Origin: an archaeon | GTDB taxonomy: Archaea; Iainarchaeota; Iainarchaeia; Iainarchaeales; JAAZKV01 | Reading direction: 5' to 3' | NCBI GenBank assembly: GCA_041659525.1 | Contig: JBAZYC010000001.1 | Location: forward strand, 525,731 to 589,730 | Length of the DNA: 64,000 nucleotides | Part shown: positions 1 through 64,000 of the stretch, in pieces | How the letters are laid out: each line of letters begins with the position of its first letter | Numbering within the stretch: the first letter of the stretch is position 1 | The notes under the pieces: generated by a model | Told to the model about the DNA's origin: nothing | The model's database searches: none | What the model saw: the letters and a program-made list of their open reading frames with translations, nothing else | Translations under genes and position numbers: made by a program

Positions 1-385
1 TTCCTTTCAAAAATAGGGGCATCCAGTAGGGATCATCTTTCCACATTGACTCGAAAGGAATTTTTGTAATATCAAACCATTGTGGTTTCATTTCTTCGCT
101 TTCTGTCGCCTCGCCAGTGTATTTTAGAACTTTAAAAAAGTGTACTTCAAGGATTTCAGGCTTTCCTCTGAATTCAAAATTAATTAAACCAAATTGTTCA
201 GTTTGAGTTACTTTAACACCGCATTCTTCTTCAAATTCTCTAGCAACTGCGGCTTCAATAGTTTCTTCTGGGTGTACTTTTCCACCAAATCCGTTCCATC
301 TTCCTGCTCCAAATCCTCTTTTCTTCATTCCTAGTAGGATTTTGTCTCCTTCTCTAATAAATGCAAGTGTCATTACTTTAGCCAT
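1..385 (-). CDS. NUDIX hydrolase, MTH1/NUDT1-like 8-oxo-dGTP diphosphatase (3' end beyond window)
   Basis: Hand translation of the minus strand from ATG 385-383 gives MAKVMTLAFIREGDKILLGMKKRGFGAGRWNGFGGKVHPEETIEAAVAREFEEECG...PFESMWKDDPYWMPLFLKG. The NUDIX box is complete. LLGMKKRGFGAGRWNGFGGKV and MW.DD.YW recall human MTH1. It is not in the ORF track because no stop lies inside the window. Confidence 0.85.
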   Translation of the reverse strand, partial: MAKVMTLAFIREGDKILLGMKKRGFGAGRWNGFGGKVHPEETIEAAVAREFEEECGVKVTQTEQFGLINFEFRGKPEILEVHFFKVLKYTGEATESEEMKPQWFDITKIPFESMWKDDPYWMPLFLKG

Positions 386-525
386 AAAGAATTTTCATTG
401 CATTAGAGTTAAAAAGTTGTACTCGACTCGCTCAAAACTGGCTCTAGCCCTCATTTTTTGGGGGTTAAACCCTACTTTTTTAAAGGTTGCTTTACGAGAA
501 TTAGTTATTACTGGTGAGTGGGATT

Positions 526-735
526 ATGGCTAGATTAACTAGATTTGAATTAACAAGAGTTTTATCGGCAAGAAGCCTTCAATTATCTTTAGGAGCTCCT
601 CCTTTAGTAAAGAGAACTAGCGAATTAAGTATGCTTCAAGTAGCAGAGAAAGAGTTTGATCAAAAAGTTTTACCTTTATCAGTTCTAAGAAAGTACCCTA
701 ATGGGAATTTGAAGAGAATTGAATTATTCGATTAA
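526..735 (+). CDS. rpoK: DNA-directed RNA polymerase subunit K (Rpo6/RpoK)
   Basis: MARLTRFELTRVLSARSLQLSLGAPPLV matches the conserved LTRFE.ARI.G.RA.Q...GAP core of Rpb6/RpoK. GGTGAG lies 7 nt upstream of ATG 526. The track's 514 start is a GTG. Confidence 0.85.
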   Translation: MARLTRFELTRVLSARSLQLSLGAPPLVKRTSELSMLQVAEKEFDQKVLPLSVLRKYPNGNLKRIELFD

Positions 736-755
736 ATTAGTTTGGTGATTTAAAA

Positions 756-962
756 ATGGGAAAATCAGTTGCAAAAGGATTAAAGTACAAGGGAGAAGTT
801 TTGCTTGAAGAATTTCCAGCAAAGTTCAGTAAGGATTTTGTTAAAAACAAGAGATCTCTTGATGAAATAAAGGATTTGCATTTATCAAAGTCAACTAGAA
901 ATATTTTGGCAGGTTACATTGTTAGACTTGCAAAAAGAAAAGAAGCTACTAAACTAATTTAA
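756..962 (+). CDS. rps17e: 30S ribosomal protein S17e
   Basis: The 68-aa product has ...EEFPAKFSKDFVKNK...STRNILAGYIVRL, typical of the S17e family. GGTGAT SD lies 7 nt upstream. Confidence 0.8.
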   Translation: MGKSVAKGLKYKGEVLLEEFPAKFSKDFVKNKRSLDEIKDLHLSKSTRNILAGYIVRLAKRKEATKLI

Positions 963-1055
963 TTAAGCTTCTTTTTTAGTTTTTTTTATTTTAATTCTTA
1001 AGTTAAGAATAGTTATTTGTTTTTTTTTTATTTTTTTAATAAATTAGTTTTTTTA

Positions 1056-1832
1056 TTAGCGTTTCAAGAATTTAGTTCGTTTAATCATTTTTTGCTTTTG
1101 TTCTTTTGCTCTTGATTTTTTTAATTCATGTGCTTTAACTTCTCTTGCCATTAGTTCGCATCTTTTTTTCCATGCTTGATCAGTTACCCATTGCCCTCTT
1201 CGATTTGCGGGGAGTGATTTAAATTTTGTATTAGCTATTTTTACTTTTTTTAAGAAAGGGTGAGTGCCGTTATACAAATCCCCTCCAAATTTAACAAATA
1301 TTTTTGGCAAAAGAATTGATTTTATTCCTAAATAGTGGTTTAGAGTTGCTTCAAGCCCGAATCTTTGCATGTGTCTTATCCAGTTTTTATTTTTTGCTAA
1401 AAATAATGGGCGTAGCGCGCTTATTCGAATTGCTCTTTCTCCTGAAAGAGCAGTACCATCTTGTTGTACTGTTCCAATAGTCATTTTTACTGTTGGGTTT
1501 TTTAGAGGTCTAAGTAATTTTTGAATTTGAGCGGGTTTGATTTCTAATAAATCCGCATCAAACATCAATAAGTTAGTTGCTCCATTTTTTGCACAAAAAT
1601 TAGTGGCTTCAATAAATGCTTGTCCTTTTCCAACGTTTTCTTTGGCCTTTAATGAATCTATCTTTAGTTCTTTTGCAATTTTTGGAGTATTATCAGTGCT
1701 TCCGTCATCAATTAAAATAATTTTGTGAATCAAACCCATATTTTTGGCTTTAATTAAATCTTGTAAAACTTTTCCCACAGTTTTTTCTTCATTGTAAGCA
1801 AATACTACTGCAAAATTCTTTTCTCCAGTCAT
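1056..1832 (-). CDS. Family 2 glycosyltransferase
   Basis: FAVVFAYNEEKTVGKVLQDL...ILIDDGSTDNT...MFDADL shows the GT2 (GT-A fold) N-terminal signature with a DxD-like motif. The C-terminal tail is basic. Confidence 0.7.
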   Translation of the reverse strand: MTGEKNFAVVFAYNEEKTVGKVLQDLIKAKNMGLIHKIILIDDGSTDNTPKIAKELKIDSLKAKENVGKGQAFIEATNFCAKNGATNLLMFDADLLEIKPAQIQKLLRPLKNPTVKMTIGTVQQDGTALSGERAIRISALRPLFLAKNKNWIRHMQRFGLEATLNHYLGIKSILLPKIFVKFGGDLYNGTHPFLKKVKIANTKFKSLPANRRGQWVTDQAWKKRCELMAREVKAHELKKSRAKEQKQKMIKRTKFLKR

Positions 1833-1847
1833 AAAATCACTAATACT

Positions 1848-3917
1848 TTAATATGTTTGAATGCTTTCTGCGCGCGTTGATTCATCTACATCTTTGTCTC
1901 TTGTTAGTAAATATAAATTACTTGAAGCAGCCATCTCAAGTTGCTTGTCATGAGTTATTACAAATATTTGTTCCACTAGTTTTGGTAGTTCTTCTCTAAG
2001 TATTTCACTTAGTTTTGCAACAGAGTTTGAATCAAGATTGTGAGTTGGTTCATCTAAAATCAGCATTGAAAGTTTCTTAGTCAAAACTAGTGAGAAAGCA
2101 ATTCTTATGCAAAGTGCAGCTGCACTTCTTTCTCCTCCTGATAGTACTCCTTCTACTCTTACCCATCCATTAGTTCGTGCTAGTACTTGTAAATCATACC
2201 CTTCATCCACAATACATAAACGCGCATCAGTAAAATCTTTGTAAGGATATAGTTGTCCCCAAATTTGGCTCATTGCTTGATTTATTGTTTGAAGCATTGA
2301 TTCTCGGAGTTCTACTTGGGTTGCAATTAAGCAATTTCCTAATATTCCCATTTTTTTAGCAGCTTCTTCAGAACGAAGAGTTTCTTTTTCAATTTCAATA
2401 ATATTTTTCTTTATTTGGACAATTTTTTGTAATGTAATTTCATAACTTTTCTTTAAATCTAAACTAGATTTGATTTTTACTTGAGCTACGCTTACAATAG
2501 ATTTTTTCTTATAAAGTTCGTCACGAATAGTTTCAAGTTTTTTCTTATCAAACCCATTTTCAGTTAATTGTTTTTTAATTTTTGGTAATTCTTCAACAAA
2601 AGAAGCAAGTTGTTTTTTCTTTTCTTCACTTAAAATTGCTTCTTTTTGCATTGCTTCAAATTTAAACAGTTCTCTACTTTTATTATCACTTTCTTTTTTA
2701 AAGTTTTCTTTTTCTTTTTCAACAAGTTCTATTTTTTGCTTTAGTTCTTTTTTACTTTTATCAAAAGCAACATATTGCGCGTTAAGTTTTTCTAGTTTTT
2801 CAGTTAGTTCTTTTGTTAAATGATTTTTGTGATTTTCATCAAGTATTTGTTTGCAAGTAGGGCAAGTTCCTTTTAGAGAGGAAATTCCTTTTTCTTCCTG
2901 AGCAATTTTTTGTTTCTCATATTCAATTACTCTGAGTTCTTCACTATTTTTCTTGAGTTCAAGATCAATTGTTTTATATTCCTTCTCTGCGTTCGCAAGT
3001 TTTTCTTTTAGCGTTTCAACTTCTTTTTTTCCTTTTTCAATTTCTAATAGAACTTCTTTTAATGAAATTTTGTCACTTTTAGAAATATCCTCTTTTAATC
3101 CTTCAATTCTTGAATTAACTTTTACAACTAACTCTTCAAGTGTTTTATTTTGTTTTTCTTTTTCATTAAGCTCTAAGTATTCTTTCTCAACACCTGCTAA
3201 TGATTTTGTTGTTTCTTCAATTTCTATTTCCAGTTTTTTTATTTGATTTTCTTCTTCAACTATTTGTTTGTGTAATTTTTCTTCTTCATGGCTTTTGAGA
3301 GTTTCTTTTTGTTGATTAATAAAATCATTTCTTTGCTTATTCGCCTTCACTAGTTCGTTTTGTACTACTACTGCATTTTTTCTTGCAGTTTCGTATTTCT
3401 CGATTTCAAGTAGTTCATCGAATTTTCTTTTTCTTTCAGCAGGAGAGAGTTTTAAGAAAAAATCTAATTCGTTTTGTTCAGAGTAAACCGCTCTACTAAA
3501 TAGTTCATAATTTAATCCAAGGATTTGTTCTACTTTTTCATTAACATCTTTTTGTTTTGGCCCAGCAATTAATCGGCCCGCACCCGCATTAAGGGTGTCT
3601 GATTCGTACATTTTTGCTTCGTTTGTTCCGTCAAGTTTTATTATTCGTTCTACTTTGTAATTTTTTTCATTTTGGTCAAAAGTAATTATTGTTTCAGCTT
3701 TGTTTTCTTGATTAGGTTTGTTCATTATTATTTCAGCAAGTGAAACACTTCTGTTTTTTAGTGATGGAAAAGTTCCAAATAGCGAATAAGAAATTGCGTT
3801 TACAATAGAACTCTTTCCCGCCCCCATTACTCCAACAATTACATTAGTCCCTTTTCCAAACTCGAGTGTAGTTTCTTTGTGAGTTCTCCAGTTTCTTAGA
3901 GTAAGAGAGTTTATCAT
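1848..3917 (-). CDS. rad50: Rad50-type SMC-like DNA repair ATPase
   Basis: Walker A is GVMGAGKSS. A long K/E-rich coiled coil has a central zinc hook CPTC (GTCPTCKQ). The signature is LSGGERSAAAL, Walker B is LILDEPTHNLD, and the H-loop is ITHD. Confidence 0.85.
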   Translation of the reverse strand: MINSLTLRNWRTHKETTLEFGKGTNVIVGVMGAGKSSIVNAISYSLFGTFPSLKNRSVSLAEIIMNKPNQENKAETIITFDQNEKNYKVERIIKLDGTNEAKMYESDTLNAGAGRLIAGPKQKDVNEKVEQILGLNYELFSRAVYSEQNELDFFLKLSPAERKRKFDELLEIEKYETARKNAVVVQNELVKANKQRNDFINQQKETLKSHEEEKLHKQIVEEENQIKKLEIEIEETTKSLAGVEKEYLELNEKEKQNKTLEELVVKVNSRIEGLKEDISKSDKISLKEVLLEIEKGKKEVETLKEKLANAEKEYKTIDLELKKNSEELRVIEYEKQKIAQEEKGISSLKGTCPTCKQILDENHKNHLTKELTEKLEKLNAQYVAFDKSKKELKQKIELVEKEKENFKKESDNKSRELFKFEAMQKEAILSEEKKKQLASFVEELPKIKKQLTENGFDKKKLETIRDELYKKKSIVSVAQVKIKSSLDLKKSYEITLQKIVQIKKNIIEIEKETLRSEEAAKKMGILGNCLIATQVELRESMLQTINQAMSQIWGQLYPYKDFTDARLCIVDEGYDLQVLARTNGWVRVEGVLSGGERSAAALCIRIAFSLVLTKKLSMLILDEPTHNLDSNSVAKLSEILREELPKLVEQIFVITHDKQLEMAASSNLYLLTRDKDVDESTRAESIQTY

Positions 3918-3987
3918 GAATAGATTGTGTTAGATAACTAATAAAAAATAGCTGTACTTAATTAAAGAAGAATTATTAGTTTAAATT

Positions 3988-4078
3988 TTTAGCTAATTAG
4001 AGCCTGCCTAACTATTTTTTCGTTTAGCTTATTAGGGCCTGTCCTAATTATTTTTTCATTTAACTGATTAGGGTTGCC
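3988..4078. repeat. About 36-nt tandem repeat (2.5 units) duplicating the 3' end of the EF-1beta gene
   Basis: Units run 3988-4022, 4023-4058 and 4059-4078. The pattern is tttagctaattagagcctgcctaactattttttcg / tttagcttattagggcctgtcctaattattttttca / tttaactgattagggttgcc. The last unit is the real gene end (..ATLIS*). Each full unit contains a small inverted repeat (TTAGG..CCTAA) followed by a T run. Confidence 0.7.
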
Positions 4079-4320
4079 ATTTCTACTTCTGCTTGATTAA
4101 TTAGTGGTACTGCGTTTACTGCTGCTTCAAGGTTTGACATTGCCCCGTCTGTTTTGTCAGGGATAACAAAGCCTACTCTAATTACTTCTATTCCAAAACC
4201 AATTGGTTCTCTTTTTAGGTCTTTAAAGTCGCCTACTGTTATTGCGCGTAGTGATTTTTCTACAGCATCTAAGTTTTCTGGGTCAGTGAATACTTTGAAT
4301 ATTACCATTACTTTTCCCAT
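4060..4320 (-). CDS. ef1b: Translation elongation factor aEF-1 beta
   Basis: The 86-aa product MGKVMVIFKVFTDPENLD...REPIGFGIEVIRVGFVIPDK...VEMATLIS fits the aEF-1beta (EF1_GNE) family in length and pattern. Confidence 0.85.
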   Translation of the reverse strand: MGKVMVIFKVFTDPENLDAVEKSLRAITVGDFKDLKREPIGFGIEVIRVGFVIPDKTDGAMSNLEAAVNAVPLINQAEVEMATLIS

Positions 4321-4345
4321 TTTTTATTCACCTAGAAAATTAGTT

Positions 4346-4501
4346 TTAGGGTCCAACGAATCCGCATTCTTTGCAAGTGTATTCTTTTGATACTTGTTTG
4401 CAGTGTTCGCATCTAACAATAGTGCTTTTGCCGCAATTAGGGCATTTAAATTCAACGTGGTTGTTTGTAACAGTTTTGTTGCAGGATGTACATGTCTTCA
4501 T
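4346..4501 (-). CDS. Small Zn-ribbon protein (four CxxC pairs), the usual archaeal partner of EF-1beta
   Basis: This is a hand-found 51-aa ORF below the track's size cutoff: MKTCTSCNKTVTNNHVEFKCPNCGKSTIVRCEHCKQVSKEYTCKECGFVGP. GGTGAG SD lies 5 nt upstream. It sits directly upstream of ef1b, as for COG2888-type Zn-ribbon proteins. Confidence 0.7.
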   Translation of the reverse strand: MKTCTSCNKTVTNNHVEFKCPNCGKSTIVRCEHCKQVSKEYTCKECGFVGP

Positions 4502-4618
4502 TAGTCTCACCAATTAAATTATTTCTCTTGTAGAACCTTTTTAAACGTTCCCCAAAAGCCCAAATTTTGTTTTCACCAAAGCTTTTATTCTTTGGTTAGA
4601 AATCTCAAGAAAATCCTC

Positions 4619-4780
4619 GCCACCCCCGCTTTTATTGAATTTTTTCTTTGGACTCTGCCTTTCTCGGCTTAAACCTTTCCCCTGAGCCCAAGGCTCAAGG
4701 GTCGCCTGTTGGCTAAAGGATTTAATGCCCCCAAAAGCAGCGGAGCCGTCCATGAAAAAATTCTTTTTTGCGGAGGTGGC
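4619..4780 (+). promoter_or_regulatory. Extended imperfect hairpin (copy 1), a candidate SD-sequestering leader or structured RNA; strand uncertain
   Basis: Nested stems are GCCACCCCCGC/GCGGAGGTGGC, GAATTTTTTC/GAAAAAATTC, TGGAC/GTCCA, CTGCCTTT/AAAAGCAG, GGC/GCC and TTAAACCTTT/AAAGGaTTTAA. The apex is a mini-hairpin plus an unpaired TCGCCTGTTGGCT. The 3' basal arm contains GGAGGTG 6 nt before ATG 4785. A second copy lies at 59579-59725. Confidence 0.6.
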
Positions 4781-4784
4781 TTTA

Positions 4785-4934
4785 ATGGATTTTTCTTTAG
4801 ATATTGATTTCCCAAAACCAAATCAGGAAGAAATAAAATTGGTAAAATGGATTGCTAAAAACAATCCTGAAGATTTAGATTCAAGAGAACTTTGGGTTCT
4901 TGAACAAACTTTGGAAGGTGATGAAGATGATTGA
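4785..4934 (+). CDS. Small acidic protein of unknown function (49 aa), first gene of the homing-endonuclease cassette
   Basis: The product is MDFSLDIDFPKPNQEEIKLVKWIAKNNPEDLDSRELWVLEQTLEGDEDD. A perfect SD (GGAGGTG) lies 6 nt upstream. The peptide is conserved in copy 2 (..KPSKEEILLVKRIARSNPDDLDSRELWVLEQAIEGDEDD), including conservative substitutions. Confidence 0.6.
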   Translation: MDFSLDIDFPKPNQEEIKLVKWIAKNNPEDLDSRELWVLEQTLEGDEDD

Positions 4935-5847
4935 ATCATCGCCGGCATGGCACTTCCAAATAGATTATAAATCTTCAAAAGAGGGTTCTATAATGGAACC
5001 TTTTTTTTCAAAAGAAATGACTCCTGATCTAGCAGAAATCTGTGGCATCCATGCAGGAGATGGGCATTTAAGAAAACGAGACAATGTAAGACGTCTGCTT
5101 TGTTTAGATGGTAGTGTTGATGAAAAAGAATACTATGATACTCATGTTGTTCCGTTGTTTGAAAGAACATTTGGTATAAAAGTTAAACCAAGATTTTTTC
5201 CCAGCAGACACACTTATGGATTTTCAGTTAGTAATAGAAAAGTTTGTGGTCTCATCCATTCCCTTGGTTTTCCTTATGGTAAAAAAACAGTTTCTGTGAA
5301 AGTACCTGAAGTAATTTTACAGTCGAATGATTTGGGAGTAATTTATAGGTTTATTAGAGGTGTATTTGATACAGACGGTACAGTTTGTTTTAGACGAAGA
5401 AAAAGACTTAGGGGTAAAAGCGAAAACGCTAATAGACATACATATCCTCGGATTTTATTGGATGTATGCTCTAAAGATTTATGTTTTGGCTTAGGTGAGT
5501 TGTTACTAAAAACAGGCGTGTTTAGGTTTAATATTTCATCCCAAAGAGCAAAAGGAAATAGAAAAAAGAAATATAAACTATGTATAGCTGGCGATAAAAA
5601 CTTGTTATTATGGGTGCATAACATAGGTTTCAAAAACAATGTGAAACATAATCGAATTTTAATTTGGGATAAATTTGGCTTTAACCCGCCCAAGCTAACA
5701 CTTAACCACCAGTTGGAAATTTTGTCAGGTAAAATTGATCCAAATATTTTTTACAAAGACGGAGAGTTTTATCATGAGCGAGAAGAATCTGTAATAGCGA
5801 GAAACAAGCAATTGTTACGAAAAATGATTGAGGTGAGTGACACCTAA
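4921..5847 (+). CDS. LAGLIDADG homing endonuclease, double-motif, free-standing
   Basis: The two LAGLIDADG motifs are LAEICGIHAGDGHL and IYRFIRGVFDTDGTV. The start ATG (4921 or 4927) overlaps the stop of the small ORF (..GGTGATGAAGATGATTGA), with GGTGAT acting as SD. Confidence 0.85.
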   Translation: MKMIESSPAWHFQIDYKSSKEGSIMEPFFSKEMTPDLAEICGIHAGDGHLRKRDNVRRLLCLDGSVDEKEYYDTHVVPLFERTFGIKVKPRFFPSRHTYGFSVSNRKVCGLIHSLGFPYGKKTVSVKVPEVILQSNDLGVIYRFIRGVFDTDGTVCFRRRKRLRGKSENANRHTYPRILLDVCSKDLCFGLGELLLKTGVFRFNISSQRAKGNRKKKYKLCIAGDKNLLLWVHNIGFKNNVKHNRILIWDKFGFNPPKLTLNHQLEILSGKIDPNIFYKDGEFYHEREESVIARNKQLLRKMIEVSDT

Positions 5848-5883
5848 ACATTAAAAACTAAATGTGGCTTTAATTACATTAGT

Positions 5884-5970
5884 GGCTCTGTGTGCCAATG
5901 GATACGCGACAAGACTTCGGTTGTGAAAAGAAGAAATCTTGGGATGGGGGTTCGATTCCCTCCAGAGCCG
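5884..5970 (+). tRNA. tRNA-Arg (anticodon UCG) with a 15-nt intron after position 37
   Basis: The hand fold has acceptor GGCTCTG/CAGAGCC and D arm TGCC-AATGGATA-CGCG. The anticodon stem is CAAGA/TCTTG with loop CT-TCG-G, followed by the intron at 5921-5935 and then A. The T arm is GGGGG-TTCGATT-CCCTC and the discriminator is G. The mature length is 72 nt with no encoded CCA. Confidence 0.8.
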
Positions 5971-5992
5971 TTTATTTTATTTTTAATCTGTT

Positions 5993-6559
5993 TTAAGGAG
6001 CTCTCGTTTTCAACAAATTTTTGTTAATTTTCTTTCCGTTTAGTTTTACAATTTTCCCAGGTACTCCAACTACGGTGCAATTTGATGGAACATTGTTCAT
6101 AATGATAAAAGTTTCAGCTCCAATTTTGACATTGTTTCCAACAGTAATTGGTCCAAGGAGGGTTGCTGCAACTCCAACTAAAACATTGTTTCCTAAAGTT
6201 GGGTGTCTTTTTCCTTTGTGTTTTCCTGTTCCTCCTAGAGTAACATTTTGAAAGAGAGTACAATCATTTCCAATTATTGTAGTTTCTCCAATAACTACTC
6301 CCACTCCGTGATCAATAAAAAATCTTTCTCCTATTTCTGCTAAAGGGTGTATTTCTATTCCTGTAACTGTTTTTGATAAAGTCATTACAAATCTGGGAAA
6401 AACAGGTACTCCTATTTTTGCTAATGGATGCATAAACCTGTAAGTGATTATTGTCCAAAGAGGGGTGTGACAAAGAAGTATTTCTAAATAACTTTTTGCA
6501 GCAGGATCATTTTGTTTAACAACTTTAATATCTTGAATTATTTTTTTAATAAATCCCAT
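5993..6559 (-). CDS. cysE: Serine O-acetyltransferase
   Basis: DPAAKSYLEILL..P.LWTIITYRF...GIEIHPLAEIGERFFIDHGVGVVIGETTIIGNDCTLFQNVTLGGTG is the classic CysE N-terminal helical region plus hexapeptide repeats. Confidence 0.85.
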   Translation of the reverse strand: MGFIKKIIQDIKVVKQNDPAAKSYLEILLCHTPLWTIITYRFMHPLAKIGVPVFPRFVMTLSKTVTGIEIHPLAEIGERFFIDHGVGVVIGETTIIGNDCTLFQNVTLGGTGKHKGKRHPTLGNNVLVGVAATLLGPITVGNNVKIGAETFIIMNNVPSNCTVVGVPGKIVKLNGKKINKNLLKTRAP

Positions 6560-6571
6560 AAAATCACTATT

Positions 6572-7927
6572 TTATTCAAATTCTTCTTTTCCTTCTAAGT
6601 ATTTTGTTAAGTGTTTTGCAAAATTTCCTTTGTAGTGGGCAAGTATTTCTTTTTCAGTTAAAACTTTTGCATTTCTGAGGCATATTTTCATTCCATCAGT
6701 TTCAGTTGTTTTGCAAGCGTTAACATATTCTTGCAAGATTTTTTTTGCACTTGTTTCTGTTCGTTCAATTTCTATTGTAATTCTTCCATTTTCTTCTTTT
6801 GGTCCTGAAACTAATTTTCTTTTCTTTTCAATAAATAGTTTAACATTCTCAACATCAGTTATTGGCGGTCCGATTAATTTTTTTATTTTAGGGAGATTTA
6901 GCGTGTTTAATTCGTAGAGGAAAAATACTTTGTTTTCATCGCTCCAAAGATTAGTTTTTTTTACCATAAAATCTTCTTCCTCAATTTGTTTTGTTGCTTT
7001 TCGTAAGTATCTGCGTAGTTGTCCCCAGACAAGATCTGATAATATTTGTTTTGGAAAATCTGCTTGGATTGCTAAAAATTCACGTTTTTTTAATTCAGTA
7101 ACAATTTTGGTTTTTGGCCAAATATCAATTTCTGTTCCAAAGAAGAATTTTTCACTTGGTTTTTTTAGGAATTGTTTTGCGGCAAGTTTCATTTTGTTAT
7201 ATTGTTCAACTGAGAGAGCGCTTGCAACATTTCGGTTTTCATCCACTGGGTCAATTATAACTAAAGGGGTTGAAAATTCGTTATTTGGGTCCCGAGTTAT
7301 TTTCTCAAAAACTATTATTTCTTTTTCTCCCCATTTGCTAATTGCTTTTATTGCTTTATCAAATGAACCATAATTTACTATTAAGAGTTCCACTCCATAA
7401 CCAGGTAGTGCTTGGTTTTTCAAATCTGCTCCATAAGCATTTATTCCTTTTAAGAATTGTTTTAGTAATCTAGCTTCTTGTTTTTGAGTTGCATTTAATT
7501 TTTTAAGTAAATATTTATTATGAAAAGGGGTTCTATCTACCGCACTTTGTTTTTCAGCTCCACTTGCAACAATATAAGATGGGACAATTTCTACTTCAAA
7601 TCCTTTTATCTCTCCTCTAATATAGGGGTGCTGAGAATACGCTTTTTCCCAAGGATTTCCTCGAAAAATCGATTTTGCAAGTCTTAATCCTTCTTCTTCT
7701 AATTCTTCGCTTGAAAGTTTTTTATCAAACATTATAAACAAATCAAGGTCTCTATCTCCCTTCAAGTGGGTTCCTCTTGCTGAGCTTCCGCACCACTCTA
7801 AGTGAGAGTGTTTCCCCTCAAGTTTTGAGAGTTTTAGTTTTATTTCATTAACAAGTGCTTTTTCAGCGTTTTCTTCTTGTTTTGAGGGGGTTATTTTTTT
7901 TAATACTTTTTTGTATAAAGAATTCAT
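6572..7927 (-). CDS. cca: CCA-adding tRNA nucleotidyltransferase, archaeal class I
   Basis: It has the GSSARGTHLKGDRDLDLFIMF nucleotidyltransferase motif. At 451 aa its length and layout are typical of archaeal Cca. Confidence 0.8.
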   Translation of the reverse strand: MNSLYKKVLKKITPSKQEENAEKALVNEIKLKLSKLEGKHSHLEWCGSSARGTHLKGDRDLDLFIMFDKKLSSEELEEEGLRLAKSIFRGNPWEKAYSQHPYIRGEIKGFEVEIVPSYIVASGAEKQSAVDRTPFHNKYLLKKLNATQKQEARLLKQFLKGINAYGADLKNQALPGYGVELLIVNYGSFDKAIKAISKWGEKEIIVFEKITRDPNNEFSTPLVIIDPVDENRNVASALSVEQYNKMKLAAKQFLKKPSEKFFFGTEIDIWPKTKIVTELKKREFLAIQADFPKQILSDLVWGQLRRYLRKATKQIEEEDFMVKKTNLWSDENKVFFLYELNTLNLPKIKKLIGPPITDVENVKLFIEKKRKLVSGPKEENGRITIEIERTETSAKKILQEYVNACKTTETDGMKICLRNAKVLTEKEILAHYKGNFAKHLTKYLEGKEEFE

Positions 7928-8014
7928 TTAACCACATTATTTGCTTTTCTTTTAACTTGTTGCTTAAGTTATTATACTACTTTTCTTTATATATTTGCGT
8001 TTACAAGTGGTTTG

Positions 8015-9544
8015 ATGCAGTTCACTGAAATGAAGCTAAAGAATATAGAATCTACTCCTTTGGCTGACATTTTCCAAGGGCTTTCCAATAATTTTTATGA
8101 TGTAAAACCTCTTCCTCTTTCTACAAAGGAAAAAGCTTTTGCAGATTTTTTAGTTAAAGAAATTCACAAAGGTGGAATTTTAAGAAAAGAATTTGATGGG
8201 GTGGGTGACAATTTTAATGATGAGTTTGTAGACAATGTTGTTTCAATTGTTCAGCTTAATGAATTAAATGAAAAATTACCTACAAGACAACTTTTTGCAA
8301 CTTTGCTTGAAGCTATGGAAGCATTAGTTTCAAAAGTAAAATTTGTTTCTAACAAAACTCTTTTTTCAGCTTATGTATTGCATAACGCAGTTGGGCTTAA
8401 GCAATTGGCTTTTTTTTCACTTGATGATGAGTTAGAAGAATTAATGATTAATGGTCCTGAAAGTATTTTTGTTTTTCACAAAAAGTATGGGATGTGCAAA
8501 ACTAATGTTGTAATTAAAGAAAAAGAGTTATCCGATGTTATTCAAAGAATTGCTATTACGATTAACAGAGTTTTTGATTCAAAGAATGCTCTTCTTGATG
8601 CTCGTCTTCCTGATGGGAGTAGAGTTAATGCCACTCTTGGAGATGTTTCTCCAACTGGAGCAACTTTAACTATAAGAAAATTTTCTGTAGTCCCACTAAC
8701 TATTCTTGATTTAATCCAGAGTAACACAATTACTTCTGAAGCAGCTGCTTTTTTGTGGTTAATGGTGGATGGACTTGGGGTAGATCCACAAAACATTCTT
8801 GTTGCGGGCGGAACTGCTAGTGGAAAAACAACTCTGCTAAATATTTTATCAAATTTTATTAAATTAAATGAGAGAGTGGTTTCAATTGAGGATACTATTG
8901 AGCTTTCTCTTCTTGGTAGAGAGAATTGGGTTGCGCTTGAAGGAAGAACTTCAGTTGGTTCTGAAGTTACAATGGATTCTTTGTTAAAAAATTCTATGAG
9001 GATGAGACCCGATAGAATAATTGTAGGAGAAGTTAGAGGGAGCGAAGCACTTACTTTGTTCACTGCAATGGATACAGGGCACCAAGGGTGTTTGGGGACA
9101 ATTCACGCAAATAATTCTCGTGAAACTTTAGTTAAACTTCAAGAGCGTCCGCTTAGTGTTCCTCAATCAATGCTTCCTTTGCTTGATTTTATTGTAATAA
9201 TGCAAAGAAGATATTCCAAAGACAAAGGGATGCAAAGAAGAATTATTCAAATAGTGGAATTGTCAAGAATGGATGACAAAGTATTATCAGGGGTTTTGTT
9301 TGAATACGATGATAAAAGTGATACATTAAGAAGAACTGAGATTCAAAGTAGAGTTATTGAAGAAATGGCAGAAAAAAGTTCTCTTGTAAAAAACGATTTG
9401 AAAAAGGAGTTAGAAGTAAGAAAGCACATTTTGGATTGGATGTTAAAAGAAAATATAAGAAAGCCACTTGAAGTTTTAGAAGTAATTGAAAGTTATTATT
9501 ATAATCCAGAAAAAGTATTATCTACAATTTCAGGATTACTATAA
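8015..9544 (+). CDS. Type IV pilus/archaellum-family secretion ATPase (FlaI/PilB/VirB11 superfamily), intact
   Basis: Walker A is GGTASGKTTLLN and the Walker B region is PDRIIVGEVRGSEA. LDARLPDGSRVNAT and GHQGCLGTIHAN boxes are present. ATG 8015 follows an in-frame TTG at 8012. Confidence 0.85.
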   Translation: MQFTEMKLKNIESTPLADIFQGLSNNFYDVKPLPLSTKEKAFADFLVKEIHKGGILRKEFDGVGDNFNDEFVDNVVSIVQLNELNEKLPTRQLFATLLEAMEALVSKVKFVSNKTLFSAYVLHNAVGLKQLAFFSLDDELEELMINGPESIFVFHKKYGMCKTNVVIKEKELSDVIQRIAITINRVFDSKNALLDARLPDGSRVNATLGDVSPTGATLTIRKFSVVPLTILDLIQSNTITSEAAAFLWLMVDGLGVDPQNILVAGGTASGKTTLLNILSNFIKLNERVVSIEDTIELSLLGRENWVALEGRTSVGSEVTMDSLLKNSMRMRPDRIIVGEVRGSEALTLFTAMDTGHQGCLGTIHANNSRETLVKLQERPLSVPQSMLPLLDFIVIMQRRYSKDKGMQRRIIQIVELSRMDDKVLSGVLFEYDDKSDTLRRTEIQSRVIEEMAEKSSLVKNDLKKELEVRKHILDWMLKENIRKPLEVLEVIESYYYNPEKVLSTISGLL

Positions 9545-9603
9545 TTAAATTAGTTTTAATATAAATCTAATTTTTTGAATTAAGTTCGTTAATCTAATTG
9601 CTT

Positions 9604-10278
9604 TTACTTAAGGTCTTTTTTTGCTTGTTCTGTAAGTTTTGTTATTAGTTCTTGGTTTTTCTTAAATTTTTCATTTCCTTTTTTAACTAAATATTTCAAA
9701 TAATCTTCACTCACGCACATATCCTCTTCTTTTATTGGGGCATTAATGTTTTGTGTTCCAAGTATTTCTACAATAAATTTTCCATCTTTAGCAACTTTTA
9801 TTCCAGCTCGTTTAATTCCAACTTTTTCACAAAGAATAAGTAAATTTTTAGCATTCTCCAAATTATTTGCTCCTATGTGGAGAATAATTGCTTCTTGTTT
9901 GAACCAAAGAATTTTTCCAGTAAAATCTTTAACCGCTTCAAGAACTTCTTTTTCTTTAACAGTTCTGTGCCATTTTCTATAAAACGCACTCTCTTGTTTT
10001 GTTTCATCTTCCCCTAGTCCAATTAAAGCAATTCTTCCTGCGCAAGAACTTGAAGTAAAATAGTTTTTTGTTTTTGCTACAAAATCACAAAGAGGGATAA
10101 AATCTTCATCCATTCTGCCCATTTGTTTTGCTTCTTCGTAAGTTTTTTTGTGGTGTTGTTTTGTCATAAGGAACCTTGATTGTTCTTCAAGTAGTCTTTT
10201 CTTTTCAGTAGCCTCTTTATTAGAGTCACAAGGAGCCCCTCTTTTGTGAGCCTCTTTCTTTAGTGGTTTTTTTTGCAT
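9604..10278 (-). CDS. taw3: tRNA wybutosine-synthesizing protein 3 homologue (Taw3/TYW3 family methyltransferase)
   Basis: FTSSSCAGRIALIG...WFKQEAIILHI matches the TYW3 SSCSGRI signature as I remember it. There is a basic N-terminal extension of about 40 aa. Confidence 0.6.
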   Translation of the reverse strand: MQKKPLKKEAHKRGAPCDSNKEATEKKRLLEEQSRFLMTKQHHKKTYEEAKQMGRMDEDFIPLCDFVAKTKNYFTSSSCAGRIALIGLGEDETKQESAFYRKWHRTVKEKEVLEAVKDFTGKILWFKQEAIILHIGANNLENAKNLLILCEKVGIKRAGIKVAKDGKFIVEILGTQNINAPIKEEDMCVSEDYLKYLVKKGNEKFKKNQELITKLTEQAKKDLK

Positions 10279-10326
10279 AAGAATAACCTTTTTATTCTAT
10301 TCTCTTAGTAATTAGTTTGATTTAGT

Positions 10327-11121
10327 ATGTTTAAAAAAGCATTGATTTTGGTATTATTTTTATTACTTGCAACTACCGTTTTCTCAGTTAGACTAATTGA
10401 CCCTATTTCAAAGGAACTTTCAACAACAGAGAGTAATTATGTTGGTAATGTTACTAAGAGTAACACTATTGAACTAATTTTTTCAAAAGAACTTGTGGAC
10501 AAATATGAGGGCCTTGATGTAGTTACCCCTCTTCCTGTTGGCTTTGATTATGAAGTAAAAAATGAAATTGAAGCAGTAAAACTTTTCATTAGTATTCCAA
10601 AAAATGCTCCAGTTGGGGATTATCCTTTAACTATTCAACTTTCTGGAAATAATAGAAATGATAAGGTTCCTTTGTATTTTAGTGTAGTAACAAACGTTTT
10701 AGCAATTTCTCCATCTAATATTTCGGAAATTAGTGCTAATGTTTCTTCTCCGGCAAAATATGATTTCTTTTTTGTAAATAATAGTGATTCGCAAGCAGTT
10801 TTTACTTTAACTAATAATCTTCCAAATAATTGGAACAATGAGAGTGCTTTAGATAATTCTCCTTCCGTTGACAAAGTAGTTGTTGAAAAGAGAAGTAAAA
10901 TTAATTATTCAGTAACAGTTTATCCTAGACTTCAAGGAAAAAGATCAGTTAGTGTTAATGTTGCCTATGAAGATTCTTCAAATGACTTCTCATTTAATTT
11001 AATCGGGAAACCAACTCTAAAGAGTAAACTTGAATCAGTAATTTACGGATTGCCTTTCTATTCGTTCTCTTTACTTCCAAGTTATTTTGTTAATGGTTTG
11101 TTTTCTTTTTACGTTAACTAA
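10327..11121 (+). CDS. Secreted or cell-surface protein, unknown function
   Basis: It has an N-terminal signal/TM (KKALILVLFLLLATTVFS), an N/S-rich body with many N-x-S/T sequons, and a C-terminal hydrophobic segment. Confidence 0.45.
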   Translation: MFKKALILVLFLLLATTVFSVRLIDPISKELSTTESNYVGNVTKSNTIELIFSKELVDKYEGLDVVTPLPVGFDYEVKNEIEAVKLFISIPKNAPVGDYPLTIQLSGNNRNDKVPLYFSVVTNVLAISPSNISEISANVSSPAKYDFFFVNNSDSQAVFTLTNNLPNNWNNESALDNSPSVDKVVVEKRSKINYSVTVYPRLQGKRSVSVNVAYEDSSNDFSFNLIGKPTLKSKLESVIYGLPFYSFSLLPSYFVNGLFSFYVN

Positions 11122-11164
11122 TCATTCTTTTTTTATTAACTAAATATTACCTTAAGGGTTATTT

Positions 11165-12751
11165 ATGAGAAAAGATTTTTCAAAAGCTGAGCATTTATTT
11201 GCAAAAAAAATTCTTAATGAAATTTCTAGTGGGGTAATTAACACTGAAAAGGAACTTGAGGAAAGAAGATTTTTTTGGAGTAAAACCCTAAAGTTAACAG
11301 AGATGCCCAATTTTACTTTTACTATTTCTAATTGTAAAAAACCCACTAAAAAAATGAAGCAATTGCTTTCAATTAAACCAACAAGGAGTCTTTCAGGGGT
11401 TCAAGTTATTGCAGTAATGCTTCCCCCTTTTCCTTGCCCTGGCAAGTGTATTTATTGTCCTTCCTCTCTTGAAGATAAAGCTTCTCCAAAATCATATACT
11501 GGTTTTGAACCTAGCGCTCTTAGGGCTCAAAGATTAGATTATGATCCTTTCAAAATTGTTTCAAACAGAATAAAACAATTAGATGCTACAGGAAACAGTG
11601 CGCAGAAAATTGAGTTAATTTTTCAAGGAAGTTCTTTTACTACTCTTCCAAAATTAAAGCAGGAACAAATAGTAAAAAAGAGTCTTGATGCAATAATTGA
11701 AAAGAAAACAAAAAACCTTAAAGAAGCAAAACTTTTAGCCGAAAAATCAAAGCGAAGAGTGGTTGGAATTACTTTTGAAACAAGGCCTGATATTTGTGGA
11801 GAAAAAGAAATTAAAGAAATGCTTAATTTAGGCGGAACTCGACTTGAACTAGGGGTTCAAAATCCTGATGATGAAATTTATCGTGCAGTAAATAGAGGGC
11901 ATACTGTGCAAGATGTAATAACTTCTACTCAAAAATTAAAAGATTCTTCATTCAAAGTTCTTTATCACTTAATGCCAGGACTTCCAGGGAGTAATTATAA
12001 AAAAGATTTAAAGAATTTTAAAAGTATTTTTACAAATCCTGATTTCAAACCAGATATGGTAAAATTTTATCCCTGTCTTGTAATTAAAGGAACTAAACTT
12101 TATGATGAATGGGTTAAAGGAAATTTTGATCCACTTGAAGAAGAAAGTGCTGCAAAACTTTTAGCAGAAATTAAATCCGAAGTTCCTAAGTGGGTTAGAA
12201 TAATGAGAGTTAATAGAGATATTCCTAGTACAGTAATTTCCGCAGGGGTAAAAAAGACTAATTTGCGTCAATTAGTAGAAAAAGAGTTGCATGATAGCGG
12301 TCGAAAGTGTAATTGTATTAGGTGTAGAGAAGCTGGTTTAATGTCAAGAGAGAGTGAAGTAGATGTTTCTAAAGCAAAATTAGAAACCACTTTTTATGAA
12401 GCAAGTAAAGGGGAAGAAGCTTTCATTTCTTTTGAATCAAAAGACGCTTTATTTGGTTTTGTTAGATTAAGAAAGCCTGCTGAACCATTTTTGAAAGAGA
12501 TTTCAAAAAGCACTGCGTTAATTAGAGAGCTTCATGTTTATGGTAAATCAATTCCTGTTGGAGAAAAAAACAAAGGCAGTTCTCAGCATAAAGGAATTGG
12601 AAAAGAATTAATGCTTGAGGCCCAAAGAGTAGCTAAGGAAAGATTTGGAGCAAACAAAATGGTAGTTATCTCTGGTTTGGGTGTTAAAGAGTATTATAGA
12701 AAAAACTTTAATTATAAAAAAGAAGGGGCTTTTGTTTCTAAAAAGATTTAA
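11165..12751 (+). CDS. elp3: Elp3-family tRNA uridine(34) modification enzyme (radical SAM + GNAT)
   Basis: The radical-SAM cluster motif CPGKCIYCP is present. At 528 aa, with a C-terminal acetyltransferase-like region (QHKGIGKELM), it has the typical archaeal Elp3 layout. Confidence 0.8.
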   Translation: MRKDFSKAEHLFAKKILNEISSGVINTEKELEERRFFWSKTLKLTEMPNFTFTISNCKKPTKKMKQLLSIKPTRSLSGVQVIAVMLPPFPCPGKCIYCPSSLEDKASPKSYTGFEPSALRAQRLDYDPFKIVSNRIKQLDATGNSAQKIELIFQGSSFTTLPKLKQEQIVKKSLDAIIEKKTKNLKEAKLLAEKSKRRVVGITFETRPDICGEKEIKEMLNLGGTRLELGVQNPDDEIYRAVNRGHTVQDVITSTQKLKDSSFKVLYHLMPGLPGSNYKKDLKNFKSIFTNPDFKPDMVKFYPCLVIKGTKLYDEWVKGNFDPLEEESAAKLLAEIKSEVPKWVRIMRVNRDIPSTVISAGVKKTNLRQLVEKELHDSGRKCNCIRCREAGLMSRESEVDVSKAKLETTFYEASKGEEAFISFESKDALFGFVRLRKPAEPFLKEISKSTALIRELHVYGKSIPVGEKNKGSSQHKGIGKELMLEAQRVAKERFGANKMVVISGLGVKEYYRKNFNYKKEGAFVSKKI

Positions 12752-12784
12752 ATCCTAGAAAAACACCTAACTTGTTGTGGTTTT

Positions 12785-13144
12785 GTGTTTGAACTAATTT
12801 TAGCTATGGCAGTAGTTATTCTAATAATTATTTTAATTTTTTTAATAAAATCTTTTATTGATCTTCAAAGTAAATATAAGGAATTACTGTTTTCAAAGCA
12901 ATCTCAAAGTGTAAAGTATGGTCAACTAACTGAGCAATGGATTCCTTTTAGTAAGAATTTTCCTTTTGATTCACAGAATTTTCGTTTCATTGGTAAACCA
13001 ATTGATGGGGTTAGTTTTGAGGATGATAAAATTGTTTTTGTTGAATTCAAAACAAACAAATCTCAATTAAACGAAAATCAAAAAAGAGTAAAAGAATTAG
13101 TTAAAGATAAAAAGATTGAGTGGTTTGAATTGAGAGTGGAATAA
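12785..13144 (+). CDS. Membrane-anchored endonuclease related to archaeal Holliday junction resolvase (COG4741-like)
   Basis: It has an N-terminal TM helix followed by FRFIGKPIDGVSFEDDKIVFVEFKTNKSQLNENQKRV, a PD-(D/E)xK-like D...E.K core. The start is GTG at 12785; the alternative is ATG 12806. Confidence 0.5.
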   Translation: MFELILAMAVVILIIILIFLIKSFIDLQSKYKELLFSKQSQSVKYGQLTEQWIPFSKNFPFDSQNFRFIGKPIDGVSFEDDKIVFVEFKTNKSQLNENQKRVKELVKDKKIEWFELRVE

Positions 13145-13189
13145 TTTAATAAATTTGGGTAAATTAATGAATAGTTCAAGTTGTTTTGT

Positions 13190-14224
13190 CTACTCCAACT
13201 TGTATCTTAGTGTGGTAACTATTCCTCCAAATCCCATTATTTGTTTTTCTTGTGGGTTTCTCGAAGAAATTATTTCAGTTTCTGTTCCATTCTTTTCAGC
13301 AAGATCTAATAGTTCCTCAGCTTCGTTTCTATTTTGCATTAAGTAGGTTTCTGCTAGAATTACTTTTTCGCAAGCACCTAGTGAAATTGCTTCTTTTACT
13401 TTTTCTTTTCCATACTCTGCTTTTCCTTTAGCAATTTTTGCTAAAAAATCTTCAATTGTTTTTGATTCTTTTGAGAGTTGGAGTTCTCGTTCTACTTTTT
13501 CTAATTTTCCTTGCGAAGTGAGTTCATTAAAACCAGTTTCTCCAACAGAATTAGTAACTTCCGTTAAAACAGTTGGAAGTCCTTTGATTTTCTTATCATT
13601 TATATATTTAGCAAAATTTTCTTTTGTAAATCCTGGGCCAGCAAGTAATATTTTCTTTGGCTCAAGTGAAACAATTTTTTCAAGTATTTCTTCAAAGTAA
13701 GTGCTTTTTTCAGTAGCAAATCTTTTTCCTTTGCTTTTTTCTTTTATGTTTGCTTTTCTTACTATTGAAAACTGATTAACAAAAGCAAGTTCTGCTTCTT
13801 CATCATCAAGAAGAACAATTAATAGTTTTGAAGCAGCGCTTGCACTCTCTGCTTTTTTTATTCTATCAATTTGCCACCCTCTTAATTCTTTTTTTTGAAT
13901 TTTGAGTTTTTCTCCAAGTCCAATTTCAATGGTTTGGTGGCTTTTTAGTTCAATAAATTCTTCAGGTTTTCCACCTAAAATAATTCCGTTTATTCTTAAG
14001 TTTTCCCCATACTCTTGGAAGTGCGCTTCTTCTACTTGTAGTTCTACAAAAATTTTTATTCGCTCAGCTTTTTCTCCTTCTTTTTTTGGTTTTATTTTTC
14101 TGTCAGTTGAACCAAATACAATATCTTCTTTGTCGAGTATTTTCTCTAGGTGCCAGAGATCATCAAGGCTTTCTGGAATACAGCTTATTTCCTTCAGTTT
14201 TTTGTCTATTTTTAGCACTTTCAT
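13190..14224 (-). CDS. pelA: Pelota/Dom34 mRNA surveillance protein
   Basis: MKVLKIDKKLKEISCIPESLDDLWHLEKIL is the canonical Pelota N-terminus. The protein is 344 aa with an eRF1-like domain layout. Confidence 0.85.
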   Translation of the reverse strand: MKVLKIDKKLKEISCIPESLDDLWHLEKILDKEDIVFGSTDRKIKPKKEGEKAERIKIFVELQVEEAHFQEYGENLRINGIILGGKPEEFIELKSHQTIEIGLGEKLKIQKKELRGWQIDRIKKAESASAASKLLIVLLDDEEAELAFVNQFSIVRKANIKEKSKGKRFATEKSTYFEEILEKIVSLEPKKILLAGPGFTKENFAKYINDKKIKGLPTVLTEVTNSVGETGFNELTSQGKLEKVERELQLSKESKTIEDFLAKIAKGKAEYGKEKVKEAISLGACEKVILAETYLMQNRNEAEELLDLAEKNGTETEIISSRNPQEKQIMGFGGIVTTLRYKLE

Positions 14225-14262
14225 AAAGTCTTTTTGTCAAGAAATAGTTTTAAATTCACTTT

Positions 14263-14721
14263 ATGCTTGTATTAAATTGCATGAGTCAAATTACGCGCAA
14301 AAAAGGCAAAGTAAAGGCCCCTAAATCTAATAAGCGCGTGGTTATTTCTGAAGCAATTGTTAAGGATTCTAAAGGCAAAGTTCTTCTTCTTAAGAGGAGT
14401 AGAGCAAATTCTATTTATATTGGTAAATGGCAATTTCCTGGTGGAAAGGCTGAGGTAGGAGAAAATGCAAGGCAAGCCATAACTAGGGAGATTTTTGAAG
14501 AAACTGGGTGTAAGTGTTTCTCTTTAAAGTTATTAAAGAAAGTAATTTTTTCAGAAATATTTAGGGGAAGAAGAACCACTGTAGAACTAAATACTTTTTC
14601 TTGTAAATTAAAAGGAAAAATTGTTCTAAGCAAGGATCACTCAAAGTACAAATTTGTCAAAGCCTCAAAATCTATTGAAAAAATTCTTGCCCCTATTTCA
14701 AAAAAAGCTTTATTTGAGTAA
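14263..14721 (+). CDS. NUDIX hydrolase
   Basis: The NUDIX box is GKWQFPGGKAEVGENARQAITREIFEETGC. Confidence 0.8.
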   Translation: MLVLNCMSQITRKKGKVKAPKSNKRVVISEAIVKDSKGKVLLLKRSRANSIYIGKWQFPGGKAEVGENARQAITREIFEETGCKCFSLKLLKKVIFSEIFRGRRTTVELNTFSCKLKGKIVLSKDHSKYKFVKASKSIEKILAPISKKALFE

Positions 14722-14789
14722 TTAATTATTTTATCTTGATATTACTTAATTTAATTTTAAATTGTTTAAGTAAATTGAACTAATTAGTT

Positions 14790-16541
14790 TTAGCAATAAT
14801 ATTTTCCTTCTTTTTTTTGTTCTCTATCAAGAACTGAATCACTTTTGTTTATTCTTGGTCTTTTTGAGTCTTTATCCTGTCTAACTGTAATTTCTAAGTA
14901 TTGTAAGAGTTTGTTTAATCCTACATCGACATTAAATGGTCCTTCTGCTTTTCCTTTTATTGCAGGCTCTCCACTAAACACCATTATTTTGTCACTAAGG
15001 TAATCTACAAAAGTCAAATCGTGGTCGATTACTAGTGCTGAGCAATCAGTAATATCAATATGATTCTTTATTGCTTTTCCGACTGCAAGTCTTTGTTCTA
15101 CATCAAGGTGTGCACTTGGTTCATCAAGCAAGTAAAGATCCGCTTTTTTACTTAAAGCAAGTGCGATTGATACTCTTTGAAGTTCTCCACCTGAAAGATT
15201 CTTTGCTTTCTTTTCAAGTAATTCTTCTAACTCAAGTGGGCGTAAAATACTTTGTCTAATTTCAGGAATAACAGTCGGGTCAAGTAGTTCGCTAACTGTT
15301 TTTTCCCCAGTGTAAGTTATTTGTTGGGGTTTGTAAGAAATTTTTACATAAGAATCTAACTTAGTGTTATCAGGAGTTATTTCTCCTGCAAGTATTTTCA
15401 TGAAAGTAGTTTTTCCAATTCCATTTGGCCCAACTATTCCAATTATTTCATTTTTCTTTACTTGGTTTTGTTCAACATTTAATTCAAAAGTTCCAAGTTT
15501 TTTAGTCATTTGTGGCCATTCTATTATTTTTTCTTTTCTATCTTTTTTTTCTTTTCGTTGGTGTGAAAAGAAATCAATTGGATAATCTCTAAATCTGTAA
15601 TTTTCATCTTTAGAGTAACCATCAAGGTAAATGTTTATTCCTTCTCTGTTTGTTTTTAATTGAGAAACAAATCCATATACTCTTGGTTTTCCATACATTA
15701 GGTTTACATAATCAGAAAGGTAATCAAGTAAAATAAGGTCATGTTCTACCATCATTACAGCAGCTTCTTTTGTTAAGCTTCTAATAAATTTTGCTGCCCT
15801 TAGTCTCTCCTTTATATCCAAAAAAGAACTTGGTTCATCAAAGAAATAAAGATCTGCTTTTTTTAATCCAGTTGCCGCGATTGCAACTTTTTGAAATTCT
15901 CCTCCAGAAAGCTCACTTGCTTTTCTGTCAAGTATGTTCTCTATGTTCATTTCTTTTACAACACTTTCAAGTAAACCTCTGCTATCCACTTTTTTTAATA
16001 AGTCTTTTACAGTCCCTTCTGCTTTTATTAGTTCAATACTTTGTGGTTTTACTGCAACATTTACTCCTTCAGAGTAGAGTTTTTTGAAAAAATCTTGTGC
16101 TTCTTTTCCCCGGTAATAATCAATTACTTTGTCTTTGCTTTGTGCTTTTTCTCCAAAATTAGGGATAATGTTTCCTGAAAGTATTTTTACAATAGTAGTT
16201 TTTCCTATTCCATTTCTTCCAACAAGTCCAATTACTGAGTTTTGCTTTGGAATGGGTAATCCATGTAATCTAAACATGTTTTTTCCAAAGGAGTGAATAG
16301 GTTCATTTAAGTTAAAAGAAAGATTAACGATGCTTATTGCTTTGAATGGGCATCTGTTTTGGCATATTTCGCAGCCAATGCAAATTTCTTCAGCAATAAC
16401 TGGTTTTTTTAGTGGTTCGTGAACTATGCATTTCTTTCCGGTTCTATTCACTGGGCAGACTTTTTCGCATAAGTAGTTTCCGCAGTTATCAAAGTTGCAT
16501 GTTTCGTAATCAATTACAGCCACTCTTTTTTTTGCATCCAT
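14790..16541 (-). CDS. abce1: ABCE1/RLI ribosome-recycling ATPase
   Basis: The N-terminus has 2x[4Fe-4S] Cys clusters (CEKVCPVN..., CIGCEICQNRCP). Two ABC cassettes follow (GRNGIGKTT / GPNGIGKTT, LSGGE signatures). Confidence 0.9.
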   Translation of the reverse strand: MDAKKRVAVIDYETCNFDNCGNYLCEKVCPVNRTGKKCIVHEPLKKPVIAEEICIGCEICQNRCPFKAISIVNLSFNLNEPIHSFGKNMFRLHGLPIPKQNSVIGLVGRNGIGKTTIVKILSGNIIPNFGEKAQSKDKVIDYYRGKEAQDFFKKLYSEGVNVAVKPQSIELIKAEGTVKDLLKKVDSRGLLESVVKEMNIENILDRKASELSGGEFQKVAIAATGLKKADLYFFDEPSSFLDIKERLRAAKFIRSLTKEAAVMMVEHDLILLDYLSDYVNLMYGKPRVYGFVSQLKTNREGINIYLDGYSKDENYRFRDYPIDFFSHQRKEKKDRKEKIIEWPQMTKKLGTFELNVEQNQVKKNEIIGIVGPNGIGKTTFMKILAGEITPDNTKLDSYVKISYKPQQITYTGEKTVSELLDPTVIPEIRQSILRPLELEELLEKKAKNLSGGELQRVSIALALSKKADLYLLDEPSAHLDVEQRLAVGKAIKNHIDITDCSALVIDHDLTFVDYLSDKIMVFSGEPAIKGKAEGPFNVDVGLNKLLQYLEITVRQDKDSKRPRINKSDSVLDREQKKEGKYYC

Positions 16542-16623
16542 AAAAAAGTACTCATTAGAAAAGAATAAAAACTTCAGTTATTCCTCTAGTTTTTGCTTAA
16601 ATCCAACTTTGTTTTGGAGGGGG

Positions 16624-17040
16624 TTAGTTTACATTAATTTTTACTTTTCTTTTGAAAATTAATTTAACCAAATTTTCTTCGTTGCTTTGTTTTACTAAAT
16701 TACAATCAAGAGTGAAAGAAAATTGTTTTGGAGTGACTGTGAGAGTAGTTGTTGTTAATTTGGAGCAGTTTGTTTGGTGAACAGAATTTAATCTATTTAA
16801 AATTGAAATAGCATTTGAATCAACGCAAGAAGTTATTTCAGCAACAGTTTTGCTCCAATTACAATCACTAGCTATTCTGGTAAGATTAAGTTCAAAGTTG
16901 TTAGTAAAAAGTTTTGCTTCAATTGGAAGTTCTTTTATTGACACTTGGTTTTTTGTTTCAATATTCATACTAAAAAGAAGTGCTCCAACTAAAAATACAG
17001 CAAGTACTACTAAAAGTCCTCCAAATCCTTTGTTATTCAT
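16624..17040 (-). CDS. Type IV pilin-like protein (class III signal peptide)
   Basis: The N-terminus is MNNKGFGGLLVVLAVFLVGALLF. Its ATG overlaps the upstream stop (ATGA). It belongs to a co-directional pilin-like run. Confidence 0.5.
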   Translation of the reverse strand: MNNKGFGGLLVVLAVFLVGALLFSMNIETKNQVSIKELPIEAKLFTNNFELNLTRIASDCNWSKTVAEITSCVDSNAISILNRLNSVHQTNCSKLTTTTLTVTPKQFSFTLDCNLVKQSNEENLVKLIFKRKVKINVN

Positions 17041-17312
17041 TCTATCCACCTACAAGAAAATTTTTCTAAGAGTTGTTTACTTTGAACCCTATAATAAATT
17101 ACTTTTGAACAATATTGAGTAGTTGCAAGTATGTTTGGTAGGCTTTCATTTTGATCAAAATAAAGAGTCATTGCTCTGTCACTTTGGGCTTGTATTTGGA
17201 TGTTATTTGTGGATTGTACTTGAAAAGAACTAGTGTACCAAAATACTGATGTTGCAAGAATTATTATTATTAAAGTAAGTAAAGCTTCGGTAGAAAAAAT
17301 AAATCCTTTCAT
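17037..17312 (-). CDS. Type IV pilin-like protein
   Basis: MKGFIFSTEALLTLIIIILATSVF has the K-G-F prepilin-type cleavage context followed by a hydrophobic helix. Confidence 0.55.
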   Translation of the reverse strand: MKGFIFSTEALLTLIIIILATSVFWYTSSFQVQSTNNIQIQAQSDRAMTLYFDQNESLPNILATTQYCSKVIYYRVQSKQLLEKFSCRWIE

Positions 17313-17800
17313 TTTCCCACCTTCAAGTTAAGCGTTCCTCTTTGAAGATTTGGGCAACTAGCGGTTGTCATGCAAAGATTTAGGTCATAATAATTAATAT
17401 TTTTGTCACACACAAGTACGTTAACATCAAAAGAAATCAAGTTTTCATAATTAACTGAATCAGTTAAATATTGGGTAGTGCTCGTAGTAGTTAAGCTCAA
17501 AGTAACATTACCGTCTTGGAGCGCAATTAATTTTTTTCTATCCGCTGAAGTTATTCCTGCTATTTTTGCTGTATTTATTGAGTAAGCTAATGAAGTGCCA
17601 TTAAAATCACAACTAGTTTTAGGTGAATTTGCAAATGTAATTATTCCAGTCTCAGCTCTTTCTTTTAATAAAGAAAATTCAGTTTTTTGTTTTGTGTTAT
17701 ACAAGTTAAATTCCCCTACGCTAGCCAGTACTCCGAAGCCCATTATTATGAGGGCCATTGCAAAAAGAAAATCAGTAGAAAAAATTTGGCCTTTATGCAT
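17309..17800 (-). CDS. Type IV pilin-like protein
   Basis: The N-terminus MHKGQIFSTDFLFAMALIIMGFGVL has a KGQ motif plus a hydrophobic helix. Confidence 0.6.
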   Translation of the reverse strand: MHKGQIFSTDFLFAMALIIMGFGVLASVGEFNLYNTKQKTEFSLLKERAETGIITFANSPKTSCDFNGTSLAYSINTAKIAGITSADRKKLIALQDGNVTLSLTTTSTTQYLTDSVNYENLISFDVNVLVCDKNINYYDLNLCMTTASCPNLQRGTLNLKVGK

Positions 17801-18230
17801 TTTTAATCACCAAAATCCCTGTGTGGGGTACATCAGTAAGGACAATATTCATATCAGTATTTTTACTAAAATAAGAATTTGAATCAACAGTGTAAAATCC
17901 ACCTGTTTTTGTTGTAACAGTGACTAAGAACTGGATTTTGTTTGCATCAAAAACAGTTATGATTGGATAAACTTTTTTCAAATTTCCTTTTTCATCTTCG
18001 TATTGTATTTTATTTATTTTTAATTCAGCATAAAAATTTGTATCAGACATTGTTTGAAGAGTGGTAATAAATGAAGCTGTTTTTTGAGAGGACTCGCTAA
18101 GTTGCTGTTCTATTAAAGTTTTTTCTTGAGAGGATTTAAAATTAAAAATGAGTAAACTTAGTGAAGAAATTACAATTAAGACTACTATTAAAGTAATCAT
18201 TAAATCTAAGCTTATTTGGCCTTTTTTCAT
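17793..18230 (-). CDS. Type IV pilin-like protein
   Basis: MKKGQISLDLMITLIVVLIVISSL is a class III signal peptide. Confidence 0.6.
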   Translation of the reverse strand: MKKGQISLDLMITLIVVLIVISSLSLLIFNFKSSQEKTLIEQQLSESSQKTASFITTLQTMSDTNFYAELKINKIQYEDEKGNLKKVYPIITVFDANKIQFLVTVTTKTGGFYTVDSNSYFSKNTDMNIVLTDVPHTGILVIKNA

Positions 18231-18268
18231 GCTAAACTTATGATTTTTCTCCCTTTTAATTTTGAGGT

Positions 18269-18637
18269 TTAGTCTTCAATAAGTGAAATTTGGGTGTTTT
18301 CTCCCTTTTCATTATAAAAAGAAATATTTTCTATAAAAAAAGGATATCCTAAAATTGCATTTAAGGAGTATTTTCTAAAGAACTTTTTATCAGTCGTGCT
18401 TGGGCTAGAACTACCATTAGGGTGGGAATGCAGGGTTCCAACAATAGAATCGTCAAATGGGATAGTATACTCATTTATGCTAGCCGAAGTTTCATTATTG
18501 TGAGTGGGTAAGAAAACAATTTCATGAATAAGTTCCTCTTTCTTATTTCCTCCAAGAAAACACATAAATTCATCAGGCATAAAATTATTTGAAGCACTTA
18601 TTGCATTAATTAAAACGCTTTTCTTTATTTTCCACAT
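18269..18637 (-). CDS. JAB/MPN (JAMM) metalloprotease domain protein
   Basis: GTLHSHPNGSSSPSTTD is the JAMM H-x-H-x7-S-x2-D motif. The likely start is MWKIKK at 18637, immediately after the upstream stop at 18640. Confidence 0.6.
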   Translation of the reverse strand: MWKIKKSVLINAISASNNFMPDEFMCFLGGNKKEELIHEIVFLPTHNNETSASINEYTIPFDDSIVGTLHSHPNGSSSPSTTDKKFFRKYSLNAILGYPFFIENISFYNEKGENTQISLIED

Positions 18638-18639
18638 AC

Positions 18640-19689
18640 TTAAATTAGGATAAATAAGTAGAAAAAGAGAACTGGGACAATTAAAGAAGAAATGCAAATG
18701 CTTCTTCTTAAGTTATTTGTCAGAACAAATAAACCTAATGCGGTTGAAAATAATAGTGCGCTTAATCCTATAAATCCATTTAATGCAAATACAAGCAAAA
18801 TTACAAAAACCAAAGCCCAAATGGATATTTTTTGAGTAAAACTCTGTGTGAATATTTTAATTGCTTTTTTTGAAAGAATTATTGCAACTAGTCCTCCAAT
18901 TCCTGCTGCAAATATCATAATGATTGTTCCAATAAAAAAAGTTTCTTGAGTAAAGAATATTTTGTTTTGAAGAGCAAGCATTCCTCCATTTCTTGCTTTT
19001 GATAAAGCAAACAAAGTGGAATATGAAAAGAAAAAATTTGATGCATTTATTGCCCCCAGCATTGCTAAATATTCATTAGTGCTTTTTTTGTTTCTAAAAG
19101 TATTAATTATTCCTGCAGCAGTGTTGCTTCCAATACCGGGCATAATTGAAACAATTGAGCCGCCAATCACCCCTATTAAAGATTCTTTTATTACGGAAAA
19201 ACTAATTGTTACATTTTCTTGTTGTTTTACTAAAATTTCTTTTTCTTTTAAAGAATAAAGAATTCCTGCCACCCCAAAATATCCTGTAATAAGTGGAAAT
19301 ATTTGATTTTCGAATAATATTCCTTGTGAGGAGGCGGCAATAATTACAAAAAAAACAAGTAGCATTCTTTTAGGTGTTTTTTCACTTATAACAAAAACAA
19401 TTAACGCAAAAATAAGTACTAGTGGAGTAACTAAAATTATTTCTTTTGAATTTTGTTTGATAAAAAGAAAAAAAAGAGGGGTTAGTAGAGAGCCTACAAT
19501 AATTGCGATAAGCGCTCCTGTGGTGCTTAGGCATATTGCTTCAATTGCTTTTCCTTCAAGAAGCATTCTATGCGCTGGTAAAATACTTTCAAAAGTATTT
19601 TCGCTAGGGGCACCAATAAAAACAGCGGGAATAAATTCAATAAATATTTGAGTAGTGCACATACTTAACATAAAGGAAGTTATTTCCAT
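18640..19689 (-). CDS. Polytopic membrane protein, TctA/DUF112-like (COG1784-type); true start probably upstream
   Basis: It has about 9 or more TM segments and MPGIGSNTAAG. The frame stays open upstream of ATG 19689 and encodes IILIWCFIGAIAGIIAGLIPGLHSNN, the family's typical N-terminal G..PG.H motif, with no ATG/GTG/TTG. Confidence 0.45.
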   Translation of the reverse strand: MEITSFMLSMCTTQIFIEFIPAVFIGAPSENTFESILPAHRMLLEGKAIEAICLSTTGALIAIIVGSLLTPLFFLFIKQNSKEIILVTPLVLIFALIVFVISEKTPKRMLLVFFVIIAASSQGILFENQIFPLITGYFGVAGILYSLKEKEILVKQQENVTISFSVIKESLIGVIGGSIVSIMPGIGSNTAAGIINTFRNKKSTNEYLAMLGAINASNFFFSYSTLFALSKARNGGMLALQNKIFFTQETFFIGTIIMIFAAGIGGLVAIILSKKAIKIFTQSFTQKISIWALVFVILLVFALNGFIGLSALLFSTALGLFVLTNNLRRSICISSLIVPVLFFYLFILI

Positions 19690-19799
19690 TCCAAAAAAAG
19701 GACTTGTTGCAGTAAGAATCGCAATATTGTTTGAGTGAAGTCCTGGAATTAATCCTGCAATTATTCCTGCAATTGCGCCAATGAAACACCAAATAAGAA

Positions 19800-20153
19800 T
19801 TATTCTTTCACCACCTTGTGTGCAAAAAGAGTGGTGCTTATAGGGTCACTTTCTTCTCCATATTGCCCAATTTGGTGTTCAGCATAAATTATTACAAAAT
19901 CGTTTTTTTCTATTTTGAGAGCACTTGGAGAAAAAAAGAGAGCTTTGTTTCCATCAGTTGCTACAAATAAAGTAACTGGGTATCTTTGAATTACTGTCTC
20001 TATTCTTGCAAAAATTATTCCTTTGCTTTCTTCATTGTTTAAAAGATGATTAATTGTGCTTTCTTCAAATTCAGGTTTGTACATTACTATTAAGATTAAC
20101 ATTCCAATTAAGGTAATCGCTAAGCAAATTTTTGAAATAGTTTTGTCATTCAT
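19800..20153 (-). CDS. Membrane-anchored hypothetical protein
   Basis: It has an N-terminal TM (ICLAITLIGMLILIV) and then a beta-rich domain of about 85 aa. I recognise no motif. Confidence 0.4.
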   Translation of the reverse strand: MNDKTISKICLAITLIGMLILIVMYKPEFEESTINHLLNNEESKGIIFARIETVIQRYPVTLFVATDGNKALFFSPSALKIEKNDFVIIYAEHQIGQYGEESDPISTTLFAHKVVKE

Positions 20154-20211
20154 TAACTAATTTTGAATAGATTTAATAAAAAGAAAAAGGTTGTTTTCGT
20201 CAAATGTCGAC

Positions 20212-20526
20212 TTATTTTATGAGAATATTGATGCTTTTGTATTTTGTGGAAGCAAGGACTTTATTTTTTATTGAATTAATATCAAGTGCAGTCAATGGGG
20301 TTAGTTTTATTATTAAATTTGTATCAACTATACTTTTTTCTATTTTTATATAATCAATAACAATAAGTTCTTTTTTCAACCCTAACTGGTTTAATGTCTC
20401 TACTTTTGCAACACTCATTGCCATTGTATCATCATGGATTTGGAGATAAAGAGAGGTTATTGCTATTGCTGCCGTTAGTATTATTAGAAGCAAAAATAAA
20501 CTTTCGAAAGCTGCTTGCCCCTTCAT
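20212..20526 (-). CDS. Type IV pilin-like protein
   Basis: The N-terminus is MKGQAAFESLFLLLIILTAAIAI. Confidence 0.6.
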   Translation of the reverse strand: MKGQAAFESLFLLLIILTAAIAITSLYLQIHDDTMAMSVAKVETLNQLGLKKELIVIDYIKIEKSIVDTNLIIKLTPLTALDINSIKNKVLASTKYKSINILIK

Positions 20527-20530
20527 GTTT

Positions 20531-20983
20531 TCAACTTCCTCGATTAATTCTAATTGTGTTTGTTGCTATTTTTTCAACTATTATTTTTAATTTTGAAGGG
20601 CCCTTAATTGTTTCAACTCCGCAAGCTAGCGTTAAATTGCTTGGGGTATTAAAATCTTTTGAGCAAATTCCGATTGGGCATTGTGCTGGATAGGGTTGTT
20701 GTTTTAGATTTAAATCATAATTAAGGCCTGTTGTGTTACAATCAATTTTTGATTGTTCTGGTAAAAAAACAATTAAGGTTTGTTTTGAATTAATTCCTTG
20801 TGTTGAAAGATCACTTATTGTGTTTGCAATCTTTTGAGTTTCGTTATTTATTCTCGAAATATTTTCAACATCACTTAAAGCATTTTGCCCTTCTTTTACT
20901 AGCGGCATTGTAACAGTTACTATATACACAACTACTATTAGTATTATGAAAATAAATTCAATTGCTGCCTGTCCTTTTTGCAT
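20531..20983 (-). CDS. Type IV pilin-like protein
   Basis: The N-terminus is MQKGQAAIEFIFIILIVVVYIV. Confidence 0.6.
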   Translation of the reverse strand: MQKGQAAIEFIFIILIVVVYIVTVTMPLVKEGQNALSDVENISRINNETQKIANTISDLSTQGINSKQTLIVFLPEQSKIDCNTTGLNYDLNLKQQPYPAQCPIGICSKDFNTPSNLTLACGVETIKGPSKLKIIVEKIATNTIRINRGS

Positions 20984-22096
20984 TCAAATCAACCCCATAA
21001 AAATCATTAGTGTGAAATCACCAAGTATTAAACATAAAATGTATCCTAAGAGCATCGTTGGGACAAAAGGCATGCTTTCTTTTATCCTTATTTTTTTAGG
21101 AATTAATCCTTTTTGAGCAAGTTTCTTTATTTCTTTTAACTCTTCCTCAGTTAATCCTCTTGCTTTTCTTGCTGAAATTATTTCTTTTTTAGGAGCAAGC
21201 AAATCAAAAAGAGGTTTTGAATTCTTTTCTTTGACACATTTCATAATTAATGCAAAATCCAAGTTTTTTTCTTCTAAGACCTTTTTTCCTTTGAAATACA
21301 GACTTGTTGAAGGAATCATCCCTTCTTCAAGTTTTTTTACCTTAATTTCACTTGAAAGAACTCTTTTTGTTGAAAAAAGCAATTTTATTATAGTATAAAC
21401 TATTACACTCAAAAACACTGTCGCTGATAGTGCTTGAATAAGTAAATTCAAATTCAAAATTAGTGCAATTATTAGGGAAATAATTGTAATGTATTTCTTT
21501 TTGTTTTTTAGAATTCCCCAAATAATTACTATAAGGATGGTTAAGAGTGGGTTAATTCCTAAAAAATTTAAGAGCACAAATGCAGCTGAAGCAAAAATTG
21601 AAGCATGTATTGCCGCCAAGATTTTTGGTTTCATTTCCTCGTAAAGTTCTTTTTGAAATTTTTTATTGTTAGCTATTTTCATAGTAATTACAAATAATCC
21701 GTATGGGAGAAAAGCAATTAAGGAGTAAATGAATAAAGTTATTGGGAAAAAAGGAATGTTTGCGCTCGAAAGCAATCCTATTTTTAGTAGCGCGGGTGTG
21801 AAGGGATTTAGTGCGCCTAATCCCATAAACAATTTAACATCCCCTCCAGCAAATACTCCCATTTTCCAAAGTATCCACCCAAAAAAAAATCCAAAGCACA
21901 TTCCGAATAGCGAATATAAAAATGGTAACGGGCTTGATTCAAAGTAAGATTGGATTGCGAATATTAATAACCCTGTTATTGTTAGTCCGTAGTTTAAAGT
22001 GTTAGGGACTATTCTTGCTTTAAGATCAGTGTAAGTTGCAGTGATTAATCCTATTATTGAAACTAGAATGGTAGTGTAAAAGAATATTGTTATCAT
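20984..22096 (-). CDS. Prepilin/preflagellin peptidase (A24 family, PibD/FlaK/EppA-like)
   Basis: This polytopic protein has the two catalytic Asp contexts ATYTDLKARIVPN and FAGGDVKLFMGLG. It sits inside the pilin cluster. Confidence 0.8.
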   Translation of the reverse strand: MITIFFYTTILVSIIGLITATYTDLKARIVPNTLNYGLTITGLLIFAIQSYFESSPLPFLYSLFGMCFGFFFGWILWKMGVFAGGDVKLFMGLGALNPFTPALLKIGLLSSANIPFFPITLFIYSLIAFLPYGLFVITMKIANNKKFQKELYEEMKPKILAAIHASIFASAAFVLLNFLGINPLLTILIVIIWGILKNKKKYITIISLIIALILNLNLLIQALSATVFLSVIVYTIIKLLFSTKRVLSSEIKVKKLEEGMIPSTSLYFKGKKVLEEKNLDFALIMKCVKEKNSKPLFDLLAPKKEIISARKARGLTEEELKEIKKLAQKGLIPKKIRIKESMPFVPTMLLGYILCLILGDFTLMIFMGLI

Positions 22097-22167
22097 TTCT
22101 AGAATTAGGTTCTTCGTATTTATAAAGCTTATTTGGGATTGCTAGCGAGGCAATTTAGCCTAATTAA

Positions 22168-22341
22168 TTAGTTTGTTAAAATATTTTCAATTACTCTTGA
22201 TCTTGTTGAAAGTATTTCTGCTTGTGCTTGTAGTGCAAGTGTTCTTAGTGTTTCAACTATTATTGCTGCGCTTATTGCAAGCATTATTGCAAAAACAGTG
22301 GTAAGTAAGTACTCGAATGAAACTTGAGCGGTTTCTTCCAT
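22168..22341 (-). CDS. Small type IV pilin-like protein
   Basis: The N-terminus is MEETAQVSFEYLLTTVFAIMLAISAAIIV. Starting at ATG 22341 avoids overlap with the upstream gene. Confidence 0.55.
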   Translation of the reverse strand: MEETAQVSFEYLLTTVFAIMLAISAAIIVETLRTLALQAQAEILSTRSRVIENILTN

Positions 22342-22352
22342 ATTAATTACCT

Positions 22353-22712
22353 TTAAGTTAGATTTGTGCATCTTTCTGCTGCTAAAAGCGGATCATTTTT
22401 ACTTTCTGAAAGAGCAGTACAACTTGCTATGCTAGGTGATTGTATACTTCCGCCAACTCCTACACCCATAAGACTTTTATCACACAAGTAACATCCGCAA
22501 ATTAAACTATTACTATCCAAAGTTTTACACATATAATCATAAGTTTGTATACTTCCAGTATCTTGTACTGGTCCAATAGTACTAACCATAAATGAGATTA
22601 CTACTGCTACAACTACAATTGCTGCTGCGAGTAATAATAAGTATTCAATTGCTCCCTGCGCACGAGAGAGTGCCTGTCCTCGTAATAGATTTTTTCCATT
22701 CATGTTTATCAC
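22353..22712 (-). CDS. Type IV pilin with Cys-rich C-terminal domain
   Basis: It has RAQGAIEYLLLLAAAIVVVAVVISFMV and a C-terminal domain with 6 Cys, including LICGCYLC. It is a paralogue of 48848-49189. Confidence 0.7.
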   Translation of the reverse strand: MINMNGKNLLRGQALSRAQGAIEYLLLLAAAIVVVAVVISFMVSTIGPVQDTGSIQTYDYMCKTLDSNSLICGCYLCDKSLMGVGVGGSIQSPSIASCTALSESKNDPLLAAERCTNLT

Positions 22713-22790
22713 GACAAATAGAGAGGAAAAGAAGTATTTAAACTTAATTATTAACTTCTAACAAAGAATATTGATTTTTTAAAAAGAAAA

Positions 22791-22819
22791 AGAAAGACTT
22801 TCATAAAGAAAGTCTTTCT
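22791..22819 (-). terminator. Hairpin plus T-tract downstream of pilin gene 22827-23135
   Basis: The stem is a perfect 12 bp, AGAAAGACTTTC-ATAAA-GAAAGTCTTTCT. On the minus strand it is followed by a T-rich run (CTTTTTCTTTTTAAAAAA). Confidence 0.55.
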
Positions 22820-22826
22820 GAGTTAA

Positions 22827-23135
22827 TTAGTTTTGTGGGCATTTTGAGTTTACTGTTTTTGTAAAATTTGTACAACACGTACAATTAGTGTATGTGCTTG
22901 TGCATCCGCCCAAAGTGTTTACATCTTTCATACATTTTAGTTGGTTGTTTTGTGAATTAATATCAGCTGCTGCTTCAGTAGTACTTGTTTTTCCTGTTCC
23001 TACTACGCTTGTTATTGCGATTATTACGATTGCTATTACTAGGATTGCTGCTCCTATGATTAGTAGGTATTCAATTGCCCCCTGTCCTCTTTCGCATTTT
23101 CTGAGTTGACAATGGACTTGTGCTTTTTGTTCCAT
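22827..23135 (-). CDS. Type IV pilin with Cys-rich C-terminal domain
   Basis: It reads MEQKAQVHCQLRKCERGQGAIEYLLIIGAAILVIAIVIIAITS. The C-terminus has CMKD..GGCTSTYTNCTCCTN..KCPQN. GGTGAT SD lies 4 nt before ATG 23135. Confidence 0.7.
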   Translation of the reverse strand: MEQKAQVHCQLRKCERGQGAIEYLLIIGAAILVIAIVIIAITSVVGTGKTSTTEAAADINSQNNQLKCMKDVNTLGGCTSTYTNCTCCTNFTKTVNSKCPQN

Positions 23136-23204
23136 TTTGATCACCTTTTAGTAAGTTAAACATGTTTTTAACTATTTAAAGATTAGCTTTTAAAAAATAG
23201 AAAA

Positions 23205-23228
23205 AGAAAGGCGAAAGAACGCCTTTCT
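23205..23228 (-). terminator. Hairpin plus T-tract downstream of small pilin gene 23243-23416
   Basis: The hairpin is AGAAAGGCG-AAAGAA-CGCCTTTCT. On the minus strand it is followed by TTTTTCTATTTTTT. Confidence 0.55.
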
Positions 23229-23242
23229 TTAATTAAATTTTT

Positions 23243-23416
23243 TTATGATCTTAACGCGTTTAAGTCATCCAGTTCATCAGCCGCTGTATTAGCGTCTACT
23301 TGTCCTTTTCCTGATCCAACAACGCTTGTTATTGCGATTATTACGATTGCAACAACTAGGATTGCTGCTCCTATGATTAACAGGTATTCGATTGCTCCTT
23401 GTGCTTTTTGTTCCAT
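23243..23416 (-). CDS. Small type IV pilin (57 aa), not in the ORF track; candidate major pilin
   Basis: Hand translation gives MEQKAQGAIEYLLIIGAAILVVAIVIIAITSVVGSGKGQVDANTAADELDDLNALRS. GGAGGT SD lies upstream and the gene has its own terminator hairpin. Confidence 0.75.
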   Translation of the reverse strand: MEQKAQGAIEYLLIIGAAILVVAIVIIAITSVVGSGKGQVDANTAADELDDLNALRS

Positions 23417-23507
23417 GGGTCATACCTCCTTTTCAAGTTTAAAAATTATAAACTAGTAACGCTTCTGGTGTTTTTAAACATTACCTTTTAGGAAGGCGAA
23501 GTACAAA

Positions 23508-23654
23508 TCAAGGGGTTTGTTTTGATTGTTCAGTTGTTGTTTGATTTATTGTATTTGCAGTACTTTTTATGTAAAGAGAAACAACAGTAACAATTGCTAT
23601 TGCTCCTGTAATAATTAATAAGTATTCAAGATTTACTTGCGCTTTTTCTTCCAT
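23508..23654 (-). CDS. Small type IV pilin-like protein (48 aa), not in the ORF track
   Basis: Hand translation gives MEEKAQVNLEYLLIITGAIAIVTVVSLYIKSTANTINQTTTEQSKQTP. Its ATG directly abuts the stop of the upstream platform gene at 23655. Confidence 0.65.
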   Translation of the reverse strand: MEEKAQVNLEYLLIITGAIAIVTVVSLYIKSTANTINQTTTEQSKQTP

Positions 23655-24572
23655 TTAAACCGCCCCTGAAATCATTCCTTTTACTACGAATGATGCTATG
23701 TAATACATTATGAATGCTGCTAATAGTAATAAAGGGATGTATATAATGCTTTTGTTAAGTTTGCCCTCTCTAATTAGTGACATCATTGTTCCTGAGCCTG
23801 TTACCTCAATTATTAGGTAAATTTGAATTAAAAGTATGATGAAATTATTTGTTTGATCAGTTGCAATAATTTGTTCAGGGGTTAATGAGCCTGCACTTAT
23901 TGTAGAGAATGCGCCGACAACTGCGTTGATTTCCCCAAATATTAAAGGGGCAACAAACCCAGCTGAAGCAATCATGAACATGAATTGCATTGTGGTGTTT
24001 GATTTTCTTTCTTCTTTTAATCTTTGGAAGTCTCTAACATCTTCAGCTATTTCATCAAGTATTTCTGCAAGGCTTGCTCCTGATTTTATTGAATCAAGTA
24101 TTATAGTTACCGTTCTTTTTACTAGTCTTGAATCAATTCTGTTTGCAAATCCGGTTAATGCAGTTTCAATATTTTCTCCATCCTCAAGTCTTCTTAGGGC
24201 AAAACTCATTTCTTCAGATAATCTTCCATAATCGGCTTCCACAACCTCTCTTAGTGCACTCTCATAAGTGTCTCCTGCTTTTAGAGTATCAGCCATTTGT
24301 TTTAGCGAATCACTAAAGTTCTTTTCAATAGAATCAATTATTGCTTCGTTCTTCATGTATGGGTAACCTAATAGTAGTACAAATGTTGCAAGAGAAAATG
24401 CTATTGGGATTAGTGTAAATTCTCTTATTAGGAGAGTAGTAATAACATAACTTAGTAATCCTGTTAAGAAAGTTGCTCCTATTACTATACAAATCCAAGT
24501 AGTTAGAGAGTATTTCATTTTAGAGAATTCTATCCAATTAGTGTATTTGTCAATTATATCTTGGAAATCCAT
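23655..24572 (-). CDS. Type II secretion system F-domain platform protein (TadC/FlaJ-like)
   Basis: The T2SSF-like region is FSDSLKQMADTLKAGDTYESALREV. TM segments flank it at both ends. Confidence 0.7.
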   Translation of the reverse strand: MDFQDIIDKYTNWIEFSKMKYSLTTWICIVIGATFLTGLLSYVITTLLIREFTLIPIAFSLATFVLLLGYPYMKNEAIIDSIEKNFSDSLKQMADTLKAGDTYESALREVVEADYGRLSEEMSFALRRLEDGENIETALTGFANRIDSRLVKRTVTIILDSIKSGASLAEILDEIAEDVRDFQRLKEERKSNTTMQFMFMIASAGFVAPLIFGEINAVVGAFSTISAGSLTPEQIIATDQTNNFIILLIQIYLIIEVTGSGTMMSLIREGKLNKSIIYIPLLLLAAFIMYYIASFVVKGMISGAV

Positions 24573-24576
24573 ATGT

Positions 24577-25716
24577 TCACATCTTTGGTTGTGTTAAATA
24601 TACTAATACGTTCATTCCAACGAAAACCATTGGCATGAATACCAAATAAATGATTAATAATATTGGCGGAGTAAGTGGTACCGCTTTAAATAAATCTTGC
24701 CCAGTTGCAGCAATTGGGGAGTTTCTTATTGCTCCAAGAATCATTATTGCCACTGGCATTACAATGCAGAGGAAAATAAATATTACTGCAAAGAAATTCA
24801 TTTTTTGTGAGAAAGAGTTTATTCTATCTTTCATATCTGCGGACACATCTTCTGCGATTTCATTCATTATATCGGAGAGATTTCCTCCTAGTCTCATTGC
24901 TCTTACTATGTGAGTTAGAGTAGTTCTTAGTGGTTTACTTTGTGTTCTTAGTGCCATGTGTTTTAGTGCAGCTACTGTATCAGTCCCTTCTTCTATTTCA
25001 GAAATAGTTCGTGCAAATTCTTCACTAAGCATCCCATAGTTTGTTGCTGTTATTGCTTGAATTGTTTTGTATAATCCAATTCCTGCTCTTAATTCAGTTG
25101 CCATGTGTCTTAGTGCAAATGGTAATTCTACTGAGCAAGCATTTCCTCTTGCGATTGCTTGTTGTCTTGGAATATTAACAACTATTAGTATTGCTACAAT
25201 TCCACCGATTAAAGCAAATAAAAAAGGAGTTATTGAGGCATAAACAATGTTTTTTGTTGCAGCAGCAATCATTGCTCCAACAAATAATCCTACTATAAAT
25301 GAAAATAAGGTTGCAATTATTCCTGCAGCACTTGTTAATGCTAAGTATTGGTTTGCCGAATAAGGCATGTTTGCTGAGTAAAGGTAAAACCCAACTTCTG
25401 CACTAAAAGGAACTTTTAGCATTTCTTTTAGGGGTTTCATTATTCCAATTAGTTTTAAATAAAAAGCTCCTACTTGTTGAGCGAGTTTTGAATCAAATCC
25501 TTCAATATCTTCTTTGTTTTCAAGTTCTGCTTTTGAGTAAGTATCTTCGGCAATTATCCCTCTTAATTCTTTTAGTGAACTGCTTACTTCATCAAATTGC
25601 ATTCCTTCTTCTCTATATTTTCGTTTCATTGTTTCAACGATTTTGTCAACTTCTACTTGGTCAGCGTATCCTTTTTCCTCAGGCATTATTTTCACCAAAA
25701 TTCTTTTTTTCCCCAA
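24577..25716 (-). CDS. Type II secretion system F-domain platform protein (TadB/FlaJ-like)
   Basis: It has LPFALRHMATELRAGIGLYKTIQAI plus TM segments. The alternative start ATG 25686 (MPEEKG) overlaps the ATPase stop. Confidence 0.7.
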   Translation of the reverse strand: MGKKRILVKIMPEEKGYADQVEVDKIVETMKRKYREEGMQFDEVSSSLKELRGIIAEDTYSKAELENKEDIEGFDSKLAQQVGAFYLKLIGIMKPLKEMLKVPFSAEVGFYLYSANMPYSANQYLALTSAAGIIATLFSFIVGLFVGAMIAAATKNIVYASITPFLFALIGGIVAILIVVNIPRQQAIARGNACSVELPFALRHMATELRAGIGLYKTIQAITATNYGMLSEEFARTISEIEEGTDTVAALKHMALRTQSKPLRTTLTHIVRAMRLGGNLSDIMNEIAEDVSADMKDRINSFSQKMNFFAVIFIFLCIVMPVAIMILGAIRNSPIAATGQDLFKAVPLTPPILLIIYLVFMPMVFVGMNVLVYLTQPKM

Positions 25717-27357
25717 TAAATTTGTTTGCTAGTAATGAAACTTCGCTTAAACTCCTAATGTTTTGATTAACTAATGAATCTAAGAATGTTTTTCTTGAAT
25801 TTAATTCTGCCTCTATGCGATCTTTTGGAGTTCCGGTGAAGTTTTGAAGGGTTTTTAGGTACTTACTATCAATAAGGGTCTTTTCTAGTTCGTCTCTTGC
25901 TGGATCTCTTTGGAAAACTGTTTGGGTTTTTGGATTACCTTCAAGTGCCCCGTAAACTTCAGCTATTTCACTTATTCTTCTTATAGTTCCTTTTTTTCTA
26001 TCATAATATCTGTGTTCTACAATTATGATATCAAGTCCTGACATCATAATACTTGGTACATTCATTGGGGGACTTGTTAATCTAATTATTGTTTCTTCCG
26101 GACTATTCGCGTGCACAGTTCCTAAACAACCATCGTGACCAGTATTCATTGCAGTGAATAAAGTAAATGCTTCTTCATGTCTAATTTCTCCTACAATTAT
26201 TCTGTCAGGTCTCATTCTTAAAGAATTTTTTGTTAATATATCCATTTTTAGTTCTCCTGCTCCTTCTAGTCCGGGCGGTCTTGATTCTAATCTTATACAA
26301 TGTTTTATTGGTAAATTTAATTCAGCCGTGTCTTCAATTGTTATTACTCTTTCTCTTTCATTTACAAATGAAGCAAGCACATTTAGTAGAGTGGTTTTTC
26401 CAGATCCTGTTCCTCCTGAAATTAATATGTTTGCAGGTTTTGTTCCAAGTCCATCAATAGCCATCCAAAGAAATGCGGCAGCTTCGCTAGTTACTGTTCC
26501 CATTCTAATTAAATCAATTATCGAATAAGGATCTGCTCTAAATTTTCTTATAGTTAATGTTCCTCCTGAGATTGATGCTGGCGGGATAGTTGCATTTACA
26601 CGTGAACCATCAGATAATCTTGCATCAAGTAATGGTGAGGACACGTCCACTCTTCTTCCAATTTCTCTTGCGATTTTATTTACGAGATCTTCTATTTCTT
26701 GTTCTGAAAAAATTCAATATTTGTTGTCATCATTTCGTATTTTCTGTGAAAAACATAAACAGGTTTTTTTGGGCCAACAATCATTATTTCTTCTAATTGA
26801 TCATCTTTAATTAAATCATCAATTAATCCATATCCAACCATCTCTCTAACCACTGCATCTGCATAGAAGGGTATTCTTTGTTCAGGTATTCGCATGTTGG
26901 GATTGCTTTTCATTATTTCAATTATTTTTTGTTTGTAAACAATTCTTCGTTCTTCAGGATTTCTAATTTTGTAGGGGGCAATTGAAATTAATCTTGTAGT
27001 TGCTTCTTTTAGAGTATTAATTATTTTTCTATCAGCTGAAGTTGGTCTTATTGTTGGAATAAAATAATATGCTAGCGGTTTTCCTGGTATTCTATATATT
27101 TTTACTTTTCCATAAGAATCAACTTCAATTTTTTTATTTTCTTCTAACTCTTTTTCTATTGCAGTTTTTTCTGCAGAAGTGGGTTCAATTGTTGCAGAAC
27201 TTTCTTTTTTGAATTCTTGCATATCTTTATGTTTCACTTCTTGAGCAATTTTTTCTTCTTTGTCCTCGGGTTTTGTTGGTTCTACTGGGGCTAATTCTTC
27301 TGCTTGAGTGGTGGCTTTTGCACTGCCAATAATGTCCTCAAGGTAATCTGTGCTCAT
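25679..27357 (-). pseudogene. FlaI/PilB-type pilus assembly ATPase interrupted by a 1-nt frameshift at a T6 run
   Basis: The N-terminal part (26692-27357) ends ..NIEFFQNKK*. The C-terminal part continues in the -1 frame as IFSEQEIEDLVNKIAREIGRRVDVSSPLLDARLSDGSRVNAT...GGTGSGKTTLLN. The frames overlap at 26692-26713, which contains A6 (plus strand) at 26707-26712. One extra T restores a 559-aa protein colinear with 8015-9544. Confidence 0.8.
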
Positions 27358-27463
27358 GCTAAAAGTAGGTTTTTTGTGTTATTTAAGGTTTGCTTATGCA
27401 GAGAAATTAGTTATAGTATTCGAAAAGTATTTTGCTTGAGAATTATTTTATTTATGATTTTTG

Positions 27464-29206
27464 TTATGCTTTTTCTTTGATTTCTTTTAATGCTTTTTCA
27501 ACAAAAATATCTAAGGGCATTACTTCTTGGTTTCCTACCCTTGGTCTTACAGCAACTGCTTTAGCTTCAGCTTCTTTTGCTCCGACTACAATAATGTATG
27601 GAACTTTTTCTTTTTGTGCTTCTCTAATTCTGTATCCTAGTGTTTCGTTTCTCTCATCTATTTTTGCTCTTATTTCATTATCAATTAATTTTTCGTGTAC
27701 TTCTTTAGCATAAGGCATGAACTTTTCTGATAGTGGAATTATTTTTACCTGTTCAGGAGATAACCAAAGAGGGAATGCTCCTCCGAAGTGTTCTATTACA
27801 ATTCCTGTGAATCTTTCAAACGAACCAAATGGCGCTCTATGTATCATTACTGGTTGGTGTTTTGCTCCGTCTGCTCCAACATATTCAAGGTTGAATCTTT
27901 GTGGTAAATTGTAATCTAATTGAATTGTTCCTGTTTGCCATTCTCTTCCTAGTGCATCTTTAACAACAATATCTGCTTTTGGTCCGTAGAATGCGGCGTC
28001 TCCTACATTTACTTCAAAGTTAATTCCTTTTTCTTTTAGTACTTCAATTATTTCTTGAGTAGCTTTTTCCCATATTTCTGGTGCTCCAATGTATTTTGTT
28101 CCTGCAGGGTCTCTTGATCCTACTCTTACTCTAAAGTTTGTAAGTTTTAATACACCCATTATTTTTAGTACTAAATCAAATACTCCGTTGAATTCTGATT
28201 TTACCTGTTCTTCTGTACAGAAGATGTGTGCATCATCTTGAGTGAATCCTCTTACTCTTAAAAGTCCACTTAGTTCCCCACTCTTTTCGTATCTATACAC
28301 GGTTCCCATTTCGCTTAGTCTCATTGGTAAGTCTCTGTAACTGTGTTGTCCTTTCATATAATATTGAATGTGAAATGGACAGTTCATTGGTTTTAGTAAG
28401 TATTCTTCTTCGTCAATTTTTATTGGGGTGTACATCATTTCTCTGTAATTGTCATAGTGTCCACTTGTTTTGAATAAATCTAGTCTTCCAATGTGTGGAG
28501 TAATAACAAATGAGTATCCTCTTTTGATTTGTTCTTTAACTAGTAACTCTTGTAGTTGCATTCTTAGCATTGTTCCATTTGGACACCAAATTGGGAGTCC
28601 TCTTCCAACCGCATCACTTATCATATAAAGATCAAGTTCTTTTCCTAGTTTTATATTAGAATTTTCTTCAGCTTTTTTTCTTAGTTCAATCCAATCATCT
28701 AATTCTTTTTGTGTTTTAAAAGAAATTCCGTACACTCTTTGTAATTGCTTGTTTTTTTCGTTTCCTTTCCAGTAAGCTGCAGAGATTTTTAGTAATTTTA
28801 CTGCGCCTATTTCTTCTGTTGAATCTAAGTGTGGGCCTTTGCACATGTCAGTGAAGTTTCCATTTGAATAAGTAGAGATTTTGCTTTCTCCTTCTTTTGC
28901 TAAATCGTTAATCATTTCTACTTTGTAAGAATTGTTTTTGAATAATTCAAGTGCTTCACTAATCGGAAGTTCTTTTCTTATCATTTTGTCTTTTCTTTTC
29001 AAAATTTCTTTCATTTTTTCTTCAATTTTCTCAAGGTCTTTTGCATCAATGTTGTTTTCAAGTTCAAAGTCATAGTGGAACCCTGATTCTATTGCAGGTC
29101 CTATAGCTATTTTTGCTTTTGGAAATACTTCTACTAAAGCAGAGGCAAATACGTGTGCTGTTGTGTGCCAGAATTTGTTATAATAGTCTTTTTCAGTGTT
29201 ATCCAT
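27464..29206 (-). CDS. thrS: Threonyl-tRNA synthetase lacking the N-terminal TGS domain
   Basis: The editing-domain motifs HTTAHVFASAL and DMCKGPHL are present, along with the class II core and anticodon-binding domain. The 580-aa protein starts directly at the editing (SAD) region. Confidence 0.85.
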   Translation of the reverse strand: MDNTEKDYYNKFWHTTAHVFASALVEVFPKAKIAIGPAIESGFHYDFELENNIDAKDLEKIEEKMKEILKRKDKMIRKELPISEALELFKNNSYKVEMINDLAKEGESKISTYSNGNFTDMCKGPHLDSTEEIGAVKLLKISAAYWKGNEKNKQLQRVYGISFKTQKELDDWIELRKKAEENSNIKLGKELDLYMISDAVGRGLPIWCPNGTMLRMQLQELLVKEQIKRGYSFVITPHIGRLDLFKTSGHYDNYREMMYTPIKIDEEEYLLKPMNCPFHIQYYMKGQHSYRDLPMRLSEMGTVYRYEKSGELSGLLRVRGFTQDDAHIFCTEEQVKSEFNGVFDLVLKIMGVLKLTNFRVRVGSRDPAGTKYIGAPEIWEKATQEIIEVLKEKGINFEVNVGDAAFYGPKADIVVKDALGREWQTGTIQLDYNLPQRFNLEYVGADGAKHQPVMIHRAPFGSFERFTGIVIEHFGGAFPLWLSPEQVKIIPLSEKFMPYAKEVHEKLIDNEIRAKIDERNETLGYRIREAQKEKVPYIIVVGAKEAEAKAVAVRPRVGNQEVMPLDIFVEKALKEIKEKA

Positions 29207-29456
29207 TTTTACAGCCCCCTTTAATGAAAGTTTTCCTCACTAAGCTTTTTAAAATGCTTTTTGGGGTTGAATTCTAGGATTTTTAGTTGGTTATTTAAAA
29301 TTAGGTTTGAAAAAGAGTTAACTAGATAGGGATTAAATTTGCTGACTAGTGACAAATGATTTCATACAATTATAGCTGGCTTTATAGTATTTAAATAATT
29401 TTTAGAAGTAGATGTAATTTTTTGTATAGTGTTTACAAATCTAAAAAGAAGTGTAA

Positions 29457-29933
29457 TTAGTAGTTTGGTCTTGCGCATTTGTCTTTTGCACAAAATCCAA
29501 GGTATTCTTTGCAAAATGCTCTTTCCCCTTGGGCTTTGTAGTGTTTGCATCTTGCCCATCTTGGACCGCTTATTACTGTATTAGCATCAGATTGTGGTTC
29601 TCTTCTTGGTTGTTCAACTATTGCGTCGTCCCCAATTATTTTTGCAGGAGCGGGTCTTTCTTGTGCTTGTATTTCTTCTACAATTTGTTGAGTAACTTTT
29701 TGTTGCTGTGTTTGAACTGGTTGTGGTTCTGGTTCGAAAGTTCTTGCTTTAAAATTTTTAGGATAAAGCATTTTTTCTACGTCGCTTCCGCTTGGAGTGT
29801 ACATTGCTTGTTTTTGAGCCATTTGTGTACCAACTTTTGGTCTGGGCATTTTTTGAATATCTACACTTTGTCCCATCGCAATCATTTTTGCGTTCATTCT
29901 TCTTGAGTCTTCTACGATTGATTGGAAAGCCAT
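29457..29933 (-). CDS. Hypothetical protein with a conserved N-terminal peptide, Q/P-rich linker and C-terminal 4-Cys module
   Basis: It reads MAFQSIVEDSRRMN....RWARCKHYKAQGERAFCKEYLGFCAKDKCARPNY. It is a paralogue of 30040-30420. Confidence 0.5.
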   Translation of the reverse strand: MAFQSIVEDSRRMNAKMIAMGQSVDIQKMPRPKVGTQMAQKQAMYTPSGSDVEKMLYPKNFKARTFEPEPQPVQTQQQKVTQQIVEEIQAQERPAPAKIIGDDAIVEQPRREPQSDANTVISGPRWARCKHYKAQGERAFCKEYLGFCAKDKCARPNY

Positions 29934-30039
29934 TTTTGTTTCACCGTTATTTTATTTTACAAATTTAATTTTAATAATTTTTATTGGCAAACTTAATTAT
30001 TTTCAACGAATTTTATTTGTTTTTTTTTAAATTTTAATT

Positions 30040-30420
30040 TTATTGAACCGCTTTTCTGCATCTTTCTTTAGCACATAGTGAATGGTATTCTGCACAAAAG
30101 TCTCTTCCGCTGTTTGTCTTTCTGTGTTTGCAGTTTTCCCAAGTAGCGTTTCCGCCTCTTTGTGAGCTCATGCTTGAAGCATTAGCAATTCCTCTAACAA
30201 TGCTTCCGTGTCTTGAGTCCATGCTTTGTCTAGCGCCAACACTTCTTTGTTGTGGAACAAATCCAGAAATTTCTGAGTCTTTGTAAGAAATATCTTGCTT
30301 TTTTATTGCTGGCTTAGGATCTTCCATTATAGCGTCAGCCATATCGTTCGATTCAACCTTCGGAACATTTGGTTTTGGAGTATTTTTTCGTGCATCTCTT
30401 GCAAAGTCGCTAAATCCCAT
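30040..30420 (-). CDS. Hypothetical protein, paralogue of 29457-29933 (C-terminal 4-Cys module)
   Basis: It reads MGFSDFARDARKN....TWENCKHRKTNSGRDFCAEYHSLCAKERCRKAVQ. The start is taken at ATG 30420. Confidence 0.5.
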   Translation of the reverse strand: MGFSDFARDARKNTPKPNVPKVESNDMADAIMEDPKPAIKKQDISYKDSEISGFVPQQRSVGARQSMDSRHGSIVRGIANASSMSSQRGGNATWENCKHRKTNSGRDFCAEYHSLCAKERCRKAVQ

Positions 30421-30625
30421 TTGTACTACCTGCAACTATTGAATAGCGCACTGAAATATAAAGCTTTTGATAGCGAAAAAAAACTTGAAAAATTAACCTC
30501 TTTAATGAAAGAGTATAGCACTTTGTCTAATTAAATCAATTTGTAGTTTAAAACACAATTTTATTAATTTGGGGTGTGTTAGTATTTTGAATTAGAAATA
30601 GATTTTGTTGTATAGTGGTGTGTTT

Positions 30626-31858
30626 ATGATTTCGCCAGAACTTTGTATTCGTTGTAAAGGAAAATTGCTTTGTGGTCTTTCAAGGTGTCCAATTCTTGAG
30701 AAACAATCTAATCAAACAAAAATTGTTTCTTCAATGGTTGGGACAAATTTTATTGGTTCTTCTCCTCCTGGTTTTTTTGTTTCTTGGCAGAATTATCCCA
30801 AAGTTGCAGTAGCTCCTCTCTCTGCTCTTCCTAGCGAAGTAAATGAAATGAGTGATTCTCCGGAGAAATGGTATGGGTTGAGTCAGGAAAAAATAATTTC
30901 TTTTAGAGAATCACTTTTACGTTCTTACAAAACAATGCCTGTTTCACTAGCAGCTGACCCGAGTTACGATTTGCTTGAGTTCCAAGAAATTGCAATGGCT
31001 TCTGATTTATTTGAACTTGAAGTAAAGTTATCTGAAAAACCAAGGAGTGAAACTAGTTTTGATTCATTTAATGCTCCATTAGGCCCTTCTGCTAAACTTG
31101 ATAAAATTTCAATTATAGAGAATCCAAAAATTCCTAAAGAACTTGATTATTATGTTTCTGATACTGCAGTAAAATCTAATACTGCTTTGATTGATTTGTT
31201 TGAAAAAGGTTTTCCTGTTTCTACTCTTGCAAAAGTTCTTTCAAGCGGAGCGCTTGGGGTAAAGAAGAATAGAAAAATTGTTCCAACAAGATGGAGTATT
31301 ACTGCAGTTGATTCTAATTTATCAAAATATTTTATAGAAGAAAAACTTCCTCAAAATAAAATAATTGATTCTTTCAAATTGTTTCACTCAAAATATTTAG
31401 ATAATGATTTTTGGGTAATGTTGCTTCCTTATCCTTGGAGCTTTGAACAAATCGAGTGCTGGCTTCCGGGAGGAATTTGGACTCAAGGAGCAACGCAGTA
31501 TAATATTCTTTCAGATCACGAACTAAATAATGGGTTTAAGGGGTATCCTGAGGAAACTGAAGGGGCGTACTTTGCTGCGCGTTTAGCTGTGACAGAGTAT
31601 TTAGTTGAAAACAAAATTAATTCAGCCGCAATTGTTTTTAGAGAGGTTGGAAAAGATTATGCAGTTCCATTGGGGGTTTGGCAGATTCGTGAAAATGTAA
31701 GAGCCGCTCTTAAAGAAGTTCCACTTGATTTTTCTAATATGGATTTGGCTCTTGATTTTTTATCAAAAAAACTTTCAGTTCCAATTGATCAATACAAAAA
31801 GAAATCTTTTTTGATAACTCATTTTAAATCTCAATCAAGGTTGAGTCAGTGGTTTTGA
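30626..31858 (+). CDS. nreA: NreA-like DNA repair protein (DUF650/DUF651 family)
   Basis: The N-terminus MISPELCIRCKGKLLCGLSRCPIL matches the C..CKG...CG...CP opening of archaeal Nre proteins as I recall. Length is about 410 aa. Confidence 0.55.
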   Translation: MISPELCIRCKGKLLCGLSRCPILEKQSNQTKIVSSMVGTNFIGSSPPGFFVSWQNYPKVAVAPLSALPSEVNEMSDSPEKWYGLSQEKIISFRESLLRSYKTMPVSLAADPSYDLLEFQEIAMASDLFELEVKLSEKPRSETSFDSFNAPLGPSAKLDKISIIENPKIPKELDYYVSDTAVKSNTALIDLFEKGFPVSTLAKVLSSGALGVKKNRKIVPTRWSITAVDSNLSKYFIEEKLPQNKIIDSFKLFHSKYLDNDFWVMLLPYPWSFEQIECWLPGGIWTQGATQYNILSDHELNNGFKGYPEETEGAYFAARLAVTEYLVENKINSAAIVFREVGKDYAVPLGVWQIRENVRAALKEVPLDFSNMDLALDFLSKKLSVPIDQYKKKSFLITHFKSQSRLSQWF

Positions 31859-31925
31859 GATAATTAATTAATTGAAAAAGCGTTAATTAAAAATAGAGTT
31901 ATTTTTTGCAATAAGATTATTTTTT

Positions 31926-32525
31926 TTACAATATCTTTTCAAGTATTTTTTTTAATTCATTATAATTTTCTGCCTGCAGTAATTTTGTTTCTTGTTTTTT
32001 TAATGCATCGCATGCTTTAAACAAAATTCCTATATTTGCTTCTTTTAGCATTTTTACATCATTAAAAGAATCTCCTACTGCAAGTACTTCATACCCTGCG
32101 TTTTGAAATCTTTTTATTTGTTCTACTTTTCCATCTTTTTCGCGGAGCTTGTAATCAGTAATGTTTCCATTAGCATCTATTACAAGTGAATTAGCAAACA
32201 TAAATGGGTAACCGAGTTGTGCAACTAGTGGAGTAATGTATTCATAGTAGCTTCCTGTTAGAATGCATGGTTGTGCTCTTGTTTTTACCCAATCCATAAA
32301 TTCGCGCGCACCATTTAAGGGTTTCATTTTTGAAACAATTTGGTGTACTTCTTTCATTGTGAACTTGTGTTCTTTTAGTACTCTTATTCTCATTTTCATT
32401 AATTTATCATAATCTGGTTCATCCCGAGTGGTTAGCATTAATTCGGGGATTTTTGTTTCTTTTGAAAATTCTTCCCAAAACTCAGGAACAAGTACTCCTT
32501 CAAGATCAAAGCAAATTATTTTCAT
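31926..32525 (-). CDS. HAD phosphatase, ThrH-like (phosphoserine phosphatase/homoserine phosphotransferase family)
   Basis: MKIICFDLEGVLVPEFWEEFSKETKIPELMLTTRDEPDYDKLMKMRIRVL...VGDSFNDVKML is colinear with Pseudomonas ThrH as I remember it (MEIACLDLEGVLVPEIWI...TTRDIPDYDVLMKQRLRIL...GDSYNDTTML). Confidence 0.65.
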   Translation of the reverse strand: MKIICFDLEGVLVPEFWEEFSKETKIPELMLTTRDEPDYDKLMKMRIRVLKEHKFTMKEVHQIVSKMKPLNGAREFMDWVKTRAQPCILTGSYYEYITPLVAQLGYPFMFANSLVIDANGNITDYKLREKDGKVEQIKRFQNAGYEVLAVGDSFNDVKMLKEANIGILFKACDALKKQETKLLQAENYNELKKILEKIL

Positions 32526-32963
32526 TTATAATCTCCTCGCTTTTTGTATGTTATTCATTTCAATAGTAATTACTAATCCCATTAATCCTGCAAAGTCTTT
32601 TTGAGTTATTAGTTTTTCTCCAACTAATTCTTTTTGCATTTTTGCAAGCGCCATCATTTTTTCCTGTGGATTAATTGCGTTAGAAACTTCTTGAAATCCT
32701 TTTTGTGCTATTGCTCTTGTTTTTTTGTCATAAATTTTTTGTATATCTAGTGCTCTTACTGTGCTTAAGCGAGTGATTCTTCTTGAAACTTTTGCGTGTT
32801 CAAAAACTTTTTGTGCAAGTAAGCTTGAGGCAGGGACTATTTTTAGTGATTTATTTCCTGTTTGTTTTTTTGATTCCCAAAGAGCTTTTCTTAAATTAGA
32901 ATTTTTTGAATGTAAAGCTGTTGTTTTTCTTGTTCTCATTCTTGCTGTGAGTTGGGTTGGCAT
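32526..32963 (-). CDS. Hypothetical basic protein
   Basis: The ORF is co-directional with its neighbours and tightly abuts them. I recognise no motif. Confidence 0.35.
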   Translation of the reverse strand: MPTQLTARMRTRKTTALHSKNSNLRKALWESKKQTGNKSLKIVPASSLLAQKVFEHAKVSRRITRLSTVRALDIQKIYDKKTRAIAQKGFQEVSNAINPQEKMMALAKMQKELVGEKLITQKDFAGLMGLVITIEMNNIQKARRL

Positions 32964-32970
32964 CTTTAAT

Positions 32971-33936
32971 TCACTTTTTGTATTTCATGAATTGTGCTAG
33001 TAGTGCTTCTAGTTGGATTCTTTCGTTTGCTCCTTCTACTATTCTAAAATCGTATTCTCCTATAGTGTCAACGAGTGCAATTTTGTCTTTCTCAGCGAGT
33101 TCTTTCTCATCAAGGTTCATTGTTTCTCTATAAACTTGGATTAGTACATCTTCTCCGCTCATTCCTTGTTCGTACATTAGTTCTTCAAGCTTTTTTCTAG
33201 CATCAACAAATTTTCCTTTTAGTGCAAGTATAATCATTTCTTGTACTTGTTCAGGTCTAGCTCGACTTGAAACATTATACACTACTTCTTCAGTAATTTT
33301 TTTATCGAGTGAAGCAGCAGCTTGTAAAATATTTGTTGCTTTTCTTAAGTCTCCTTGCGAAACATAATTTATTGCAACTTTTGCTTTTTCATCAACGTGT
33401 AGTTTTTCTTTTTGTGCAATGTGATCAATTTGTTTTTCAATATCTTTTGCATTTAGTGGTTTGAATCTGTAAATTACGCATCTTGATTGAATTGGTTCAA
33501 GTATTTTTGAAGAATAGTTACAAGAAAGAATAAATCTACATGTTTTTGTATATTTTTCCATTGTTCTTCTTAGTGCTTGTTGAGCATCTTGAGTTAGTGC
33601 ATCACATTCATCTAAAAAAATTATTTTAAATCCAGAATCAAATGCTAAAGTTCGGGCAAAATCCTTAATTGTATTTCTAACTACATCAATTCCTCTATCA
33701 TCACTTGCGTTTAATTCTAAAAAATTTTGTTCAAAATTTGCCCCGAATAGTTCTCTTGCAAGTGCAATACTTGAAGAAGTTTTTCCTACTCCTGCAGGTC
33801 CAGAAAATAACATATTAGGTAAATTTCTTTTCTCAACGTAACTCTTTAATCGGTGAGTAATTTCATCGTGCCCAACAACGTCACTTAATCCGTGTGGTCT
33901 GTATTTTTCTACCCATGGGAGTTCCATTTCGCTCAT
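32971..33936 (-). CDS. rfcS: Replication factor C small subunit
   Basis: It has [10 protein letters not shown], Walker [14 protein letters not shown]-like LDECD, and the SRC motif (SRCVIYRF). ATG 33936 is preferred over the in-frame TTG at 33975. Confidence 0.9.
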
Positions 33937-34003
33937 AAAATCAACTACTCTTCTTCTAAAAAGATAAGGGCTCAATAAAGGTTAAAAACTCATCACTGGC
34001 TAT

Positions 34004-34687
34004 TTGATTGTAGAAGAGAAAGGTGTTATTTTGACTCACAATAATTCTAATCAAAATCAGTTCTTACTTATTGTACTTGGTTGGTTTGTTTTTTCATTTT
34101 TAGTAATGTGGTTTATGGGTGGAGCTTGCATTGGTATAATGGATGGCTCAAGTTGTCTAGCCCCCAATACTTTAAAATCCCTAAGTGGAGTTCCTTTAAT
34201 TGGTTTATTACTTCCTTTTAATATGTGGAGTTCTCTAATGTACTTCTTTGCTCCTATTTGCGGATTTATTTTAGCTTTCCTTGTAATTAATTGGTGGAAT
34301 TCTTATTTTGAAACAAAAGAAGCTAGTGGATTACTTTTCTTAGTGCTTATTTTGTTCGCTCTATTTGTTGGTTATTATATTAATTTGTCTTTCTATATGG
34401 GTGAAGCAGCTACTCTTAATTCAAGAGGACAGGCAAAGTATTCTCTTTATTTTTGCATAACTGAAACTGATTCCACTACTTGTAATACTACAGTTTCAAG
34501 ATTGAATCAAGAATATATTTCACAAGCTCAAGCAAATAATGCTCAAACTGTGAATCAACTTATTCCGATTAATTATTGGGCTGAGTTAAGAAAAAGTATG
34601 TATTTGTTATTTATCCTTGGGGCAATAGCTGCTTGGATTCCTTTATTTGGAAGAGAAGTTTATATGAAGTATAAAGAAAGCAACTAA
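34004..34687 (+). CDS. Integral membrane protein, unknown function
   Basis: It has several TM segments. The start is uncertain because 34004 is TTG. Confidence 0.35.
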   Translation: MIVEEKGVILTHNNSNQNQFLLIVLGWFVFSFLVMWFMGGACIGIMDGSSCLAPNTLKSLSGVPLIGLLLPFNMWSSLMYFFAPICGFILAFLVINWWNSYFETKEASGLLFLVLILFALFVGYYINLSFYMGEAATLNSRGQAKYSLYFCITETDSTTCNTTVSRLNQEYISQAQANNAQTVNQLIPINYWAELRKSMYLLFILGAIAAWIPLFGREVYMKYKESN

Positions 34688-34762
34688 ATTAGGTTTTTTG
34701 GTCTTTTAGGTGTTTTTTTAAACTTTTTTAATCAGCATAGAGTACTAACTTTGAGTGATTTG

Positions 34763-35572
34763 ATGATTGATGTTGTTTTGAAGAGAGCTATTGAAGAATA
34801 CATTTCTAATTTCAAAGTAATGCTTAGCTTTGGAGCATTGTTCCTCTTTTTGCCTTTATTTTTAATGTTCTCTCAATTCTTTTTGAATTCAGGAACAGTT
34901 TACCTATCACTAAACGCAGATCTTGTTTTAGGAGCAATAGGATTAGTATTAGCCCTAATTTTCCTTTACATTTTTTCTTTCTTTGTTTCTCTTACTGTTT
35001 ATGCAGTTCATAGAGATGTACAAACATTGAATTTAGATACTTACTGGAATACTTTGTTTAAGGACGCTGCGTTAAAAGTATTTTTCTTATACTTAGTTTG
35101 CGCAATTGTATTTTATTTAGTAAGCGCACTTGGTTTCATGACTGGGTTAGTTTACTTAGCTTTAATTTTGAATTTAATTATTGCTCTTGTTGTAATGTAT
35201 GCTCCTCAGAGTATTGTTCTTGATGAATCTACTATTGGAGAAGCAATTGGTAAGAGTGTTGAGTTTTGGTTTGAAAGTCCATTAATCAGTATTGCTATTT
35301 TTATGATAGCTTCAGTTCTTTTATTTGTAATTCTTTTTATTGAATTATTACTTGATTTAGTAGGACTTCCCGGAGTAATAGTTTCTTTCTTTTTGGTACT
35401 CGTATTTTTAGTTCCTTTTATTGAACAAACAAAATCCTATGCTTATTTACTAAAAGTAGCTTTGCTTAAGAGTAATGAAGTTACTCACGCTAGAGCTCCA
35501 CACATAGAAAAACCAAAACCACTTTTAGGTACAAGGCTAAGAGAAAGACCAAAACACGGTTCAAAACTTTAA
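34763..35572 (+). CDS. Integral membrane protein, unknown function
   Basis: It has about 6 TM segments and a basic C-terminal tail. ATG 34763 follows an in-frame TTG at 34751. Confidence 0.4.
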   Translation: MIDVVLKRAIEEYISNFKVMLSFGALFLFLPLFLMFSQFFLNSGTVYLSLNADLVLGAIGLVLALIFLYIFSFFVSLTVYAVHRDVQTLNLDTYWNTLFKDAALKVFFLYLVCAIVFYLVSALGFMTGLVYLALILNLIIALVVMYAPQSIVLDESTIGEAIGKSVEFWFESPLISIAIFMIASVLLFVILFIELLLDLVGLPGVIVSFFLVLVFLVPFIEQTKSYAYLLKVALLKSNEVTHARAPHIEKPKPLLGTRLRERPKHGSKL

Positions 35573-35615
35573 ATTATTTTAGAGTTTTTTCTAATTTAAT
35601 TTTAGTTCTATTTTT

Positions 35616-37160
35616 TTAGAGTCCAATGTACTCTACTTGTTTTACTTTTTTATCAATTAGTTCGTTTACTTCTTTTAGGCTCGCAGCTTTTCCAGTAAAG
35701 CAGCATTTTTTTGAAGTTAAGCATTCATCAAAGTCAAGGGTTTCTTGAGAAAACACCTCTTTCCCATTTTCAGTAGTAAATCTTTCTTTTACTTTCACGC
35801 TTGCTAGTCCAAATAGTAGATCTTCTTCAAAGAGTTTTGAAATTTCTTTTAGAGTTTTGTTAGCGAATTCAATTGGTTTTGTTCCTGGAAAGTTCTCGCT
35901 TAATTTATAAAAATTTGTTAAACCAATTCCAGTTTTCATCTCTTCTACTTTAAATTCTTTTAAATAAGTTTTCTTCAAAAGTAATTCTTTCTTTTTTTGT
36001 TTTAATTTATGAATCTCGCCAGCTACTTGGGCAAGTTTTTCAAAGAATTGTTTCTCATCATTTCCTTGAGCAATTTTTTCAAGATTAATATTTACAAACA
36101 AATCAATTCCTCTTGTGGGTGAAAAAAGAGTTTTACTTAGGGGGTAATATTCTTCGATTGTGTTATTGAGTATCATAAATTGTTTTCCATTTGGTTCAAT
36201 TAATTTTAAACAATACTTTGAATCTACTCCTACAACCGTGTTTTCTCCAAGCAAATAATTAGAAATTTTTGCTGCATTAATTCTGTTTTGGGAAAGATTT
36301 TCTAAATGCGTTGGAGTAAATAATTCGAGTGAGAGGGTTATTTTTTCATCAAAAATATTCGTTAAATCCAAAATTAATTGAGCAGTTTCTTTTGCTTGTT
36401 TTTCAGTTTTAACAAAAGAGGCACAAGCAAAAGTCAGTCCATAAATACTAGGCATCAAATAAAAATATTTTTTGTTTTGTGAGATTTGTTTTAACGCAGA
36501 AGAAAGTGTTTTGTTTAAAGTTTCTTTTTTTTCAGCTATGAATGAATAAGCATAGGGTCTGTGCGAGAACCCTTCAATATCTTCAATGTGTATGGTTCCA
36601 TCAAAGTGGAGTTCGCGTGCATTGTGAGGAAGTTCTAAAAGAATGTTGTACTCCCTTACACTTTCTCCAGTGTAGGGTTGAACTTGGAGTTTATTTTTTA
36701 CATCATAAACTGCTTCGCCTACTCTTGCATAATTGTCTCTCGCTTCTTCAAATCCGTAAGTTAAAAGTTTTGTATTTACTAGTTCTCTAATTAAACTCGG
36801 GGTGAGGAAAAATATTTTTGAGTCTTTTATTTGGTTCTCTACTTCAAGAGTTATTTTTTCAGCTACACTTCTTGAGAGAGTAGTTTCTTTCAAAAGAGAG
36901 GTGATAATGTTTCCTCTATTAAATCCTTTAATTGTTTCTTGAGAGGTATATACTTTCATTTTACTAAATCGTTCATAAATATCTGCTGCAGTGGTATCAA
37001 GTTCTTTTAGTAGTTCTAGTGCTCTTTCTCTAAGTTTTTTGTCACTTGTAGTATTCATTTCGGTTAGAGTTTTGATTATTTTTGTAATAGTCCATTGGTT
37101 TGCGCCTGCTTCAAGAATCTCTTTTGCAATTACTTGAATCTTCTCTTCAATTAGTTCCAT
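35616..37160 (-). CDS. ATP-cone domain protein, divergent anaerobic RNR (NrdD)-like
   Basis: Residues around 68-150 look like an ATP-cone (KVYTSQETIKGFNRGNIITSLLKETTLSRSVAEKITLEVENQIK). ELHFDGTIHIEDIEG resembles the NrdD H..G.IHIHD motif. No C-terminal RVCGY glycyl-radical motif or CxxC pairs are seen. Confidence 0.35.
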   Translation of the reverse strand: MELIEEKIQVIAKEILEAGANQWTITKIIKTLTEMNTTSDKKLRERALELLKELDTTAADIYERFSKMKVYTSQETIKGFNRGNIITSLLKETTLSRSVAEKITLEVENQIKDSKIFFLTPSLIRELVNTKLLTYGFEEARDNYARVGEAVYDVKNKLQVQPYTGESVREYNILLELPHNARELHFDGTIHIEDIEGFSHRPYAYSFIAEKKETLNKTLSSALKQISQNKKYFYLMPSIYGLTFACASFVKTEKQAKETAQLILDLTNIFDEKITLSLELFTPTHLENLSQNRINAAKISNYLLGENTVVGVDSKYCLKLIEPNGKQFMILNNTIEEYYPLSKTLFSPTRGIDLFVNINLEKIAQGNDEKQFFEKLAQVAGEIHKLKQKKKELLLKKTYLKEFKVEEMKTGIGLTNFYKLSENFPGTKPIEFANKTLKEISKLFEEDLLFGLASVKVKERFTTENGKEVFSQETLDFDECLTSKKCCFTGKAASLKEVNELIDKKVKQVEYIGL

Positions 37161-37340
37161 GTGTACAAACCAATGTATTTCTCGTAGGTTAGTTAATTAA
37201 ACTTAATTTTTGCCTGCTAATTGGGTTTATTCCAAAGCTACAAACCAAATTCATGCTAAAAGCTAACTTTATAATCCTTTTTTGGTTTAGTTTCCTAATA
37301 GGATGATTTGTTTTCCTAACTAAATGAGGGTTTTTAGTAT

Positions 37341-37811
37341 ATGGTTTCTCTTGACAAAGTTGATCACTTAATTCTTCAAGCGCTTTTACTTGATGGCAGA
37401 GCCTCTTTTTCAGCTATAGCAAGAGATAGTGGCCTTACTGATGTGGCAATAAAGAAAAGAGTAGAGTCTCTAAAGAGAAGAGGGATAATTAGTGGGATTT
37501 CAGTTGATCTTAATTACAAAGTACTAGGTTATGAGAACCCAATTTATGTTCAAATGCGCTGTGAAGTTTCTAAGCAAAAAGATATTATAAAAAAATTACA
37601 AGGAATGGATTTTGTTCTTGAACTTTACCAAGTTCTTGGAGAATACAATTTACATGTTAAATTAATTGTCCCTAATCTTGAGAGTGCTGAGAGATTCATT
37701 AATCAACTTGGATTAATTGATGGGGTAATTGATCTAAAAACAATGGTTGTGTTATCAGAATTAAAGAAAACAAAAACTCTTCCTTCTTCAACTCTTCAAA
37801 ATAAGATTTAA
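37341..37811 (+). CDS. Lrp/AsnC family transcriptional regulator
   Basis: LDKVDHLILQALLLDGRASFSAIARDSGLTDVAIKKRVESL is the HTH. A C-terminal RAM-like domain follows. Confidence 0.8.
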   Translation: MVSLDKVDHLILQALLLDGRASFSAIARDSGLTDVAIKKRVESLKRRGIISGISVDLNYKVLGYENPIYVQMRCEVSKQKDIIKKLQGMDFVLELYQVLGEYNLHVKLIVPNLESAERFINQLGLIDGVIDLKTMVVLSELKKTKTLPSSTLQNKI

Positions 37812-37892
37812 TTTGATTTAATTTACCCCTTTCGTTTTTTGTCGAATTCTTTGCGTCCTCTTTTTAACTTTTTTCTCTGCAATCTCTATTGA

Positions 37893-40091
37893 ATGGACCT
37901 AATTGTTTCAGAGAAAGCTATTGCTGGAGAGAATATTGCTCAACTATTAGCTGATAGTGGAGTAAAAACAAAGTATGTTTCAGGGGCAAAAGTTTTCGAG
38001 TTTAGTTGGAAAGGAAAAGAAATTTTACTAGTTCCACTTAGGGGTCACATTAGTGATGTGGAGTATCCAAAAAAATATGCTAATTGGAGAGGAGTAGATG
38101 TTAGAGAATTAATTAATCCTGAAATAATTATTTACTCTGAAAAAGAATTTCAAATTATTAATGCAATTAAAGAACTTGCTCCAAATGCAGAAAATTTAAT
38201 TATTGCAACTGATGCGGATAGAGAGGGAGAATCAATTGGACTTGAGGCAGTTACTTACGCAAAGTCCACTAATTCTGGAATAAAAATTCAAAGAGCTTAT
38301 TTTTCAGCGATTGCAAAAGAGGATATGGATAAATCATTTAATTCTCTTGAAAAATTTGATTATAATTTTGCTTACTCCGCAAATGCGAGAAGAGAACTTG
38401 ATTTAATTTGGGGAGCTGTGTTAACTAGATTTCTTTCAATTGTTTCGGGTCAAATTGGAAAAGATTTTTTGAGTGTGGGAAGAGTTCAAACACCAACTTT
38501 AGCACTTTTAGTGGATAGAGAAAAAGAGAGACTTGCTTTTGAGTCAAAGCCTTATTGGGAAATAATTGCTTTTTGTGAAAAAGATAAGATGGCTTTTGAA
38601 GCAATGCATCAGGAAGAAAAGTTTTGGGATAAAGAACGAGCTTTAGCCGTTTTTAATAAACAACCAAAAAAAGCAATTGTAAAAAAAGTGGATAAAAAAG
38701 TTAGAGTATTAAAAAAACCAGTTCCGTTTAATACCACTGAATTTTTAAGAGCAGCAACAGGACTTGGTTTTGCTGCGGGCAAAGCAATGGATATTGCGGA
38801 GCACTTATATCAAAAAGGATATACCTCTTATCCAAGAACTGATAACAGCACTTATCCTCCAAGTTTGAATTTAAAAGAAATTTTAAATAAATTAGTTTCT
38901 GTTAAAGCTCTAATGGATGATGTGGCAATTGTTTTGGCTCAAAAAGAAATTACTCCTTCTGCTGGAAAAGAAACAAAAGATCACCCCCCAATTTATCCCG
39001 TTATTGCGGTTCAAAAAGAAATGTTGAGTCAGGATGAGTGGAGAATTTACGAACTTATTTGCAGAAGATTTTTAGCAACATTAGCAGAGGACGCTAAAAC
39101 AGAGAATACTAGTGCGCTTTTGGATGCAGAGGGAGAGCCGTTTATTGCAAAGGGCCAAATTATTCTTCATGCTGGTTGGAAAGCAATTTATCCTTATAGT
39201 GAACTTAATGAAACTTTTTTGCCAAAACTTTCTGAAGGGGATGAAGTAATAATAAATAAAATCGAAATGAATGCAAAAGAAACTCAACCACCTGGAAGAT
39301 ACAGTCAGGGTTCTTTAATCAAATTAATGGAAGAAAATAATTTAGGGACAAAATCTACTCGTCCCGCAATTATTCAAAAATTATATTCTCGGCATTATAT
39401 TTCAGGAAACAAAAGTATTGAACCAAGCAAAGTTGCTTTCTCCGTAATTGATACTTTGGAAAAGCATTGCGGGTCTGTGACTAAACCTCAAATGACGGCT
39501 GAGCTTGAAAAAGAGATGGATGAAATTGCTGCTGGGCAAAAAAAGCAAATTGAAGTAGTTACAAAATCTTGTTCTAATTTAAAAGAGGTAATGGAAATTT
39601 TGTTCAAGAATAAGGAAAGCGTTGCTATTGGGCTTAGAATGGCTCTAAAATTTAGTTCTGTAATGGGTAAGTGTACTTGCGGAGCAAATTTAATTGAAAG
39701 AAAAGGAAAAACGGGGAAAAGGTTTGTTGGTTGCTCTAGTTACCCTAATTGTACAGTTACTTTCCCTCTTCCTCAAAAAGGAAGTATTACTCCTCTGGAT
39801 GAATATTGTCCTGAATGCAAAGCCCCAATTATTCAAGTAAAAAATGGAAGATTTAATTACAAAATGTGTTTAACTATGACTTGTGTAACAAAAAAAGATT
39901 GGACAAAAAAAGAGGATAAAATGGGTGTGAATAAACCCGCTGAAACTAAATCTTCTGAAATAAAATCTTCTGCTAGTAAAAAACCAGTAATAAGAAAATC
40001 AACAAAAACCAAAACGACTTCTTCCACAATTAGTTCTTCAACAATTAGCCCTTCTGCAATTAGTAAATCTAATGTTGAGGTGAAAAAGTGA
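37893..40091 (+). CDS. topA: DNA topoisomerase, type IA
   Basis: The Toprim domain has LIVSEK...ATDADREGE. The active-site region is TSYPRTDN. C-terminal Zn-ribbons (CTCGANL...CSSYPNC, CPECKAP) are followed by an S/T/K-rich tail. Confidence 0.9.
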   Translation: MDLIVSEKAIAGENIAQLLADSGVKTKYVSGAKVFEFSWKGKEILLVPLRGHISDVEYPKKYANWRGVDVRELINPEIIIYSEKEFQIINAIKELAPNAENLIIATDADREGESIGLEAVTYAKSTNSGIKIQRAYFSAIAKEDMDKSFNSLEKFDYNFAYSANARRELDLIWGAVLTRFLSIVSGQIGKDFLSVGRVQTPTLALLVDREKERLAFESKPYWEIIAFCEKDKMAFEAMHQEEKFWDKERALAVFNKQPKKAIVKKVDKKVRVLKKPVPFNTTEFLRAATGLGFAAGKAMDIAEHLYQKGYTSYPRTDNSTYPPSLNLKEILNKLVSVKALMDDVAIVLAQKEITPSAGKETKDHPPIYPVIAVQKEMLSQDEWRIYELICRRFLATLAEDAKTENTSALLDAEGEPFIAKGQIILHAGWKAIYPYSELNETFLPKLSEGDEVIINKIEMNAKETQPPGRYSQGSLIKLMEENNLGTKSTRPAIIQKLYSRHYISGNKSIEPSKVAFSVIDTLEKHCGSVTKPQMTAELEKEMDEIAAGQKKQIEVVTKSCSNLKEVMEILFKNKESVAIGLRMALKFSSVMGKCTCGANLIERKGKTGKRFVGCSSYPNCTVTFPLPQKGSITPLDEYCPECKAPIIQVKNGRFNYKMCLTMTCVTKKDWTKKEDKMGVNKPAETKSSEIKSSASKKPVIRKSTKTKTTSSTISSSTISPSAISKSNVEVKK

Positions 40092-40876
40092 TTACTGCTA
40101 ATTCTCCAAGAAGCATTTCTATTCTCCAAGAAGCTTTTTCATTGTTACTCAAGCACCCTGCTTTGTTTTTACCAAAAATTTTAATTGCAGTTCTTTATGG
40201 ATTTGGAATTTTATTAAGTACAGAGTTAATGAAACAAATGCTTTCGCTTTATACTCTTCCAAAAGAACAAATAGCTTTTTCTGATTTACAAAATTGGTTT
40301 TTCTTAGCAATTGGTTTACTTTTGCTCACAATAATATCTTATTTTGTTGATTTGTTTTTCTCTGCTCTTTATCCAATTTTTGTTAATCATGCATTAAAAG
40401 GAAAAATTAGTTTTTTAAAATCAATAAATGAATCAAAACCAAAATTAGTTCAAGTGTTTGTTGCGGGGATTATTTTATGGTTATTAATAACTATTTTTTC
40501 AGTACTTGAAACAGGGGTTATTTTATTTTTTAATTTATCAACCCTTGGATTTGCTATTTCCATGTTAGTTACTTTTGCATTTGTTTTTGTTTTCTATTTT
40601 TTGTTTCCAATTATTGTTTCTAAAAAGCAAGGAGTTCTCAATAATTTTAAAGAAACTTTTTCTTCTTCCTTTTCAAATAAAAAGAAAGTCTTTTTGTTTT
40701 CCTTAATTCCTTTTTCAGTTTCCCTAATAAAATATGGGGTTGCTTTCTTTTCTGATAGTACTTCAGGATTTATTTTGTTTTGGGGTTTAGTTCTATTAAC
40801 AGGGATTGTTTATTCAGTTCATGCAGTGGTTAATCAATTACTTTATTTGAAACTTCAAAAAACAAAAAAGGACTAG
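40088..40876 (+). CDS. Integral membrane protein, unknown function
   Basis: It has about 6 TM segments. Its GTG start overlaps the topA stop. Confidence 0.4.
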   Translation: MITANSPRSISILQEAFSLLLKHPALFLPKILIAVLYGFGILLSTELMKQMLSLYTLPKEQIAFSDLQNWFFLAIGLLLLTIISYFVDLFFSALYPIFVNHALKGKISFLKSINESKPKLVQVFVAGIILWLLITIFSVLETGVILFFNLSTLGFAISMLVTFAFVFVFYFLFPIIVSKKQGVLNNFKETFSSSFSNKKKVFLFSLIPFSVSLIKYGVAFFSDSTSGFILFWGLVLLTGIVYSVHAVVNQLLYLKLQKTKKD

Positions 40877-41141
40877 TTCTAAATTTACTAAAAACAAAAA
40901 AATTAGATTATTTTTTTGAAGTGAATGGGGTTGGAAAGAATTAGATCCAATTTAAAGCCTGGTGAGCCTACCCCATTACTTCGTTAAAAAACTTTTTTTC
41001 ACACATTCTCTCTATCAGTCCTCCTAGTTAAAAAAACTCTTACAATAGTATTAGTCTGCTCTGCACTTAATAAGTATTAATTGACCTTAAATGTAATAAA
41101 AAATACACTTAAATACTTTTTGGTGTCAGAATTTGTTATTG

Positions 41142-41720
41142 ATGCAGGTTTTTACTGCAATTGACGAAAAGGTGGTAACTGTGGCTCAAAAAATGAAAGC
41201 AGATGATGAAATAAGATTAAACATACTAAAAACACTTTTGGATAAGAATTGTACTCAACCAAACTTGAGAAAAATCAAATCTAAATCAGGTTATCACTTA
41301 GCTACAATAAAAAGCTCTCTTGATTTTTTAACTAAAGAAGGAATTCTTTCAGGGTATGGTCCAAAAATCGCTTTTTGGAAACTAGGTTACAAACTAGAGT
41401 GCATGGAATTACTTCAATTAGATTTTTCTAAAAGAGATTTAGTAGAAAAATATTTAGAGGTAGCAAAAAATGATCCACACGTATTTGCACTTAACTCAGT
41501 AATGGGTTCTGGAAACTTTAATGTAATGAGTATGCAATTTTATGAGGATGTTGAATCCTATCACAAGAATTTGCAAGAAAATTATGTGAAAAAGATTCCT
41601 AACTATTATGAAGTGGTTAAAGACAGACAAGTATTTTACTTAGCCGAACCAACTTTTAAGAGAGGATCAAGAACAGATTCAATAATTAAAATTATGAGAA
41701 ACAAAGCAGGACTTGATTAG
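41142..41720 (+). CDS. Hypothetical protein, possible winged-helix regulator
   Basis: The N-terminus LNILKTLLDKNCTQPNLRKIKSKSGYHLATIKSSLDFLTKEGIL looks wHTH-like. ATG 41142 follows a TTG at 41133. Confidence 0.35.
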   Translation: MQVFTAIDEKVVTVAQKMKADDEIRLNILKTLLDKNCTQPNLRKIKSKSGYHLATIKSSLDFLTKEGILSGYGPKIAFWKLGYKLECMELLQLDFSKRDLVEKYLEVAKNDPHVFALNSVMGSGNFNVMSMQFYEDVESYHKNLQENYVKKIPNYYEVVKDRQVFYLAEPTFKRGSRTDSIIKIMRNKAGLD

Positions 41721-41757
41721 TCCTGTTTTTATTTTTTCAAAACTTTTGGTGTTAAAA

Positions 41758-42585
41758 ATGCAAATCGAACTTGATTTATCAAAATCAATTGAAGAGAATG
41801 CTACAACTTACTTTCAAAAAGCAAAAGAAGCTAAGAAAAGAATTGCTGGAGCAAAAAAGGCACTAGAGATTGGGGCAGTTAAACAAAAAGAAAAAGAAAT
41901 TAAAGCCGCCGCAAAAAAAATGGACAAAGAAATTGGTAAACAAAAAGTTCTTCGAAAGAAAAAATGGTTTGAACAATTTAGATGGTTTTTTACTACTGAT
42001 AATTTTCTAGTAGTTGGCGGGAGAGATGCTCAGAGTAATGAACAAATAGTAAAAAACAGAATGAAAAAAAACGATATTTATTTTCACGCAGAGGTATTCG
42101 GTGCTCCTCATTGTATAATAGTAGCTCCTGAAGAATTAAAGGGGCAAGAATTTATTGCACCAGAAAATTCAATGAAAGAAGCTGCTAGTTTTGCAGTAAC
42201 ATTCTCAAAAGCCTGGGAAGAAGTTCGTCCTCAAGCAGATGCTTATTCGGTAAAACCTGAACAGGTTTCAAAATCAACTAAATCAGGAGAATCCCTTGGG
42301 TCTGGAGCGTTTATGATTTATGGGGAGCGTAATTGGTTTAAGAAAACCCCTCTTTCTTGCGCAATTGGATTCTTTCACCGAGAAAGAATTCTAATGAGTG
42401 GACCTACTCCTGCAGTAAAGAAGCATTGTAATTTTTCTTTTGAATTAAAACAAGGGACTCTCTCAAAAGAACAAATTGCTAAGCAATTAAAAGAACTTTT
42501 TGAAAAAAAGGGTTATTCATTCTCAATTGATGATTTTGTTTCAATAATGCCTAATGGTAGTTTTGAATCTATTGCAAAGAATTAA
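41758..42585 (+). CDS. NFACT-R/DUF814 domain protein (short RqcH/FbpA-related)
   Basis: FRWFFTTDNFLVVGGRDAQSNEQIVKNRMKKNDIYFHAEVFGAPHCII is the DUF814 core. It is preceded only by a coiled-coil, with no NFACT-N domain. Confidence 0.7.
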   Translation: MQIELDLSKSIEENATTYFQKAKEAKKRIAGAKKALEIGAVKQKEKEIKAAAKKMDKEIGKQKVLRKKKWFEQFRWFFTTDNFLVVGGRDAQSNEQIVKNRMKKNDIYFHAEVFGAPHCIIVAPEELKGQEFIAPENSMKEAASFAVTFSKAWEEVRPQADAYSVKPEQVSKSTKSGESLGSGAFMIYGERNWFKKTPLSCAIGFFHRERILMSGPTPAVKKHCNFSFELKQGTLSKEQIAKQLKELFEKKGYSFSIDDFVSIMPNGSFESIAKN

Positions 42586-42698
42586 TACTAAATTTCTTTG
42601 TTTTAATTTTTTTTCACTTTTCACCCTACCTTTTTAATCCTTTTTCAGTAGAATCCTATTTAGATTATTCAAATAAGTAATAGTGATTTGGTGTTTGT

Positions 42699-44912
42699 AT
42701 GCCAGTTTCAAACGAAAAGCCAGAAGATAGAAAAGGGGAACTAGTTCTTCAAGTTCAAGATCCTGACCCTACTCACGTTGGTAGAAATATTGTTACACTT
42801 GATAAGGAAACAAAAACTATTCTAAATATCACTTCTGGAGATATTGTTCAAATTGAAGGGACAAAAAAAACTGCTGCAATTGTTTGGCCTGCACGAACTG
42901 AAGATGAGGGCAAAAAAATTATTAGGGCAGATTCTTTTATCAGACACAACGCTGGCGTTGGGTTAAATGAAAAAGTAAAAGTAACTAAAGTAATTCCTCA
43001 AGAAGGAAAAAAAGTAGTTCTTGCTCCAATTGAAGAAGTAAGAATAATTGCTTCTGGTTATGATAGAATTTTAAAAAAGAGTTTCTTAGGTAGACCTCTT
43101 ACTGTTGGAGATAATGTTTGGATAAGTGTTTTTGGTTCGGGATTTATTTATAGGGTAGTAGATACTAATCCACGAGGAATAGTAAAAGTAACTGATGCTA
43201 CTGTGTTTTCATTAAAAGAAAAACCGGTTAAGGATGCTTTGAGTAATGTTCCAAAAGTTGCTTATGAAGATATTGGTGGACTTGGCGAACAAGTAAAAAA
43301 AGTTAGAGAAATGGTTGAACTTCCAATGAAGCACCCTGAGTTGTTTCAAAAACTTGGAATAGTTCCTCCTAAAGGAATTTTATTATATGGTCCTCCTGGG
43401 ACTGGAAAAACTTTATTAGCAAAAGCAGTTGCTAATGAAGCTCAAGTTCATTTCATTTCAATATCAGCTCCGGAAATAATGGGTAAATTTGTAGGAGAAG
43501 CTGAAGAGCGAGTTAGAAATATTTTCAAGGATGCACAAGAGAATGCTCCAAGTATTATTTTTATTGACGAAATTGATTCAATCGCTCCAAAAAGAGATGA
43601 AGTAGTTGGTGAAGTTGAAAGAAGAGTAGTTGCTCAATTACTTTCACTAATGGACGGTCTTGAAGGAAGAGGGGAAGTAATAGTAATGGCTGCAACTAAT
43701 AGAGTTAACTCTATTGATGAAGCACTAAGAAGACCAGGTCGATTTGATAGAGAGATAGAATTTACTGTTCCTGATAAAAAATCAAGAGAACAAATTCTAA
43801 ATATTCATACAAGAGGAATGCCTTTAGTAGCTGAAGGAATTGAGAAAGTTGATTTAGCTTATTTCGCTTCTCTTACTCATGGTTTTGTTGGAGCAGATCT
43901 TCAAGCTCTTGCTAAAGAAGCTGCAATGAAAGCACTTAGAAGGTATTTACCAAAAATTGATTTAGAAGAAGAAACTATTCCTCCTGAAGTTTTAGAAAAC
44001 TTAAAAATTACTCAAGCAGATTTTGTTGAAGGATTAAAAGATGTTCAGCCAAGTGCACTAAGAGAGGTTGCTATTGAAATTCCAAATATTCACTGGAACC
44101 AAATAGGAGCACTTGAAGAAGTAAAGCAAGAACTCAAACAAGCAGTTGAGTGGCCAATAAAAAATCCGCTCGCATTCAAAGAAATGGGTATCTCTCCTCC
44201 TAAAGGAATTCTTCTTTATGGTCCTCCTGGTACTGGAAAAACTTTACTAGCAAAAGCAATTGCTACTGAATCTGAAGCAAATTTTATTTCAATTAAAGGA
44301 CCTGAGCTATTGAGTATGTGGGGGGGAGAGGCTGAACGCGGAGTGAGAAAGATTTTCAAAAAAGCAAGACAAGTTTCTCCTTGCATTGTTTTCTTTGATG
44401 AACTTGACGCTATTGCTCCAAGAAGAGGAACTGATTCAGGAAACAATGTTACTGAAAGAATGGTTAACCAATTATTAACTGAACTTGATGGAGTAGAATC
44501 ACTCACTGATGTAGTATTCATTGCAGCAACTAATAGACCTGATTTAATTGATCCAGCTTTACTTCGTCCTGGGCGAATTGATAAATTAATTATTGTTCCT
44601 GCCCCTAATGATGAAGCAAGAGAGGCAATTTTGAAAGTTCATACGAAGAATGTTAAGCTTGATAAGAATGTTTCAATTAAAGAGCTTGCTAAAGTAACTA
44701 AAGGATTTAGTGGAGCTGACCTTGAAGGACTTGTAAGAGAAGCAGCACTATTAGTTCTTAGTGAAAATAATATGAAACCCGGATTGATTGCAATGAAGCA
44801 CTTTGAAGCAGTGTTAAAGAGAATGAATCCTACTATTGATGAAGAATCCCAAAAAGCGTATGGGGAATTCAAAGAAAAAGCTTTAGACTTTAGACCAAGT
44901 TACGTTGGGTAA
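42699..44912 (+). CDS. cdc48: CDC48/VCP-type AAA+ ATPase
   Basis: The N-domain is followed by two AAA modules ([13 protein letters not shown] twice, DEIDSIAP / DELDAIAP). Length is 737 aa. Confidence 0.9.
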
Positions 44913-44994
44913 AAAAGTTTTTATAAAAATCTAGTTAAACCTTTTTTAACAAACAGAGCATAAATTAATTAACAATGAATTCTGTAATGTTATT

Positions 44995-45657
44995 ATGCAA
45001 ATTCGGCCTTCAAGAATAAAGCGACTCAAAAAAGAAGAATTGTTTTCTAAATCTAGTGCTCGTTCTTCAGAAAGAGCAATACCTGTTTTTGAACATGCTA
45101 ATGAACGTAAAATGTGGGTGTATCGTTCTGCTGTAAAAAATAAAGGATTTACTTGGAGTGGAAGATATAATGTCTTAACTGGATTTTTAAATCTCTATAA
45201 AAATAAGATAAAAGTGTTTGCCGATATTGGAGCGGGAAATATCGGAGGGGCCCCAACAACAATAGATGCAAAAAAAGTTTTGAATCCAGGTACTAAAGTT
45301 TATGCAGTAGATCGTAACCTTAGTGAAGAGAACCTTAAACGGGATGGAATTAAAGAATTAAAGCACCGTATTACAATCTCTCCTCTTCCTTTCCAGTGTG
45401 ATGCAATAAGATTTGCTAATGTTGCTCAATATATGGCTGAAGAAGATTTTGTAAAAGCGTTAGATAATATTTGGCATAGTTTAAAACCGCATGGGTTTCT
45501 TTTAAGTGCAGGCCCAATGGAAGCGATTACAAGATCACCTGATATTACTAGTTTCAAAGAAAAAGTTCTTATAAAAGTAAAAAAAACTAAAAAATATCCT
45601 TTTGGATTTGTGGAGTTAAAACTTTTTGATAAACAAGGAAAATATTTAGGGCCTTAG
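44995..45657 (+). CDS. Putative class I SAM-dependent methyltransferase
   Basis: VFADIGAGNIGGAPTT...VYAVDRN resembles motif I followed by the acidic post-I residue. Confidence 0.4.
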   Translation: MQIRPSRIKRLKKEELFSKSSARSSERAIPVFEHANERKMWVYRSAVKNKGFTWSGRYNVLTGFLNLYKNKIKVFADIGAGNIGGAPTTIDAKKVLNPGTKVYAVDRNLSEENLKRDGIKELKHRITISPLPFQCDAIRFANVAQYMAEEDFVKALDNIWHSLKPHGFLLSAGPMEAITRSPDITSFKEKVLIKVKKTKKYPFGFVELKLFDKQGKYLGP

Positions 45658-45686
45658 TAAACAAAGATTGACAAATTCAAACTTTT

Positions 45687-46325
45687 CTAAATTCTTAGTC
45701 CAACCATTGAGAATAGTATAGTTGGCATGAATACTAAAACTACTGCAAGCGCCATAAAGAATATCCACACTCCTGGTTTCCAAGAGATTACTTTTGCTCC
45801 GTCAAGAGGGAATATTGGAAGTAAATTAAACAAAGCTAACCAGAAATTTATTGTTGCTGCGGTTACAAATATTTGAATAAACAAAGCATCTCCAACCATT
45901 GCTGCAATTATTACTAAAATTATTCCAAAAATAATATTTACTAGTGGTCCTGCTAGGGAAATTAATCCGTTTTGTTTTCTTGTAACATTTTCTCCAAAAA
46001 AGTAAGTTGCTCCAGGGGCAGCGAAAATGAATTGACCCATTGTTACTATTGCAAGGCCAAGTGCAATTATTAGTCCTGGATACCATGCTCTGAATTCTGA
46101 GTGGAAACCAAAGTGCTTTGCAGCTTCTCTGTGTGCTAGTTCATGGAAAACAAATCCTGTTCCTACTGCAAGTAATGCAATTGGAAGAGAGAAAAACAAG
46201 TTTCCAACATTAAAGAAAACAGGATTGATTACTACTGCAAAAGCCAAACTCAAAGTTAACCAAGAGATTAGCAAGTCTTTTTTCTCTTGTTTTGAGAAAT
46301 GAAGGATTGATTTTTTGTTTACCAT
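45687..46325 (-). CDS. Site-2 protease family (M50) zinc metalloprotease
   Basis: The polytopic protein has HELAH (FVFHELAHREAA) and NLLPIFPLDG motifs. Confidence 0.8.
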   Translation of the reverse strand: MVNKKSILHFSKQEKKDLLISWLTLSLAFAVVINPVFFNVGNLFFSLPIALLAVGTGFVFHELAHREAAKHFGFHSEFRAWYPGLIIALGLAIVTMGQFIFAAPGATYFFGENVTRKQNGLISLAGPLVNIIFGIILVIIAAMVGDALFIQIFVTAATINFWLALFNLLPIFPLDGAKVISWKPGVWIFFMALAVVLVFMPTILFSMVGLRI

Positions 46326-46431
46326 ATTGACTTAGTAGAGCAACAAATTTAAAAATCAACTAATTGCACACTAAGTCAATTGTCGAATTTTTGTGAAGGT
46401 TTTTAATCCCTCAAAGAAGAGTTCTTTTGTG

Positions 46432-46629
46432 ATGCAAATGAATTTTAATAAATCAATTTTTAGGGAAACTAGGGCGCAAATTTCCGTGGAATTAATTATA
46501 GTACTAGCAGCAGTTGTTGCAGTGGTATTAATTTTGGTTTCGCAAATGCAAGCAACTAGTGAAGCAGGTTCTAAGAAATTAGAAGAGACTTCTGAGAGCG
46601 TGTTAAAGAAAATTGGGGAGATTGAGTAA
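46432..46629 (+). CDS. Type IV pilin-like protein
   Basis: It reads MQMNFNKSIFRETRAQISVELIIVLAAVVAVVLILV. The track start at 46393 is GTG. Confidence 0.55.
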   Translation: MQMNFNKSIFRETRAQISVELIIVLAAVVAVVLILVSQMQATSEAGSKKLEETSESVLKKIGEIE

Positions 46630-46632
46630 AAG

Positions 46633-47043
46633 GTGTTTTTTTTGAACACTTGCGCTCAATCCTCTCTTGAGTATTTGCTCTTGCTTGCCGCTTTTTTTGC
46701 TTGTCTAGGGTTAGTTTTACCCGTAATGTTTCAAACGACCCAAGATTTTCTTTCTGCGGAGGATGATTTGCTTGCAAAAAGAATTTCAAACACCTTAAAT
46801 GAGCAAGTGAATTTAATGCAATTTTTAGGAGACTCTTCTGAGAAGAGTTTTGAGTTTATTCCACTCAAAAGCATTTCAATTTACTCGAAAAATAGTGAAC
46901 TAATTATTGAAACTAAAAACAAATCTTTTTCAGTGGATTTTCGTTCTCCTCAACTAATTCTAAAACAAGAATTTGCGAACAAATTTTTAATTACTTTAAA
47001 AAAGACTGGGGGAAATGTACAAGCAACCCTAAAATCCGCTTAA
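46633..47043 (+). CDS. Type IV pilin-like protein
   Basis: It has ..NTCAQSSLEYLLLLAAFFACLGLVL and a GTG start. Confidence 0.5.
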   Translation: MFFLNTCAQSSLEYLLLLAAFFACLGLVLPVMFQTTQDFLSAEDDLLAKRISNTLNEQVNLMQFLGDSSEKSFEFIPLKSISIYSKNSELIIETKNKSFSVDFRSPQLILKQEFANKFLITLKKTGGNVQATLKSA

Positions 47044-47051
47044 AACAAGTA

Positions 47052-47426
47052 TTAATCATAGTAAACAATTATTTTTATTTTATTTTCTTGTAATGCTGAA
47101 TTCAAAATAATTCCTTCAGAAGAAATTGAATTCTTTTTCACTTGTGTTGTTAAAATTTGCTTTGCCCCAACCCATAGCTCCGCATTTTCTCCAAGTAATT
47201 GCTTGGTATCATTAATCATTTCGCTTTCTTTTGTTTCTTTTGCACTCCATACGCGGAGTAAATCATTTTCTTGTTGAACAATTGCTAGTTCTTTTAGTGA
47301 AAAATTATTTTGAATGGGCAAGCTAAACAGCATTAATGCAAACAGCAACAAAGAAATTGCCGCCTCCAGTGCGAACACGAAGCCCTTGTTTTTGTGCTTT
47401 TTTTCATAACCCAATTTCCTGGACAT
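47052..47426 (-). CDS. Type IV pilin-like protein
   Basis: The N-terminal region is KNKGFVFALEAAISLLLFALMLF. Confidence 0.5.
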   Translation of the reverse strand: MSRKLGYEKKHKNKGFVFALEAAISLLLFALMLFSLPIQNNFSLKELAIVQQENDLLRVWSAKETKESEMINDTKQLLGENAELWVGAKQILTTQVKKNSISSEGIILNSALQENKIKIIVYYD

Positions 47427-47429
47427 ATT

Positions 47430-47951
47430 TTACCCTTCCCTGCAAGTTAAAATTTGAATTATTCCTTTCTCCCCTTCTATTAGTACAAATCTTTTTGCGC
47501 TAATACAATTTTGTCCTTCTTTTTGTGAAAGAGTTATTTTTCCAGTTTTGGTTTGTGTTTTGTATTCAATGCTTTTAGTAAATATTTTTCCTGGTTGTAG
47601 TTCTTTTGCTTTTTTTATGTTTTCAAGGCTTAGTTCGTTTGTTAAAATTCTATTTTTTTCAGAATCATAAATACACGCTCCGCGCAGAGTGTTAGTTTCA
47701 TCAAAGTTTTTCACAAATGAATCAGAAATTAAAAGCGCTTTTTCTTCGAGTTCGAATTGGGTGATGTTTTGCTCTGCGTTAGTTGCATAATTGTTTAATG
47801 CAAATACAAAAAGTAATATTCCAGTGAGCATTATTGTAAAACTAATCATTGCATCAAGGGAAAAAATCATTCCTCTGCAACCTTTTGTGTGTATAAGGTG
47901 TCCTATATTTTGAGTGTTGCGTTTTGAAGTAGTTTTACTTGTAGTGTTCAA
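47430..47951 (-). CDS. Type IV pilin-like protein
   Basis: It has TKGCRGMIFSLDAMISFTIMLTGILLFVFAL. The start is uncertain because 47951 is TTG. Confidence 0.45.
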   Translation of the reverse strand: MNTTSKTTSKRNTQNIGHLIHTKGCRGMIFSLDAMISFTIMLTGILLFVFALNNYATNAEQNITQFELEEKALLISDSFVKNFDETNTLRGACIYDSEKNRILTNELSLENIKKAKELQPGKIFTKSIEYKTQTKTGKITLSQKEGQNCISAKRFVLIEGEKGIIQILTCREG

Positions 47952-48258
47952 GTATTTTCACCTCTAAGAATGGTTCTTTTTTTGTTTGGGTTAATGTGTA
48001 ATATTCTTTTTCTTTTCCTGCAACAGTTGCAGTGACTTTGTTTCCACTTGCTTCACAATTAAGTCCTCCACTAAATCCACTTGCGCTATTTGAAAACATT
48101 GAATCAACTATGCTTCCGCAATAAATTGCACTTGTTTTGGAATTAATTGAATTAATTGCTTCCTGGGAATTTTGTTTTTGTTCATTAACTACTCCGATTA
48201 GTATTCCGAAGCACCCGATTAGTGCACATAAAGCAATTATTGCATCAATACTATTCAT
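47935..48258 (-). CDS. Pilin-like or pilus-associated small protein
   Basis: It reads MNSIDAIIALCALIGCFGILIGV, with an N-terminal hydrophobic helix. It lies inside the pilin cluster. Confidence 0.4.
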   Translation of the reverse strand: MNSIDAIIALCALIGCFGILIGVVNEQKQNSQEAINSINSKTSAIYCGSIVDSMFSNSASGFSGGLNCEASGNKVTATVAGKEKEYYTLTQTKKEPFLEVKILEHYK

Positions 48259-48276
48259 AGTCTCAATTCCTCTTAT

Positions 48277-48783
48277 TCAACTAATTCTAATTATTTTTGT
48301 AGTGTATCCAATAGGGATTTGAAAATAAGTTATTATTTTGTTTCCTAATTTTTTTCCAACAGTAGTATTTTTTAGTAAATTTGAAGTGAAAGTGTATTCA
48401 GCATAAGTAATCCCTTGGGCTTCAAATATTGCTACGCTTGAATTTTGGTTTAGAAAAGAAGTAGTGGCTTCCCCAAGTTTTTCATTAAAAATACTCATTG
48501 CGTTTGCTTTTCCTTTAAAGTAATTTGAAAGAGTTGAATTGATTTCATTTTGGGCTTTGATAAGATTATAATTTTTTAGAATTATTTGTTCTTCAAGTTT
48601 AGTTCGAATAATTTTGTCAGTATTATTTTCAAGTAGAGTTTTTTCTTTGTTTGAAATTTCCGTAATAATTAATTCATTTTTTACTTTCTCAAGTTCAAAT
48701 TGATGGTTTCCAAGTGAAATTCCTAAATACAAAAGAACAATTAGCATTGCCAACCCAAGTGCATATCCAAAAAATCCTTTCAT
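48277..48783 (-). CDS. Type IV pilin-like protein
   Basis: The N-terminus is MKGFFGYALGLAMLIVLLYLGISL. Confidence 0.5.
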   Translation of the reverse strand: MKGFFGYALGLAMLIVLLYLGISLGNHQFELEKVKNELIITEISNKEKTLLENNTDKIIRTKLEEQIILKNYNLIKAQNEINSTLSNYFKGKANAMSIFNEKLGEATTSFLNQNSSVAIFEAQGITYAEYTFTSNLLKNTTVGKKLGNKIITYFQIPIGYTTKIIRIS

Positions 48784-48847
48784 TAAGAAAACGCATTTTG
48801 CTTAATTAAAAAGCTTAACTAATTTTTCGTCAATTGTTGTGTTAAAA

Positions 48848-49189
48848 TTAATTCCATTCAAGTAAAGGATTTGTTTGGTGTCGTTCAGGAAGTTTTTCTG
48901 GACAATTTTGTGCAGAAGCCATTATAGTTATTGCATTTTCATTTATTTCTCCTTTTGTAGAATCTTTTAAGTAGCATCCGCAAAGAAGAGTGTTTTGATC
49001 AAGTCCTCCTATTTCTTTTGAGGCACACAATCCGTCAAGAGTTTGTTTGTTAATTGCGCCTCCACCCAAATCCAAAATTCCAATCATGTAAGATATAACT
49101 ACAGCTACTACTACAATTGATGCTGCTAAAATAAGTAAGTATTCAATTGCACCCTGTCCTCGAATGGATGTTTGTGTTTTATGTTGCAT
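48848..49189 (-). CDS. Type IV pilin with Cys-rich C-terminal domain
   Basis: It has IRGQGAIEYLLILAASIVVVAVVISYMIG. The C-terminal LLCGCYL motif is shared with 22353-22712. Confidence 0.7.
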   Translation of the reverse strand: MQHKTQTSIRGQGAIEYLLILAASIVVVAVVISYMIGILDLGGGAINKQTLDGLCASKEIGGLDQNTLLCGCYLKDSTKGEINENAITIMASAQNCPEKLPERHQTNPLLEWN

Positions 49190-49231
49190 ATTTAAAAAAA
49201 GGTTTTTCTTAATATATACTTTTCGTTTAAA

Positions 49232-49528
49232 CTAAAGTAAAAATATTACTACTATTAGTAGTAAAAATATTCCTACTGCGTATGCTCTGTTATAGTAAGC
49301 CACTGCTCCTGCTAGTGCAGGTAAGAGTACTGCCATTAGAGCTTGACTTGGGTATTGTTGCATTATCATTATTCCAATGAATGCTCCTATTGCAAGTGCG
49401 AAGAAGAAGAATGCTGCAAAATGAGGGGTTTTTGTCCCTGCTTCTTTTTGGAGTTTACCAAACCAACCATCAATTGTTTTTTGTATATCAGCCATTTTAT
49501 AGTTCACTAAATAATCCACTTTACTCAA
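49232..49528 (-). CDS. Small membrane protein
   Basis: It has two or three TM helices and no recognisable motif. Confidence 0.35.
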   Translation of the reverse strand: MSKVDYLVNYKMADIQKTIDGWFGKLQKEAGTKTPHFAAFFFFALAIGAFIGIMIMQQYPSQALMAVLLPALAGAVAYYNRAYAVGIFLLLIVVIFLL

Positions 49529-49636
49529 CCCTTAAATATTTTCCTATTGGGCTCTTTTTCCGACTTTTTTGCTCCTTTCTTACTTTTTTTCTCTTCATAT
49601 TAAACCTTTAAAATAACAACCAAGCTCTAATTTTTC

Positions 49637-51085
49637 ATGCTTGAAGTAAATGATAAAGTGAAAGAGCTTTCAGATATTGAAAGAAAAGTTGTTCTTGCGC
49701 TTACTAATGAGTTAGTTGATTTTAACTCTATTTCAATTTCTTCTAGTGTTCCAATTGATTCAGTAAGAAGAGCCTCTGGTTGGCTTAAAGAAAAAGGACT
49801 TGCAATAGTTCATGAAACTGAAGTAGAAAAACTTTGTTTAACTCAAGATGGAGAAAAAGCTCTTAGTAAAGGGATGCCTGAAAATGTTTTACTTGAAACT
49901 CTTACTAGACTTGGTGGAAAAGTTTCTTTTACTGACCTTGAGCGCGAATCAGGTTTAACTAAGCAAGAATTCATGGCTGCTCTAGGTATAAACAAAAGAA
50001 AAGCATTTGTAGTAATAATGAATGGTTTTATTGAAGAAACTGGAGTAGCAAAGGATCAAGAAAACTTTTCAGAACAAAATGCGTTAAGAGATATAGTTGA
50101 TTCAAAAAAGATTTCAAGTGAACTTGCTTTAGATCTTCAAAAAAGAGGGTTAGTTGAAAAGAAAAAAGTAGTTGATCGTTTAATGAAAATTTCTCCTAAT
50201 GGAGAAAAAACCAAAAAAGTTTTATCAAGTGGAGAAGTAGAAAGAACTTACAATGTAGAAGCTCCCGTTCCAGATATTTTCCTTGGTAGAAGAACCCCTT
50301 ATTCAGAGTTCATTCAAACAATTAGAAAGAAACTTGTTTCGCTTGGTTTTTCAGAAATGGATTACTCAATGGTTGTTCCTGAGTTTTATAACTTTGATGT
50401 ACTCTACCAACCTCAAAATCATCCCGCAAGAAATGTTAGTGATACTTATCAACTAAAGAATCCTGCATATGGTTCTCTTCCTGATAAAAAAATTGTTAGT
50501 GCAATTAAAGCTGCTCATGAGAACGGAGGAGTTTCTGGGAGTACTGGTTGGGGAATTAATTGGAGTGAAAAAATTGCTTCAAGATTAATGCCTCCTTCAC
50601 ACACCACTGCTCAAAGTGCTAGACAATTAGTTAAAGGAATTAATGTTCCTGGAAAATATTTTATAATTGGAAGATGTTTTCGCCCAGATGTTTTGGATGC
50701 TACTCACTTAACTGAATTCAATCAAACAGAAGGATTTGTTGCTGGAGAAGATATTAATTTCAAACATTTACTTGGGATGCTTAAAGAATTCGCAATTGAA
50801 GTAGCTGGTGCAGAGAAAGTAAAATTCATTCCAGATTATTTTCCATTCACTGAACCAAGTGTTCAGCTTTCTGCAAAGCACCCCGATTTGGGTTGGATAG
50901 AACTTGGTGGAGCAGGAATGTTTCGGCCAGAGATGCTTGATAATTTAGGAATTAAAGGGGAAGCAATTGCTTGGGGACTTGGGATAGATCGCTTAGCAAT
51001 GTTCAAACTTGGATTAAAAGATATTAGATATTTATTCTCAGATAACTTGAGTTACTTAAGAAATGCAAAAGGAGTTTTAATTTAG
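49637..51085 (+). CDS. pheS: Phenylalanyl-tRNA synthetase alpha subunit
   Basis: This is an archaeal-type long PheS (482 aa). The class II motifs include FRPDVLDATHLTEFNQTEG and GLGIDRLAM. Confidence 0.9.
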   Translation: MLEVNDKVKELSDIERKVVLALTNELVDFNSISISSSVPIDSVRRASGWLKEKGLAIVHETEVEKLCLTQDGEKALSKGMPENVLLETLTRLGGKVSFTDLERESGLTKQEFMAALGINKRKAFVVIMNGFIEETGVAKDQENFSEQNALRDIVDSKKISSELALDLQKRGLVEKKKVVDRLMKISPNGEKTKKVLSSGEVERTYNVEAPVPDIFLGRRTPYSEFIQTIRKKLVSLGFSEMDYSMVVPEFYNFDVLYQPQNHPARNVSDTYQLKNPAYGSLPDKKIVSAIKAAHENGGVSGSTGWGINWSEKIASRLMPPSHTTAQSARQLVKGINVPGKYFIIGRCFRPDVLDATHLTEFNQTEGFVAGEDINFKHLLGMLKEFAIEVAGAEKVKFIPDYFPFTEPSVQLSAKHPDLGWIELGGAGMFRPEMLDNLGIKGEAIAWGLGIDRLAMFKLGLKDIRYLFSDNLSYLRNAKGVLI

Positions 51086-51095
51086 AGTTGATTTT

Positions 51096-51482
51096 ATGCC
51101 CGCGCTTTTTAGAAAAAAATTGAATAGTGTTCTTTTACAGAAGCATTTAGCTAAGAAGCGGTTAAATACTGAAAGGGAACGCTTAGGAGTAGCAATAGCA
51201 GTTGCAAAAGAATTGGCAAAAGAAGGAAACGAAGCTGGGGCTAAAAGAGTAGTTTTAAAGGGTGAAAAAAAACATAATGGAATTATTGAGTCTTTTGAAA
51301 AAAATCATGAAAAACAAAAGTTTTATTCAATAAACGCTGGTAATCAAAGAAAAGTTGGAGCTAAAGGAAAAACAAGAGTAATAGTTGGAACAACAAGAGC
51401 TTTAATTAGTAAAAATCCAATAACTAATGTTAAGCGTGTTTTAAGAATTTCAAAACCAAAGAAAAAAAGATATATTTTGTGA
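51096..51482 (+). CDS. Small basic protein, unknown function (paralogue A)
   Basis: It reads MPALFRKKLNSV....NVKRVLRISKPKKKRYIL and shares both termini with the next ORF. Confidence 0.45.
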   Translation: MPALFRKKLNSVLLQKHLAKKRLNTERERLGVAIAVAKELAKEGNEAGAKRVVLKGEKKHNGIIESFEKNHEKQKFYSINAGNQRKVGAKGKTRVIVGTTRALISKNPITNVKRVLRISKPKKKRYIL

Positions 51483-51487
51483 TGTTT

Positions 51488-51892
51488 ATGCCTGCACTTT
51501 ATAGAAAACCAATTAATGCCGTGATTGCTGCAAGAAAAGAAAATGCAGAACTTTTAGTTAAACAAAAAGCTGTTCATGATCAAAAATTTGTGGAATGGAG
51601 AGAATTAGCAAAAAAAGGTGATTCAAAAGGATCTGTAAATACTTGGCTTGAAATAACAGGGGTAATTAACAATCATTATACAAAAAATGGAAAAACCGAT
51701 TATTCTTCTCCTCATTATTTTAAAGTGCAAGAGGAAAAAAAAGAATTAGCAGAGAAATATCAAAAACTTATGCGGGAAAGAAAGAGCGGAAAAATAGCTC
51801 AAAGAAGAGCAAGAGTTGCAACCGTTAAAGCAGCGTTCTCTAAATCTCCAGTGAGAAATGTTAAACGTGTTTTAAAATTAGTAAAAAGATAA
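51488..51892 (+). CDS. Small basic protein, unknown function (paralogue B)
   Basis: It reads MPALYRKPINAV....RNVKRVLKLVKR. ATG 51488 was chosen by analogy with paralogue A. Confidence 0.45.
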   Translation: MPALYRKPINAVIAARKENAELLVKQKAVHDQKFVEWRELAKKGDSKGSVNTWLEITGVINNHYTKNGKTDYSSPHYFKVQEEKKELAEKYQKLMRERKSGKIAQRRARVATVKAAFSKSPVRNVKRVLKLVKR

Positions 51893-51907
51893 AGTATTGT
51901 GATATTT

Positions 51908-53563
51908 ATGCCAAAATTTGATTCATCAAAAAAAGATATAGAATCCCTTTTCGGAAAACAGTTCTCAATTCCTGAATTAGAATCCGCTTTGGAATATGCT
52001 AAGTGTGAACTTGATGGTCAAGAGGGAGATTTACTAAAAATTGAATGTAAAGAAACAAATAGGCCTGATTTGTGGAGTCCTGAAGGGGTAGTAAGAGAAC
52101 TCAAAGCAAGAATTGGAAAAGAAAGAGGAATTAAAGAGTACAAATTACAAAAATCGGGGGTGGAAGTTTTTATTGACAAGAACTTAGAAACAGTTCGTCC
52201 ATTAATTGCTTGTGCCATTGTAAAAGGGGTTTCTATTGATGAAAATTTTATTATTCAAATGGTAAATATTCAAGAAAAAATTGGGGAGAATTTTGGAAGA
52301 AAGAGAAAAGAACTTGGAATTGGTTTGTATGATTTGGATGTAATGAAGCCGCCAGTTTATTACAAGGGTTTCAAGGATGATGCTATTGAATTTGTTCCTC
52401 TTGAATGGAAAGTATCAATGAGGCCAAGTGAAATACTTGCTCAGCACGAAAAAGGAAAAGCTTACAAGCACTTACTAGAAGGGGCTAGTGTTTATCCAAT
52501 TGTAATTGATTCAGCTAATACAGTTGCTTCAATGCCTCCTATAATTAATTCTCAAACAACAGGAAAAGTGACCTCTTCTACAAAGAATTTGTTTATTGAA
52601 GTAACTGGATTTAATTGGAACATAGTTGAAACCGCGCTTGAAGTAATGTGCATGGCGCTTGTAGATAGAGGGGGAAAATTATTTTCTTGTAAAATTAATT
52701 TCCCTGCTGACAAAAAGCCTTATCCTGCAAAAACACTTAATACTCCAACTTTTGGGACAAGAAAAATGTCTTTTGATAAATCCTTAGTTGAAAAGAAAAC
52801 TGGGGTAAAGTTCAGTGATAAAGCGCTTAAGGATTTACTAGAACGCGCAAGATATGAAGTTTCAATTAAGGGAAGCAAAATTAATGTTGAATTTTCTTCT
52901 TACAGAGTAGACGTGATGCATCCCGTTGATGTAGTTGAAGACATAATTATTTCTCGGGGGTACAACAATATTTCTCCTGCAAGAATTGAGATGAGTGTAG
53001 TTGGTTCTGAATTACAGATGAGTATTTATCAAGAATCAGTAAAAAACGCTTGCGTTGGTTTGGGTTTGCAAGAAATAATGACTTATGATATGACTTCTAA
53101 AGAAATTCAATCAAAGAATTTGTTTTTGGAAGAAGAACTTGTTGAAATAAATAATGCAGTTTCAACTAATTATTGCATTTTGAGAAAAAGACTTTCTCCG
53201 CAAGCACTTGATTTTTTATCAAAGAACAAGGATAAAGAATTTCCTCAAAAATTATTTGAAGTAGGACTTTGTGTTTCTCCTAATCATTCCTTCCCAACAG
53301 GAGTAACTCAAACCACTAATGTTTCTGTTGTTCTTACTCACTCAAACGTTAATTTCACCGAAATAAAATCTTACTTAGTTGCATTATGCAAGTACCTTGG
53401 GGTAAGTTGCGAAGTAAAAAAGAAAGCATTTGCTTTCCTAAATGAAAATGCAGCCGAAATTACAGTTAATGGAAAGAAAGGTTTCATTGGTGAATTAAAA
53501 CAAGAAGTAATAGATTCTTTCGGATTAAGAAAACCAGTTGCTTTGTTTGAGTTTGAACTTTAG
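51908..53563 (+). CDS. pheT: Phenylalanyl-tRNA synthetase beta subunit
   Basis: This is an archaeal-type PheT of about 550 aa with the MPKF... N-terminus and B3/4 and B5 domain layout. It follows pheS. Confidence 0.85.
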   Translation: MPKFDSSKKDIESLFGKQFSIPELESALEYAKCELDGQEGDLLKIECKETNRPDLWSPEGVVRELKARIGKERGIKEYKLQKSGVEVFIDKNLETVRPLIACAIVKGVSIDENFIIQMVNIQEKIGENFGRKRKELGIGLYDLDVMKPPVYYKGFKDDAIEFVPLEWKVSMRPSEILAQHEKGKAYKHLLEGASVYPIVIDSANTVASMPPIINSQTTGKVTSSTKNLFIEVTGFNWNIVETALEVMCMALVDRGGKLFSCKINFPADKKPYPAKTLNTPTFGTRKMSFDKSLVEKKTGVKFSDKALKDLLERARYEVSIKGSKINVEFSSYRVDVMHPVDVVEDIIISRGYNNISPARIEMSVVGSELQMSIYQESVKNACVGLGLQEIMTYDMTSKEIQSKNLFLEEELVEINNAVSTNYCILRKRLSPQALDFLSKNKDKEFPQKLFEVGLCVSPNHSFPTGVTQTTNVSVVLTHSNVNFTEIKSYLVALCKYLGVSCEVKKKAFAFLNENAAEITVNGKKGFIGELKQEVIDSFGLRKPVALFEFEL

Positions 53564-53571
53564 TCACTCGC

Positions 53572-54414
53572 TTAATTAATTTCTTTGATTAGTTTAGTTG
53601 CAAATTCCATTGTTCCGTCATTTAGTATTATTACATCATAAGCTTTTTTGTAGAGTTCTAAATTTTCCTCAATTTTATCATTCAAAAAACCAATTTTAAT
53701 TATTTCATTGTAATGAATTCCTTCAATCATCTTTAAGTCGTCAAGCGAATCTCCTAGCAGGATTATGTTTTTTCTGTTTTTAATTTTCTTAAAATAAGGG
53801 GTGTTTTTTATTTCTGATTCTTCTTTATTTAAAGAGTGAATTATTTTTCCCTTATACCCTGTAACATTTCCTTTTTTATCAAATTTAAAAAAGTTTGAAA
53901 TTGTATTAGTATTTTTGCTTTTTATGTTATTAAATTTAAAAATTTCTTCAATAATATCCCCTAACCCCGCAGAGAGAATTAATAGAGGAATTTTTTTCTT
54001 ATTTAGTTCTTTAATAAGTTCTAATGTTCCTTTTCTAAGAATTATTTTGTTTTTAGCAATATCTTTTACTATTTTTTTATTCATTCCATTTGCCGCGAGC
54101 AGATTTATGTGTGTTCCCCACCATTTTTCCATTAAAGGTAGTTTTTCTTTTAATGAAATGTTATGGCTAATTTCTATAGGGTAATATTTAGCATGTAATT
54201 CAAAAGCTTTTTTTGTATACTCTTCTGAAAGATATTTTCCTTCTCGGACTTGGGCAATTATTGTATGTATTTTTTTATTTTTGTCAAATGCTTTTGAAAG
54301 AGTTTTATCAAAATCAGTAACTAAATGTAAGTTCTTTGCTCCGCTCATAAGTATTCTTTTTCTTTTTTCTTCAAACTGCTTGGGGTTTGAAATTATTATT
54401 TCACATTTTTCCAT
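53572..54414 (-). CDS. HAD-superfamily hydrolase, cytosolic 5'-nucleotidase III (UMPH-1)-like
   Basis: HAD motif I is VTDFDKTLS and motif IV is LLGDSLDD. The large cap region resembles pyrimidine 5'-nucleotidases. Confidence 0.5.
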   Translation of the reverse strand: MEKCEIIISNPKQFEEKRKRILMSGAKNLHLVTDFDKTLSKAFDKNKKIHTIIAQVREGKYLSEEYTKKAFELHAKYYPIEISHNISLKEKLPLMEKWWGTHINLLAANGMNKKIVKDIAKNKIILRKGTLELIKELNKKKIPLLILSAGLGDIIEEIFKFNNIKSKNTNTISNFFKFDKKGNVTGYKGKIIHSLNKEESEIKNTPYFKKIKNRKNIILLGDSLDDLKMIEGIHYNEIIKIGFLNDKIEENLELYKKAYDVIILNDGTMEFATKLIKEIN

Positions 54415-54436
54415 TTTAACAATCCCTTATTCTTTT

Positions 54437-55042
54437 TTATTTTTCTTTTTGTTTTTTTAAAAAAACCAAATAAATTATTCCAAAAATAATTCCAAGTATA
54501 ATAAATAAATCAAGGATTTGGGTGTATTGGATTATTGTTTCCCAATTTTTCTCAAGCCAAATCCCTAAGAGTAAGAGTATTGCATTCCAAGTTCCTCCTC
54601 CAAGTATTGTGTAAGTAACAAATGTTCTTCGTTTCATTTCAGCAGCCCCTGCTGGTAAAGAGATTAAGTGTCTTATAACAGGGATAAATCTGCAAACAAA
54701 AATTGTTTTTTCTCCTTTAGTGGAGAACCATTCGTGCGCTAGATCAAGTTCTTTTTTTGAAATGAAAAAGTATTCTCCATATTTTAAAATAAATCCTTTT
54801 CCTAAGTATTTTCCAATATAATAAGATAAAAGAGCCCCGCACACAGTTCCTAGTGTTGCAATAATAAGAGTAATAAAGAAATCAAATTTGCCTTGTGAGA
54901 TTAAGTATCCTGCAAAAGGGAGTACTCCTTCTGAGGGCACGGGCAGAAAAGTGCTTTCTGCAGTCATTAAAATAAACACTCCTAAGTAACCAAGTGTTGA
55001 AATAATTTGTAGTAGCACTTGCAGGATTAATTCAGTTATCAT
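54437..55042 (-). CDS. DedA family membrane protein
   Basis: LGYLGVFILMTAESTFLPVPSEGVLPFAGYL is the DedA/SNARE-associated signature. Confidence 0.75.
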   Translation of the reverse strand: MITELILQVLLQIISTLGYLGVFILMTAESTFLPVPSEGVLPFAGYLISQGKFDFFITLIIATLGTVCGALLSYYIGKYLGKGFILKYGEYFFISKKELDLAHEWFSTKGEKTIFVCRFIPVIRHLISLPAGAAEMKRRTFVTYTILGGGTWNAILLLLGIWLEKNWETIIQYTQILDLFIILGIIFGIIYLVFLKKQKEK

Positions 55043-55050
55043 CTAATTAT

Positions 55051-55165
55051 TGAGGGGCGATTAATCTTATAATTGTGTTTTAACCCAGTTTTTTGGAGGG
55101 ACTTTTTTATCAAGGGGCATTTGTTTTTATTTAGGTTTGCTCTTTTGTTAGTATAAGGGCTTTTG
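55051..55165. promoter_or_regulatory. Four direct G-rich repeats upstream of orc1/cdc6 (candidate origin-recognition-box-like elements)
   Basis: The repeats are GAGGGGCGATT (about 55052), GGAGGGACTTTT (about 55095), AAGGGGCATTT (about 55112) and TAAGGGCTTTT (about 55154). All face the same way, with spacings of about 43/17/43 nt, in an otherwise AT-rich 176-nt spacer. Confidence 0.3.
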
Positions 55166-55218
55166 TAGTCAAGAGTGATTGATTAGATAAATTGAATATT
55201 ATTGTTTAGGTTTTTTTT

Positions 55219-56304
55219 ATGGCTAATGTTTTTGCTTCCCAAAAAGAGGTTTCGCTTTTCAAAGATGAGCGTTTTTTGTATCCTGATTTTGTTCCGGAAA
55301 AACTTCCTTTTAGAGACGAAGAGATTGGAGAACTTGTTTTTTGTCTTAAGCCCGCAACTCAGGGGAAAAAACCTACTAATGTTTTTGTTTTTGGAAAACC
55401 AGGCACAGGTAAAACTGTTTCACTTAAATTTGTATTAAATGAATTAACAGAGTTTTCAGATAGAACAAAGTGTTTGTACATTAATTGCTTTGAACTTTCT
55501 TCAAAGCAGGCAATTCTTTCAAAATTAACAAATTTTTTAGGGTATGCTGTTGCAGAAAGAGGAATTAGTTATGAAGAATTATTTTCCAAGTTTGTTAGTG
55601 TGTTAAAATCAAAAAAAATAATTCCTATTGTAGTGTTTGATGAAGCGGAGCAATTGCTCCGAAATGAAGAGGTAAAATCTTTGCTTTATGATTTGTCTCG
55701 CCTGCCTGAACAGCAAAAAGTTAATTTTGGAATGGTTTTTATTTCAAATAATAATTTGTTTTTAGCAAGTATTGATGATAGAGTAAGAAGTTCACTTCAA
55801 TGTTCAACAATTCCATTTGAACCTTATTCTCCTCCTGAAATTAAAGAGATTCTTTTAGATCGCTCAAAGTATGCTTTTGTTGATTTTGCTCTTGATAGTG
55901 ATGTAATTCCTCTTTGTGCAGCTCATGCAGCAAAACAAGGAGGGGATGCAAGAATTGCAGTTGATTTACTCCTTAAAGCTGGTAGACTTGCAGAGCGAGC
56001 AAATTCTAAAAAAGTTTTAGTAACTCATGTTCGTGCTTCTTTTATGCAGGAAAAACCAATTAAAGTAGAAATTACTTCTAACTTTTCAGAACAAGAAAAT
56101 GCAATAGTTGATTTTCTAAAAAAGAATTTAAATAAGGAAATTGATTCTCGAATGATTTACGATGCTTTGTCAAAAAAGTATGCTGAAAGAACTCTTAGGA
56201 TGAGTCTTTCTACGCTTGAAGAGAAAGGGGTTATTCTTACTTCTAAAGTTGCTAAAGGAAAAGGGACTTCTAGGATAATTTCGCTAAAAAACCCTAAAAA
56301 CTGA
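55219..56304 (+). CDS. cdc6: Orc1/Cdc6 replication initiator
   Basis: The family opening is FVPEKLPFRDEEI. Walker A is GKPGTGKT and Walker B is VVFDEAE, with a C-terminal winged helix. Confidence 0.9.
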   Translation: MANVFASQKEVSLFKDERFLYPDFVPEKLPFRDEEIGELVFCLKPATQGKKPTNVFVFGKPGTGKTVSLKFVLNELTEFSDRTKCLYINCFELSSKQAILSKLTNFLGYAVAERGISYEELFSKFVSVLKSKKIIPIVVFDEAEQLLRNEEVKSLLYDLSRLPEQQKVNFGMVFISNNNLFLASIDDRVRSSLQCSTIPFEPYSPPEIKEILLDRSKYAFVDFALDSDVIPLCAAHAAKQGGDARIAVDLLLKAGRLAERANSKKVLVTHVRASFMQEKPIKVEITSNFSEQENAIVDFLKKNLNKEIDSRMIYDALSKKYAERTLRMSLSTLEEKGVILTSKVAKGKGTSRIISLKNPKN

Positions 56305-56366
56305 TTTCACTCGTTCCAGTTAACAAACAAACGTTTTTATATGTCCATCGGAGCAATTATATTAGA

Positions 56367-57326
56367 GTGGTGAGATTTGTGGTTGAAGCTAAAACTGTTG
56401 ATAAAAAAATAAGTGTTTCAGAGAAACAAACTAAGAAAGTAATTAGAAAAGAACTTGTTTCTGCAAAAAAACAAGTAAAGAAAGAGAAAGCAAAGAACGT
56501 TAAGCAAGATGCTGATATTGAAATGCTAAAAAATGAACTTGCTAAGTTAAAGAAAAAGAAAGTTAAATCAGGCCACGTTTCAGAGTATAACTTTTTTATT
56601 AGAAAACAAATTAAATCCGGACTCACTTTTACTCAAGCAGCAAAACAATGGAGTAAATACAAAAGACTTCAACTAATGGATAAACGAAGACCAAGTGCAT
56701 ATAATCAATTCATTGGTTCTCAAATGCGTTTAGGAAAAACTTGGACTCAAGCAGTTGCTCTTTGGAAATTAGCTAAAGCGGGTAAACTCGGAAAGAAAGG
56801 AAGTACAAGAACAGTAACAAACACAGTTTACAAAACTCGAACAATTAAATCTAAACCAACTATAAAGTATAGAACTAGAACGATTACTTCTAAACCAAAG
56901 ATAAAATACAGAACAAGAACAATTACTTCAAAACCGAAGATAAAGTATAGAACTAGAACAAATACTATTATTAAAACTAGAACTATTAAATCAAAACCAG
57001 TTAAGAGAGCAAGAACTGTTAGAAGAATAGTTTCTTCTTCTCAAGGGTTTGATGTAAATTCTTTAAGAGAAATAATTAGATCTACTCAAAGTTCTTCTAT
57101 TTCAAAAACTGATTTGAGGGAAGCGATGAATCCAGATTCAGAGGAAATTGCTTTCAAAATAGTTCAAACCTATTTCATTGAAGTAGCAAGATTAGGATTC
57201 AAGAGACAATTGACTCTTGATGAAATAATTAACGCCTACTTTTATGCTCTAGCAAGAGTAAAAAGACAAAACGTTGAAATGAGTGAAGTAGCGGATGCAG
57301 TAAGAGAATCAGGAATGAAAAAGTAA
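56367..57326 (+). CDS. Basic repeat protein with two YABBY/HMG-like S.YN.FI motifs and 13-aa tandem repeats; putative DNA-binding
   Basis: It has HVSEYNFFIRKQIKSGLTFTQAAKQWSKY and RRPSAYNQFIGSQMRLGKTWTQAVALWKLA, followed by (KYRTRTITSKPKI) repeats. The start is uncertain, with GTG at 56367 or 56379. Confidence 0.5.
   Translation: MVRFVVEAKTVDKKISVSEKQTKKVIRKELVSAKKQVKKEKAKNVKQDADIEMLKNELAKLKKKKVKSGHVSEYNFFIRKQIKSGLTFTQAAKQWSKYKRLQLMDKRRPSAYNQFIGSQMRLGKTWTQAVALWKLAKAGKLGKKGSTRTVTNTVYKTRTIKSKPTIKYRTRTITSKPKIKYRTRTITSKPKIKYRTRTNTIIKTRTIKSKPVKRARTVRRIVSSSQGFDVNSLREIIRSTQSSSISKTDLREAMNPDSEEIAFKIVQTYFIEVARLGFKRQLTLDEIINAYFYALARVKRQNVEMSEVADAVRESGMKK
56829..57006 (+). repeat. In-frame 39-nt tandem repeat (about 4.5 units) encoding K(Y/T)RTRTI(T/K)SKP(K/T)I
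   Basis: Units start near 56832, 56865, 56904, 56943 and 56973. The two central units encode identical peptides but differ at many synonymous sites. Confidence 0.8.
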
Positions 57327-57349
57327 AAGTAATTTTTAGAGGTGTGAAT

Positions 57350-57694
57350 ATGAATGATGAAGAAGTAGCATTTAGAATAGTAAGATTGTACTTTGAAGAA
57401 ATCGCAAGAACTGGTTTCAAAAGACAACTCGATTTAGACCAAATGGTTAACGCATATTTTTACACTCTAAAGCAATTAAAGAACAAAGATAAAGCAATGA
57501 AAAGTATTTCCGAAAAAATAATTAGAGAAGAAAAAGAAATTACTTCAAAAGAATTTCCGGGATCAGTAAAAACAACTACTGTTACCACTGAATCAATCCC
57601 TGTAGTAAAAGAAGTAACCACTACCACTACAGTTGAATCAAATTCTTCAAAACCCAAGGTAAAAACAGTTTCAGAGATTATTGAAGAAAAGTAA
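57350..57694 (+). CDS. Hypothetical protein, paralogue of the C-terminal domain of 56367-57326
   Basis: EEVAFRIVRLYFEEIARTGFKRQLDLDQMVNAYFYTLKQLK compares with EEIAFKIVQTYFIEVARLGFKRQLTLDEIINAYFYALARVK. GAGGTG SD lies 5 nt upstream of the ATG. Confidence 0.55.
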   Translation: MNDEEVAFRIVRLYFEEIARTGFKRQLDLDQMVNAYFYTLKQLKNKDKAMKSISEKIIREEKEITSKEFPGSVKTTTVTTESIPVVKEVTTTTTVESNSSKPKVKTVSEIIEEK

Positions 57695-57720
57695 TTTTTG
57701 TTTTAGTGCAGGTTTTTTGC

Positions 57721-58332
57721 ATGAAGAAATTGCTTTTGATTCCAGTACTGATTTTACTTATCCTCTTTATTTTGGGTTGTACTGATTCTGATCAAAAGCA
57801 ACTCGAAGAACAATCTTATTATGCCTTAAACCCTTGCCCAAAACTTCCTTGTAATGATTTAAATAATTTTAATAAAATAATTAGAGATACTTTTGGTTTC
57901 TCTGCGTTAGAATACACTGCTGAATGTATGGAGTGTGCTTTTCCTTATGAATCGATTAGAGGTTCTTATACTAAAGCAAGATTAGATGTTAATGGGGAAA
58001 AAGTTAGTGTTTATTACAAAGAAGGTCTTTGCTCTAAACTTGGGGTTGATTGTGGTTGGGAAGTTTGTATTTCTACAGAAAAAGACAAGAACACTGTTTT
58101 AATTCAAGAAATCAAAAATAAATTTTGTCCATTATTAAAATCAGAAATAGTTGATTTGAATAATTCTTCTTGCAAAAACGAAGTTTTGTATGATACAAAC
58201 GCAGTGATAGAAAGATGCAAAAATGGTTATTACGAAACAAGTGATGAAATTGGAACCATTTTTTCAGTTGCCCAAAGCAACACCCCTTGCGGTTATTCTA
58301 TTCAACGCGGAAAAATGGATTGTATGAAATAG
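57721..58332 (+). CDS. Cys-rich putative lipoprotein
   Basis: MKKLLLIPVLILLILFILGC has a lipobox-like LGC. The mature part contains about 14 Cys. Confidence 0.5.
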   Translation: MKKLLLIPVLILLILFILGCTDSDQKQLEEQSYYALNPCPKLPCNDLNNFNKIIRDTFGFSALEYTAECMECAFPYESIRGSYTKARLDVNGEKVSVYYKEGLCSKLGVDCGWEVCISTEKDKNTVLIQEIKNKFCPLLKSEIVDLNNSSCKNEVLYDTNAVIERCKNGYYETSDEIGTIFSVAQSNTPCGYSIQRGKMDCMK

Positions 58333-58359
58333 ATTCGTTAGAGTTATTTTCTACTTTTT

Positions 58360-59454
58360 CTAAAATGGAATATCAGGGAACTCTTCCGAACTTGAGTATA
58401 GTTGTTCTATGTCTCCATTAGCTTTTCTTATTAATGTACGCGTAAGTTTGTGCCCTTCAACAAATTTTTTAATATCAGTTAAGAAAGTGGATGGTATTTT
58501 TCCATTAGATCTTTGAGTTTCCTTTTCCAGTACTTCTAAGAATTTTGGAACATAAACCGAGGTGGGACTTCTATAAAAAGTTTTTACTTCCTCAAGATAA
58601 CTCATAAATTCTCTATATTGTTCAGGTTTAAGTTTTATTATTCTTAGTGGTTTTACAGCATATCCTTTAGCAGGGTCTATTCTAAACATTAATTTTCTAA
58701 AAACTTTTCTAACTTTTGGAAGGGAATAAACCATTCTTCGTTCATGCATTTCTGGTCCTTGTTGTGCTAGTGCTTTTAATGTATCTCCAAGTGGAAGTGA
58801 AAAAGGATTTTTTGTCGCAGTGGTAAATATTTTTTGTAATTGTTTAAATTCAATTCTTTGTCTTTCTAATTGTCGTTCATTGTTTCTTTGATTTATTTCT
58901 TCCCACTTTGCATTTTCTTTTTGCAATTTAGCCTCTCTAATAGCAGCTTTTTCTTTTCTAATAGCTTTTTTTCTTTCCTGTATTCGCTCTTGTCTTCTTA
59001 GTAATTCATTTTCAGTTGCAATTCTGGGTTGAAGAGTTCTTCTTGGATCCATTGATTGTAAATTCAAACTTGTTTTCCTATCAGGAATTAGTTCATGATA
59101 ATTTCTGCGAGGATTGTCAAGTCTTAGTGCTGCTCTTTCAGGGTGTCCATGAGGGAGTTGTTCACTTCTTACATTTTTTTTATAATATTCAAAAAATTTT
59201 AATTTAAATCTAGATTGAGGAACTCCTGAGTGTAATGTTTGCCAAAAGGCTAAACGTGCTTCGTGTAAATTATTTGCAAATTCTTCTTTTCGATTACCAT
59301 ACTTAAAAACAGCTTCTTTTAGTAAATTTGAATTTCGTTGGCATAAATCATCAAATGCTCTGCTTCCTTTTGTTCCGCCCTTTCGAGATAAGCGTCTTAG
59401 TGGTATTTCTTCTTTAGGAGGTCGAGCCTTAAATCTAGAAAATCGAGTTGGCAT
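58360..59454 (-). CDS. Hypothetical Arg/Gln-rich basic protein
   Basis: This is a 364-aa ORF with a central charged coiled-coil (RRQERIQERKKAIRKEKAAIREAKLQKE). I recognise no motif. Confidence 0.45.
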   Translation of the reverse strand: MPTRFSRFKARPPKEEIPLRRLSRKGGTKGSRAFDDLCQRNSNLLKEAVFKYGNRKEEFANNLHEARLAFWQTLHSGVPQSRFKLKFFEYYKKNVRSEQLPHGHPERAALRLDNPRRNYHELIPDRKTSLNLQSMDPRRTLQPRIATENELLRRQERIQERKKAIRKEKAAIREAKLQKENAKWEEINQRNNERQLERQRIEFKQLQKIFTTATKNPFSLPLGDTLKALAQQGPEMHERRMVYSLPKVRKVFRKLMFRIDPAKGYAVKPLRIIKLKPEQYREFMSYLEEVKTFYRSPTSVYVPKFLEVLEKETQRSNGKIPSTFLTDIKKFVEGHKLTRTLIRKANGDIEQLYSSSEEFPDIPF

Positions 59455-59578
59455 ATATTAGTTATTCAATGGGAACATTTAATACTTTCTTAAAGAGTTT
59501 TTCAATTATCTTTTGTTAAACATTAGTTCTATTACATCCCCATATTTGAGTAAGTGATATTTTTTAATTAAAACTATT

Positions 59579-59725
59579 GCCACCTCCGCTTTGTCGAATT
59601 TTTTCGTTGGACTCTGCTTTTCTCGACTTAAACCTTTTCCCTTTAGGTCGCCTGTTGGCTAAAGGTTTAATGTCTCCAAAAGCAGCGGGGCCGTCCATGA
59701 AAAAATTCGTTTTTTGCGGAGGTGG
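59579..59725 (+). promoter_or_regulatory. Extended imperfect hairpin (copy 2), a candidate SD-sequestering leader or structured RNA; strand uncertain
   Basis: Nested stems are GCCACCTCCGC/GCGGAGGTGGC, CGAATTTTTTC/GAAAAAATTCG, TGGAC/GTCCA, CTGCTTTT/AAAAGCAG, GAC/GTC and TTAAACCTTT/AAAGGTTTAA. The apex is CCT-TT-AGG plus TCGCCTGTTGGCT. Confidence 0.6.
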
Positions 59726-59729
59726 CTCA

Positions 59730-59874
59730 AATGATTTTTTTAAATAATTTAAGTAAACCCTCAAAAGAGGAAATATTGTTAGTAAAAAGAATTGCAAGAT
59801 CCAATCCAGATGATTTGGATTCAAGAGAACTTTGGGTTCTTGAACAAGCTATTGAAGGTGATGAAGATGATTGA
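59730..59874 (+). pseudogene. Small acidic ORF of cassette copy 2, out of frame with its SD-served ATG because of a T8 run
   Basis: ATG 59730 (GGAGGTG 6 nt upstream) reads MIFFK*. The conserved peptide frame (..LNNLSKPSKEEILLVKRIARSNPDDLDSRELWVLEQAIEGDEDD*) is +1 relative to it. Removing one T from T8 (59734-59741) joins them. Confidence 0.6.
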
Positions 59875-61180
59875 TTCATCGCCGGCAAAGCACTTCCAAA
59901 TTGATTATAAATCTTCAAAAGAGATTTATTCTATGGATTTTGATTTATTCAAGTTAGCTTATTTTGAGAACATCAATAAAGTGGTTTATTTTAAGGGCAC
60001 TAAGTGCAGAGAGTTGTTTACAGAGCTTATAACTGAAGTTTGTACAAAAAAGAATTGTTTACGTCAACATTTAGCAAAAGAGCTTTCGGGGACTTATAAT
60101 TCGAATTTATCAACAATGCAATATTTTATTTCTTCCAAAGAATACTTTCCCATTTATTTAACTTCAAAAATTATTAGTAAACTAAGCGAAGAAAGACAGG
60201 AGTATTATAAAAATGCTTTCAATAAATCAGTAGAATATTTCAAATGTGGTACTTCAAAAGAATGGACTATTTTTCCAAAAAAATTATCTGCGGAACTAGC
60301 TTGGCTTTGCGGAGCGATTGCTGCAGATGGTTGGATTACTAAAGAATCTTTTTCAGGTTATGAGCGAATAGGAATAGCTGATTTTCATAAAAAAGCATTA
60401 CTAAAAGCCAGTCTTTTTTTTATGAAATGTTTTGGTCATGAACCCGTTGTAAAAAGGCACAACAAATTACAATGTTGGCAAATAGTTTTTCGTTCTAAAG
60501 CAATCACACAATTTTTTACCACCTATCTTGGTTTTCATTATGGGGTAAAAGTGTATGACATTTGTGAGCCAAAGATTTTGAAAAATTCAAAGTATCGCTT
60601 GGATTATGCAAGTGGGGTTATGAGCTTTGATGGATCAGTTGCGATGGATGGGGTTGTGTCTTTAGGTTGTGCAAGCGAAAAACTTGCTCAAGATATTCAC
60701 ACGATCCTTTTGGAAAATGGATTAAAAACTAGATTAACTAAAAAGAAATCTGAAAAGCAAAATTTATTTTTTGTAAAATCCGAAGGTTTGTTGCATAATG
60801 TGGATTCAAGTAAGTGGATTTCGTTGTTTGGGGTTGATATTGAAAAAGGTCAGAGGCTTGATGCACTTGTGAATGGATTTAAGGATACTCCTCTTTCTGA
60901 GCAAGATGCCTTACTTCGTCTTAAACACTTTGTAAATTATCCATCAAAAAATGAGTGTCCAATTTATCGCATTTTCTTTGTGTTGAAAAATAAAAGTTCA
61001 ATAAAGAGGCAGGATTTACTTAAATTAACTAAACTTCCGCATGTAACTTTTTACAAATATGTGTGGGTGTTAAGGAAAGCAAATATTGTCTCTTGTTATA
61101 CTGGTCAATTTTGGAGGGGATTTGAAAACACATACAAATTCAATTATAATATTGAAGAGTGGCGTGTTCCTAGTCTTTGA
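59861..61180 (+). CDS. LAGLIDADG homing endonuclease, double-motif, with an extra N-terminal region of about 130 aa
   Basis: The motifs are LAWLCGAIAADGWI and RLDYASGVMSFDGSV. The N-terminal 22 aa, MKMIDSSPAKHFQIDYKSSKEI, are shared with copy 1. The start is ATG 59861 or 59867. Confidence 0.8.
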   Translation: MKMIDSSPAKHFQIDYKSSKEIYSMDFDLFKLAYFENINKVVYFKGTKCRELFTELITEVCTKKNCLRQHLAKELSGTYNSNLSTMQYFISSKEYFPIYLTSKIISKLSEERQEYYKNAFNKSVEYFKCGTSKEWTIFPKKLSAELAWLCGAIAADGWITKESFSGYERIGIADFHKKALLKASLFFMKCFGHEPVVKRHNKLQCWQIVFRSKAITQFFTTYLGFHYGVKVYDICEPKILKNSKYRLDYASGVMSFDGSVAMDGVVSLGCASEKLAQDIHTILLENGLKTRLTKKKSEKQNLFFVKSEGLLHNVDSSKWISLFGVDIEKGQRLDALVNGFKDTPLSEQDALLRLKHFVNYPSKNECPIYRIFFVLKNKSSIKRQDLLKLTKLPHVTFYKYVWVLRKANIVSCYTGQFWRGFENTYKFNYNIEEWRVPSL

Positions 61181-62378
61181 ATAATATTTCAATTACGTCA
61201 CCATATTTTAATGGGTGATCGCGTCCAATTACTTGTTTAGTCTTCACATCAATAGCCCTGATGAAGCCTTTGCCCATATCAGTGTGTAGTGCAAATGCGA
61301 AATCAATTGCTTTTGAACCTGTTGGTAAAAGTAGACAATCAGGTATATATGCCCCATTTTTATCTTGGAGTCCTTTTGTTCCGCCAGGAAATACTGGAAA
61401 ATATCCTAGTAATTTGAATATTGCTGTATCAAGGCATTCTTGTACTCCAGTTGAGCCAAATTTTTCAAGTACATTGTGTTGTATTGTTTCTATTCCTAGT
61501 TTTTGTTTTTCGTTTAAGGTTCCTAAGATTTCAAAGTGGTTCCATCCGGGGTAGTATTTCATTATTCCTGCTTTTGTTGCTTTTCGTAAGGATAGTTCGC
61601 TTGCTGCGGAGCAAGGGATTATGTGAGTGTTAGGAAATGTTTCTTTCATTCTTAAAACATTTTTTTCTCCACTAGGTAAATCACATTTGTTTGCTGCAAT
61701 TATAATTGGTTTTGACCATACTCTGCATTTGTGTGCGAAAGTTCTTTTTTCTTCTTCAGTCCAAGTGTTCAAAAGTTTTTCATCTATTTTCATTTCCCTC
61801 ATTGCTTTTTCTATGTGCCAAGGAAGTATTTTTACTCCTGCAAGTGCTTGTGCAATTAGCATTACTTTTTTTCCAAAATCTTTTTCCTGTACTCTTGAGG
61901 TTTTCAGCCAATTGTTTTCAATAATTTTTAAGAACCATAATTCTATTTCTTCTTCAAGGAATTTTACATCTTCAATTGGATCGTGACTTCCTTCAGGGCA
62001 TTCTTTTCCTTCAGCATCAGTGCTTCCACTTGCATCCACTACATGGATTAGTGCATCAGCTTGACTTAAATCGTTTAAGAATTTATTTCCCAGTCCCTTT
62101 CCTTCGTTTGCTCCTGGCACAAGTCCAGCAACATCAATTAGTTCTACAGGAACATATCTAATTGGATTTTTTGGATCCTCATTAACCAAGAATCCGTGTC
62201 TAGGGTTACTTACAACATTAAAAAATTTTCCAGCATCTTCCACTCTAACAAATCCTATTCCTTTGTTTGGGTTAATTGTAGTAAAAGGATAACTAGCAAT
62301 TGCAACATCAATTAGAGTAGCACTTGAAAAGAAAGTACTTTTTCCAGAGGATGGTTTTCCAACTATTCCTATTTGCAT
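61170..62378 (-). CDS. Obg-like GTPase/ATPase (YchF/DRG family) with C-terminal TGS domain
   Basis: G1 is GKPSSGKST, G3 is DVAGLV and G4 is NKCD. The C-terminal TGS-like region has VIGRDHPLKYGDVIEI. ATG 62378 is the start. Confidence 0.8.
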   Translation of the reverse strand: MQIGIVGKPSSGKSTFFSSATLIDVAIASYPFTTINPNKGIGFVRVEDAGKFFNVVSNPRHGFLVNEDPKNPIRYVPVELIDVAGLVPGANEGKGLGNKFLNDLSQADALIHVVDASGSTDAEGKECPEGSHDPIEDVKFLEEEIELWFLKIIENNWLKTSRVQEKDFGKKVMLIAQALAGVKILPWHIEKAMREMKIDEKLLNTWTEEEKRTFAHKCRVWSKPIIIAANKCDLPSGEKNVLRMKETFPNTHIIPCSAASELSLRKATKAGIMKYYPGWNHFEILGTLNEKQKLGIETIQHNVLEKFGSTGVQECLDTAIFKLLGYFPVFPGGTKGLQDKNGAYIPDCLLLPTGSKAIDFAFALHTDMGKGFIRAIDVKTKQVIGRDHPLKYGDVIEILFKD

Positions 62379-62456
62379 AAACAACTCTTTCTAGGGCTGT
62401 TTTTTAAAAGCTAGCTTTTGGCTCTTCGTTTTAATCTTTTCGTATCTATTTCTTTT

Positions 62457-63782
62457 ATGGTTCCGGATCTTTTTCCTGATAGATATTTTCCAAAGAACTT
62501 TGAAGAGTTTATTGGGAATGTCGAGATTGTTGATAGAGCAATTGCTTGGGCAAATAATTGGAAAGATTATGATGCTTCTCAAAAAGACAGTAAAAGGCAA
62601 AAACCATTATTCTTTTTTGGTAACTCTGGAGTAGGCAAAACCGCTCTTGCTATTTTGATTGCAAAAGAAATGGGTTGGTCATTGTTTGAAATGAATGCTT
62701 CTGATTTACGTGATAAAGAGAGTATTGAAAAAATTGCAGGAGCGGCAACCGCTAATTCTTCTTTGTTTGGGGGTAAGCGTTTAATTCTTTTAGATGAAAT
62801 TGATGGGCTTCAATCCCAAGACAGAGGTGGGTCTAGTGCAATTCTTTCAATAATAAAAGAAGCAAATAATCCGGTGATTTTGATTGCTAATGATGCTTAT
62901 GATAAAAAACTTACAAGTATTAGACCCGCTTGTGAGGCTTTGGAATTTAAAAAAATAAATTACTTAAGTATTGCAAAGCGTTTAAGAGAAATTTGTACTA
63001 TTGAAAAAATAGAGTTTGATGATGAAGCGATTAAAGAGCTTGCGAGAAATTGCGCTGGGGATATGCGTAGTGCGCTTTTAGATACTCAAGCCCTTTCTCC
63101 AAAAATTACTCTTGAAAATGTAAAAGCTCTTTCTTATAGAGAAAGAAAGGAAAAGATTTTCCCAGTTGTTTCAAAGATTTTCAAAGGAAAAACTATTTCA
63201 GAAATAAAAGAATCAGTTGACGCTGCAGATGTTTCTTACGATTTACTTGGACTTTGGGTAGAAGAAAACATTCCTAAACAATTTGATGCAATAGATGCAG
63301 CAAATGCATTTAGTGTATTATCAAGAGCAGATATTTTTAATGGAAGAATTCAAAATAGACAACACTGGGGTTTTTTGAAGTACTCAATTTTTCTTTCTAC
63401 AGTGGGAGTAGGTCTTTCAAGGAGAAAGGATTACAATTTTTTCCAACCTCTGGCATTTCCTTCTATTCTTTCCTCTCTTTCAAAATCTTCTTCTATTAGA
63501 GAGATGAGAAAAGGAGTAGCATCCAAAATGGGGGAGAAGATGCATTGTTCAAGAAGACAAGCAATGCAGGATTTGTATTTTGTAAAAGAATTAATGAAAA
63601 ATGAATCTAGTGCAAAAGATTTTGTTTATTTTTTTGGTTTTGATGAAACCCAAGTTGCTTTTTTGTTAGGAAAAAAAGCTGATGACAAATTAGTAACTGA
63701 TTTAGTGAAAGAATCAAAATTAGTTGAAAAGAAAGTATTGCTTGAAAAGTTGCACGGAAAACAAGCTACTCTGTTTGGATAA
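62457..63782 (+). CDS. rfcL: Replication factor C large subunit
   Basis: Walker A is GNSGVGKTA and Walker B is LLDEIDG. The layout is archaeal RfcL-like. ATG 62457 is preferred over the track's upstream start. Confidence 0.8.
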   Translation: MVPDLFPDRYFPKNFEEFIGNVEIVDRAIAWANNWKDYDASQKDSKRQKPLFFFGNSGVGKTALAILIAKEMGWSLFEMNASDLRDKESIEKIAGAATANSSLFGGKRLILLDEIDGLQSQDRGGSSAILSIIKEANNPVILIANDAYDKKLTSIRPACEALEFKKINYLSIAKRLREICTIEKIEFDDEAIKELARNCAGDMRSALLDTQALSPKITLENVKALSYRERKEKIFPVVSKIFKGKTISEIKESVDAADVSYDLLGLWVEENIPKQFDAIDAANAFSVLSRADIFNGRIQNRQHWGFLKYSIFLSTVGVGLSRRKDYNFFQPLAFPSILSSLSKSSSIREMRKGVASKMGEKMHCSRRQAMQDLYFVKELMKNESSAKDFVYFFGFDETQVAFLLGKKADDKLVTDLVKESKLVEKKVLLEKLHGKQATLFG

Positions 63783-63804
63783 TCTTTCCAATACCGAGTT
63801 TTTT

Positions 63805-63993
63805 TTATTCTTCTTGTATTATAGAATTCTTTTCAACAAATTCTTCAATTGCGTGAGTGATTTTTTTTCTTTGCATAATAATTACAATTAGAATTATTAT
63901 TGAAATTAAAATTAATATTAGTCCTTCTTGTGTTTTAAATAAAAAAGAAGTTATTGCATTAATATCAACTACCGGAGTAATTTTTTTCCACAA
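63805..63993 (-). CDS. Small single-pass membrane protein (doubtful)
   Basis: There is one TM helix (LILILISIIILIVIIM). The start is TTG and the ORF lies near the window edge. Confidence 0.25.
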   Translation of the reverse strand: MWKKITPVVDINAITSFLFKTQEGLILILISIIILIVIIMQRKKITHAIEEFVEKNSIIQEE

Positions 63994-64000
63994 AATATAA

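Follow-up and report, generated by a model that had tools for sequence, protein, structure and literature searches.

Hairpins that sequester the ribosome-binding site regulate I-TevI, I-TevII, I-TevIII, segB and mobE, and hairpins of this T4 type are thought to hold expression low or to limit it to transcripts that lack the 5' arm; at I-TevI, segB and mobE of T4, a promoter gives such transcripts without the inhibitory arm (PMC2988022). The element described here, present twice in a stretch of 64,000 nucleotides of archaeal DNA (hereafter the 64-kb window), resembles these hairpins in that a stable predicted RNA structure pairs a consensus Shine-Dalgarno (SD) sequence a few nucleotides before an AUG, at the 5' end of a cassette of the homing-endonuclease type. 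It differs from them in several respects. The T4 hairpins are short, local, idiosyncratic and belong to a phage, whereas the archaeal structure is conserved, about 190 nt long, and built of 7-9 helices with invariant loops. The AUG and the first codons are predicted to be masked in addition to the SD. The masked start is mostly that of a small upstream ORF and not that of the endonuclease, the LAGLIDADG gene having what looks like its own leaderless promoter, and an internal promoter, established in T4, is here suspected.

Other described systems share part of this arrangement. Ribosomal-protein leaders and the T4 RegA, gp32 and gp43 operators are also structured cis-acting leaders that overlap the SD and the AUG, and the loops and bulges of the archaeal element could likewise be a protein-binding surface, with autoregulation by a product of the locus possible. 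However, the element resembles no Rfam leader, and whereas operators of this kind are as a rule open until their protein closes them, the RNA described here is predicted to be closed by itself. HEARO and omega-RNAs are, in the same way, large conserved structured RNAs found beside a nuclease ORF in several copies per genome, but the present element has no Rfam match, would enclose the translation start of an ORF, lies at syntenic and not transposed loci, and gives no sign of a guide segment. LAGLIDADG enzymes recognise DNA via protein contacts. Restriction-modification systems with a C protein have a small gene that comes before the endonuclease gene and overlaps it, as is the case here, where a CCGGCA box stands beside the putative endonuclease promoter; unlike the C proteins, the small protein encoded here has just two predicted helices and no HTH or RHH match, and C-protein systems are without a giant SD-masking leader.

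The principle of ribosome-binding-site sequestration at an endonuclease cassette is known already. New are an archaeal family, conserved and built of several helices, that measures about 190 nt and has no Rfam entry, the predicted masking of the AUG and first codons besides the SD, the attachment to a conserved small ORF, and the occurrence in DPANN genomes that are largely leaderless, where each genome has several paralogues and the loci are syntenic. We found no description of the cassette in the literature on DPANN or Diapherotrites. To our knowledge, conserved cis-regulatory RNA structures are scarce in archaea, and we know of none for DPANN.

Two copies of the hairpin in the 64-kb window

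Copy 1 of the leader hairpin was located at positions 4619-4780 of the plus strand, with helices P1 to P6 and apical helices P7 and P8, and copy 2 at positions 59579-59725 of the same strand, with P1 formed by 59579-59589 and 59715-59725. The covariance model of the family, described below, matched copy 1 with 126.2 bits (4612-4781) and copy 2 with 136 bits (59572-59727), and a search of the 64-kb window with this model revealed no third copy. An earlier note, made from the letters of the window, had described each copy as one long interrupted hairpin; its coordinates and sequences for both copies were confirmed, and the hairpin was reproduced on both strands with z scores of -5.4 to -10.2 against 200 shuffles. 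Copy 1 folded with -69.9 kcal/mol on the plus strand (z -5.4) and -78.9 kcal/mol on the minus strand (z -7.5), and copy 2 with -67.9 kcal/mol (z -9.2) and -65.2 kcal/mol (z -10.2), respectively. None of the 200 shuffles matched the native fold energy, for either copy and on either strand.

The P1 helix of copy 1 pairs GCCACCCCCGC (4619-4629) with GCGGAGGTGGC (4770-4780) on the plus strand. Its 5' arm contains the anti-SD CCACCCCC (4620-4627), which shows a single C-A mismatch against the SD, and its 3' arm contains the SD itself, GGAGGTG (4772-4778); the SD of copy 2 is at 59718-59724 of the plus strand. In both copies the spacer between the SD and the ATG (4785 and 59731) measures 6 nt, as had been noted. 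The 5' arm of P2 in copy 1, GAATTTTTTC (4637-4646), is invariant and carries a run of six T residues, with its partner GAAAAAATTC at 4754-4763. Copy 1 has also the conserved CUC/UCC internal loop and U bulge, and a 7-nt bulge, CGGAGCC, at 4741-4747. The conservation of this asymmetric bulge, first seen between the two copies, extends to the whole family in the form of a 6-7 nt CA(G)AG(A/C)C bulge. The change of GGC/GCC in copy 1 to GAC/GTC in copy 2, which had been read as compensatory, is genuine and recurs in the family, that pair being G-C in 55 sequences and A-U in 7. The C-A mismatches reported for copy 1 correspond to three C-A juxtapositions on the plus strand. The adjacent 13-mer that the earlier note described as unpaired holds instead a 3-bp mini-hairpin, GCC-N4-GGC, which flips to GGC-N-GCC in other members, and it is confined to one subfamily.

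The structure is a hairpin as claimed, but a larger one, with an outer helix, P0, which encloses the ATG. In copy 1, the 5' arm of P0 (ATCT followed by AAGAAAATCC, 4602-4616, plus strand) pairs with the start of the small ORF at 4787-4802, and the fold extended by P0 reached -81.1 kcal/mol (z -7.6). When the two copies were aligned over the window, the similarity began a few bases 5' of the hairpin, spanned the small ORF, and stopped just past the start of two different LAGLIDADG-like ORFs.

Conservation, covariation and distribution of the family

About 135 further distinct copies were recovered beyond the window, from metagenomes and from genomes of Iainarchaeota (Diapherotrites). The small ORF had 18 relatives in a protein collection, and on the contigs of several of these the same hairpin was found 5' of the ORF in every case. 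The scan of metagenomes with a DNA pattern of the 5' half of the hairpin gave 70 loci, representing 61 distinct intact copies and 1 chance match, and the scan of genomes (one per species) with a pattern of the 3' half gave 88 loci, with 9 chance matches in bacteria; pooled, the two scans led to 119 distinct elements. Among viral contigs, the 3' half pattern gave 1 locus, a chance match that was rejected by the covariance model. Most of the genuine matches of the genome scan were labelled Candidatus Iainarchaeum, Forterrea, AR10 or unnamed archaeon, so that the family belongs to the Iainarchaeota (Diapherotrites), a DPANN lineage. One MAG contained at least six copies. A few copies were present in bins labelled Falkowbacteria, Chloroflexi or Thaumarchaeota, for which we suspect mis-binning.

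At the gathering thresholds of Rfam 15, a tRNA (5884-5970) was the only match in the window, and permissive scans of both copies returned only matches with E values of at least 0.08 and scores far under the thresholds. The sequences fitted none of the motifs with which we compared them, those of SRP RNA, RNase P RNA, C/D-box, K-turn and bulge-helix-bulge. Among the outcomes that the earlier note had set against its own reading were a match to a known Rfam family and the lack of further homologues and of covariation; no such match was seen, and homologues turned out to be many and covariation strong.

Indels between subtypes caused RNAalifold to miss P3 and P4 in a MAFFT alignment, and the structure P1-P6 was therefore set by hand for a covariance model built from 42 diverse copies. 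Two independently ascertained sets were aligned with this model, 62 sequences from metagenomes and 76 from genomes. Standard pairs filled 92.9% of the paired cells in the metagenome set and 92.3% in the genome set, and the pairs changed on both sides numbered 28 of 48 and 30 of 48, respectively. The covariation score was 0.191 in the metagenome set (shuffled mean 0.088) and 0.221 in the genome set (shuffled mean 0.087), a value attained by none of 500 shuffles in each set. In the control, where the 3' partners were slid by 1-3 columns, pairing was 35-58% and the covariation score at most 0.07. All 8 pairs of P4 covary, with variants such as CUGCUUUU/AAAAGCAG, UCGAAUUU/AAAUUCG, GCGCGGCG/CGCCGCGC and GUGCACUG/CAGUGCAC. 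The P2 helix (GAAUUUUUUC/GAAAAAAUUC), the base of P6, the CUC/UCC internal loop and the bulged U are near-invariant. The apical tip is variable, with at least four different architectures, and one subfamily exhibits a three-way apical junction. These alignments demonstrate pairing, conservation of pairing and covariation; the structure of about 190 nt is real, strongly covarying and absent from Rfam. With about 135 distinct examples, covariation in most helices and no Rfam entry, it is ready for definition as a new RNA family.

The enclosed small ORF, the nuclease genes and their sites

The 3' arm of P1 contains GGAGGUG in almost every copy, a few carrying one substitution in the heptamer, and the 5' arm contains the complement CACCUCC, with P1 paired at 92-94% among the aligned copies. 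The pairing of an SD with an anti-SD in the basal helix, as claimed from the two copies, holds in essentially every member. The SD arm is constant and mutations fall on the anti-SD arm, and the pairs that flank the SD core covary, as in the change from CCGC/GCGG to CCAAU/AUUGG. In most copies P1 consists of 8-13 consecutive Watson-Crick pairs, mostly G-C, and the start codon stands 5-7 nt 3' of the SD (range 1-8). The heptamer GGAGGTG occurs in the 64-kb window in the two cassettes only; being the only full-length SDs there, in mostly leaderless genomes, they offer a natural system for SD-dependent initiation and its repression.

P0 is found family-wide, the 10-15 nt 5' of P1 pairing with AUG-proximal codons; the 5' flank pairs with codons 1-7, so that SD and AUG are both enclosed. 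This helix tracks the coding sequence (AAAACC/GGUUUU, AAAACUC/GAGUUUU, AAAAUCC/GGAUUUU) and even flips between A-rich and U-rich, for example in UUUUUCA/UGAAAAA. The matched flanks gave a mean of -6.48 kcal/mol compared to -4.82 kcal/mol (sd 0.19) for partner-shuffled flanks, and none of 300 shuffles was as low. The predicted probability that the SD is unpaired had a median of 0.000 in the full leader compared to 0.33-0.42 without the 5' arm, and the proposal that the fold would occlude the ribosome-binding site agrees with this predicted accessibility of about zero.

The masked SD had been assigned to the nuclease operon. It serves instead, in most copies, a conserved ORF of 33-56 residues that belongs to one of two conserved families, and the nuclease gene appears to have its own promoter. 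At a few loci (L045, L017, L026 and L061) the masked ORF is long. The small ORF of copy 1 codes for 49 residues (MDFSL...RELWVLEQTLEGDEDD; 4785-4934, plus strand), with bases 4787-4802 forming the 3' arm of P0, and that of copy 2 for 47 residues (59731-59874, plus strand). Acidic and hydrophilic, the small protein is predicted to contain two amphipathic helices; AF2 predicted two helices for the copy 1 protein with a pLDDT of 74. It gave no informative sequence match and no HTH or RHH match in profile searches, and Foldseek, queried with its model, gave no meaningful match (E values of at least 5). We considered also the leader of a type I toxin-antitoxin mRNA, which was rejected, the small protein being acidic and hydrophilic and not a hydrophobic toxic peptide.

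Downstream of the small ORF in copy 1 lies a LAGLIDADG endonuclease-like ORF (4993-5847, plus strand) that matches Pfam LAGLIDADG_3 and NCBIfam intein endonuclease regions. The LAGLIDADG-like ORF of copy 2 (59933-61180, plus strand) is of a different subfamily and has a C-terminal extension. Pfam LAGLIDADG_3 matched 9 of the 12 downstream ORFs scanned, some of them under the curated cut-off; these ORFs match the endonuclease parts of intein-containing proteins (NCBIfam) and often possess an N-terminal HTH. Both acidic motif residues are kept, in AGDG and DTDG for copy 1 and in AADG and SFDG for copy 2. A sequence search of the PDB with the nuclease ORF as query gave no match.

In nearly all cassettes, the stretch from the small-ORF stop to the LAGLIDADG body holds a CCGG(C/A)A box, conserved in different reading frames, and a BRE/TATA-like sequence, CAAAGCG-(A/C)TT(A/T)TAAA, about 28 nt before the LAGLIDADG ATG. 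In copy 1 the box CGCCGGCA (4940-4947, plus strand) is situated just 3' of the small-ORF stop and is conserved as nucleotides in differing frames; it is followed by the BRE/TATA-like CCAAATAGATTATAAAT (4956-4972), the TATA hexamer being 28 nt before the ATG at 4993. The second LAGLIDADG gene is preceded by the same arrangement at 59880-59911 of the plus strand, with CGCCGGCA at 59880-59887 and the TATA box ATTATAAA at 59904-59911. The host genome is mostly leaderless, its TATA-like hexamers peaking at -31 to -28 from the ATG (21 of 52 genes). Since the conserved TATA about 28 nt before the ATG is placed as in leaderless genes, the downstream LAGLIDADG gene looks as if it were served mainly by a leaderless promoter of its own. 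The LAGLIDADG frame of copy 1 is also open upstream to an ATG at 4921/4927, overlapping the small-ORF stop, and an open frame to an ATG overlapping this stop exists in most loci; a longer LAGLIDADG isoform coupled to the small ORF is possible.

The cassettes recur in many genomes at three sites, which we list as the Zn-ribbon, Mg-chelatase-like and GTPase sites. At the first the cassette is divergent from an HVO_2753-type Zn-ribbon gene (copy 1 of the window), at the second it is downstream of a Mg-chelatase-like gene, and at the third it adjoins a GTPase gene (copy 2 of the window). Neighbour proteins at shared sites are 48-82% identical across genomes. At the Zn-ribbon site, the nucleotides of the hairpin are more conserved than the Zn-ribbon coding sequence in 10 of the 10 genomes compared (for example 69.5% versus 54.7%). 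We found no empty insertion site, the cassettes holding the same three syntenic sites in many diverged genomes. This synteny across deeply diverged genomes suggests that the cassettes are old residents and not recent insertions, and argues for long residence or domestication. It raises the question whether these "homing endonucleases" have been domesticated. The element marks a family of LAGLIDADG nuclease-like paralogues, several to a genome, which extends across the phylum and has one 5' control module in common. A MITE or dispersed palindromic repeat of the ERIC or Correia-like kind was rejected, every intact copy adjoining an SD-led ORF; the syntenic loci across genomes and the presence of just two copies in 64 kb speak also against it.

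Strand, transcript and alternative readings

We consider it probable, with moderate confidence, that the element is a plus-strand, cis-acting 5' leader that masks the SD and the AUG of the small ORF. It would form a rod of about 190 nt, made of P0-P6 and a variable tip, at the 5' end of the small-ORF mRNA. Pairing with the 5'-most 25-30 nt of the rod would cover the translation-initiation region in full, P1 joining the SD GGAGGUG to the anti-SD CACCUCC and P0 joining the AUG-proximal codons to the 5' flank. In this default state the ribosome would be unable to load on the small ORF and its translation would be off.

The fixed SD/AUG geometry and the promoter spacing at the Zn-ribbon site lead us to infer a plus-strand RNA, with the 5' arm as part of the transcript. 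At the Zn-ribbon site the hairpin lies between divergent genes, and a TATA-like box is found 28-31 nt 5' of the first base of P0 in 6 of 9 loci (the window, L005, L077, L115, L049 and L164), a spacing that fits a dedicated transcript starting exactly where the structure starts. Across all copies no universal upstream promoter was detected; measured from P2 or P1, TATA-like sequences did not peak at any one distance. A weak TATA excess was seen at -49 to -35 (23 of 101 copies), and in the majority of copies no TATA can be recognised at a set distance upstream.

The wobble statistics leave the strand undecided. A first count gave 7 G-U against 16 A-C mismatches; once an artefact of the bulge register in P6 had been taken out, the alignments made with the model gave roughly equal numbers of the two, and the usual plus-strand wobble signature is absent. 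The caveat of the earlier note, that C-A on the plus strand is G-U on the minus strand, stands, with G-U and A-C about equally frequent family-wide. Read on the plus strand, the conserved internal loop (CUC/UCC) consists of pyrimidines alone; on the minus strand it would be a tandem G-A loop. Tandem G-A loops are more typical of structured RNAs. Oligo-T runs occur on both strands and could act as archaeal terminators.

These observations bear on an independent structured ncRNA, transcribed from either strand, that would act in trans, perhaps by partnering or regulating the LAGLIDADG/HTH proteins encoded beside it, the overlap with the small-ORF start being secondary. The lack of a plus-strand bias in the wobble counts and the GA-rich minus-strand loop favour it, as do the GGUUUU found 3' of the hairpin on the minus strand in many copies, the constant linkage of the element to nuclease-like genes, and the primary sequence of the mid-stem (P2, loops and bulges), which is conserved beyond the needs of masking. 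We nevertheless judge it unlikely: the outer two helices are always made of the SD and the first codons and track the ORF sequence, which a free-standing RNA has no reason to do, no promoter/terminator pair consistently brackets the hairpin, and the apical domain is variable.

The symmetry of G-U and A-C would equally suit a function at the DNA level, and we give this reading a similarly low chance. As an imperfect palindrome, the element could act in both directions as an insulator or terminator, given its T6 runs on the two strands; it could supply a pair of divergent promoter-like boxes, AAAGG-TTTAA being present on each arm; or it could bind a protein or form a cruciform. What looks like compensation would then arise through intra-strand template switching between the arms. 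In its favour, the CUC/UCC loop of locus L064 was turned in one step into the perfect complement CUC/GAG, a signature of palindrome correction, and TATA and terminator signals of archaea have a likeness in the invariant blocks TTTAAT/CTTAAA and T6/A6. On the other side, asymmetric bulges and loops have been preserved across about 135 copies rather than erased, P4 covaries freely as expected of a helix, and P0 pairs non-palindromic flanks with coding sequence and covaries; moreover, the hairpin of the Zn-ribbon site, between divergent genes, has nothing to terminate.

A simple SD mask needs no 150 nt of conserved mid-stem, and something more is probably going on. Conceivably, the small protein or the LAGLIDADG/HTH proteins have the rod as their RNA partner, either within a nuclease-associated RNP or with the rod as a DPANN-specific autoregulatory operator, and would recognise it by P2, the CUC/UCC loop and the two invariant bulges, of one U and of 6-7 nt; we regard this proposal as unlikely and speculative.

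An RNA thermometer relies on an SD helix of marginal stability, containing mismatches or non-canonical pairs, which melts at about the growth temperature. A riboswitch calls for a conserved core that binds the ligand and for helices in the expression platform that exclude each other. The earlier note had offered a riboswitch, a thermometer or a protein-operated leader; the occlusion of the SD has held, but an SD helix opening on ligand or temperature is very improbable, despite the sequestered SD in a conserved structure and the three-way apical junction of one subfamily, given an apical/junction domain wholly different between subfamilies (at least four architectures), no conserved alternative (anti-anti-SD) partner for the SD or anti-SD on inspection, a P1 of 8-13 mostly G-C pairs and a total of -57 to -81 kcal/mol, far from marginal stability, and several copies per genome lying 5' of paralogous nuclease genes and not of metabolic genes.

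Should the element indeed be a leader by which the SD and AUG of the small ORF are masked in cis, its release may be conjectured to follow one of two routes. A trans-acting factor or processing might act on the invariant features of the mid-stem, namely P2, the CUC/UCC loop and the bulges of one U and of 6-7 nt. Alternatively, by likeness to the late transcripts of phage T4 homing-endonuclease genes, shorter transcripts without the anti-SD might start from the promoter-like AAAGGAUUUAAUG in the 3' arm. In copy 1, the sequence AAAGGATTTAATG in the 3' arm of P6 (4715-4727, plus strand) resembles the BRE/TATA of the leaderless promoters of this genome, and it is possibly an internal promoter, with a putative transcription start near GTCCA (4748-4752).

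Promoter-like sequences in the window and at the Zn-ribbon site

The mRNAs of this genome appear to be mainly leaderless, since among the 52 long ORFs of the window TATA-like hexamers form a sharp peak between positions -31 and -28 relative to the first ATG (21 of the 52 genes) and most genes have no SD sequence. At the locus syntenic to the first window copy of the cassette, where the latter is divergent from an HVO_2753-type Zn-ribbon gene, a CTTTTTAAAC box is kept in related genomes. This box is apparently the TATA box of the Zn-ribbon gene and is possibly bidirectional. Next comes a small hairpin, ACCAAAG-CUUUUAUU-CUUUGGU, the loop of which forms a second TATA-like box located 28-31 nt 5' of P0, the outermost helix of the leader hairpin. 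In the window, the box and the hairpin occupy 4537-4546 and 4575-4596.

The small-ORF 3' end and the spacer preceding the nuclease gene

In the two window copies and in most related loci, the small ORF and the LAGLIDADG ORF are separated by a conserved spacer (4940-4972 and 59880-59911 in the window). It contains a CCGG(C/A)A box that is conserved at the nucleotide level while the reading frames differ, and that could serve as an operator for the small protein. On its 3' side lies a BRE/TATA-like sequence, CAAAGCG-ATTATAAA, about 28 nt upstream of the nuclease ATG.

At its 3' end the small ORF carries the sequence GGUGAUGAAGAUGAUUGA (4915-4945 and 59855-59885), which holds an SD-like GGUGAU located 4-5 nt upstream of an ATG at 4927 or 59867, together with a C-box-like GUGAUGA. 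The Rfam search gave a C/D-box match at chance level only. A potential stem of 8-9 bp, GGUGAUGA(A)/(U)UCAUCGCC, spans the small-ORF stop codon.

Variant and interrupted cassettes

Reading by eye, we found an apparent hydrophobic-peptide coding sequence directly 3' of the small-ORF stop in a subset of cassettes (loci L016, L033, L040, L046, L064, L072, L075, L076, L107, L120, L122, L124, L127, L137, L139, L145 and L150). The LAGLIDADG ORF is placed further downstream in these cassettes, which may represent a separate variant. Interrupted or partial copies of the hairpin were found at L011 (1842-1943), L069 (562-700), L014 and L029, with the hairpin intact as far as helix P3 or P6 and its 3' part replaced by a different sequence, which in L011 and L069 is another short GC-rich hairpin.

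tRNA genes and other neighbouring elements

A tRNA gene (5884-5970, plus strand; 43.7 bits with Rfam) lies 37 nt 3' of the first LAGLIDADG ORF; its anticodon arm carries an 18-nt insertion and its anticodon was not assignable by ARAGORN. Several further cassettes, at L028, L033 and L039, have tRNA genes directly upstream. At L002 5527-6171 and L003 3142-3786, about 2 kb 3' of one cassette, a bAvd-like gene is followed by a reverse transcriptase, an arrangement that looks like a diversity-generating retroelement.

Elsewhere in the window, a 71-nt unit occurs four times at 56818-57029, within ORF 56298-57326, with starts spaced by 39, 39 and 63 nt and 62-77% identity. Inverted repeats of 73-74% identity are present at 8657-9134 and 26083-26566, one arm lying within a 510-aa ORF (8012-9544).

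Follow-up and report, generated by a model that had tools for sequence, protein, structure and literature searches.

Two free-standing LAGLIDADG nuclease genes behind one shared structured leader in the chromosome of an Iainarchaeota archaeon

Introduction

The window, i.e., the whole stretch of 64,000 nucleotides analysed here, comes from a DPANN archaeon of the Iainarchaeota that is close to Ca. Forterrea, and contains two LAGLIDADG genes. It raises the question of why two strongly diverged nucleases should begin with almost the same 5' sequence, and how such genes could settle beside conserved genes outside introns and inteins. Free-standing homing genes are known from T-even phages, which carry seg and mob genes, including mobE and, in the T4 tRNA cluster, SegB, together with hairpins that sequester the ribosome-binding site (RBS) and embedded or captured host promoters (PMC2988022). 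In collaborative homing, a free-standing nuclease lies beside an intron-containing gene, and the intron could interrupt the target (cited in PMC2988022). Integrase-driven elements of the SSV1 and pNOB8 types occupy archaeal tRNA genes, and the old proposal that disruption of tRNA genes protects against mobile elements was described in 2012 as having no direct evidence (PMC3293823). The original prediction for this locus saw a regulatory head that is conserved while the nuclease bodies behind it are exchanged, in an organisation not known to it as a described class of element. In this work, we followed up that prediction, and we consider it rather likely that the two window copies are mobile cassettes, each with a free-standing LAGLIDADG homing endonuclease under a portable translational lock.

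Results

Layout of the two cassettes

Each cassette measures 1.3–1.6 kb and its ORFs are a small ORF and a LAGLIDADG gene only; a tyrosine or serine recombinase is absent from both window copies. The coordinates and ORFs (Table 1) agreed with the original prediction: the ORF of nuclease 1 spans 4900–5847 with 315 aa, or 308 aa from ATG 4921, its stop codon (5845–5847) is followed after 36 nt by a tRNA gene, and the ORF of nuclease 2 has about 439 aa (439 aa counted from 59861). The head common to both copies is ~360 nt long, with sharp edges and 82–91% identity, whereas the nuclease bodies 3' of it share only ~26% identity, so the description of diverged nucleases with the same leader, small ORF, and first codons was correct. 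In the alignment of copies 1 and 2, the shared module starts abruptly with GCCACC (4619 / 59579) and ends with AAAAGAG just 5' of 4994 / 59934, and a repeat search returned it as two ungapped blocks of 77–84% identity. The head has three parts, namely a 162-nt rod-like leader RNA, a conserved small ORF of 47–49 aa, and a second hairpin at the small-ORF stop and nuclease start. The first 22 codons of the nucleases are shared as predicted, with the qualification that they encode a disordered tail (pLDDT <50) and overlap the conserved RNA hairpin.

Table 1. Positions of the cassette features and their flanks in the window.
Feature	Position	Strand	Basis and details
TATA-like box GCTTTTATTCTTTGGT	4581..4596	+	Same motif 20 nt upstream of tRNA-Arg(UCG) in L166; putative promoter
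Leader RNA copy 1, rod-like hairpin	4619..4780	+	MFE -71 kcal/mol (z -6.8); CM R1 155.8 bits; covariation; closing stem GCCACCCCCGC (4619–4629) paired with GCGGAGGTGGC (4770–4780), with SD GGAGGTG inside (4772–4778)
Small leader ORF 1, 49 aa, type A (...NPEDLDSRELWVLEQTLEGDEDD)	4785..4934	+	tblastn homologs; pN/pS
Coupling hairpin 1 (predicted)	4917..4943	+	GGTGATGA paired with TCATCGCC; loop holds nuclease ATG (4927) and small-ORF stop TGA (4932–4934)
LAGLIDADG nuclease 1, 306 aa (likely start)	4927..5847	+	Pfam LAGLIDADG_3, motifs, AF2/Foldseek; alternative start 4921
AT-rich box ATTAAAAACTAAAT at cassette 1 3' end	5850..5863	+	Centre ~27 nt upstream of tRNA 5' end
tRNA-Arg(UCG)	5884..5970	+	Rfam tRNA 43.7 bits; 15-nt intron at canonical 37/38 (5921–5935)
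Remnant of displaced GTPase 3' end, left direct repeat of cassette 2	59516..59558	-	43 nt, matches 61177–61219
Leader RNA copy 2	59579..59726	+	Closing stem 59579–59589 / 59716–59726; SD 59718–59724; CM R1 164.1 bits
Small leader ORF 2, 47 aa	59731..59874	+	77% identity to ORF 1 over 39 aa
Coupling hairpin 2 (predicted)	59857..59883	+	Loop holds ATG 59867 and stop 59872–59874
LAGLIDADG nuclease 2, 437 aa (likely start), N- and C-terminal extensions	59867..61180	+	Pfam LAGLIDADG_3, PDB match
YchF-related GTPase gene	61170..62384	-	NCBIfam PRK09602, 489 bits

Both nuclease genes are free-standing, as had been claimed, since each has its own start and stop codons and lies outside any intron, rRNA, tRNA, or in-frame host protein such as an intein host. 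Neither cassette interrupts an rRNA or tRNA gene in the manner of an archaeal bulge-helix-bulge (BHB) intron with a LAGLIDADG ORF: the whole of cassette 1 is upstream of the tRNA gene, which is intact and has its 15-nt intron separately, and cassette 2 lies in the end of a protein gene, with a 364-aa protein without family match on one side and the GTPase on the other. Rfam, searched with the gathering score across all 64 kb and with E up to 10 from 4500 to 6000, found no rRNA or intron fragments in or beside the head; the tRNA was the sole match apart from noise, and at cassette 1 there was no Intron_gpI or rRNA match (E up to 10).

Recurrence of the head

The head recurs with compensatory changes at six GTDB genome loci and on 80 independent metagenome contigs, with a stem-only remnant at a seventh GTDB locus; several copies per contig were seen. 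The genes downstream with enough sequence are mostly diverse LAGLIDADG nucleases, many of which adjoin tRNA genes. The family HMM matched 35 of 53 head-linked bodies, and when five others were compared with Pfam LAGLIDADG_3, four matched, two above and two below the cut-off. The same type of head is found in front of several LAGLIDADG subfamilies, of which some have extra HTH domains, and occasionally in front of other genes (ArdC-like, N6-methyltransferase, AAA-ATPase), which bears out the idea of a regulatory head with interchangeable bodies; the leaders are 83–93% identical regardless of the body. At L145, the insert is flanked by direct repeats that comprise 22 nt from the 5' end of tRNA-Gln. 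As to a viral origin, the leader pattern was absent from IMG/VR. The searches of Rfam, Pfam, NCBIfam, and the literature returned no described counterpart of the head or cassette, and the part of the Forterrea genome paper that was consulted does not mention these elements. The design thus appears undescribed, as the original prediction had supposed, and it recurs in dozens of related genomes, almost always beside tRNA genes. Module shuffling between copies had also been proposed. Because each window head is grouped with those of its orthologous cassettes, this shuffling appears to be old and not a recent exchange between the two window copies. The small ORFs of the two copies differ with pS 0.41, yet each head is about as close to the heads of its orthologs as to the other window head, and the sequence evidence for a recent gene conversion between the window heads is equivocal.

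The leader RNA

The leader folds into an unbranched rod with 0 branch points, and its closing stem P1 pairs the anti-SD CACCUCC with GGAGGUG, the Shine-Dalgarno (SD) of the small ORF, which lies 6–7 nt before the ORF. An SD is thus held inside a stable stem upstream of the start, as in T4. On the + strand of the window, GGAGGTG occurs in the two leaders only; the majority of genes in this genome have no SD, so the weight of SD-dependent initiation is uncertain. Copies 1 and 2 are alignable, including the 13-nt hairpin indel. The covariance model recovers 88 leader copies (79 distinct) in 87 sources. Among the 79 distinct leaders, 93.2% of cells are paired, against 35–60% in the control with slid partners; 28 of 46 pairs changed on both sides, and there are 290 compensatory cells vs 79 ± 8 in shuffles. 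The initial set of 8 leaders had 14 compensatory pairs among the 46. Helices 1 and 2 are 91–93% paired with compensatory changes, and L003 retains the SD-sequestering stem alone. The helix UUAAA/UUUAA is invariant in 79/79 leaders, and GAAUUUUUUC/GAAAAAAUUC is also invariant. Such invariance exceeds the needs of plain SD occlusion; therefore, the leader probably does more than lock. A TATA-like AAAGGATTTAAT is located inside the rod. The best AT-rich box upstream of copy 2 would start transcription inside or after the anti-SD, which counts against the lock.

For copy 1, the predicted fold of the minus strand is slightly more stable than that of the + strand (-79 vs -71 kcal/mol). The GU vs AC counts in the SD helices (46 vs 10 on the + strand) favour the + strand, and outside these helices the G-U counts do not discriminate between strands. 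A minus-strand RNA serving as leader of the aS21/EF-1beta operon was rejected, because the element occurs together with the small ORF and nuclease and not with aS21, the SD helices show the U-G bias for the + strand, and the CM score is ~100 bits lower on the minus strand. Minus-strand ORFs across the leader (4541–4753, 59564–59824) were also discarded, as indels between the copies break the frame in the alignment read by hand. A K-turn/L7Ae site in the asymmetric loop did not fit the consensus on inspection by eye.

The small ORF and the second hairpin

Small ORF 1 has 18 database homologs, all unnamed, and tblastn found homologs with 39–54% identity in L008, L009, and L014; the protein, which has an acidic tail (EGDEDD), has no family match in Pfam or NCBIfam. 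Its pN of 0.18–0.23 against a pS of 0.6–0.7 indicates that the small ORF is under purifying selection, and small ORF 2 compared with its L111 ortholog gave pS 0.27 and pN 0.10. Two unrelated types of small ORF serve the same heads. The small ORF is fused to the body in L094, L100, L125, and L145, and the nuclease is kept without it in L005/L036 and in L013, L016, and L018. A hairpin of at least 6 bp surrounds the small-ORF stop in 39 of 41 distinct type-A heads (shuffle mean 21.6), and in these heads the nuclease ATG lies 1 or 5 nt before that stop. The conserved ATGATTGA stop/start overlap together with the ortholog P0003 makes ATG 4927 and ATG 59867 the likely starts of the nucleases. We rejected a programmed frameshift that would join the small ORF and the nuclease into one protein, since the conserved ATGA-type overlaps favour termination-reinitiation.

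The nucleases

Both proteins have two LAGLIDADG motifs, GIHAGDG and GVFDTDG in nuclease 1, and AIAADG and MSFDG in nuclease 2. With the Pfam LAGLIDADG_3 cut-off of 22.5, nuclease 2 (30.2 bits) lies above and nuclease 1 (20.2 bits) just below, and several homologs of nuclease 1 carry PF14528. In an alignment of 18 sequences, conservation is complete at D47/G48 and G153 and reaches at least 90% at D150, T151, and D152. A PDB search revealed no sequence similarity of nuclease 1 to solved structures. Its AlphaFold (AF2) model (pLDDT 87.1, pTM 0.85) predicts an alpha-beta-beta-alpha-beta-beta-alpha fold twice in one chain, i.e., the LAGLIDADG fold, and the top PDB matches in Foldseek were all LAGLIDADG enzymes, including 7qsu, 2dch, 1dq3, and I-DmoI (E 5.6e-11 to ~1e-7; TM on target 0.70–0.77 for I-DmoI); WhiA and the bI3 maturase were also among the matches. 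Nuclease 2 has marginal sequence similarity to PI-PfuI (PDB 1dq3, E 1.6e-4) and orthologs with 58–66% identity in L097, L111, L115, and L123.

Nuclease 1 has 129 homologs, and its family (family 1) is pan-DPANN and located just 5' of tRNA-Arg(UCG), which follows the nuclease in 33 of 39 GTDB loci. Other paralogous nuclease subfamilies each lie beside a different tRNA. Synteny around the family-1 nuclease is kept in L001, L003, and L005 and across long evolutionary distances, and dN is well below dS; the synteny and the purifying selection also fit a domesticated gene.

The sites of insertion

A close relative, L166, whose EF-1beta is 89% identical, has a nuclease-free (empty) site with the sequence GCTTTTATTCTTTGGTCATTATTATTCCCTTTAGTG followed by the tRNA-Arg 5' half, and this site defines the exact junction of cassette 1. 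On this comparison, cassette 1 lies exactly between tRNA-Arg(UCG) and the TATA-like box of that tRNA, which in the window is 22 nt upstream of leader 1. The AT-rich box at the 3' end of the cassette, of which ATTAAAAACTAA is conserved in L001, is a probable replacement promoter for the tRNA. The only tRNA remnant upstream of family-1 genes in 32 GTDB loci was a weak case of 13 nt in L022, and thus there seems to be no general target duplication for family 1.

Cassette 2 is inserted in the GTPase gene, ~16 codons in from its 3' end; it bears a replacement end, and the old one persists as a 43-nt remnant. The remnant agrees with the right direct repeat (61177–61219) at 32 of 43 positions (74%, z 4.9). 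Translated by hand, it reads HLLKYGDVIELMFNKR followed by a stop, compared with HPLKYGDVIEILFKD and a stop at the functional gene end, whose last ~15 codons are the replacement end next to the cassette. Longer GTPase remnants are present in L115 and L097, and in the two loci that hold both genes (L111 and L115), nuclease 2 abuts the GTPase gene in the same convergent arrangement. The placement given as intergenic in the original prediction therefore holds as far as the genes are free-standing; more exactly, copy 1 separates a tRNA from its TATA-like box, and copy 2 lies inside a gene end.

Discussion

We hypothesize that the portable head locks translation in two stages, its elements being a sequestered SD, a leader ORF, and a coupling hairpin. 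The closing stem of the leader rod would hide the only strong SD of the region and so normally exclude ribosomes. The small ORF ends in the ATGATTGA-type overlap within the loop of the second hairpin, which is predicted to pair the SD-like GGUGAUGA of the nuclease, so that only ribosomes translating the small ORF would melt it and make the nuclease. The net result would be a very low and tightly coupled expression of a potentially toxic enzyme. Cassette 1 may be transcribed from the captured TATA-like box of the tRNA, to which the AT-rich box would have been given instead. The nucleases presumably cut unoccupied versions of conserved sites, and repair would then copy the cassette in. Presence or absence at a conserved site and the target-gene remnants are indirect signs of cleavage and homing. 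Ordinary homing does not produce flanking direct repeats, which is a point against this part of the reading.

The leader might instead be a riboswitch-like or protein-binding sensor that opens the SD on a signal and is not a constitutive lock. Candidates for the signal are a metabolite, a protein of the ribosome or one that binds RNA, the nuclease, and the small protein. This reading is compatible with the portable lock, and we regard it as possible but doubtful. Invariant internal loops and helix sequences among freely covarying neighbours point to a sensor, as does the high identity of leaders across cassettes with unrelated bodies, and LAGLIDADG proteins such as the bI3 maturase are known RNA binders. 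On the other hand, no known riboswitch or cis-regulatory RNA family in Rfam 15 matched the leader (gathering score; E up to 10), L003 works with a bare closing stem, and the unbranched rod has no multi-helix junction resembling a ligand pocket. It is unlikely that what is invariant in the leader serves as DNA signals, i.e., an internal BRE/TATA-like box (AAAGGATTTAAT) that gives a short transcript without the anti-SD, or oligo-T terminators on both strands that end read-through and insulate the cassette. The late promoter of T4 I-TevI, which lies within an inhibitory hairpin, is a precedent for such a box (PMC2988022). AAAGGATTTAAT resembles the TATA-like boxes at 4581–4596 and 5850–5863, TTAAA/TTTAA is invariant, and P2 has T6 tracts on both strands. 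However, the strong compensatory covariation in P1, P3, P4, and P6 requires a paired transcript, and a second T6 tract, placed after the putative internal start and before the SD, would end the short transcript too.

The nucleases, family 1 above all, could also be domesticated host proteins tied to the neighbouring tRNA, acting as WhiA-like DNA binders, as RNA chaperones or maturases, or as part of the tRNA transcription unit. The linkage to tRNA-Arg(UCG) across DPANN phyla, the conserved synteny with low dN, and the presence of WhiA and the bI3 maturase among the Foldseek matches are consistent with such a role. We nevertheless find it distinctly unlikely, because the catalytic aspartates are conserved in both motifs, close relatives differ in having the gene, which L166 lacks, and there are many paralogous subfamilies beside different tRNAs, several copies per contig, and target-gene remnants with repeats. 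A toxin-antitoxin-like addiction pair, in which the acidic small protein inhibits or escorts the nuclease and the head sets the ratio, agrees with the conservation of the small protein, its acidic tail, and the predicted obligatory translational coupling; yet two unrelated types of small ORF and the body fusions stand behind the same heads, several loci keep the nuclease alone, and the small protein lacks any family match, so this reading seems improbable. An assembly chimera or collapsed repeat in the shared 5' module, or flanks made of rRNA or intron fragments, would be fatal to the original prediction. This can be practically dismissed, since the two module copies differ at ~15% of positions and by the 13-nt indel, the module recurs with compensatory changes in GTDB genomes and 80 metagenome contigs, and Rfam finds only the tRNA.

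As regards the preferred mobile cassette, it resembles the homing genes of T4 in lying outside introns and inteins beside conserved genes (a tRNA in the case of SegB), in the RBS-sequestering hairpin, and in captured or embedded host promoters, which favour retention (PMC2988022). The phage enzymes, however, are of the GIY-YIG or HNH type and their hairpins are short and gene-specific, whereas here LAGLIDADG genes in archaeal chromosomes, with no match in IMG/VR, share a leader of ~150–160 nt, an ORF, and a coupling hairpin among many nuclease families. I-DmoI, I-Tsp061I, PI-PfuI, and the Tli VMA intein endonuclease have the same fold in a double-motif monomer with conserved motif aspartates, but such intron and intein enzymes sit in an rRNA intron or a host protein, and the window enzymes use their own operon of leader and small ORF. 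Cassette 2 recalls the atp6 gene of Allomyces, where, in work reportedly by Paquin, Laforest and Lang from 1994, a mobile endonuclease ORF replaces the gene end in fungal mitochondria. In both cases, the insertion lies near the 3' end of an essential gene, a new end is supplied, and a pseudogene fragment is what remains of the former end. Known cases of gene-end replacement come from organelles and mostly involve GIY-YIG ORFs, in which cassette 2 differs. With the SSV1- and pNOB8-type elements the cassettes share insertion sites at tRNA genes and direct repeats of tRNA ends (e.g., L145), but those elements are driven by an integrase, and here the LAGLIDADG nuclease is the sole enzyme. The position of nuclease 1 next to a tRNA-Arg with a 15-nt intron is reminiscent of collaborative homing; however, about half of the nuclease-linked tRNA-Arg genes are intronless (14 with and 17 without intron, counted without a clean baseline for enrichment), and the tRNA-Arg of L166 has an intron though the nuclease is absent.

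A far broader reading, which we offer as a speculation with little probability, is that DPANN archaea harbour a large unrecognised population of LAGLIDADG nucleases that targets tRNA genes, with one subfamily per tRNA species, and drives tRNA disruption, the head being an exchanged class of riboregulator. If true, the selection long sought to account for the frequent disruption of archaeal tRNA genes would come from these nucleases. A recognition site interrupted by an intron, and perhaps by the splitting of a gene, would be immune; a tRNA allele with an intron and the neighbouring nuclease could spread jointly, as in collaborative homing; and the conserved head would be a new portable class of riboregulator that mobile genes swap in these archaea. 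Apart from this speculation, the results make it possible to test the older idea that a disrupted tRNA gene is protected from mobile elements. They also show that DPANN chromosomes commonly carry free-standing LAGLIDADG genes with a systematic link to tRNA genes; the nuclease subfamily matches the identity of the tRNA and empty sites predict the targets, which gives a source of new meganuclease specificities. The two sites suggest two splice-free ways to occupy an essential gene harmlessly, namely capture of the promoter with its replacement, and provision of a replacement gene end. To our knowledge, few cis-regulatory RNAs are known in archaea, and the leader, which has no counterpart in Rfam, adds a new and well-supported structured RNA family (28 covarying pairs over 79 distinct sequences) whose regulatory logic is clear and testable.

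Cassette Organization and Nuclease Identity

The best-supported reading of the two LAGLIDADG loci is a mobile free-standing homing-endonuclease cassette, with a two-stage translational lock that would keep its expression low. Each cassette consists of a head (a rod-like leader RNA with an SD/anti-SD stem, a small ORF, and a coupling hairpin) followed by a body, the large ORF encoding the nuclease. The coordinates and ORFs of both copies in the original prediction were confirmed by the ORF map, ARAGORN, and Rfam, and so was the nuclease-1 stop 36 nt upstream of tRNA-Arg(UCG), the only tRNA gene found in the 64-kb window. Copy 1 is flanked on its left by minus-strand genes for a Zn-ribbon protein (aS21-like) and EF-1beta. 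The protein to the left of cassette 2 had no Pfam or NCBIfam match, and the YchF-related GTPase gene (489 bits, NCBIfam) is on the strand opposite to nuclease 2.

Features of the two cassettes and of a reduced leader in a related locus
Feature	Position	Strand	Basis and remarks
Leader RNA, rod-like hairpin	4619-4780 (copy 1); 59579-59726 (copy 2)	+	copy-copy alignment
Small ORF 1 (49 aa); small ORF 2 (47 aa)	4785-4934; 59731-59874	+	
Coupling hairpin	4917-4943; 59857-59883	+	GGTGATGA paired with TCATCGCC
Nuclease-1 ORF (315 aa)	4900-5847	+	ORF map; stop 36 nt ahead of tRNA
tRNA-Arg, anticodon UCG	5884-5970	+	ARAGORN, Rfam; 15-nt intron after position 37 (5921-5935)
364-aa very basic protein	58360-59454	-	directly left of cassette 2
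Nuclease-2 ORF	end 61180	+	ORF map; between 364-aa protein and YchF-related GTPase gene
Leader deletion variant, locus L003	2793-2831		only closing stem GCCACCTCCGC ... GCGGAGGTGGC left, 15-nt loop

Nuclease 2 matched Pfam LAGLIDADG_3 with 30.2 bits, over the 22.5 cut-off, and nuclease 1 with 20.2 bits, slightly under it. The AlphaFold model of nuclease 1 (18 family members) had a pLDDT of 87.1 and was confident save for residues 1-27; its best PDB matches were the Tli VMA intein endonuclease, I-Tsp061I, PI-PfuI, PI-SceI, and I-DmoI. PI-PfuI was also the sequence match of nuclease 2. Across the nuclease-1 family alignment, the aspartates of the motifs are conserved. All 129 database homologs of nuclease 1 belong to DPANN archaea, with Ca. 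Forterrea being the closest genome (67% identity). For the nucleases, pN was 0.19-0.29 vs. pS 0.62-0.76, so that non-synonymous divergence is far under the saturated synonymous divergence, and the same holds for the small ORFs.

Structure and Conservation of the Leader RNA

Alignable sequence of the two copies extends from GCCACC (4619 / 59579) to AAAAGAG just ahead of 4994 / 59934, and similarity collapses on either side. In the closing stem of the leader, GCCACCyCCGC pairs with GCGGAGGTGGC, and on its 3′ strand GGAGGTG lies 6-7 nt upstream of the small-ORF ATG. This heptamer occurs on the + strand of the window at the two leaders only, and an SD-like tetramer was present at -25 to -3 in only 10 of the 49 long ORFs of the whole window. 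The copy-1 leader folds with -71 kcal/mol (z -6.8), and a self-contained 13-nt hairpin insertion is the sole large difference between the copies.

Upstream of the Iainarchaeota homologs of nuclease 1, this leader recurs with compensatory changes. A degenerate leader-core pattern detected at least 80 metagenome contigs, all with the full architecture, and a covariance model built on eight sequences recovered at least 88 leader copies with scores of 80-166 bits. Among 79 distinct sequences, 93.2% of cells were paired, 28 of 46 pairs showed changes on both sides, and compensatory cells numbered 290 vs. 79 ± 8 in shuffles; pairing fell to 35-60% when the partners were slid. The minus strand scored about 100 bits lower with the covariance model, and the SD/anti-SD helices contained 46 U-G vs. 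10 A-C on the + strand. A survey of 79 GTDB nuclease loci with the same model found the leader in six only (labels Forterrea, Iainarchaeum, ainarchaeum, or "archaeon") and a stem-only remnant in L003, behind which the small ORF and nuclease are intact. The leader had no match in Rfam, and its pattern was not found in IMG/VR.

Small ORF and Coupling Hairpin

The first ORFs behind the SD belong to two conserved peptide types, A (...NPEDLDSRELWVLE...EGDEDD) and B (...SETKGNPFGDG...), besides a few heads fused straight to the body. The window small peptide has tblastn homologs of 39-54% identity and 18 protein-database homologs, none of them named, and no family match in Pfam or NCBIfam. Enclosed in the loop of the coupling hairpin are the ATG of the nuclease (4927 / 59867) and the stop codon of the small ORF (4932-4934 / 59872-59874). 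In distinct type-A heads, the ATG lies 1 or 5 nt upstream of this stop, and 39 of 41 have at least 6 bp around the stop in the MFE fold (shuffles: mean 21.6, maximum 27). The stems covary, e.g., GGTGATGA/TCATCGCC, GGTGGTTTC/GAAACCACC, and GGAGGCGATTT/AAATCGCC. A stop and a start within such a hairpin represent the classic arrangement for termination-reinitiation coupling, and the small ORF of the head is likely to be coupled to the nuclease in this manner. The first 22 codons are indeed shared between the nucleases, as originally noted, but since the hairpin encloses the ATG and the stop, this stretch is largely the hairpin 3′ strand plus a tail that is disordered in the model.

Exchange of Heads between Bodies

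The proposal of a conserved regulatory head combined with interchangeable nuclease bodies held up: the head is the same, nucleases 1 and 2 are only about 26% identical, and several body types occur. The nuclease-1-family HMM matched 35 of 53 large ORFs behind heads, with widely spread scores, and most of the others have LAGLIDADG motifs by eye. Four of five other bodies tested against Pfam matched LAGLIDADG_3 (two over and two under the 22.5-bit cut-off). Two of the four matching bodies additionally have HTH-domain matches. The non-LAGLIDADG bodies behind the leader head are an AAA_14/DUF4143 ATPase, an ArdC-N/M78-like protein, and an N6 DNA methyltransferase, which are gene types typical of mobile elements or defence. 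Their loci are L128 (2589-2781 and downstream), L147, L148, and L088. Leaders are 83-93% identical regardless of body. Module shuffling was thus borne out as head exchange, but this exchange is old, because the head of each window copy clusters with those of its orthologous cassettes, e.g., by an A-U for G-C change common to copy 2, L111, and L123. The two window small ORFs have a low synonymous divergence (pS 0.41), owing perhaps to RNA constraint or to some conversion.

Empty Sites and Insertion Boundaries

By comparing the contexts of EF-1beta homologs, loci lacking the cassette were sought and found: tRNA-Arg(UCG) adjoins aS21 without a cassette in L166 (EF-1beta 89% identical to that of the window), L167, L168, and L169, and one further contig has just a 178-nt gap between the hexapeptide-transferase and aS21 genes. 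The tRNA-Arg(UCG) of L166 (3020-3108, minus strand) also has an intron, and it differs in acceptor stem and D-arm from the tRNA at window 5884-5970 (GGGCCTG... vs. GGCTCTG...). The motif GCTTTTATTCTTTGGT is located 20 nt upstream of the tRNA in L166 and 22 nt upstream of the leader in the window (4581-4596); cassette 1 (about 4597-5883) therefore separates the tRNA from its TATA-like box. If transcription starts at about 4610-4616, as predicted, the anti-SD would lie at the extreme 5′ end of the transcript. At its end, cassette 1 has ATTAAAAACTAAAT (5850-5863), conserved in the comparison locus L001 and centred about 27 nt upstream of the tRNA; this box is probably a replacement promoter for the tRNA.

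At cassette 2, the 43 nt directly left of the leader (59516-59558) match the last GTPase codons (61177-61219) at 32 of 43 positions (74%), and hand translation of this remnant gives HLLKYGDVIELMFNKR followed by a stop. Orthologs of nuclease 2 are present in L097, L111, L115, and L123, and in the two loci holding both genes (L111 and L115) the ortholog adjoins the YchF-like GTPase gene at its 3′ end. Pseudogene fragments of the last 54-57 codons of this GTPase (68-70% identical) lie upstream of a cassette-2-type leader in L115 (1217-1387) and L097 (2-163). In L115, an unrelated reverse-strand ORF separates the fragment from the leader. The same relative positions hold 22 nt of the tRNA-Gln 5′ end in L145 and a 37-nt repeat in L142. 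The cassettes therefore occupy sites within conserved genes or at their borders and would bring the piece that keeps the gene working.

Pairing with tRNA Genes

In 33 of 39 GTDB loci, tRNA-Arg(UCG) follows the family-1 gene within a few tens of nt on the same strand, and this pairing spans Iain-, Woese-, Pace-, Nano-, and Micrarchaeota. Other LAGLIDADG subfamilies pair with other tRNAs (Leu-CAA in 5/5 and 2/2 loci, Leu-AAG in 3/4, Ser-GCU, His, Phe, Val, and others), and their nuclease ORFs often stop within the first 9-15 nt of the tRNA. Such pairs occur among GTDB loci L007-L085, e.g., L017 3260-3331, L059 3226-3309, L074 3232-3315, and L077 3132-3216. Head-bearing cassettes from metagenomes adjoin tRNA-Arg(CCU), Ile, Thr, Leu, Glu, Pro, and Gln genes. 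No paper linking LAGLIDADG genes with DPANN tRNA genes was found among those searched. Disruption of tRNA genes as protection against mobile elements was proposed by Randau and Soll (as cited in PMC3488258 and PMC3293823), and candidate tRNA-targeting nucleases make this proposal directly testable.

Alternative Explanations and Precedents

The translational lock does not explain why several helix sequences are invariant; binding of a factor is one possible further role of the leader, and concealment of a TATA-like box and oligo-T terminators is another. That family 1 has a domesticated role is disfavoured by its conserved catalytic residues, by its presence in only some of the close relatives, and by the many paralogous subfamilies that are each linked to a tRNA of their own. 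An assembly artefact was excluded.

The nearest precedents of the window head are the RBS-sequestering hairpins of T4 I-TevI-III, segB, and mobE, and T4 SegB, which is placed among tRNA genes, is a precedent for tRNA-linked cassettes (PMC2988022). Free-standing nuclease genes, RBS occlusion, translational coupling, and gene-end replacement are already known. What is new is the conserved portable head as a single RNA-and-peptide module (no match in Rfam, Pfam, or NCBIfam), the use of one head across many nuclease families, and the systematic nuclease-tRNA pairing in DPANN.

Other Repeats in the Window

A repeat of about 104 nt is present in four copies (62-88% identical) at 22353-23409, including one at 23306-23409, and 48848-49189. 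The three copies other than 23306-23409 lie within small paralogous genes (105-119 aa) with class III signal peptides (PF04021), which encode type IV pilin-like proteins. A 319-aa protein with no Pfam match (ORF 56367-57326) contains a 13-aa K/T/R-rich repeat, which is encoded by 39-nt tandem repeats at 56818-57029. Inverted repeats at 8657-9134 / 26083-26566 (73-74% complementary) overlap the ORFs at 8012-9544 / 25679-26650; positional homologs of the former in related loci have a T2SSE ATPase domain.

What the first reader, a model, noticed from the sequence alone, without database searches (positions are those of the whole stretch)
4785..4983. Conserved small acidic ORF and a 106-nt near-identical block spanning the junction with the nuclease gene
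Both cassettes encode the same peptide of about 45-49 aa, ..EEI.LVK.IA..NP(E/D)DLDSRELWVLEQ..EGDEDD. Its stop overlaps the nuclease start (GGTGATGAAGATGATTGA; GGTGAT is an SD for the ATG), which implies translational coupling.

From 4878 to 4983 (copy 2: 59818-59923) I count only 7 mismatches in 106 gap-free nt. The segment just upstream is conserved mainly at peptide level, and the nuclease bodies downstream are barely alignable.

The block also contains two conserved small hairpins: TTCAAgaGAAC-TTTGG-GTTCTTGAA, and GATGAT-TGA-ATCATC around the stop. This much nucleotide conservation suggests a functional DNA or RNA site, such as a homing target remnant, a recombination joint or a translational control element, or else recent gene conversion. 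The first 22 aa of both nucleases (MKMI(E/D)SSPA.HFQIDYKSSKE) belong to this shared module.
Basis: seen in the sequence. Interest (0 to 1): 0.7.

Follow-up and report, generated by a model that had tools for sequence, protein, structure and literature searches.

The report
Shared leader of LAGLIDADG nuclease cassettes
The flagged stretch encodes a real small acidic protein plus the overlapping start of a LAGLIDADG homing-endonuclease gene, and it belongs to a conserved, apparently undescribed "leader" that Iainarchaeota archaea place in front of many such nuclease genes; the two copies are near-identical here because of coding constraint and gene conversion, not because of a special DNA site.

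Summary
Two cassettes (4619-5847 and 59579-61180) share a small acidic ORF (49 and 47 aa), an overlapping nuclease start and a block with 99 of 106 bases identical.

The shared unit is larger than reported. It has four parts:
- a ~160-nt covarying rod hairpin whose basal helix pairs with the small ORF's Shine-Dalgarno sequence;
- the small ORF;
- a second hairpin around the stop/start overlap;
- a disordered 22-24-aa N-terminal extension of the nuclease.

I found this module at 69 distinct loci, nearly all in Iainarchaeota (DPANN) genomes, several per genome and nearly always before LAGLIDADG genes. The peptide is a stand-alone family: 41 representatives among 1.84 billion proteins, all 92 aa or shorter. 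It has clear codon periodicity and no known homologue.

Family-wide, the block is no better conserved than the hairpin arms. Its 93% identity here reflects homogenisation between paralogues: locus-specific sites are 21:0 upstream, 24:1 downstream and 1:2 inside the block.

Cassette 2 is an insertion. Close relatives lack it, and a remnant of the host GTPase's 3' end lies beside it.

Most likely this is a two-step translational gate on mobile homing-endonuclease genes, analogous to T-even phage endonuclease control. The strand on which the large hairpin acts is unresolved.

The parts
4619..4780 (+). Leader hairpin, copy 1. It is a rod-like imperfect palindrome whose basal helix is GCCACCCCCGC (4619-4629) paired with GCGGAGGTGGC (4770-4780).
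   Evidence: MFE is -71.3 kcal/mol, z = -5.8. Family covariation: 88% of cells paired and 25 pairs with compensatory changes, with 0 of 500 shuffles reaching this. No Rfam match.
4772..4778 (+). Extended Shine-Dalgarno sequence GGAGGTG of the small ORF, 6 nt before its ATG, lying inside the basal helix.
   Evidence: Read directly from the sequence. GGAGG is invariant in 72 family members.
4785..4934 (+). Small acidic ORF, 49 aa (the finding).
   Evidence: 57 clusters of homologues, all 40-86 aa. Codon periodicity is clear. AlphaFold2 predicts two helices, pLDDT 74.6.
4878..4983 (.). The 106-nt near-identical block, interpreted as a homogenised (gene-converted) tract spanning the end of the small ORF, the junction and the nuclease N-terminal extension.
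   Evidence: 99/106 identical to 59818-59923. In a four-sequence comparison the locus-specific signal is erased only in this block.
4917..4943 (+). Junction hairpin. The stem GGUGAUGA/UCAUCGCC sequesters the nuclease's Shine-Dalgarno sequence. The loop holds AUG 4927 and the small-ORF stop at 4932-4934.
   Evidence: -10.8 kcal/mol, z = -2.7. Equivalent stems with different sequences occur in relatives. Junction windows differ from control windows at p = 3e-18 for MFE and p = 1e-7 for z.
4921..4992 (+). N-terminal extension of the nuclease (motif SPAxHFQxDYK), ending at the conserved internal Met codon 4993-4995.
   Evidence: Predicted disordered: pLDDT about 50 for residues 1-30. Absent from homologues in other phyla, which start at the internal Met position. 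In frame with the leader ATG in fused variants L036/L032.
4921..5847 (+). LAGLIDADG endonuclease gene 1 (308 aa counted from ATG 4921; the start may instead be ATG 4927).
   Evidence: Pfam LAGLIDADG_3. Model pLDDT 90.8. Foldseek hits to LAGLIDADG homing endonucleases, E = 5e-11. The Asp of the first motif is invariant and that of the second nearly invariant.
59579..59726 (+). Leader hairpin, copy 2. The basal helix is a perfect 11 bp.
   Evidence: MFE is -72.3 kcal/mol, z = -9.6.
59731..59874 (+). Small acidic ORF, copy 2 (47 aa).
59818..59923 (.). The 106-nt block, copy 2.
59857..59883 (+). Junction hairpin, copy 2.
   Evidence: -13.0 kcal/mol, z = -3.6.
59861..61180 (+). LAGLIDADG endonuclease gene 2 (439 aa). 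Its 3' end overlaps the stop of the convergent GTPase gene.
   Evidence: Pfam LAGLIDADG_3, E = 5e-7. Match to PI-PfuI, E = 1.6e-4.
59506..59556 (-). Remnant of the host GTPase gene's last 16 codons plus stop (HLLKYGDVIELMFNKR*), 22 nt from the hairpin. It marks the left edge of the cassette-2 insertion.
   Evidence: The same remnant is present in L001.
61170..61217 (-). Functional duplicate of that 3' end (HPLKYGDVIEILFKD*), closing the live GTPase gene at the right edge of the insertion.
   Evidence: Nine close relatives have a single 3' end and no cassette.
5884..5970 (+). tRNA-Arg(UCG) with a 16-18-nt intron, directly after cassette 1. It is a conserved neighbour of this nuclease type.

Best explanation
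The finding is the middle of a conserved 5' leader module that Iainarchaeota attach to LAGLIDADG homing-endonuclease genes.

Reading 5' to 3', the module has four parts:
1. A ~160-nt rod-shaped hairpin. Its basal helix pairs an anti-SD-like strand (CACCUCC) with the extended Shine-Dalgarno sequence (GGAGGUG) of the small ORF.
2. A 43-56-aa, usually acidic, two-helix protein gene.
3. A short hairpin whose stem holds the nuclease's own SD (GGUGAU) and whose loop holds the overlapping stop and start codons.
4. A disordered 22-24-aa extension fused to the ancestral nuclease start.

Proposed mechanism (inferred). Nuclease synthesis is gated twice. The leader hairpin limits initiation on the small ORF. 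The nuclease is then made only when a ribosome finishing the small ORF melts the junction hairpin and re-initiates. This would keep a potentially genotoxic, selfish nuclease at a low level.

The cassettes are, or were, mobile insertions into the 3' ends of host genes.

The 93% identity of the 106-nt block between the two copies in this genome has two causes: protein-coding constraint in two overlapping frames, and gene conversion between paralogous modules. It is not a dedicated DNA site.
For: **Shown by tool results**
- The module recurs at 69 distinct loci, almost all in Iainarchaeota MAGs, with several copies per genome.
- The large hairpin's pairing is under selection. 88.1% of cells are paired against 82.4% in shuffles. 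222 cells carry compensatory changes against 79 +/- 7 in shuffles (0 of 500 reach the observed value) and 19-90 in slid controls.
- The SD lies in the basal helix in at least 90% of members.
- The small ORF is coding: positions 1-2 of conserved codons are nearly invariant and position 3 varies.
- The peptide family is stand-alone. Only 41 proteins match among 1.84 billion representatives, all 25-92 aa.
- Stop/start overlap is found in 48 of the 49 cassettes with both ORFs called at the junction (L025 is the exception). It occurs in both the +1 and +2 frames, which argues for re-initiation and against a programmed frameshift.
- Junction windows are far more structured than control windows from the same genes: -11.5 versus -5.1 kcal/mol, p = 3e-18; mean z -1.73 versus -0.20, p = 1e-7. 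The stem sequences differ between relatives, for example GGUGUUGUU/AACAACACC and GAGAGCGAUU/AAUCGCUCUC.
- The nuclease has a LAGLIDADG fold with a disordered N-terminal tail. Homologues in other phyla lack the tail, the small ORF and the hairpin.
- Conversion: locus-specific sites are 21:0 upstream, 24:1 downstream and 1:2 inside the block. W1-W2 identity is 93%, against 85% between cassette 2 and its ortholog L001 and 73% between cassette 1 and its ortholog L040.
- Insertion: 9 loci with close GTPase relatives (78-87% aa identity) and at least 2 kb of downstream sequence lack the cassette, and 2 loci carry it. A remnant copy of the host gene's 3' end flanks the cassette in W2 and L001, and likewise for the Nre gene in L007 and L014.

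**Precedent**
- T-even phage homing-endonuclease genes use hairpins that sequester the ribosome-binding site, and overlapping stop/start codons (PMC2988022).
Against: - No transcript data exist, so it is not shown that the 5' arm of the large hairpin is on the same RNA as the small ORF.
- Strand tests are ambiguous or lean to the other strand. Wobble-compatible mismatches number 61 on the + strand and 119 on the - strand. An independent count gave 107 versus 115. The - strand folds more stably in 61 of 72 members.
- A T/A-rich box 6-18 nt upstream of the hairpin could be a promoter whose transcripts would lack the anti-SD arm.
- The small ORF is missing in a few cassettes (L036, L079), so coupling is not obligatory.
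- A conserved internal Met could allow independent initiation.
- The amino-acid conservation of the peptide (invariant W, R, E, L) implies a function of its own that this model does not explain.
- The conversion inference rests on four sequences, and I could not examine the DNA of the genome's third copy.
Confidence: 0.6

Rival explanations
1. The large palindrome works on the opposite strand or as DNA. It could be a stand-alone ~170-nt antisense RNA covering the small ORF's ribosome-binding site (as IS10 RNA-OUT or type I antitoxin RNAs do), a terminator for host read-through, or a cruciform or protein-binding site at the end of the mobile unit. In that case the small ORF and junction would be regulated in trans, not by a cis fold-back.
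For: - The minus strand has the lower MFE in 61 of 72 members.
- A.C mismatches, which are G.U on the minus strand, outnumber G.U by 119 to 61.
- The invariant internal loop reads GGA/GAG (purine-rich, tandem G.A-like) on the minus strand.
- On the minus strand an oligo-T run follows the hairpin.
- The hairpin sits 22 nt from the insertion boundary of cassette 2.
- In contig L016 the element is broken at the hairpin apex.
Against: - Wobble counts are dominated by a few poorly aligned columns, and a second method gave 107 versus 115.
- The element is strongly oriented with respect to the ORFs: nhmmer scores 128 bits on the + strand and 31-35 on the - strand.
- It keeps a fixed 6-8-nt spacing to the ATG. 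The SD is the only invariant part of the 3' arm, which is what a cis translational role predicts.
Confidence: 0.25
2. The 106-nt block is a dedicated nucleic-acid site, such as the nuclease's homing target, a recombination joint or a binding site, and is conserved as nucleotides.
For: - 93% identity between paralogues whose flanks are 61% and about 35% identical.
- The 3' edge of the block coincides with the boundary between the module and the ancestral nuclease start.
- CCGGCA is invariant among close family members.
- The junction hairpin lies within the block.
Against: - Family-wide identity of the block (0.70) is no higher than that of the hairpin arms (0.74-0.77).
- Synonymous sites vary.
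- Identity is 85% between cassette 2 and its ortholog (L001) and 73% between cassette 1 and its ortholog (L040), below the 93% between the two copies in this genome. That points to homogenisation, not constraint.
- The identified target remnants are host-gene 3' ends elsewhere.
Confidence: 0.1
3. The small acidic protein is the functional point of the arrangement. It would be a dedicated partner of the nuclease (inhibitor or DNA mimic, immunity- or antitoxin-like, or chaperone) made in stoichiometric excess by coupling, perhaps binding the conserved N-terminal extension.
For: - Strong amino-acid conservation, with invariant L31 D32 S33 R34 E35 W37 L39.
- Net charge about -10 (read from the sequence).
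- It always lies immediately upstream of, and overlaps, a nuclease gene.
- It co-occurs with the nuclease's conserved, disordered N-terminal motif. Homologues that lack the small ORF also lack that motif.
Against: - No homology to any known inhibitor, antitoxin or defence protein in Pfam, NCBIfam, PADLOC, PHROGs, PDB or Foldseek.
- A different, only weakly acidic peptide family (MSFSQKLSETKGNPF...) occupies the same slot in many cassettes, and a few cassettes have none.
- No interaction evidence.
Confidence: 0.3
4. The small ORF and the nuclease are one gene split by a sequencing or assembly frameshift, or joined by programmed ribosomal frameshifting.
For: The ORFs overlap in different frames, and the nuclease frame stays open upstream of its ATG.
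Against: - The same split is seen in both copies here and at 49 independent loci from many assemblies.
- The frame offset is +1 in some cassettes and +2 in others, with overlaps from 1 to 20 nt.
- No protein among 1.84 billion representatives carries the peptide as a domain of a longer chain.
- Variants without the split have the small ORF deleted, not fused in frame.
Confidence: 0.03

Closest known systems
Translational control of T-even phage homing-endonuclease genes (I-TevI/II/III, segB, mobE; review PMC2988022)
   Same: - A stable hairpin sequesters the endonuclease's ribosome-binding site.
- Start codons overlap the stop of an upstream ORF (e.g. UAAUGA), which suggests coupling that limits output.
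- The purpose is to restrain a selfish nuclease.
   Different: - The phage systems are bacterial; the hairpins are short and not homologous; the upstream ORF is a host gene.
- Here the hairpin is a ~160-nt conserved covarying rod, and the upstream ORF is a dedicated conserved micro-gene.
- There is a second junction hairpin.
- The whole leader is shared by many unrelated LAGLIDADG bodies across an archaeal phylum.
Free-standing LAGLIDADG homing-endonuclease genes (e.g. I-DmoI, I-Tsp061I, PI-PfuI endonuclease domain)
   Same: - Double-motif LAGLIDADG fold with conserved catalytic Asp residues.
- Presence/absence polymorphism at a conserved host site.
   Different: - Not in an intron or intein.
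- Carries an appended disordered N-terminal tail and the leader module.
- The W1-type body is conserved at 40-45% identity across DPANN phyla, which is unusually stable for a selfish gene.
Leader-ORF (uORF) translational coupling in prokaryotes (e.g. the iraD leader, PMC5574718; reinitiation review PMC5972666, both listed)
   Same: A short upstream ORF whose termination overlaps the downstream start, with the downstream SD and start held in secondary structure.
   Different: In those systems the leader peptides are usually not conserved as proteins. Here the peptide sequence itself is conserved.
Fold-back inhibition in IS10/IS50 transposase mRNAs, and homing-endonuclease insertions in fungal mitochondrial genes that duplicate the host C-terminus (both recalled from my own knowledge and not checked here)
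   Same: - An end-proximal inverted repeat occludes the ribosome-binding site on read-through transcripts.
- Insertion into a gene's 3' coding end, with a replacement copy of the displaced end.
   Different: Different element classes and domains of life. There is no transposase here. The resemblance is a lead, not a tested relation.

Membership tests
LAGLIDADG homing endonuclease (the downstream gene) | Two LAGLIDADG helices, each ending in a conserved acidic residue | tested here: met
   Motifs ICGIHAGDG and IRGVFDTDG in W1; LCGAIAADG and ASGVMSFDG in W2. D47 is invariant and D152 at least 90% conserved in 65 homologues.
LAGLIDADG homing endonuclease (the downstream gene) | Alpha-beta-beta-alpha-beta-beta-alpha fold, repeated twice | tested here: met
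   AlphaFold2 pLDDT 90.8. The top 22 Foldseek hits are LAGLIDADG-fold proteins, nearly all homing endonucleases, with E down to 4.7e-11. Pfam LAGLIDADG_3 for W2 is above the curated cut-off; for W1 it is just below.
LAGLIDADG homing endonuclease (the downstream gene) | Mobile: present or absent at an otherwise conserved site | tested here: met
   For cassette 2, nine syntenic loci lack it and two carry it, and a host 3'-end remnant flanks it. A second case sits at the Nre gene. Not tested for cassette 1.
LAGLIDADG homing endonuclease (the downstream gene) | Site-specific cleavage of the empty allele | not testable with these tools
   Requires an enzyme assay.
Translationally coupled gene pair | Overlapping stop and start, with an SD inside the upstream ORF | tested here: met
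   48 of the 49 cassettes with both ORFs called at the junction overlap by 1-34 nt (L025 does not). GGUGAU-like purine tracts precede the start.
Translationally coupled gene pair | Downstream translation depends on upstream translation | not testable with these tools
   Inferred only, from the conserved junction hairpin.
Known RNA family (Rfam 15), for the leader hairpin | Covariance-model match | tested here: not met
   Nothing at gathering threshold over the window, and nothing relevant at E <= 10 over 4300-6200 on either strand.
Known protein family or toxin-antitoxin/defence partner, for the small peptide | Sequence or fold similarity to a described family | tested here: not met
   No hit in Pfam, NCBIfam, PADLOC, PHROGs or a PDB profile search. 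Best Foldseek E is 5.2.
Programmed ribosomal frameshift site | A fixed shift direction and slippery site conserved across homologues | tested here: not met
   Both +1 and +2 frame relations occur, with variable overlap lengths.

The most novel reading that the evidence does not exclude
The leader is a self-contained, phylum-specific control system and not merely a passive translational brake. On this reading, the ~160-nt covarying RNA (possibly acting from the antisense strand) and the conserved acidic micro-protein act together with the nuclease's appended N-terminal tail. The micro-protein might be an inhibitor or immunity factor, or an RNA-protein switch. The module would spread between unrelated LAGLIDADG genes by gene conversion. 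That would be the first dedicated regulatory or immunity partner described for LAGLIDADG enzymes.
Probability: 0.2. Interest if true: 0.8.

Novelty: new variant of a known kind. Interest (0 to 1): 0.58.

Why it matters
- Homing endonucleases are models for selfish-gene biology and are sources of genome-editing enzymes. How archaea restrain them is essentially unknown.
- This module offers three new things to work with. The first is a large RNA or DNA structure supported by covariation and absent from Rfam. The second is a conserved micro-protein family with no known relatives. The third is a natural example of one regulatory leader shared, and kept uniform by gene conversion, among very different nuclease genes in genomes of about 1 Mb.
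- The module also marks the boundaries of mobile insertions in DPANN genomes. That helps annotation: the small ORFs and the hairpin are currently unannotated or labelled 'hypothetical'.
- If the micro-protein modulates the nuclease, it would be a new handle for controlling LAGLIDADG meganucleases.

Tried and rejected
- **Rfam.** Gathering threshold, and E <= 10 on both strands: no family for either hairpin.
- **Protein databases for the peptide.** Pfam, NCBIfam, PADLOC, PHROGs, a PDB profile search and Foldseek gave nothing.
- **RNAalifold on the MAFFT alignment.** It returned only a 6-bp alternative pairing between the inner GCCUCC and the SD, because the tip is misaligned. I used a structure projected from one member instead.
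- **Strand assignment of the large hairpin by wobble counts.** Inconclusive.
Rejected as a conserved structure. It is a by-product of the Glu-Leu...Val-Leu codons.
- **Frameshift or split-gene reading.** Rejected.
- **Group I or archaeal bulge-helix-bulge intron reading.** Rejected. Nothing conserved lies downstream of the nucleases, and cassette 2's nuclease ends inside the convergent GTPase gene.
- **The hairpin as a giant tRNA intron, or enrichment of tRNA fragments next to it.** Fragments exist at some loci, but a strict T-arm motif is present in only 3 of 72 (background about 1%), and the fragments do not match the downstream tRNAs.
- **The third copy in this genome (P0004).** Its DNA could not be fetched.
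- **Literature.** Searches found no description of this module.
Full report
**1.

The window comes from a low-GC (32%) DPANN archaeon. NCBI labels the source contig 'MAG: archaeon', 985 kb.
- Two small ORFs, 4785-4934 (49 aa) and 59731-59874 (47 aa), are 70% identical.
- Each ends in TGA inside the start of a larger ORF carrying two LAGLIDADG motifs, at 4921-5847 and 59861-61180.
- The 106-nt block 4878-4983 versus 59818-59923 has 99 identical bases and no gaps.
- The nucleases share 20 of their first 26 residues and then fall to about 24% identity.
- No further copies exist in the window.

**2. The shared unit is larger than the finding**

Similarity begins about 165 nt upstream of the small ORF. 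That region folds into a rod-like hairpin at 4619-4780 and 59579-59726. MFE is about -71 and -72 kcal/mol, with z = -5.8 and -9.6.

Its basal helix pairs GCCACCYCCGC with GCGGAGGTGGC. The second strand contains the small ORF's extended Shine-Dalgarno sequence, GGAGGTG, 6 nt before the ATG. SD-like motifs precede about 30% of large ORFs in the window, against about 2% of random 15-nt windows, so this organism does use SD sequences. Rfam has no match on either strand.

**3. Distribution**

The peptide profile found 57 clusters, all 40-86 aa. An exhaustive profile search of 1.84 billion representative proteins found only 41 matches, all 25-92 aa, nearly always with the match at the C-terminal end of the protein. 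The peptide is therefore never a domain of a longer protein.

A degenerate pattern from the hairpin hit 64 places in species-representative genomes. These include Candidatus Iainarchaeum, Ca. Forterrea, AR10 and unnamed 'archaeon' MAGs, often 3-5 contigs per genome. A few bins carry bacterial or thaumarchaeal labels and are probably mis-binned.

Among 69 distinct loci:
- 49 have hairpin, small ORF and an overlapping large ORF.
- 2 have the small ORF deleted, with the leader ATG fused to the nuclease N-terminal motif (L036, L079).
- The remaining 18 have no large ORF called at the junction. Some are cut by contig ends, some have a broken large ORF, and seven carry a second, hydrophobic mini-ORF between the two.

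Small ORFs fall into related families (..PSKEEI..NPEDLDSRELWVLE..; ..TDRELWILxEFGGD) and one different family (MSFSQKLSETKGNPFSDGFSFDELLKNMK).

Large ORFs are mostly recognisable LAGLIDADG proteins. Five of ten sampled hit Pfam LAGLIDADG models, and three of the other five (L012, L014, L038) show the motif by eye.

**4. The large hairpin is under selection for pairing**

I projected the fold of one member onto the 72-sequence alignment and counted pairs.
- 88.1% of cells are paired, against 82.4% in column shuffles.
- 25 of 52 pairs show changes on both sides.
- 222 cells are compensatory, against 79 +/- 7 in shuffles (0 of 500 reach the observed value) and 19-90 when the 3' partners are slid.

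Two invariant 15-mers (TTTTCTCGGCTTAAA and TTTAATGCCTCCAAAA) flank an internal loop.

Which strand acts is unresolved.
- The minus strand folds more stably in 61 of 72 members.
- A.C mismatches outnumber G.U by 119 to 61 under this structure.
- A second method gave 115 versus 107, and isolated mismatches gave 16 versus 7.
- The element is nonetheless strictly oriented and spaced relative to the ATG.

**5. The small ORF is a real gene**

At conserved residues (P12, E16, E29, R34, E35, L36, L39, N41), codon positions 1-2 are nearly invariant and position 3 has diversity 0.3-0.8. AlphaFold2 predicts two helices, 14-26 and 33-45, with pLDDT 74.6. No sequence or fold relative was found.

**6. The junction carries a conserved hairpin**

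In W1 and W2, GGUGAUGA pairs with UCAUCGCC (4917-4943; 59857-59883). The energies are -10.8 and -13.0 kcal/mol. The stem contains the nuclease's SD. The loop contains AUG 4927 and the small-ORF stop.

Relatives have equivalent stems of quite different sequence, such as GGUGUUGUU/AACAACACC, GAGAGCGAUU/AAUCGCUCUC, GGGCUUCC/GGAAGCCC and GGUGAUGUC/GACAUCAC.

Across 49 cassettes, junction windows average -11.5 kcal/mol, against -5.1 for windows inside the same genes (p = 3e-18). Composition-controlled z averages -1.73 against -0.20 (p = 1e-7).

The large ORF starts before the small ORF's stop in 48 of 49 cassettes, by 1-34 nt, in either the +1 or the +2 frame. This fits termination-reinitiation and argues against a conserved frameshift. 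Relatives L010 and L076 keep only the second ATG, so 4927 / 59867 is the likelier start.

**7. The nuclease N-terminus belongs to the module**

Nuclease 1 models confidently as a double LAGLIDADG fold. pLDDT is 90.8, and Foldseek hits the TliVMA intein endonuclease, I-Tsp061I, PI-PfuI, PI-SceI and I-DmoI with E from 5e-11 to 1e-6. Residues 1-30 are disordered.

Its homologues in Woesearchaeota, Nanoarchaeota and Aenigmatarchaeota are 40-45% identical and 240-260 aa long. They begin at the position of W1's internal Met25 and have no hairpin or small ORF upstream.

The motif [ST]P/G..[FL]Q..[YF]K, followed about 10 residues later by Met, recurs across cassettes with unrelated bodies.

**8. Why the 106-nt block is so similar here**

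Family-wide, across 16 distinct cassettes, mean pairwise identity is:

| Segment | Identity |
|---|---|
| Hairpin arms | 0.74-0.77 |
| Small-ORF N-terminal part | 0.62 |
| 106-nt block | 0.70 |
| Nuclease body | 0.40 |

The block is therefore not special in general.

In this genome the picture differs:

| Pair | Hairpin | Small-ORF N-part | Block |
|---|---|---|---|
| W1-W2 (paralogues) | 77% | 61% | 93% |
| W2-L001 (orthologs) | 93% | 85% | 85% |
| W1-L040 (orthologs) | 68% | 52% | 73% |
| W1-L082 (close orthologs) | 93% | 95% | 91% |

In the quartet W1, L082, W2, L001, informative sites group by locus 21:0 upstream and 24:1 downstream. Inside the block the split is 1:2. The paralogue-specific signal has been erased over about 100 nt. 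This is the signature of gene conversion in this lineage, on top of dual-frame coding constraint and the junction stem.

**9. The cassettes are insertions**

I fetched loci encoding close relatives of the neighbouring Obg-like GTPase. Two (89% and 82% aa identity) carry cassette 2. Nine (78-87% identity, with at least 2 kb of downstream sequence) have no hairpin and join the GTPase directly to the genes found left of the cassette in the window.

In the window, 59506-59556 on the minus strand encodes HLLKYGDVIELMFNKR*. This is a remnant of the GTPase C-terminus, 22 nt from the hairpin. The live gene ends with a second copy at 61170-61217, HPLKYGDVIEILFKD*.

L001 has the same remnant. An independent cassette lineage (L007, L014) shows the same arrangement at the Nre gene.

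So the nuclease genes behave as homing-endonuclease insertions into the 3' coding ends of convergent host genes. Each brings a replacement 3' end, and the hairpin lies at the outer edge.

**10. Interpretation**

Shown:
- the anatomy of the module;
- its conservation;
- covariation in both hairpins;
- the coding status of the small ORF;
- the stand-alone nature of the peptide;
- homogenisation of the block;
- insertion polymorphism.

Inferred: the leader hairpin and the junction hairpin act on the mRNA as a two-step gate that limits nuclease synthesis.

The closest described parallel is the control of T-even phage homing-endonuclease genes by hairpins that sequester the ribosome-binding site and by overlapping stop/start codons (PMC2988022).

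Unexplained:
- why the peptide and the N-terminal tail are conserved as amino-acid sequences;
- which strand of the large hairpin is functional;
- where transcription starts. A T/A-rich box 6-18 nt upstream could be a promoter or, on the other strand, a terminator.

Literature searches found no description of this module.

Noticed in passing
window 5884-5970: A tRNA-Arg(UCG) with a 16-18-nt intron lies directly after nuclease 1; ARAGORN could not name its anticodon. The same nuclease type sits next to tRNA-Arg(UCG) in L082, L040 (ARAGORN calls it Glu) and L063, so the adjacency is conserved. The intron is present in only some of these.
   Followed up: partly
L004 ~3760-3800; L034, L037, L048, L063 just left of the hairpin: tRNA-gene fragments abut the left end of the leader hairpin. 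They are T-arm/acceptor or 5' halves that ARAGORN and Rfam do not detect as whole tRNAs. They do not match the tRNA downstream of the cassette. Enrichment is weak: a strict T-arm motif occurs in 3 of 72 loci, against a background of about 1%.
   Followed up: partly
L016 1-2040 versus L014/L015: One metagenome contig carries only the 3' half of the leader hairpin. The breakpoint is right before AATGCCTCC, and the small ORF and nuclease start are otherwise identical. It is either a recombination breakpoint at the hairpin apex or an assembly chimera.
   Followed up: no
L044, L046, L047, L050, L052, L061, L064 (between the small ORF and the nuclease): A second overlapping mini-ORF of about 45-50 aa lies between the first small ORF and the LAGLIDADG gene, giving a three-gene coupled chain. 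It encodes a hydrophobic, membrane-like peptide (e.g. MNLEQMTFPLFLLIISPIALEMVGFNWKSTE...).
   Followed up: no
window 4921-5847 and homologues P0121-P0172: The body of nuclease 1 is conserved at 40-45% identity across several DPANN phyla (Woese-, Nano-, Aenigmatarchaeota) as a stand-alone protein of about 250 aa with invariant catalytic residues. That is unusually stable for a selfish endonuclease and may indicate a domesticated host function.
   Followed up: partly
window 58360-59454 (- strand): A 364-aa ORF with no domain hit noted lies between the GTPase remnant and the next conserved gene. It is absent at this position from all eleven syntenic relatives compared, including those that carry the cassette. 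It is likely a further lineage-specific insertion.
   Followed up: no
window 56367-57326: This ORF has a tandem 39-nt repeat encoding a ...(Y/K)(K/R)TRTI(K/T)SKP... peptide motif repeated about 4 times (repeat family D3). The next ORF, 57344-57694, shares a similar C-terminal domain.
   Followed up: no
L021, L059, L061 (Falkowbacteria bin); L036, L044, L064 (Chloroflexi/Chloroflexota bins); L045, L071 (Thaumarchaeota bin): Contigs carrying the Iainarchaeota-type module sit in genome bins labelled as bacteria or Thaumarchaeota. These are probably mis-binned contigs in public MAGs.
   Followed up: no
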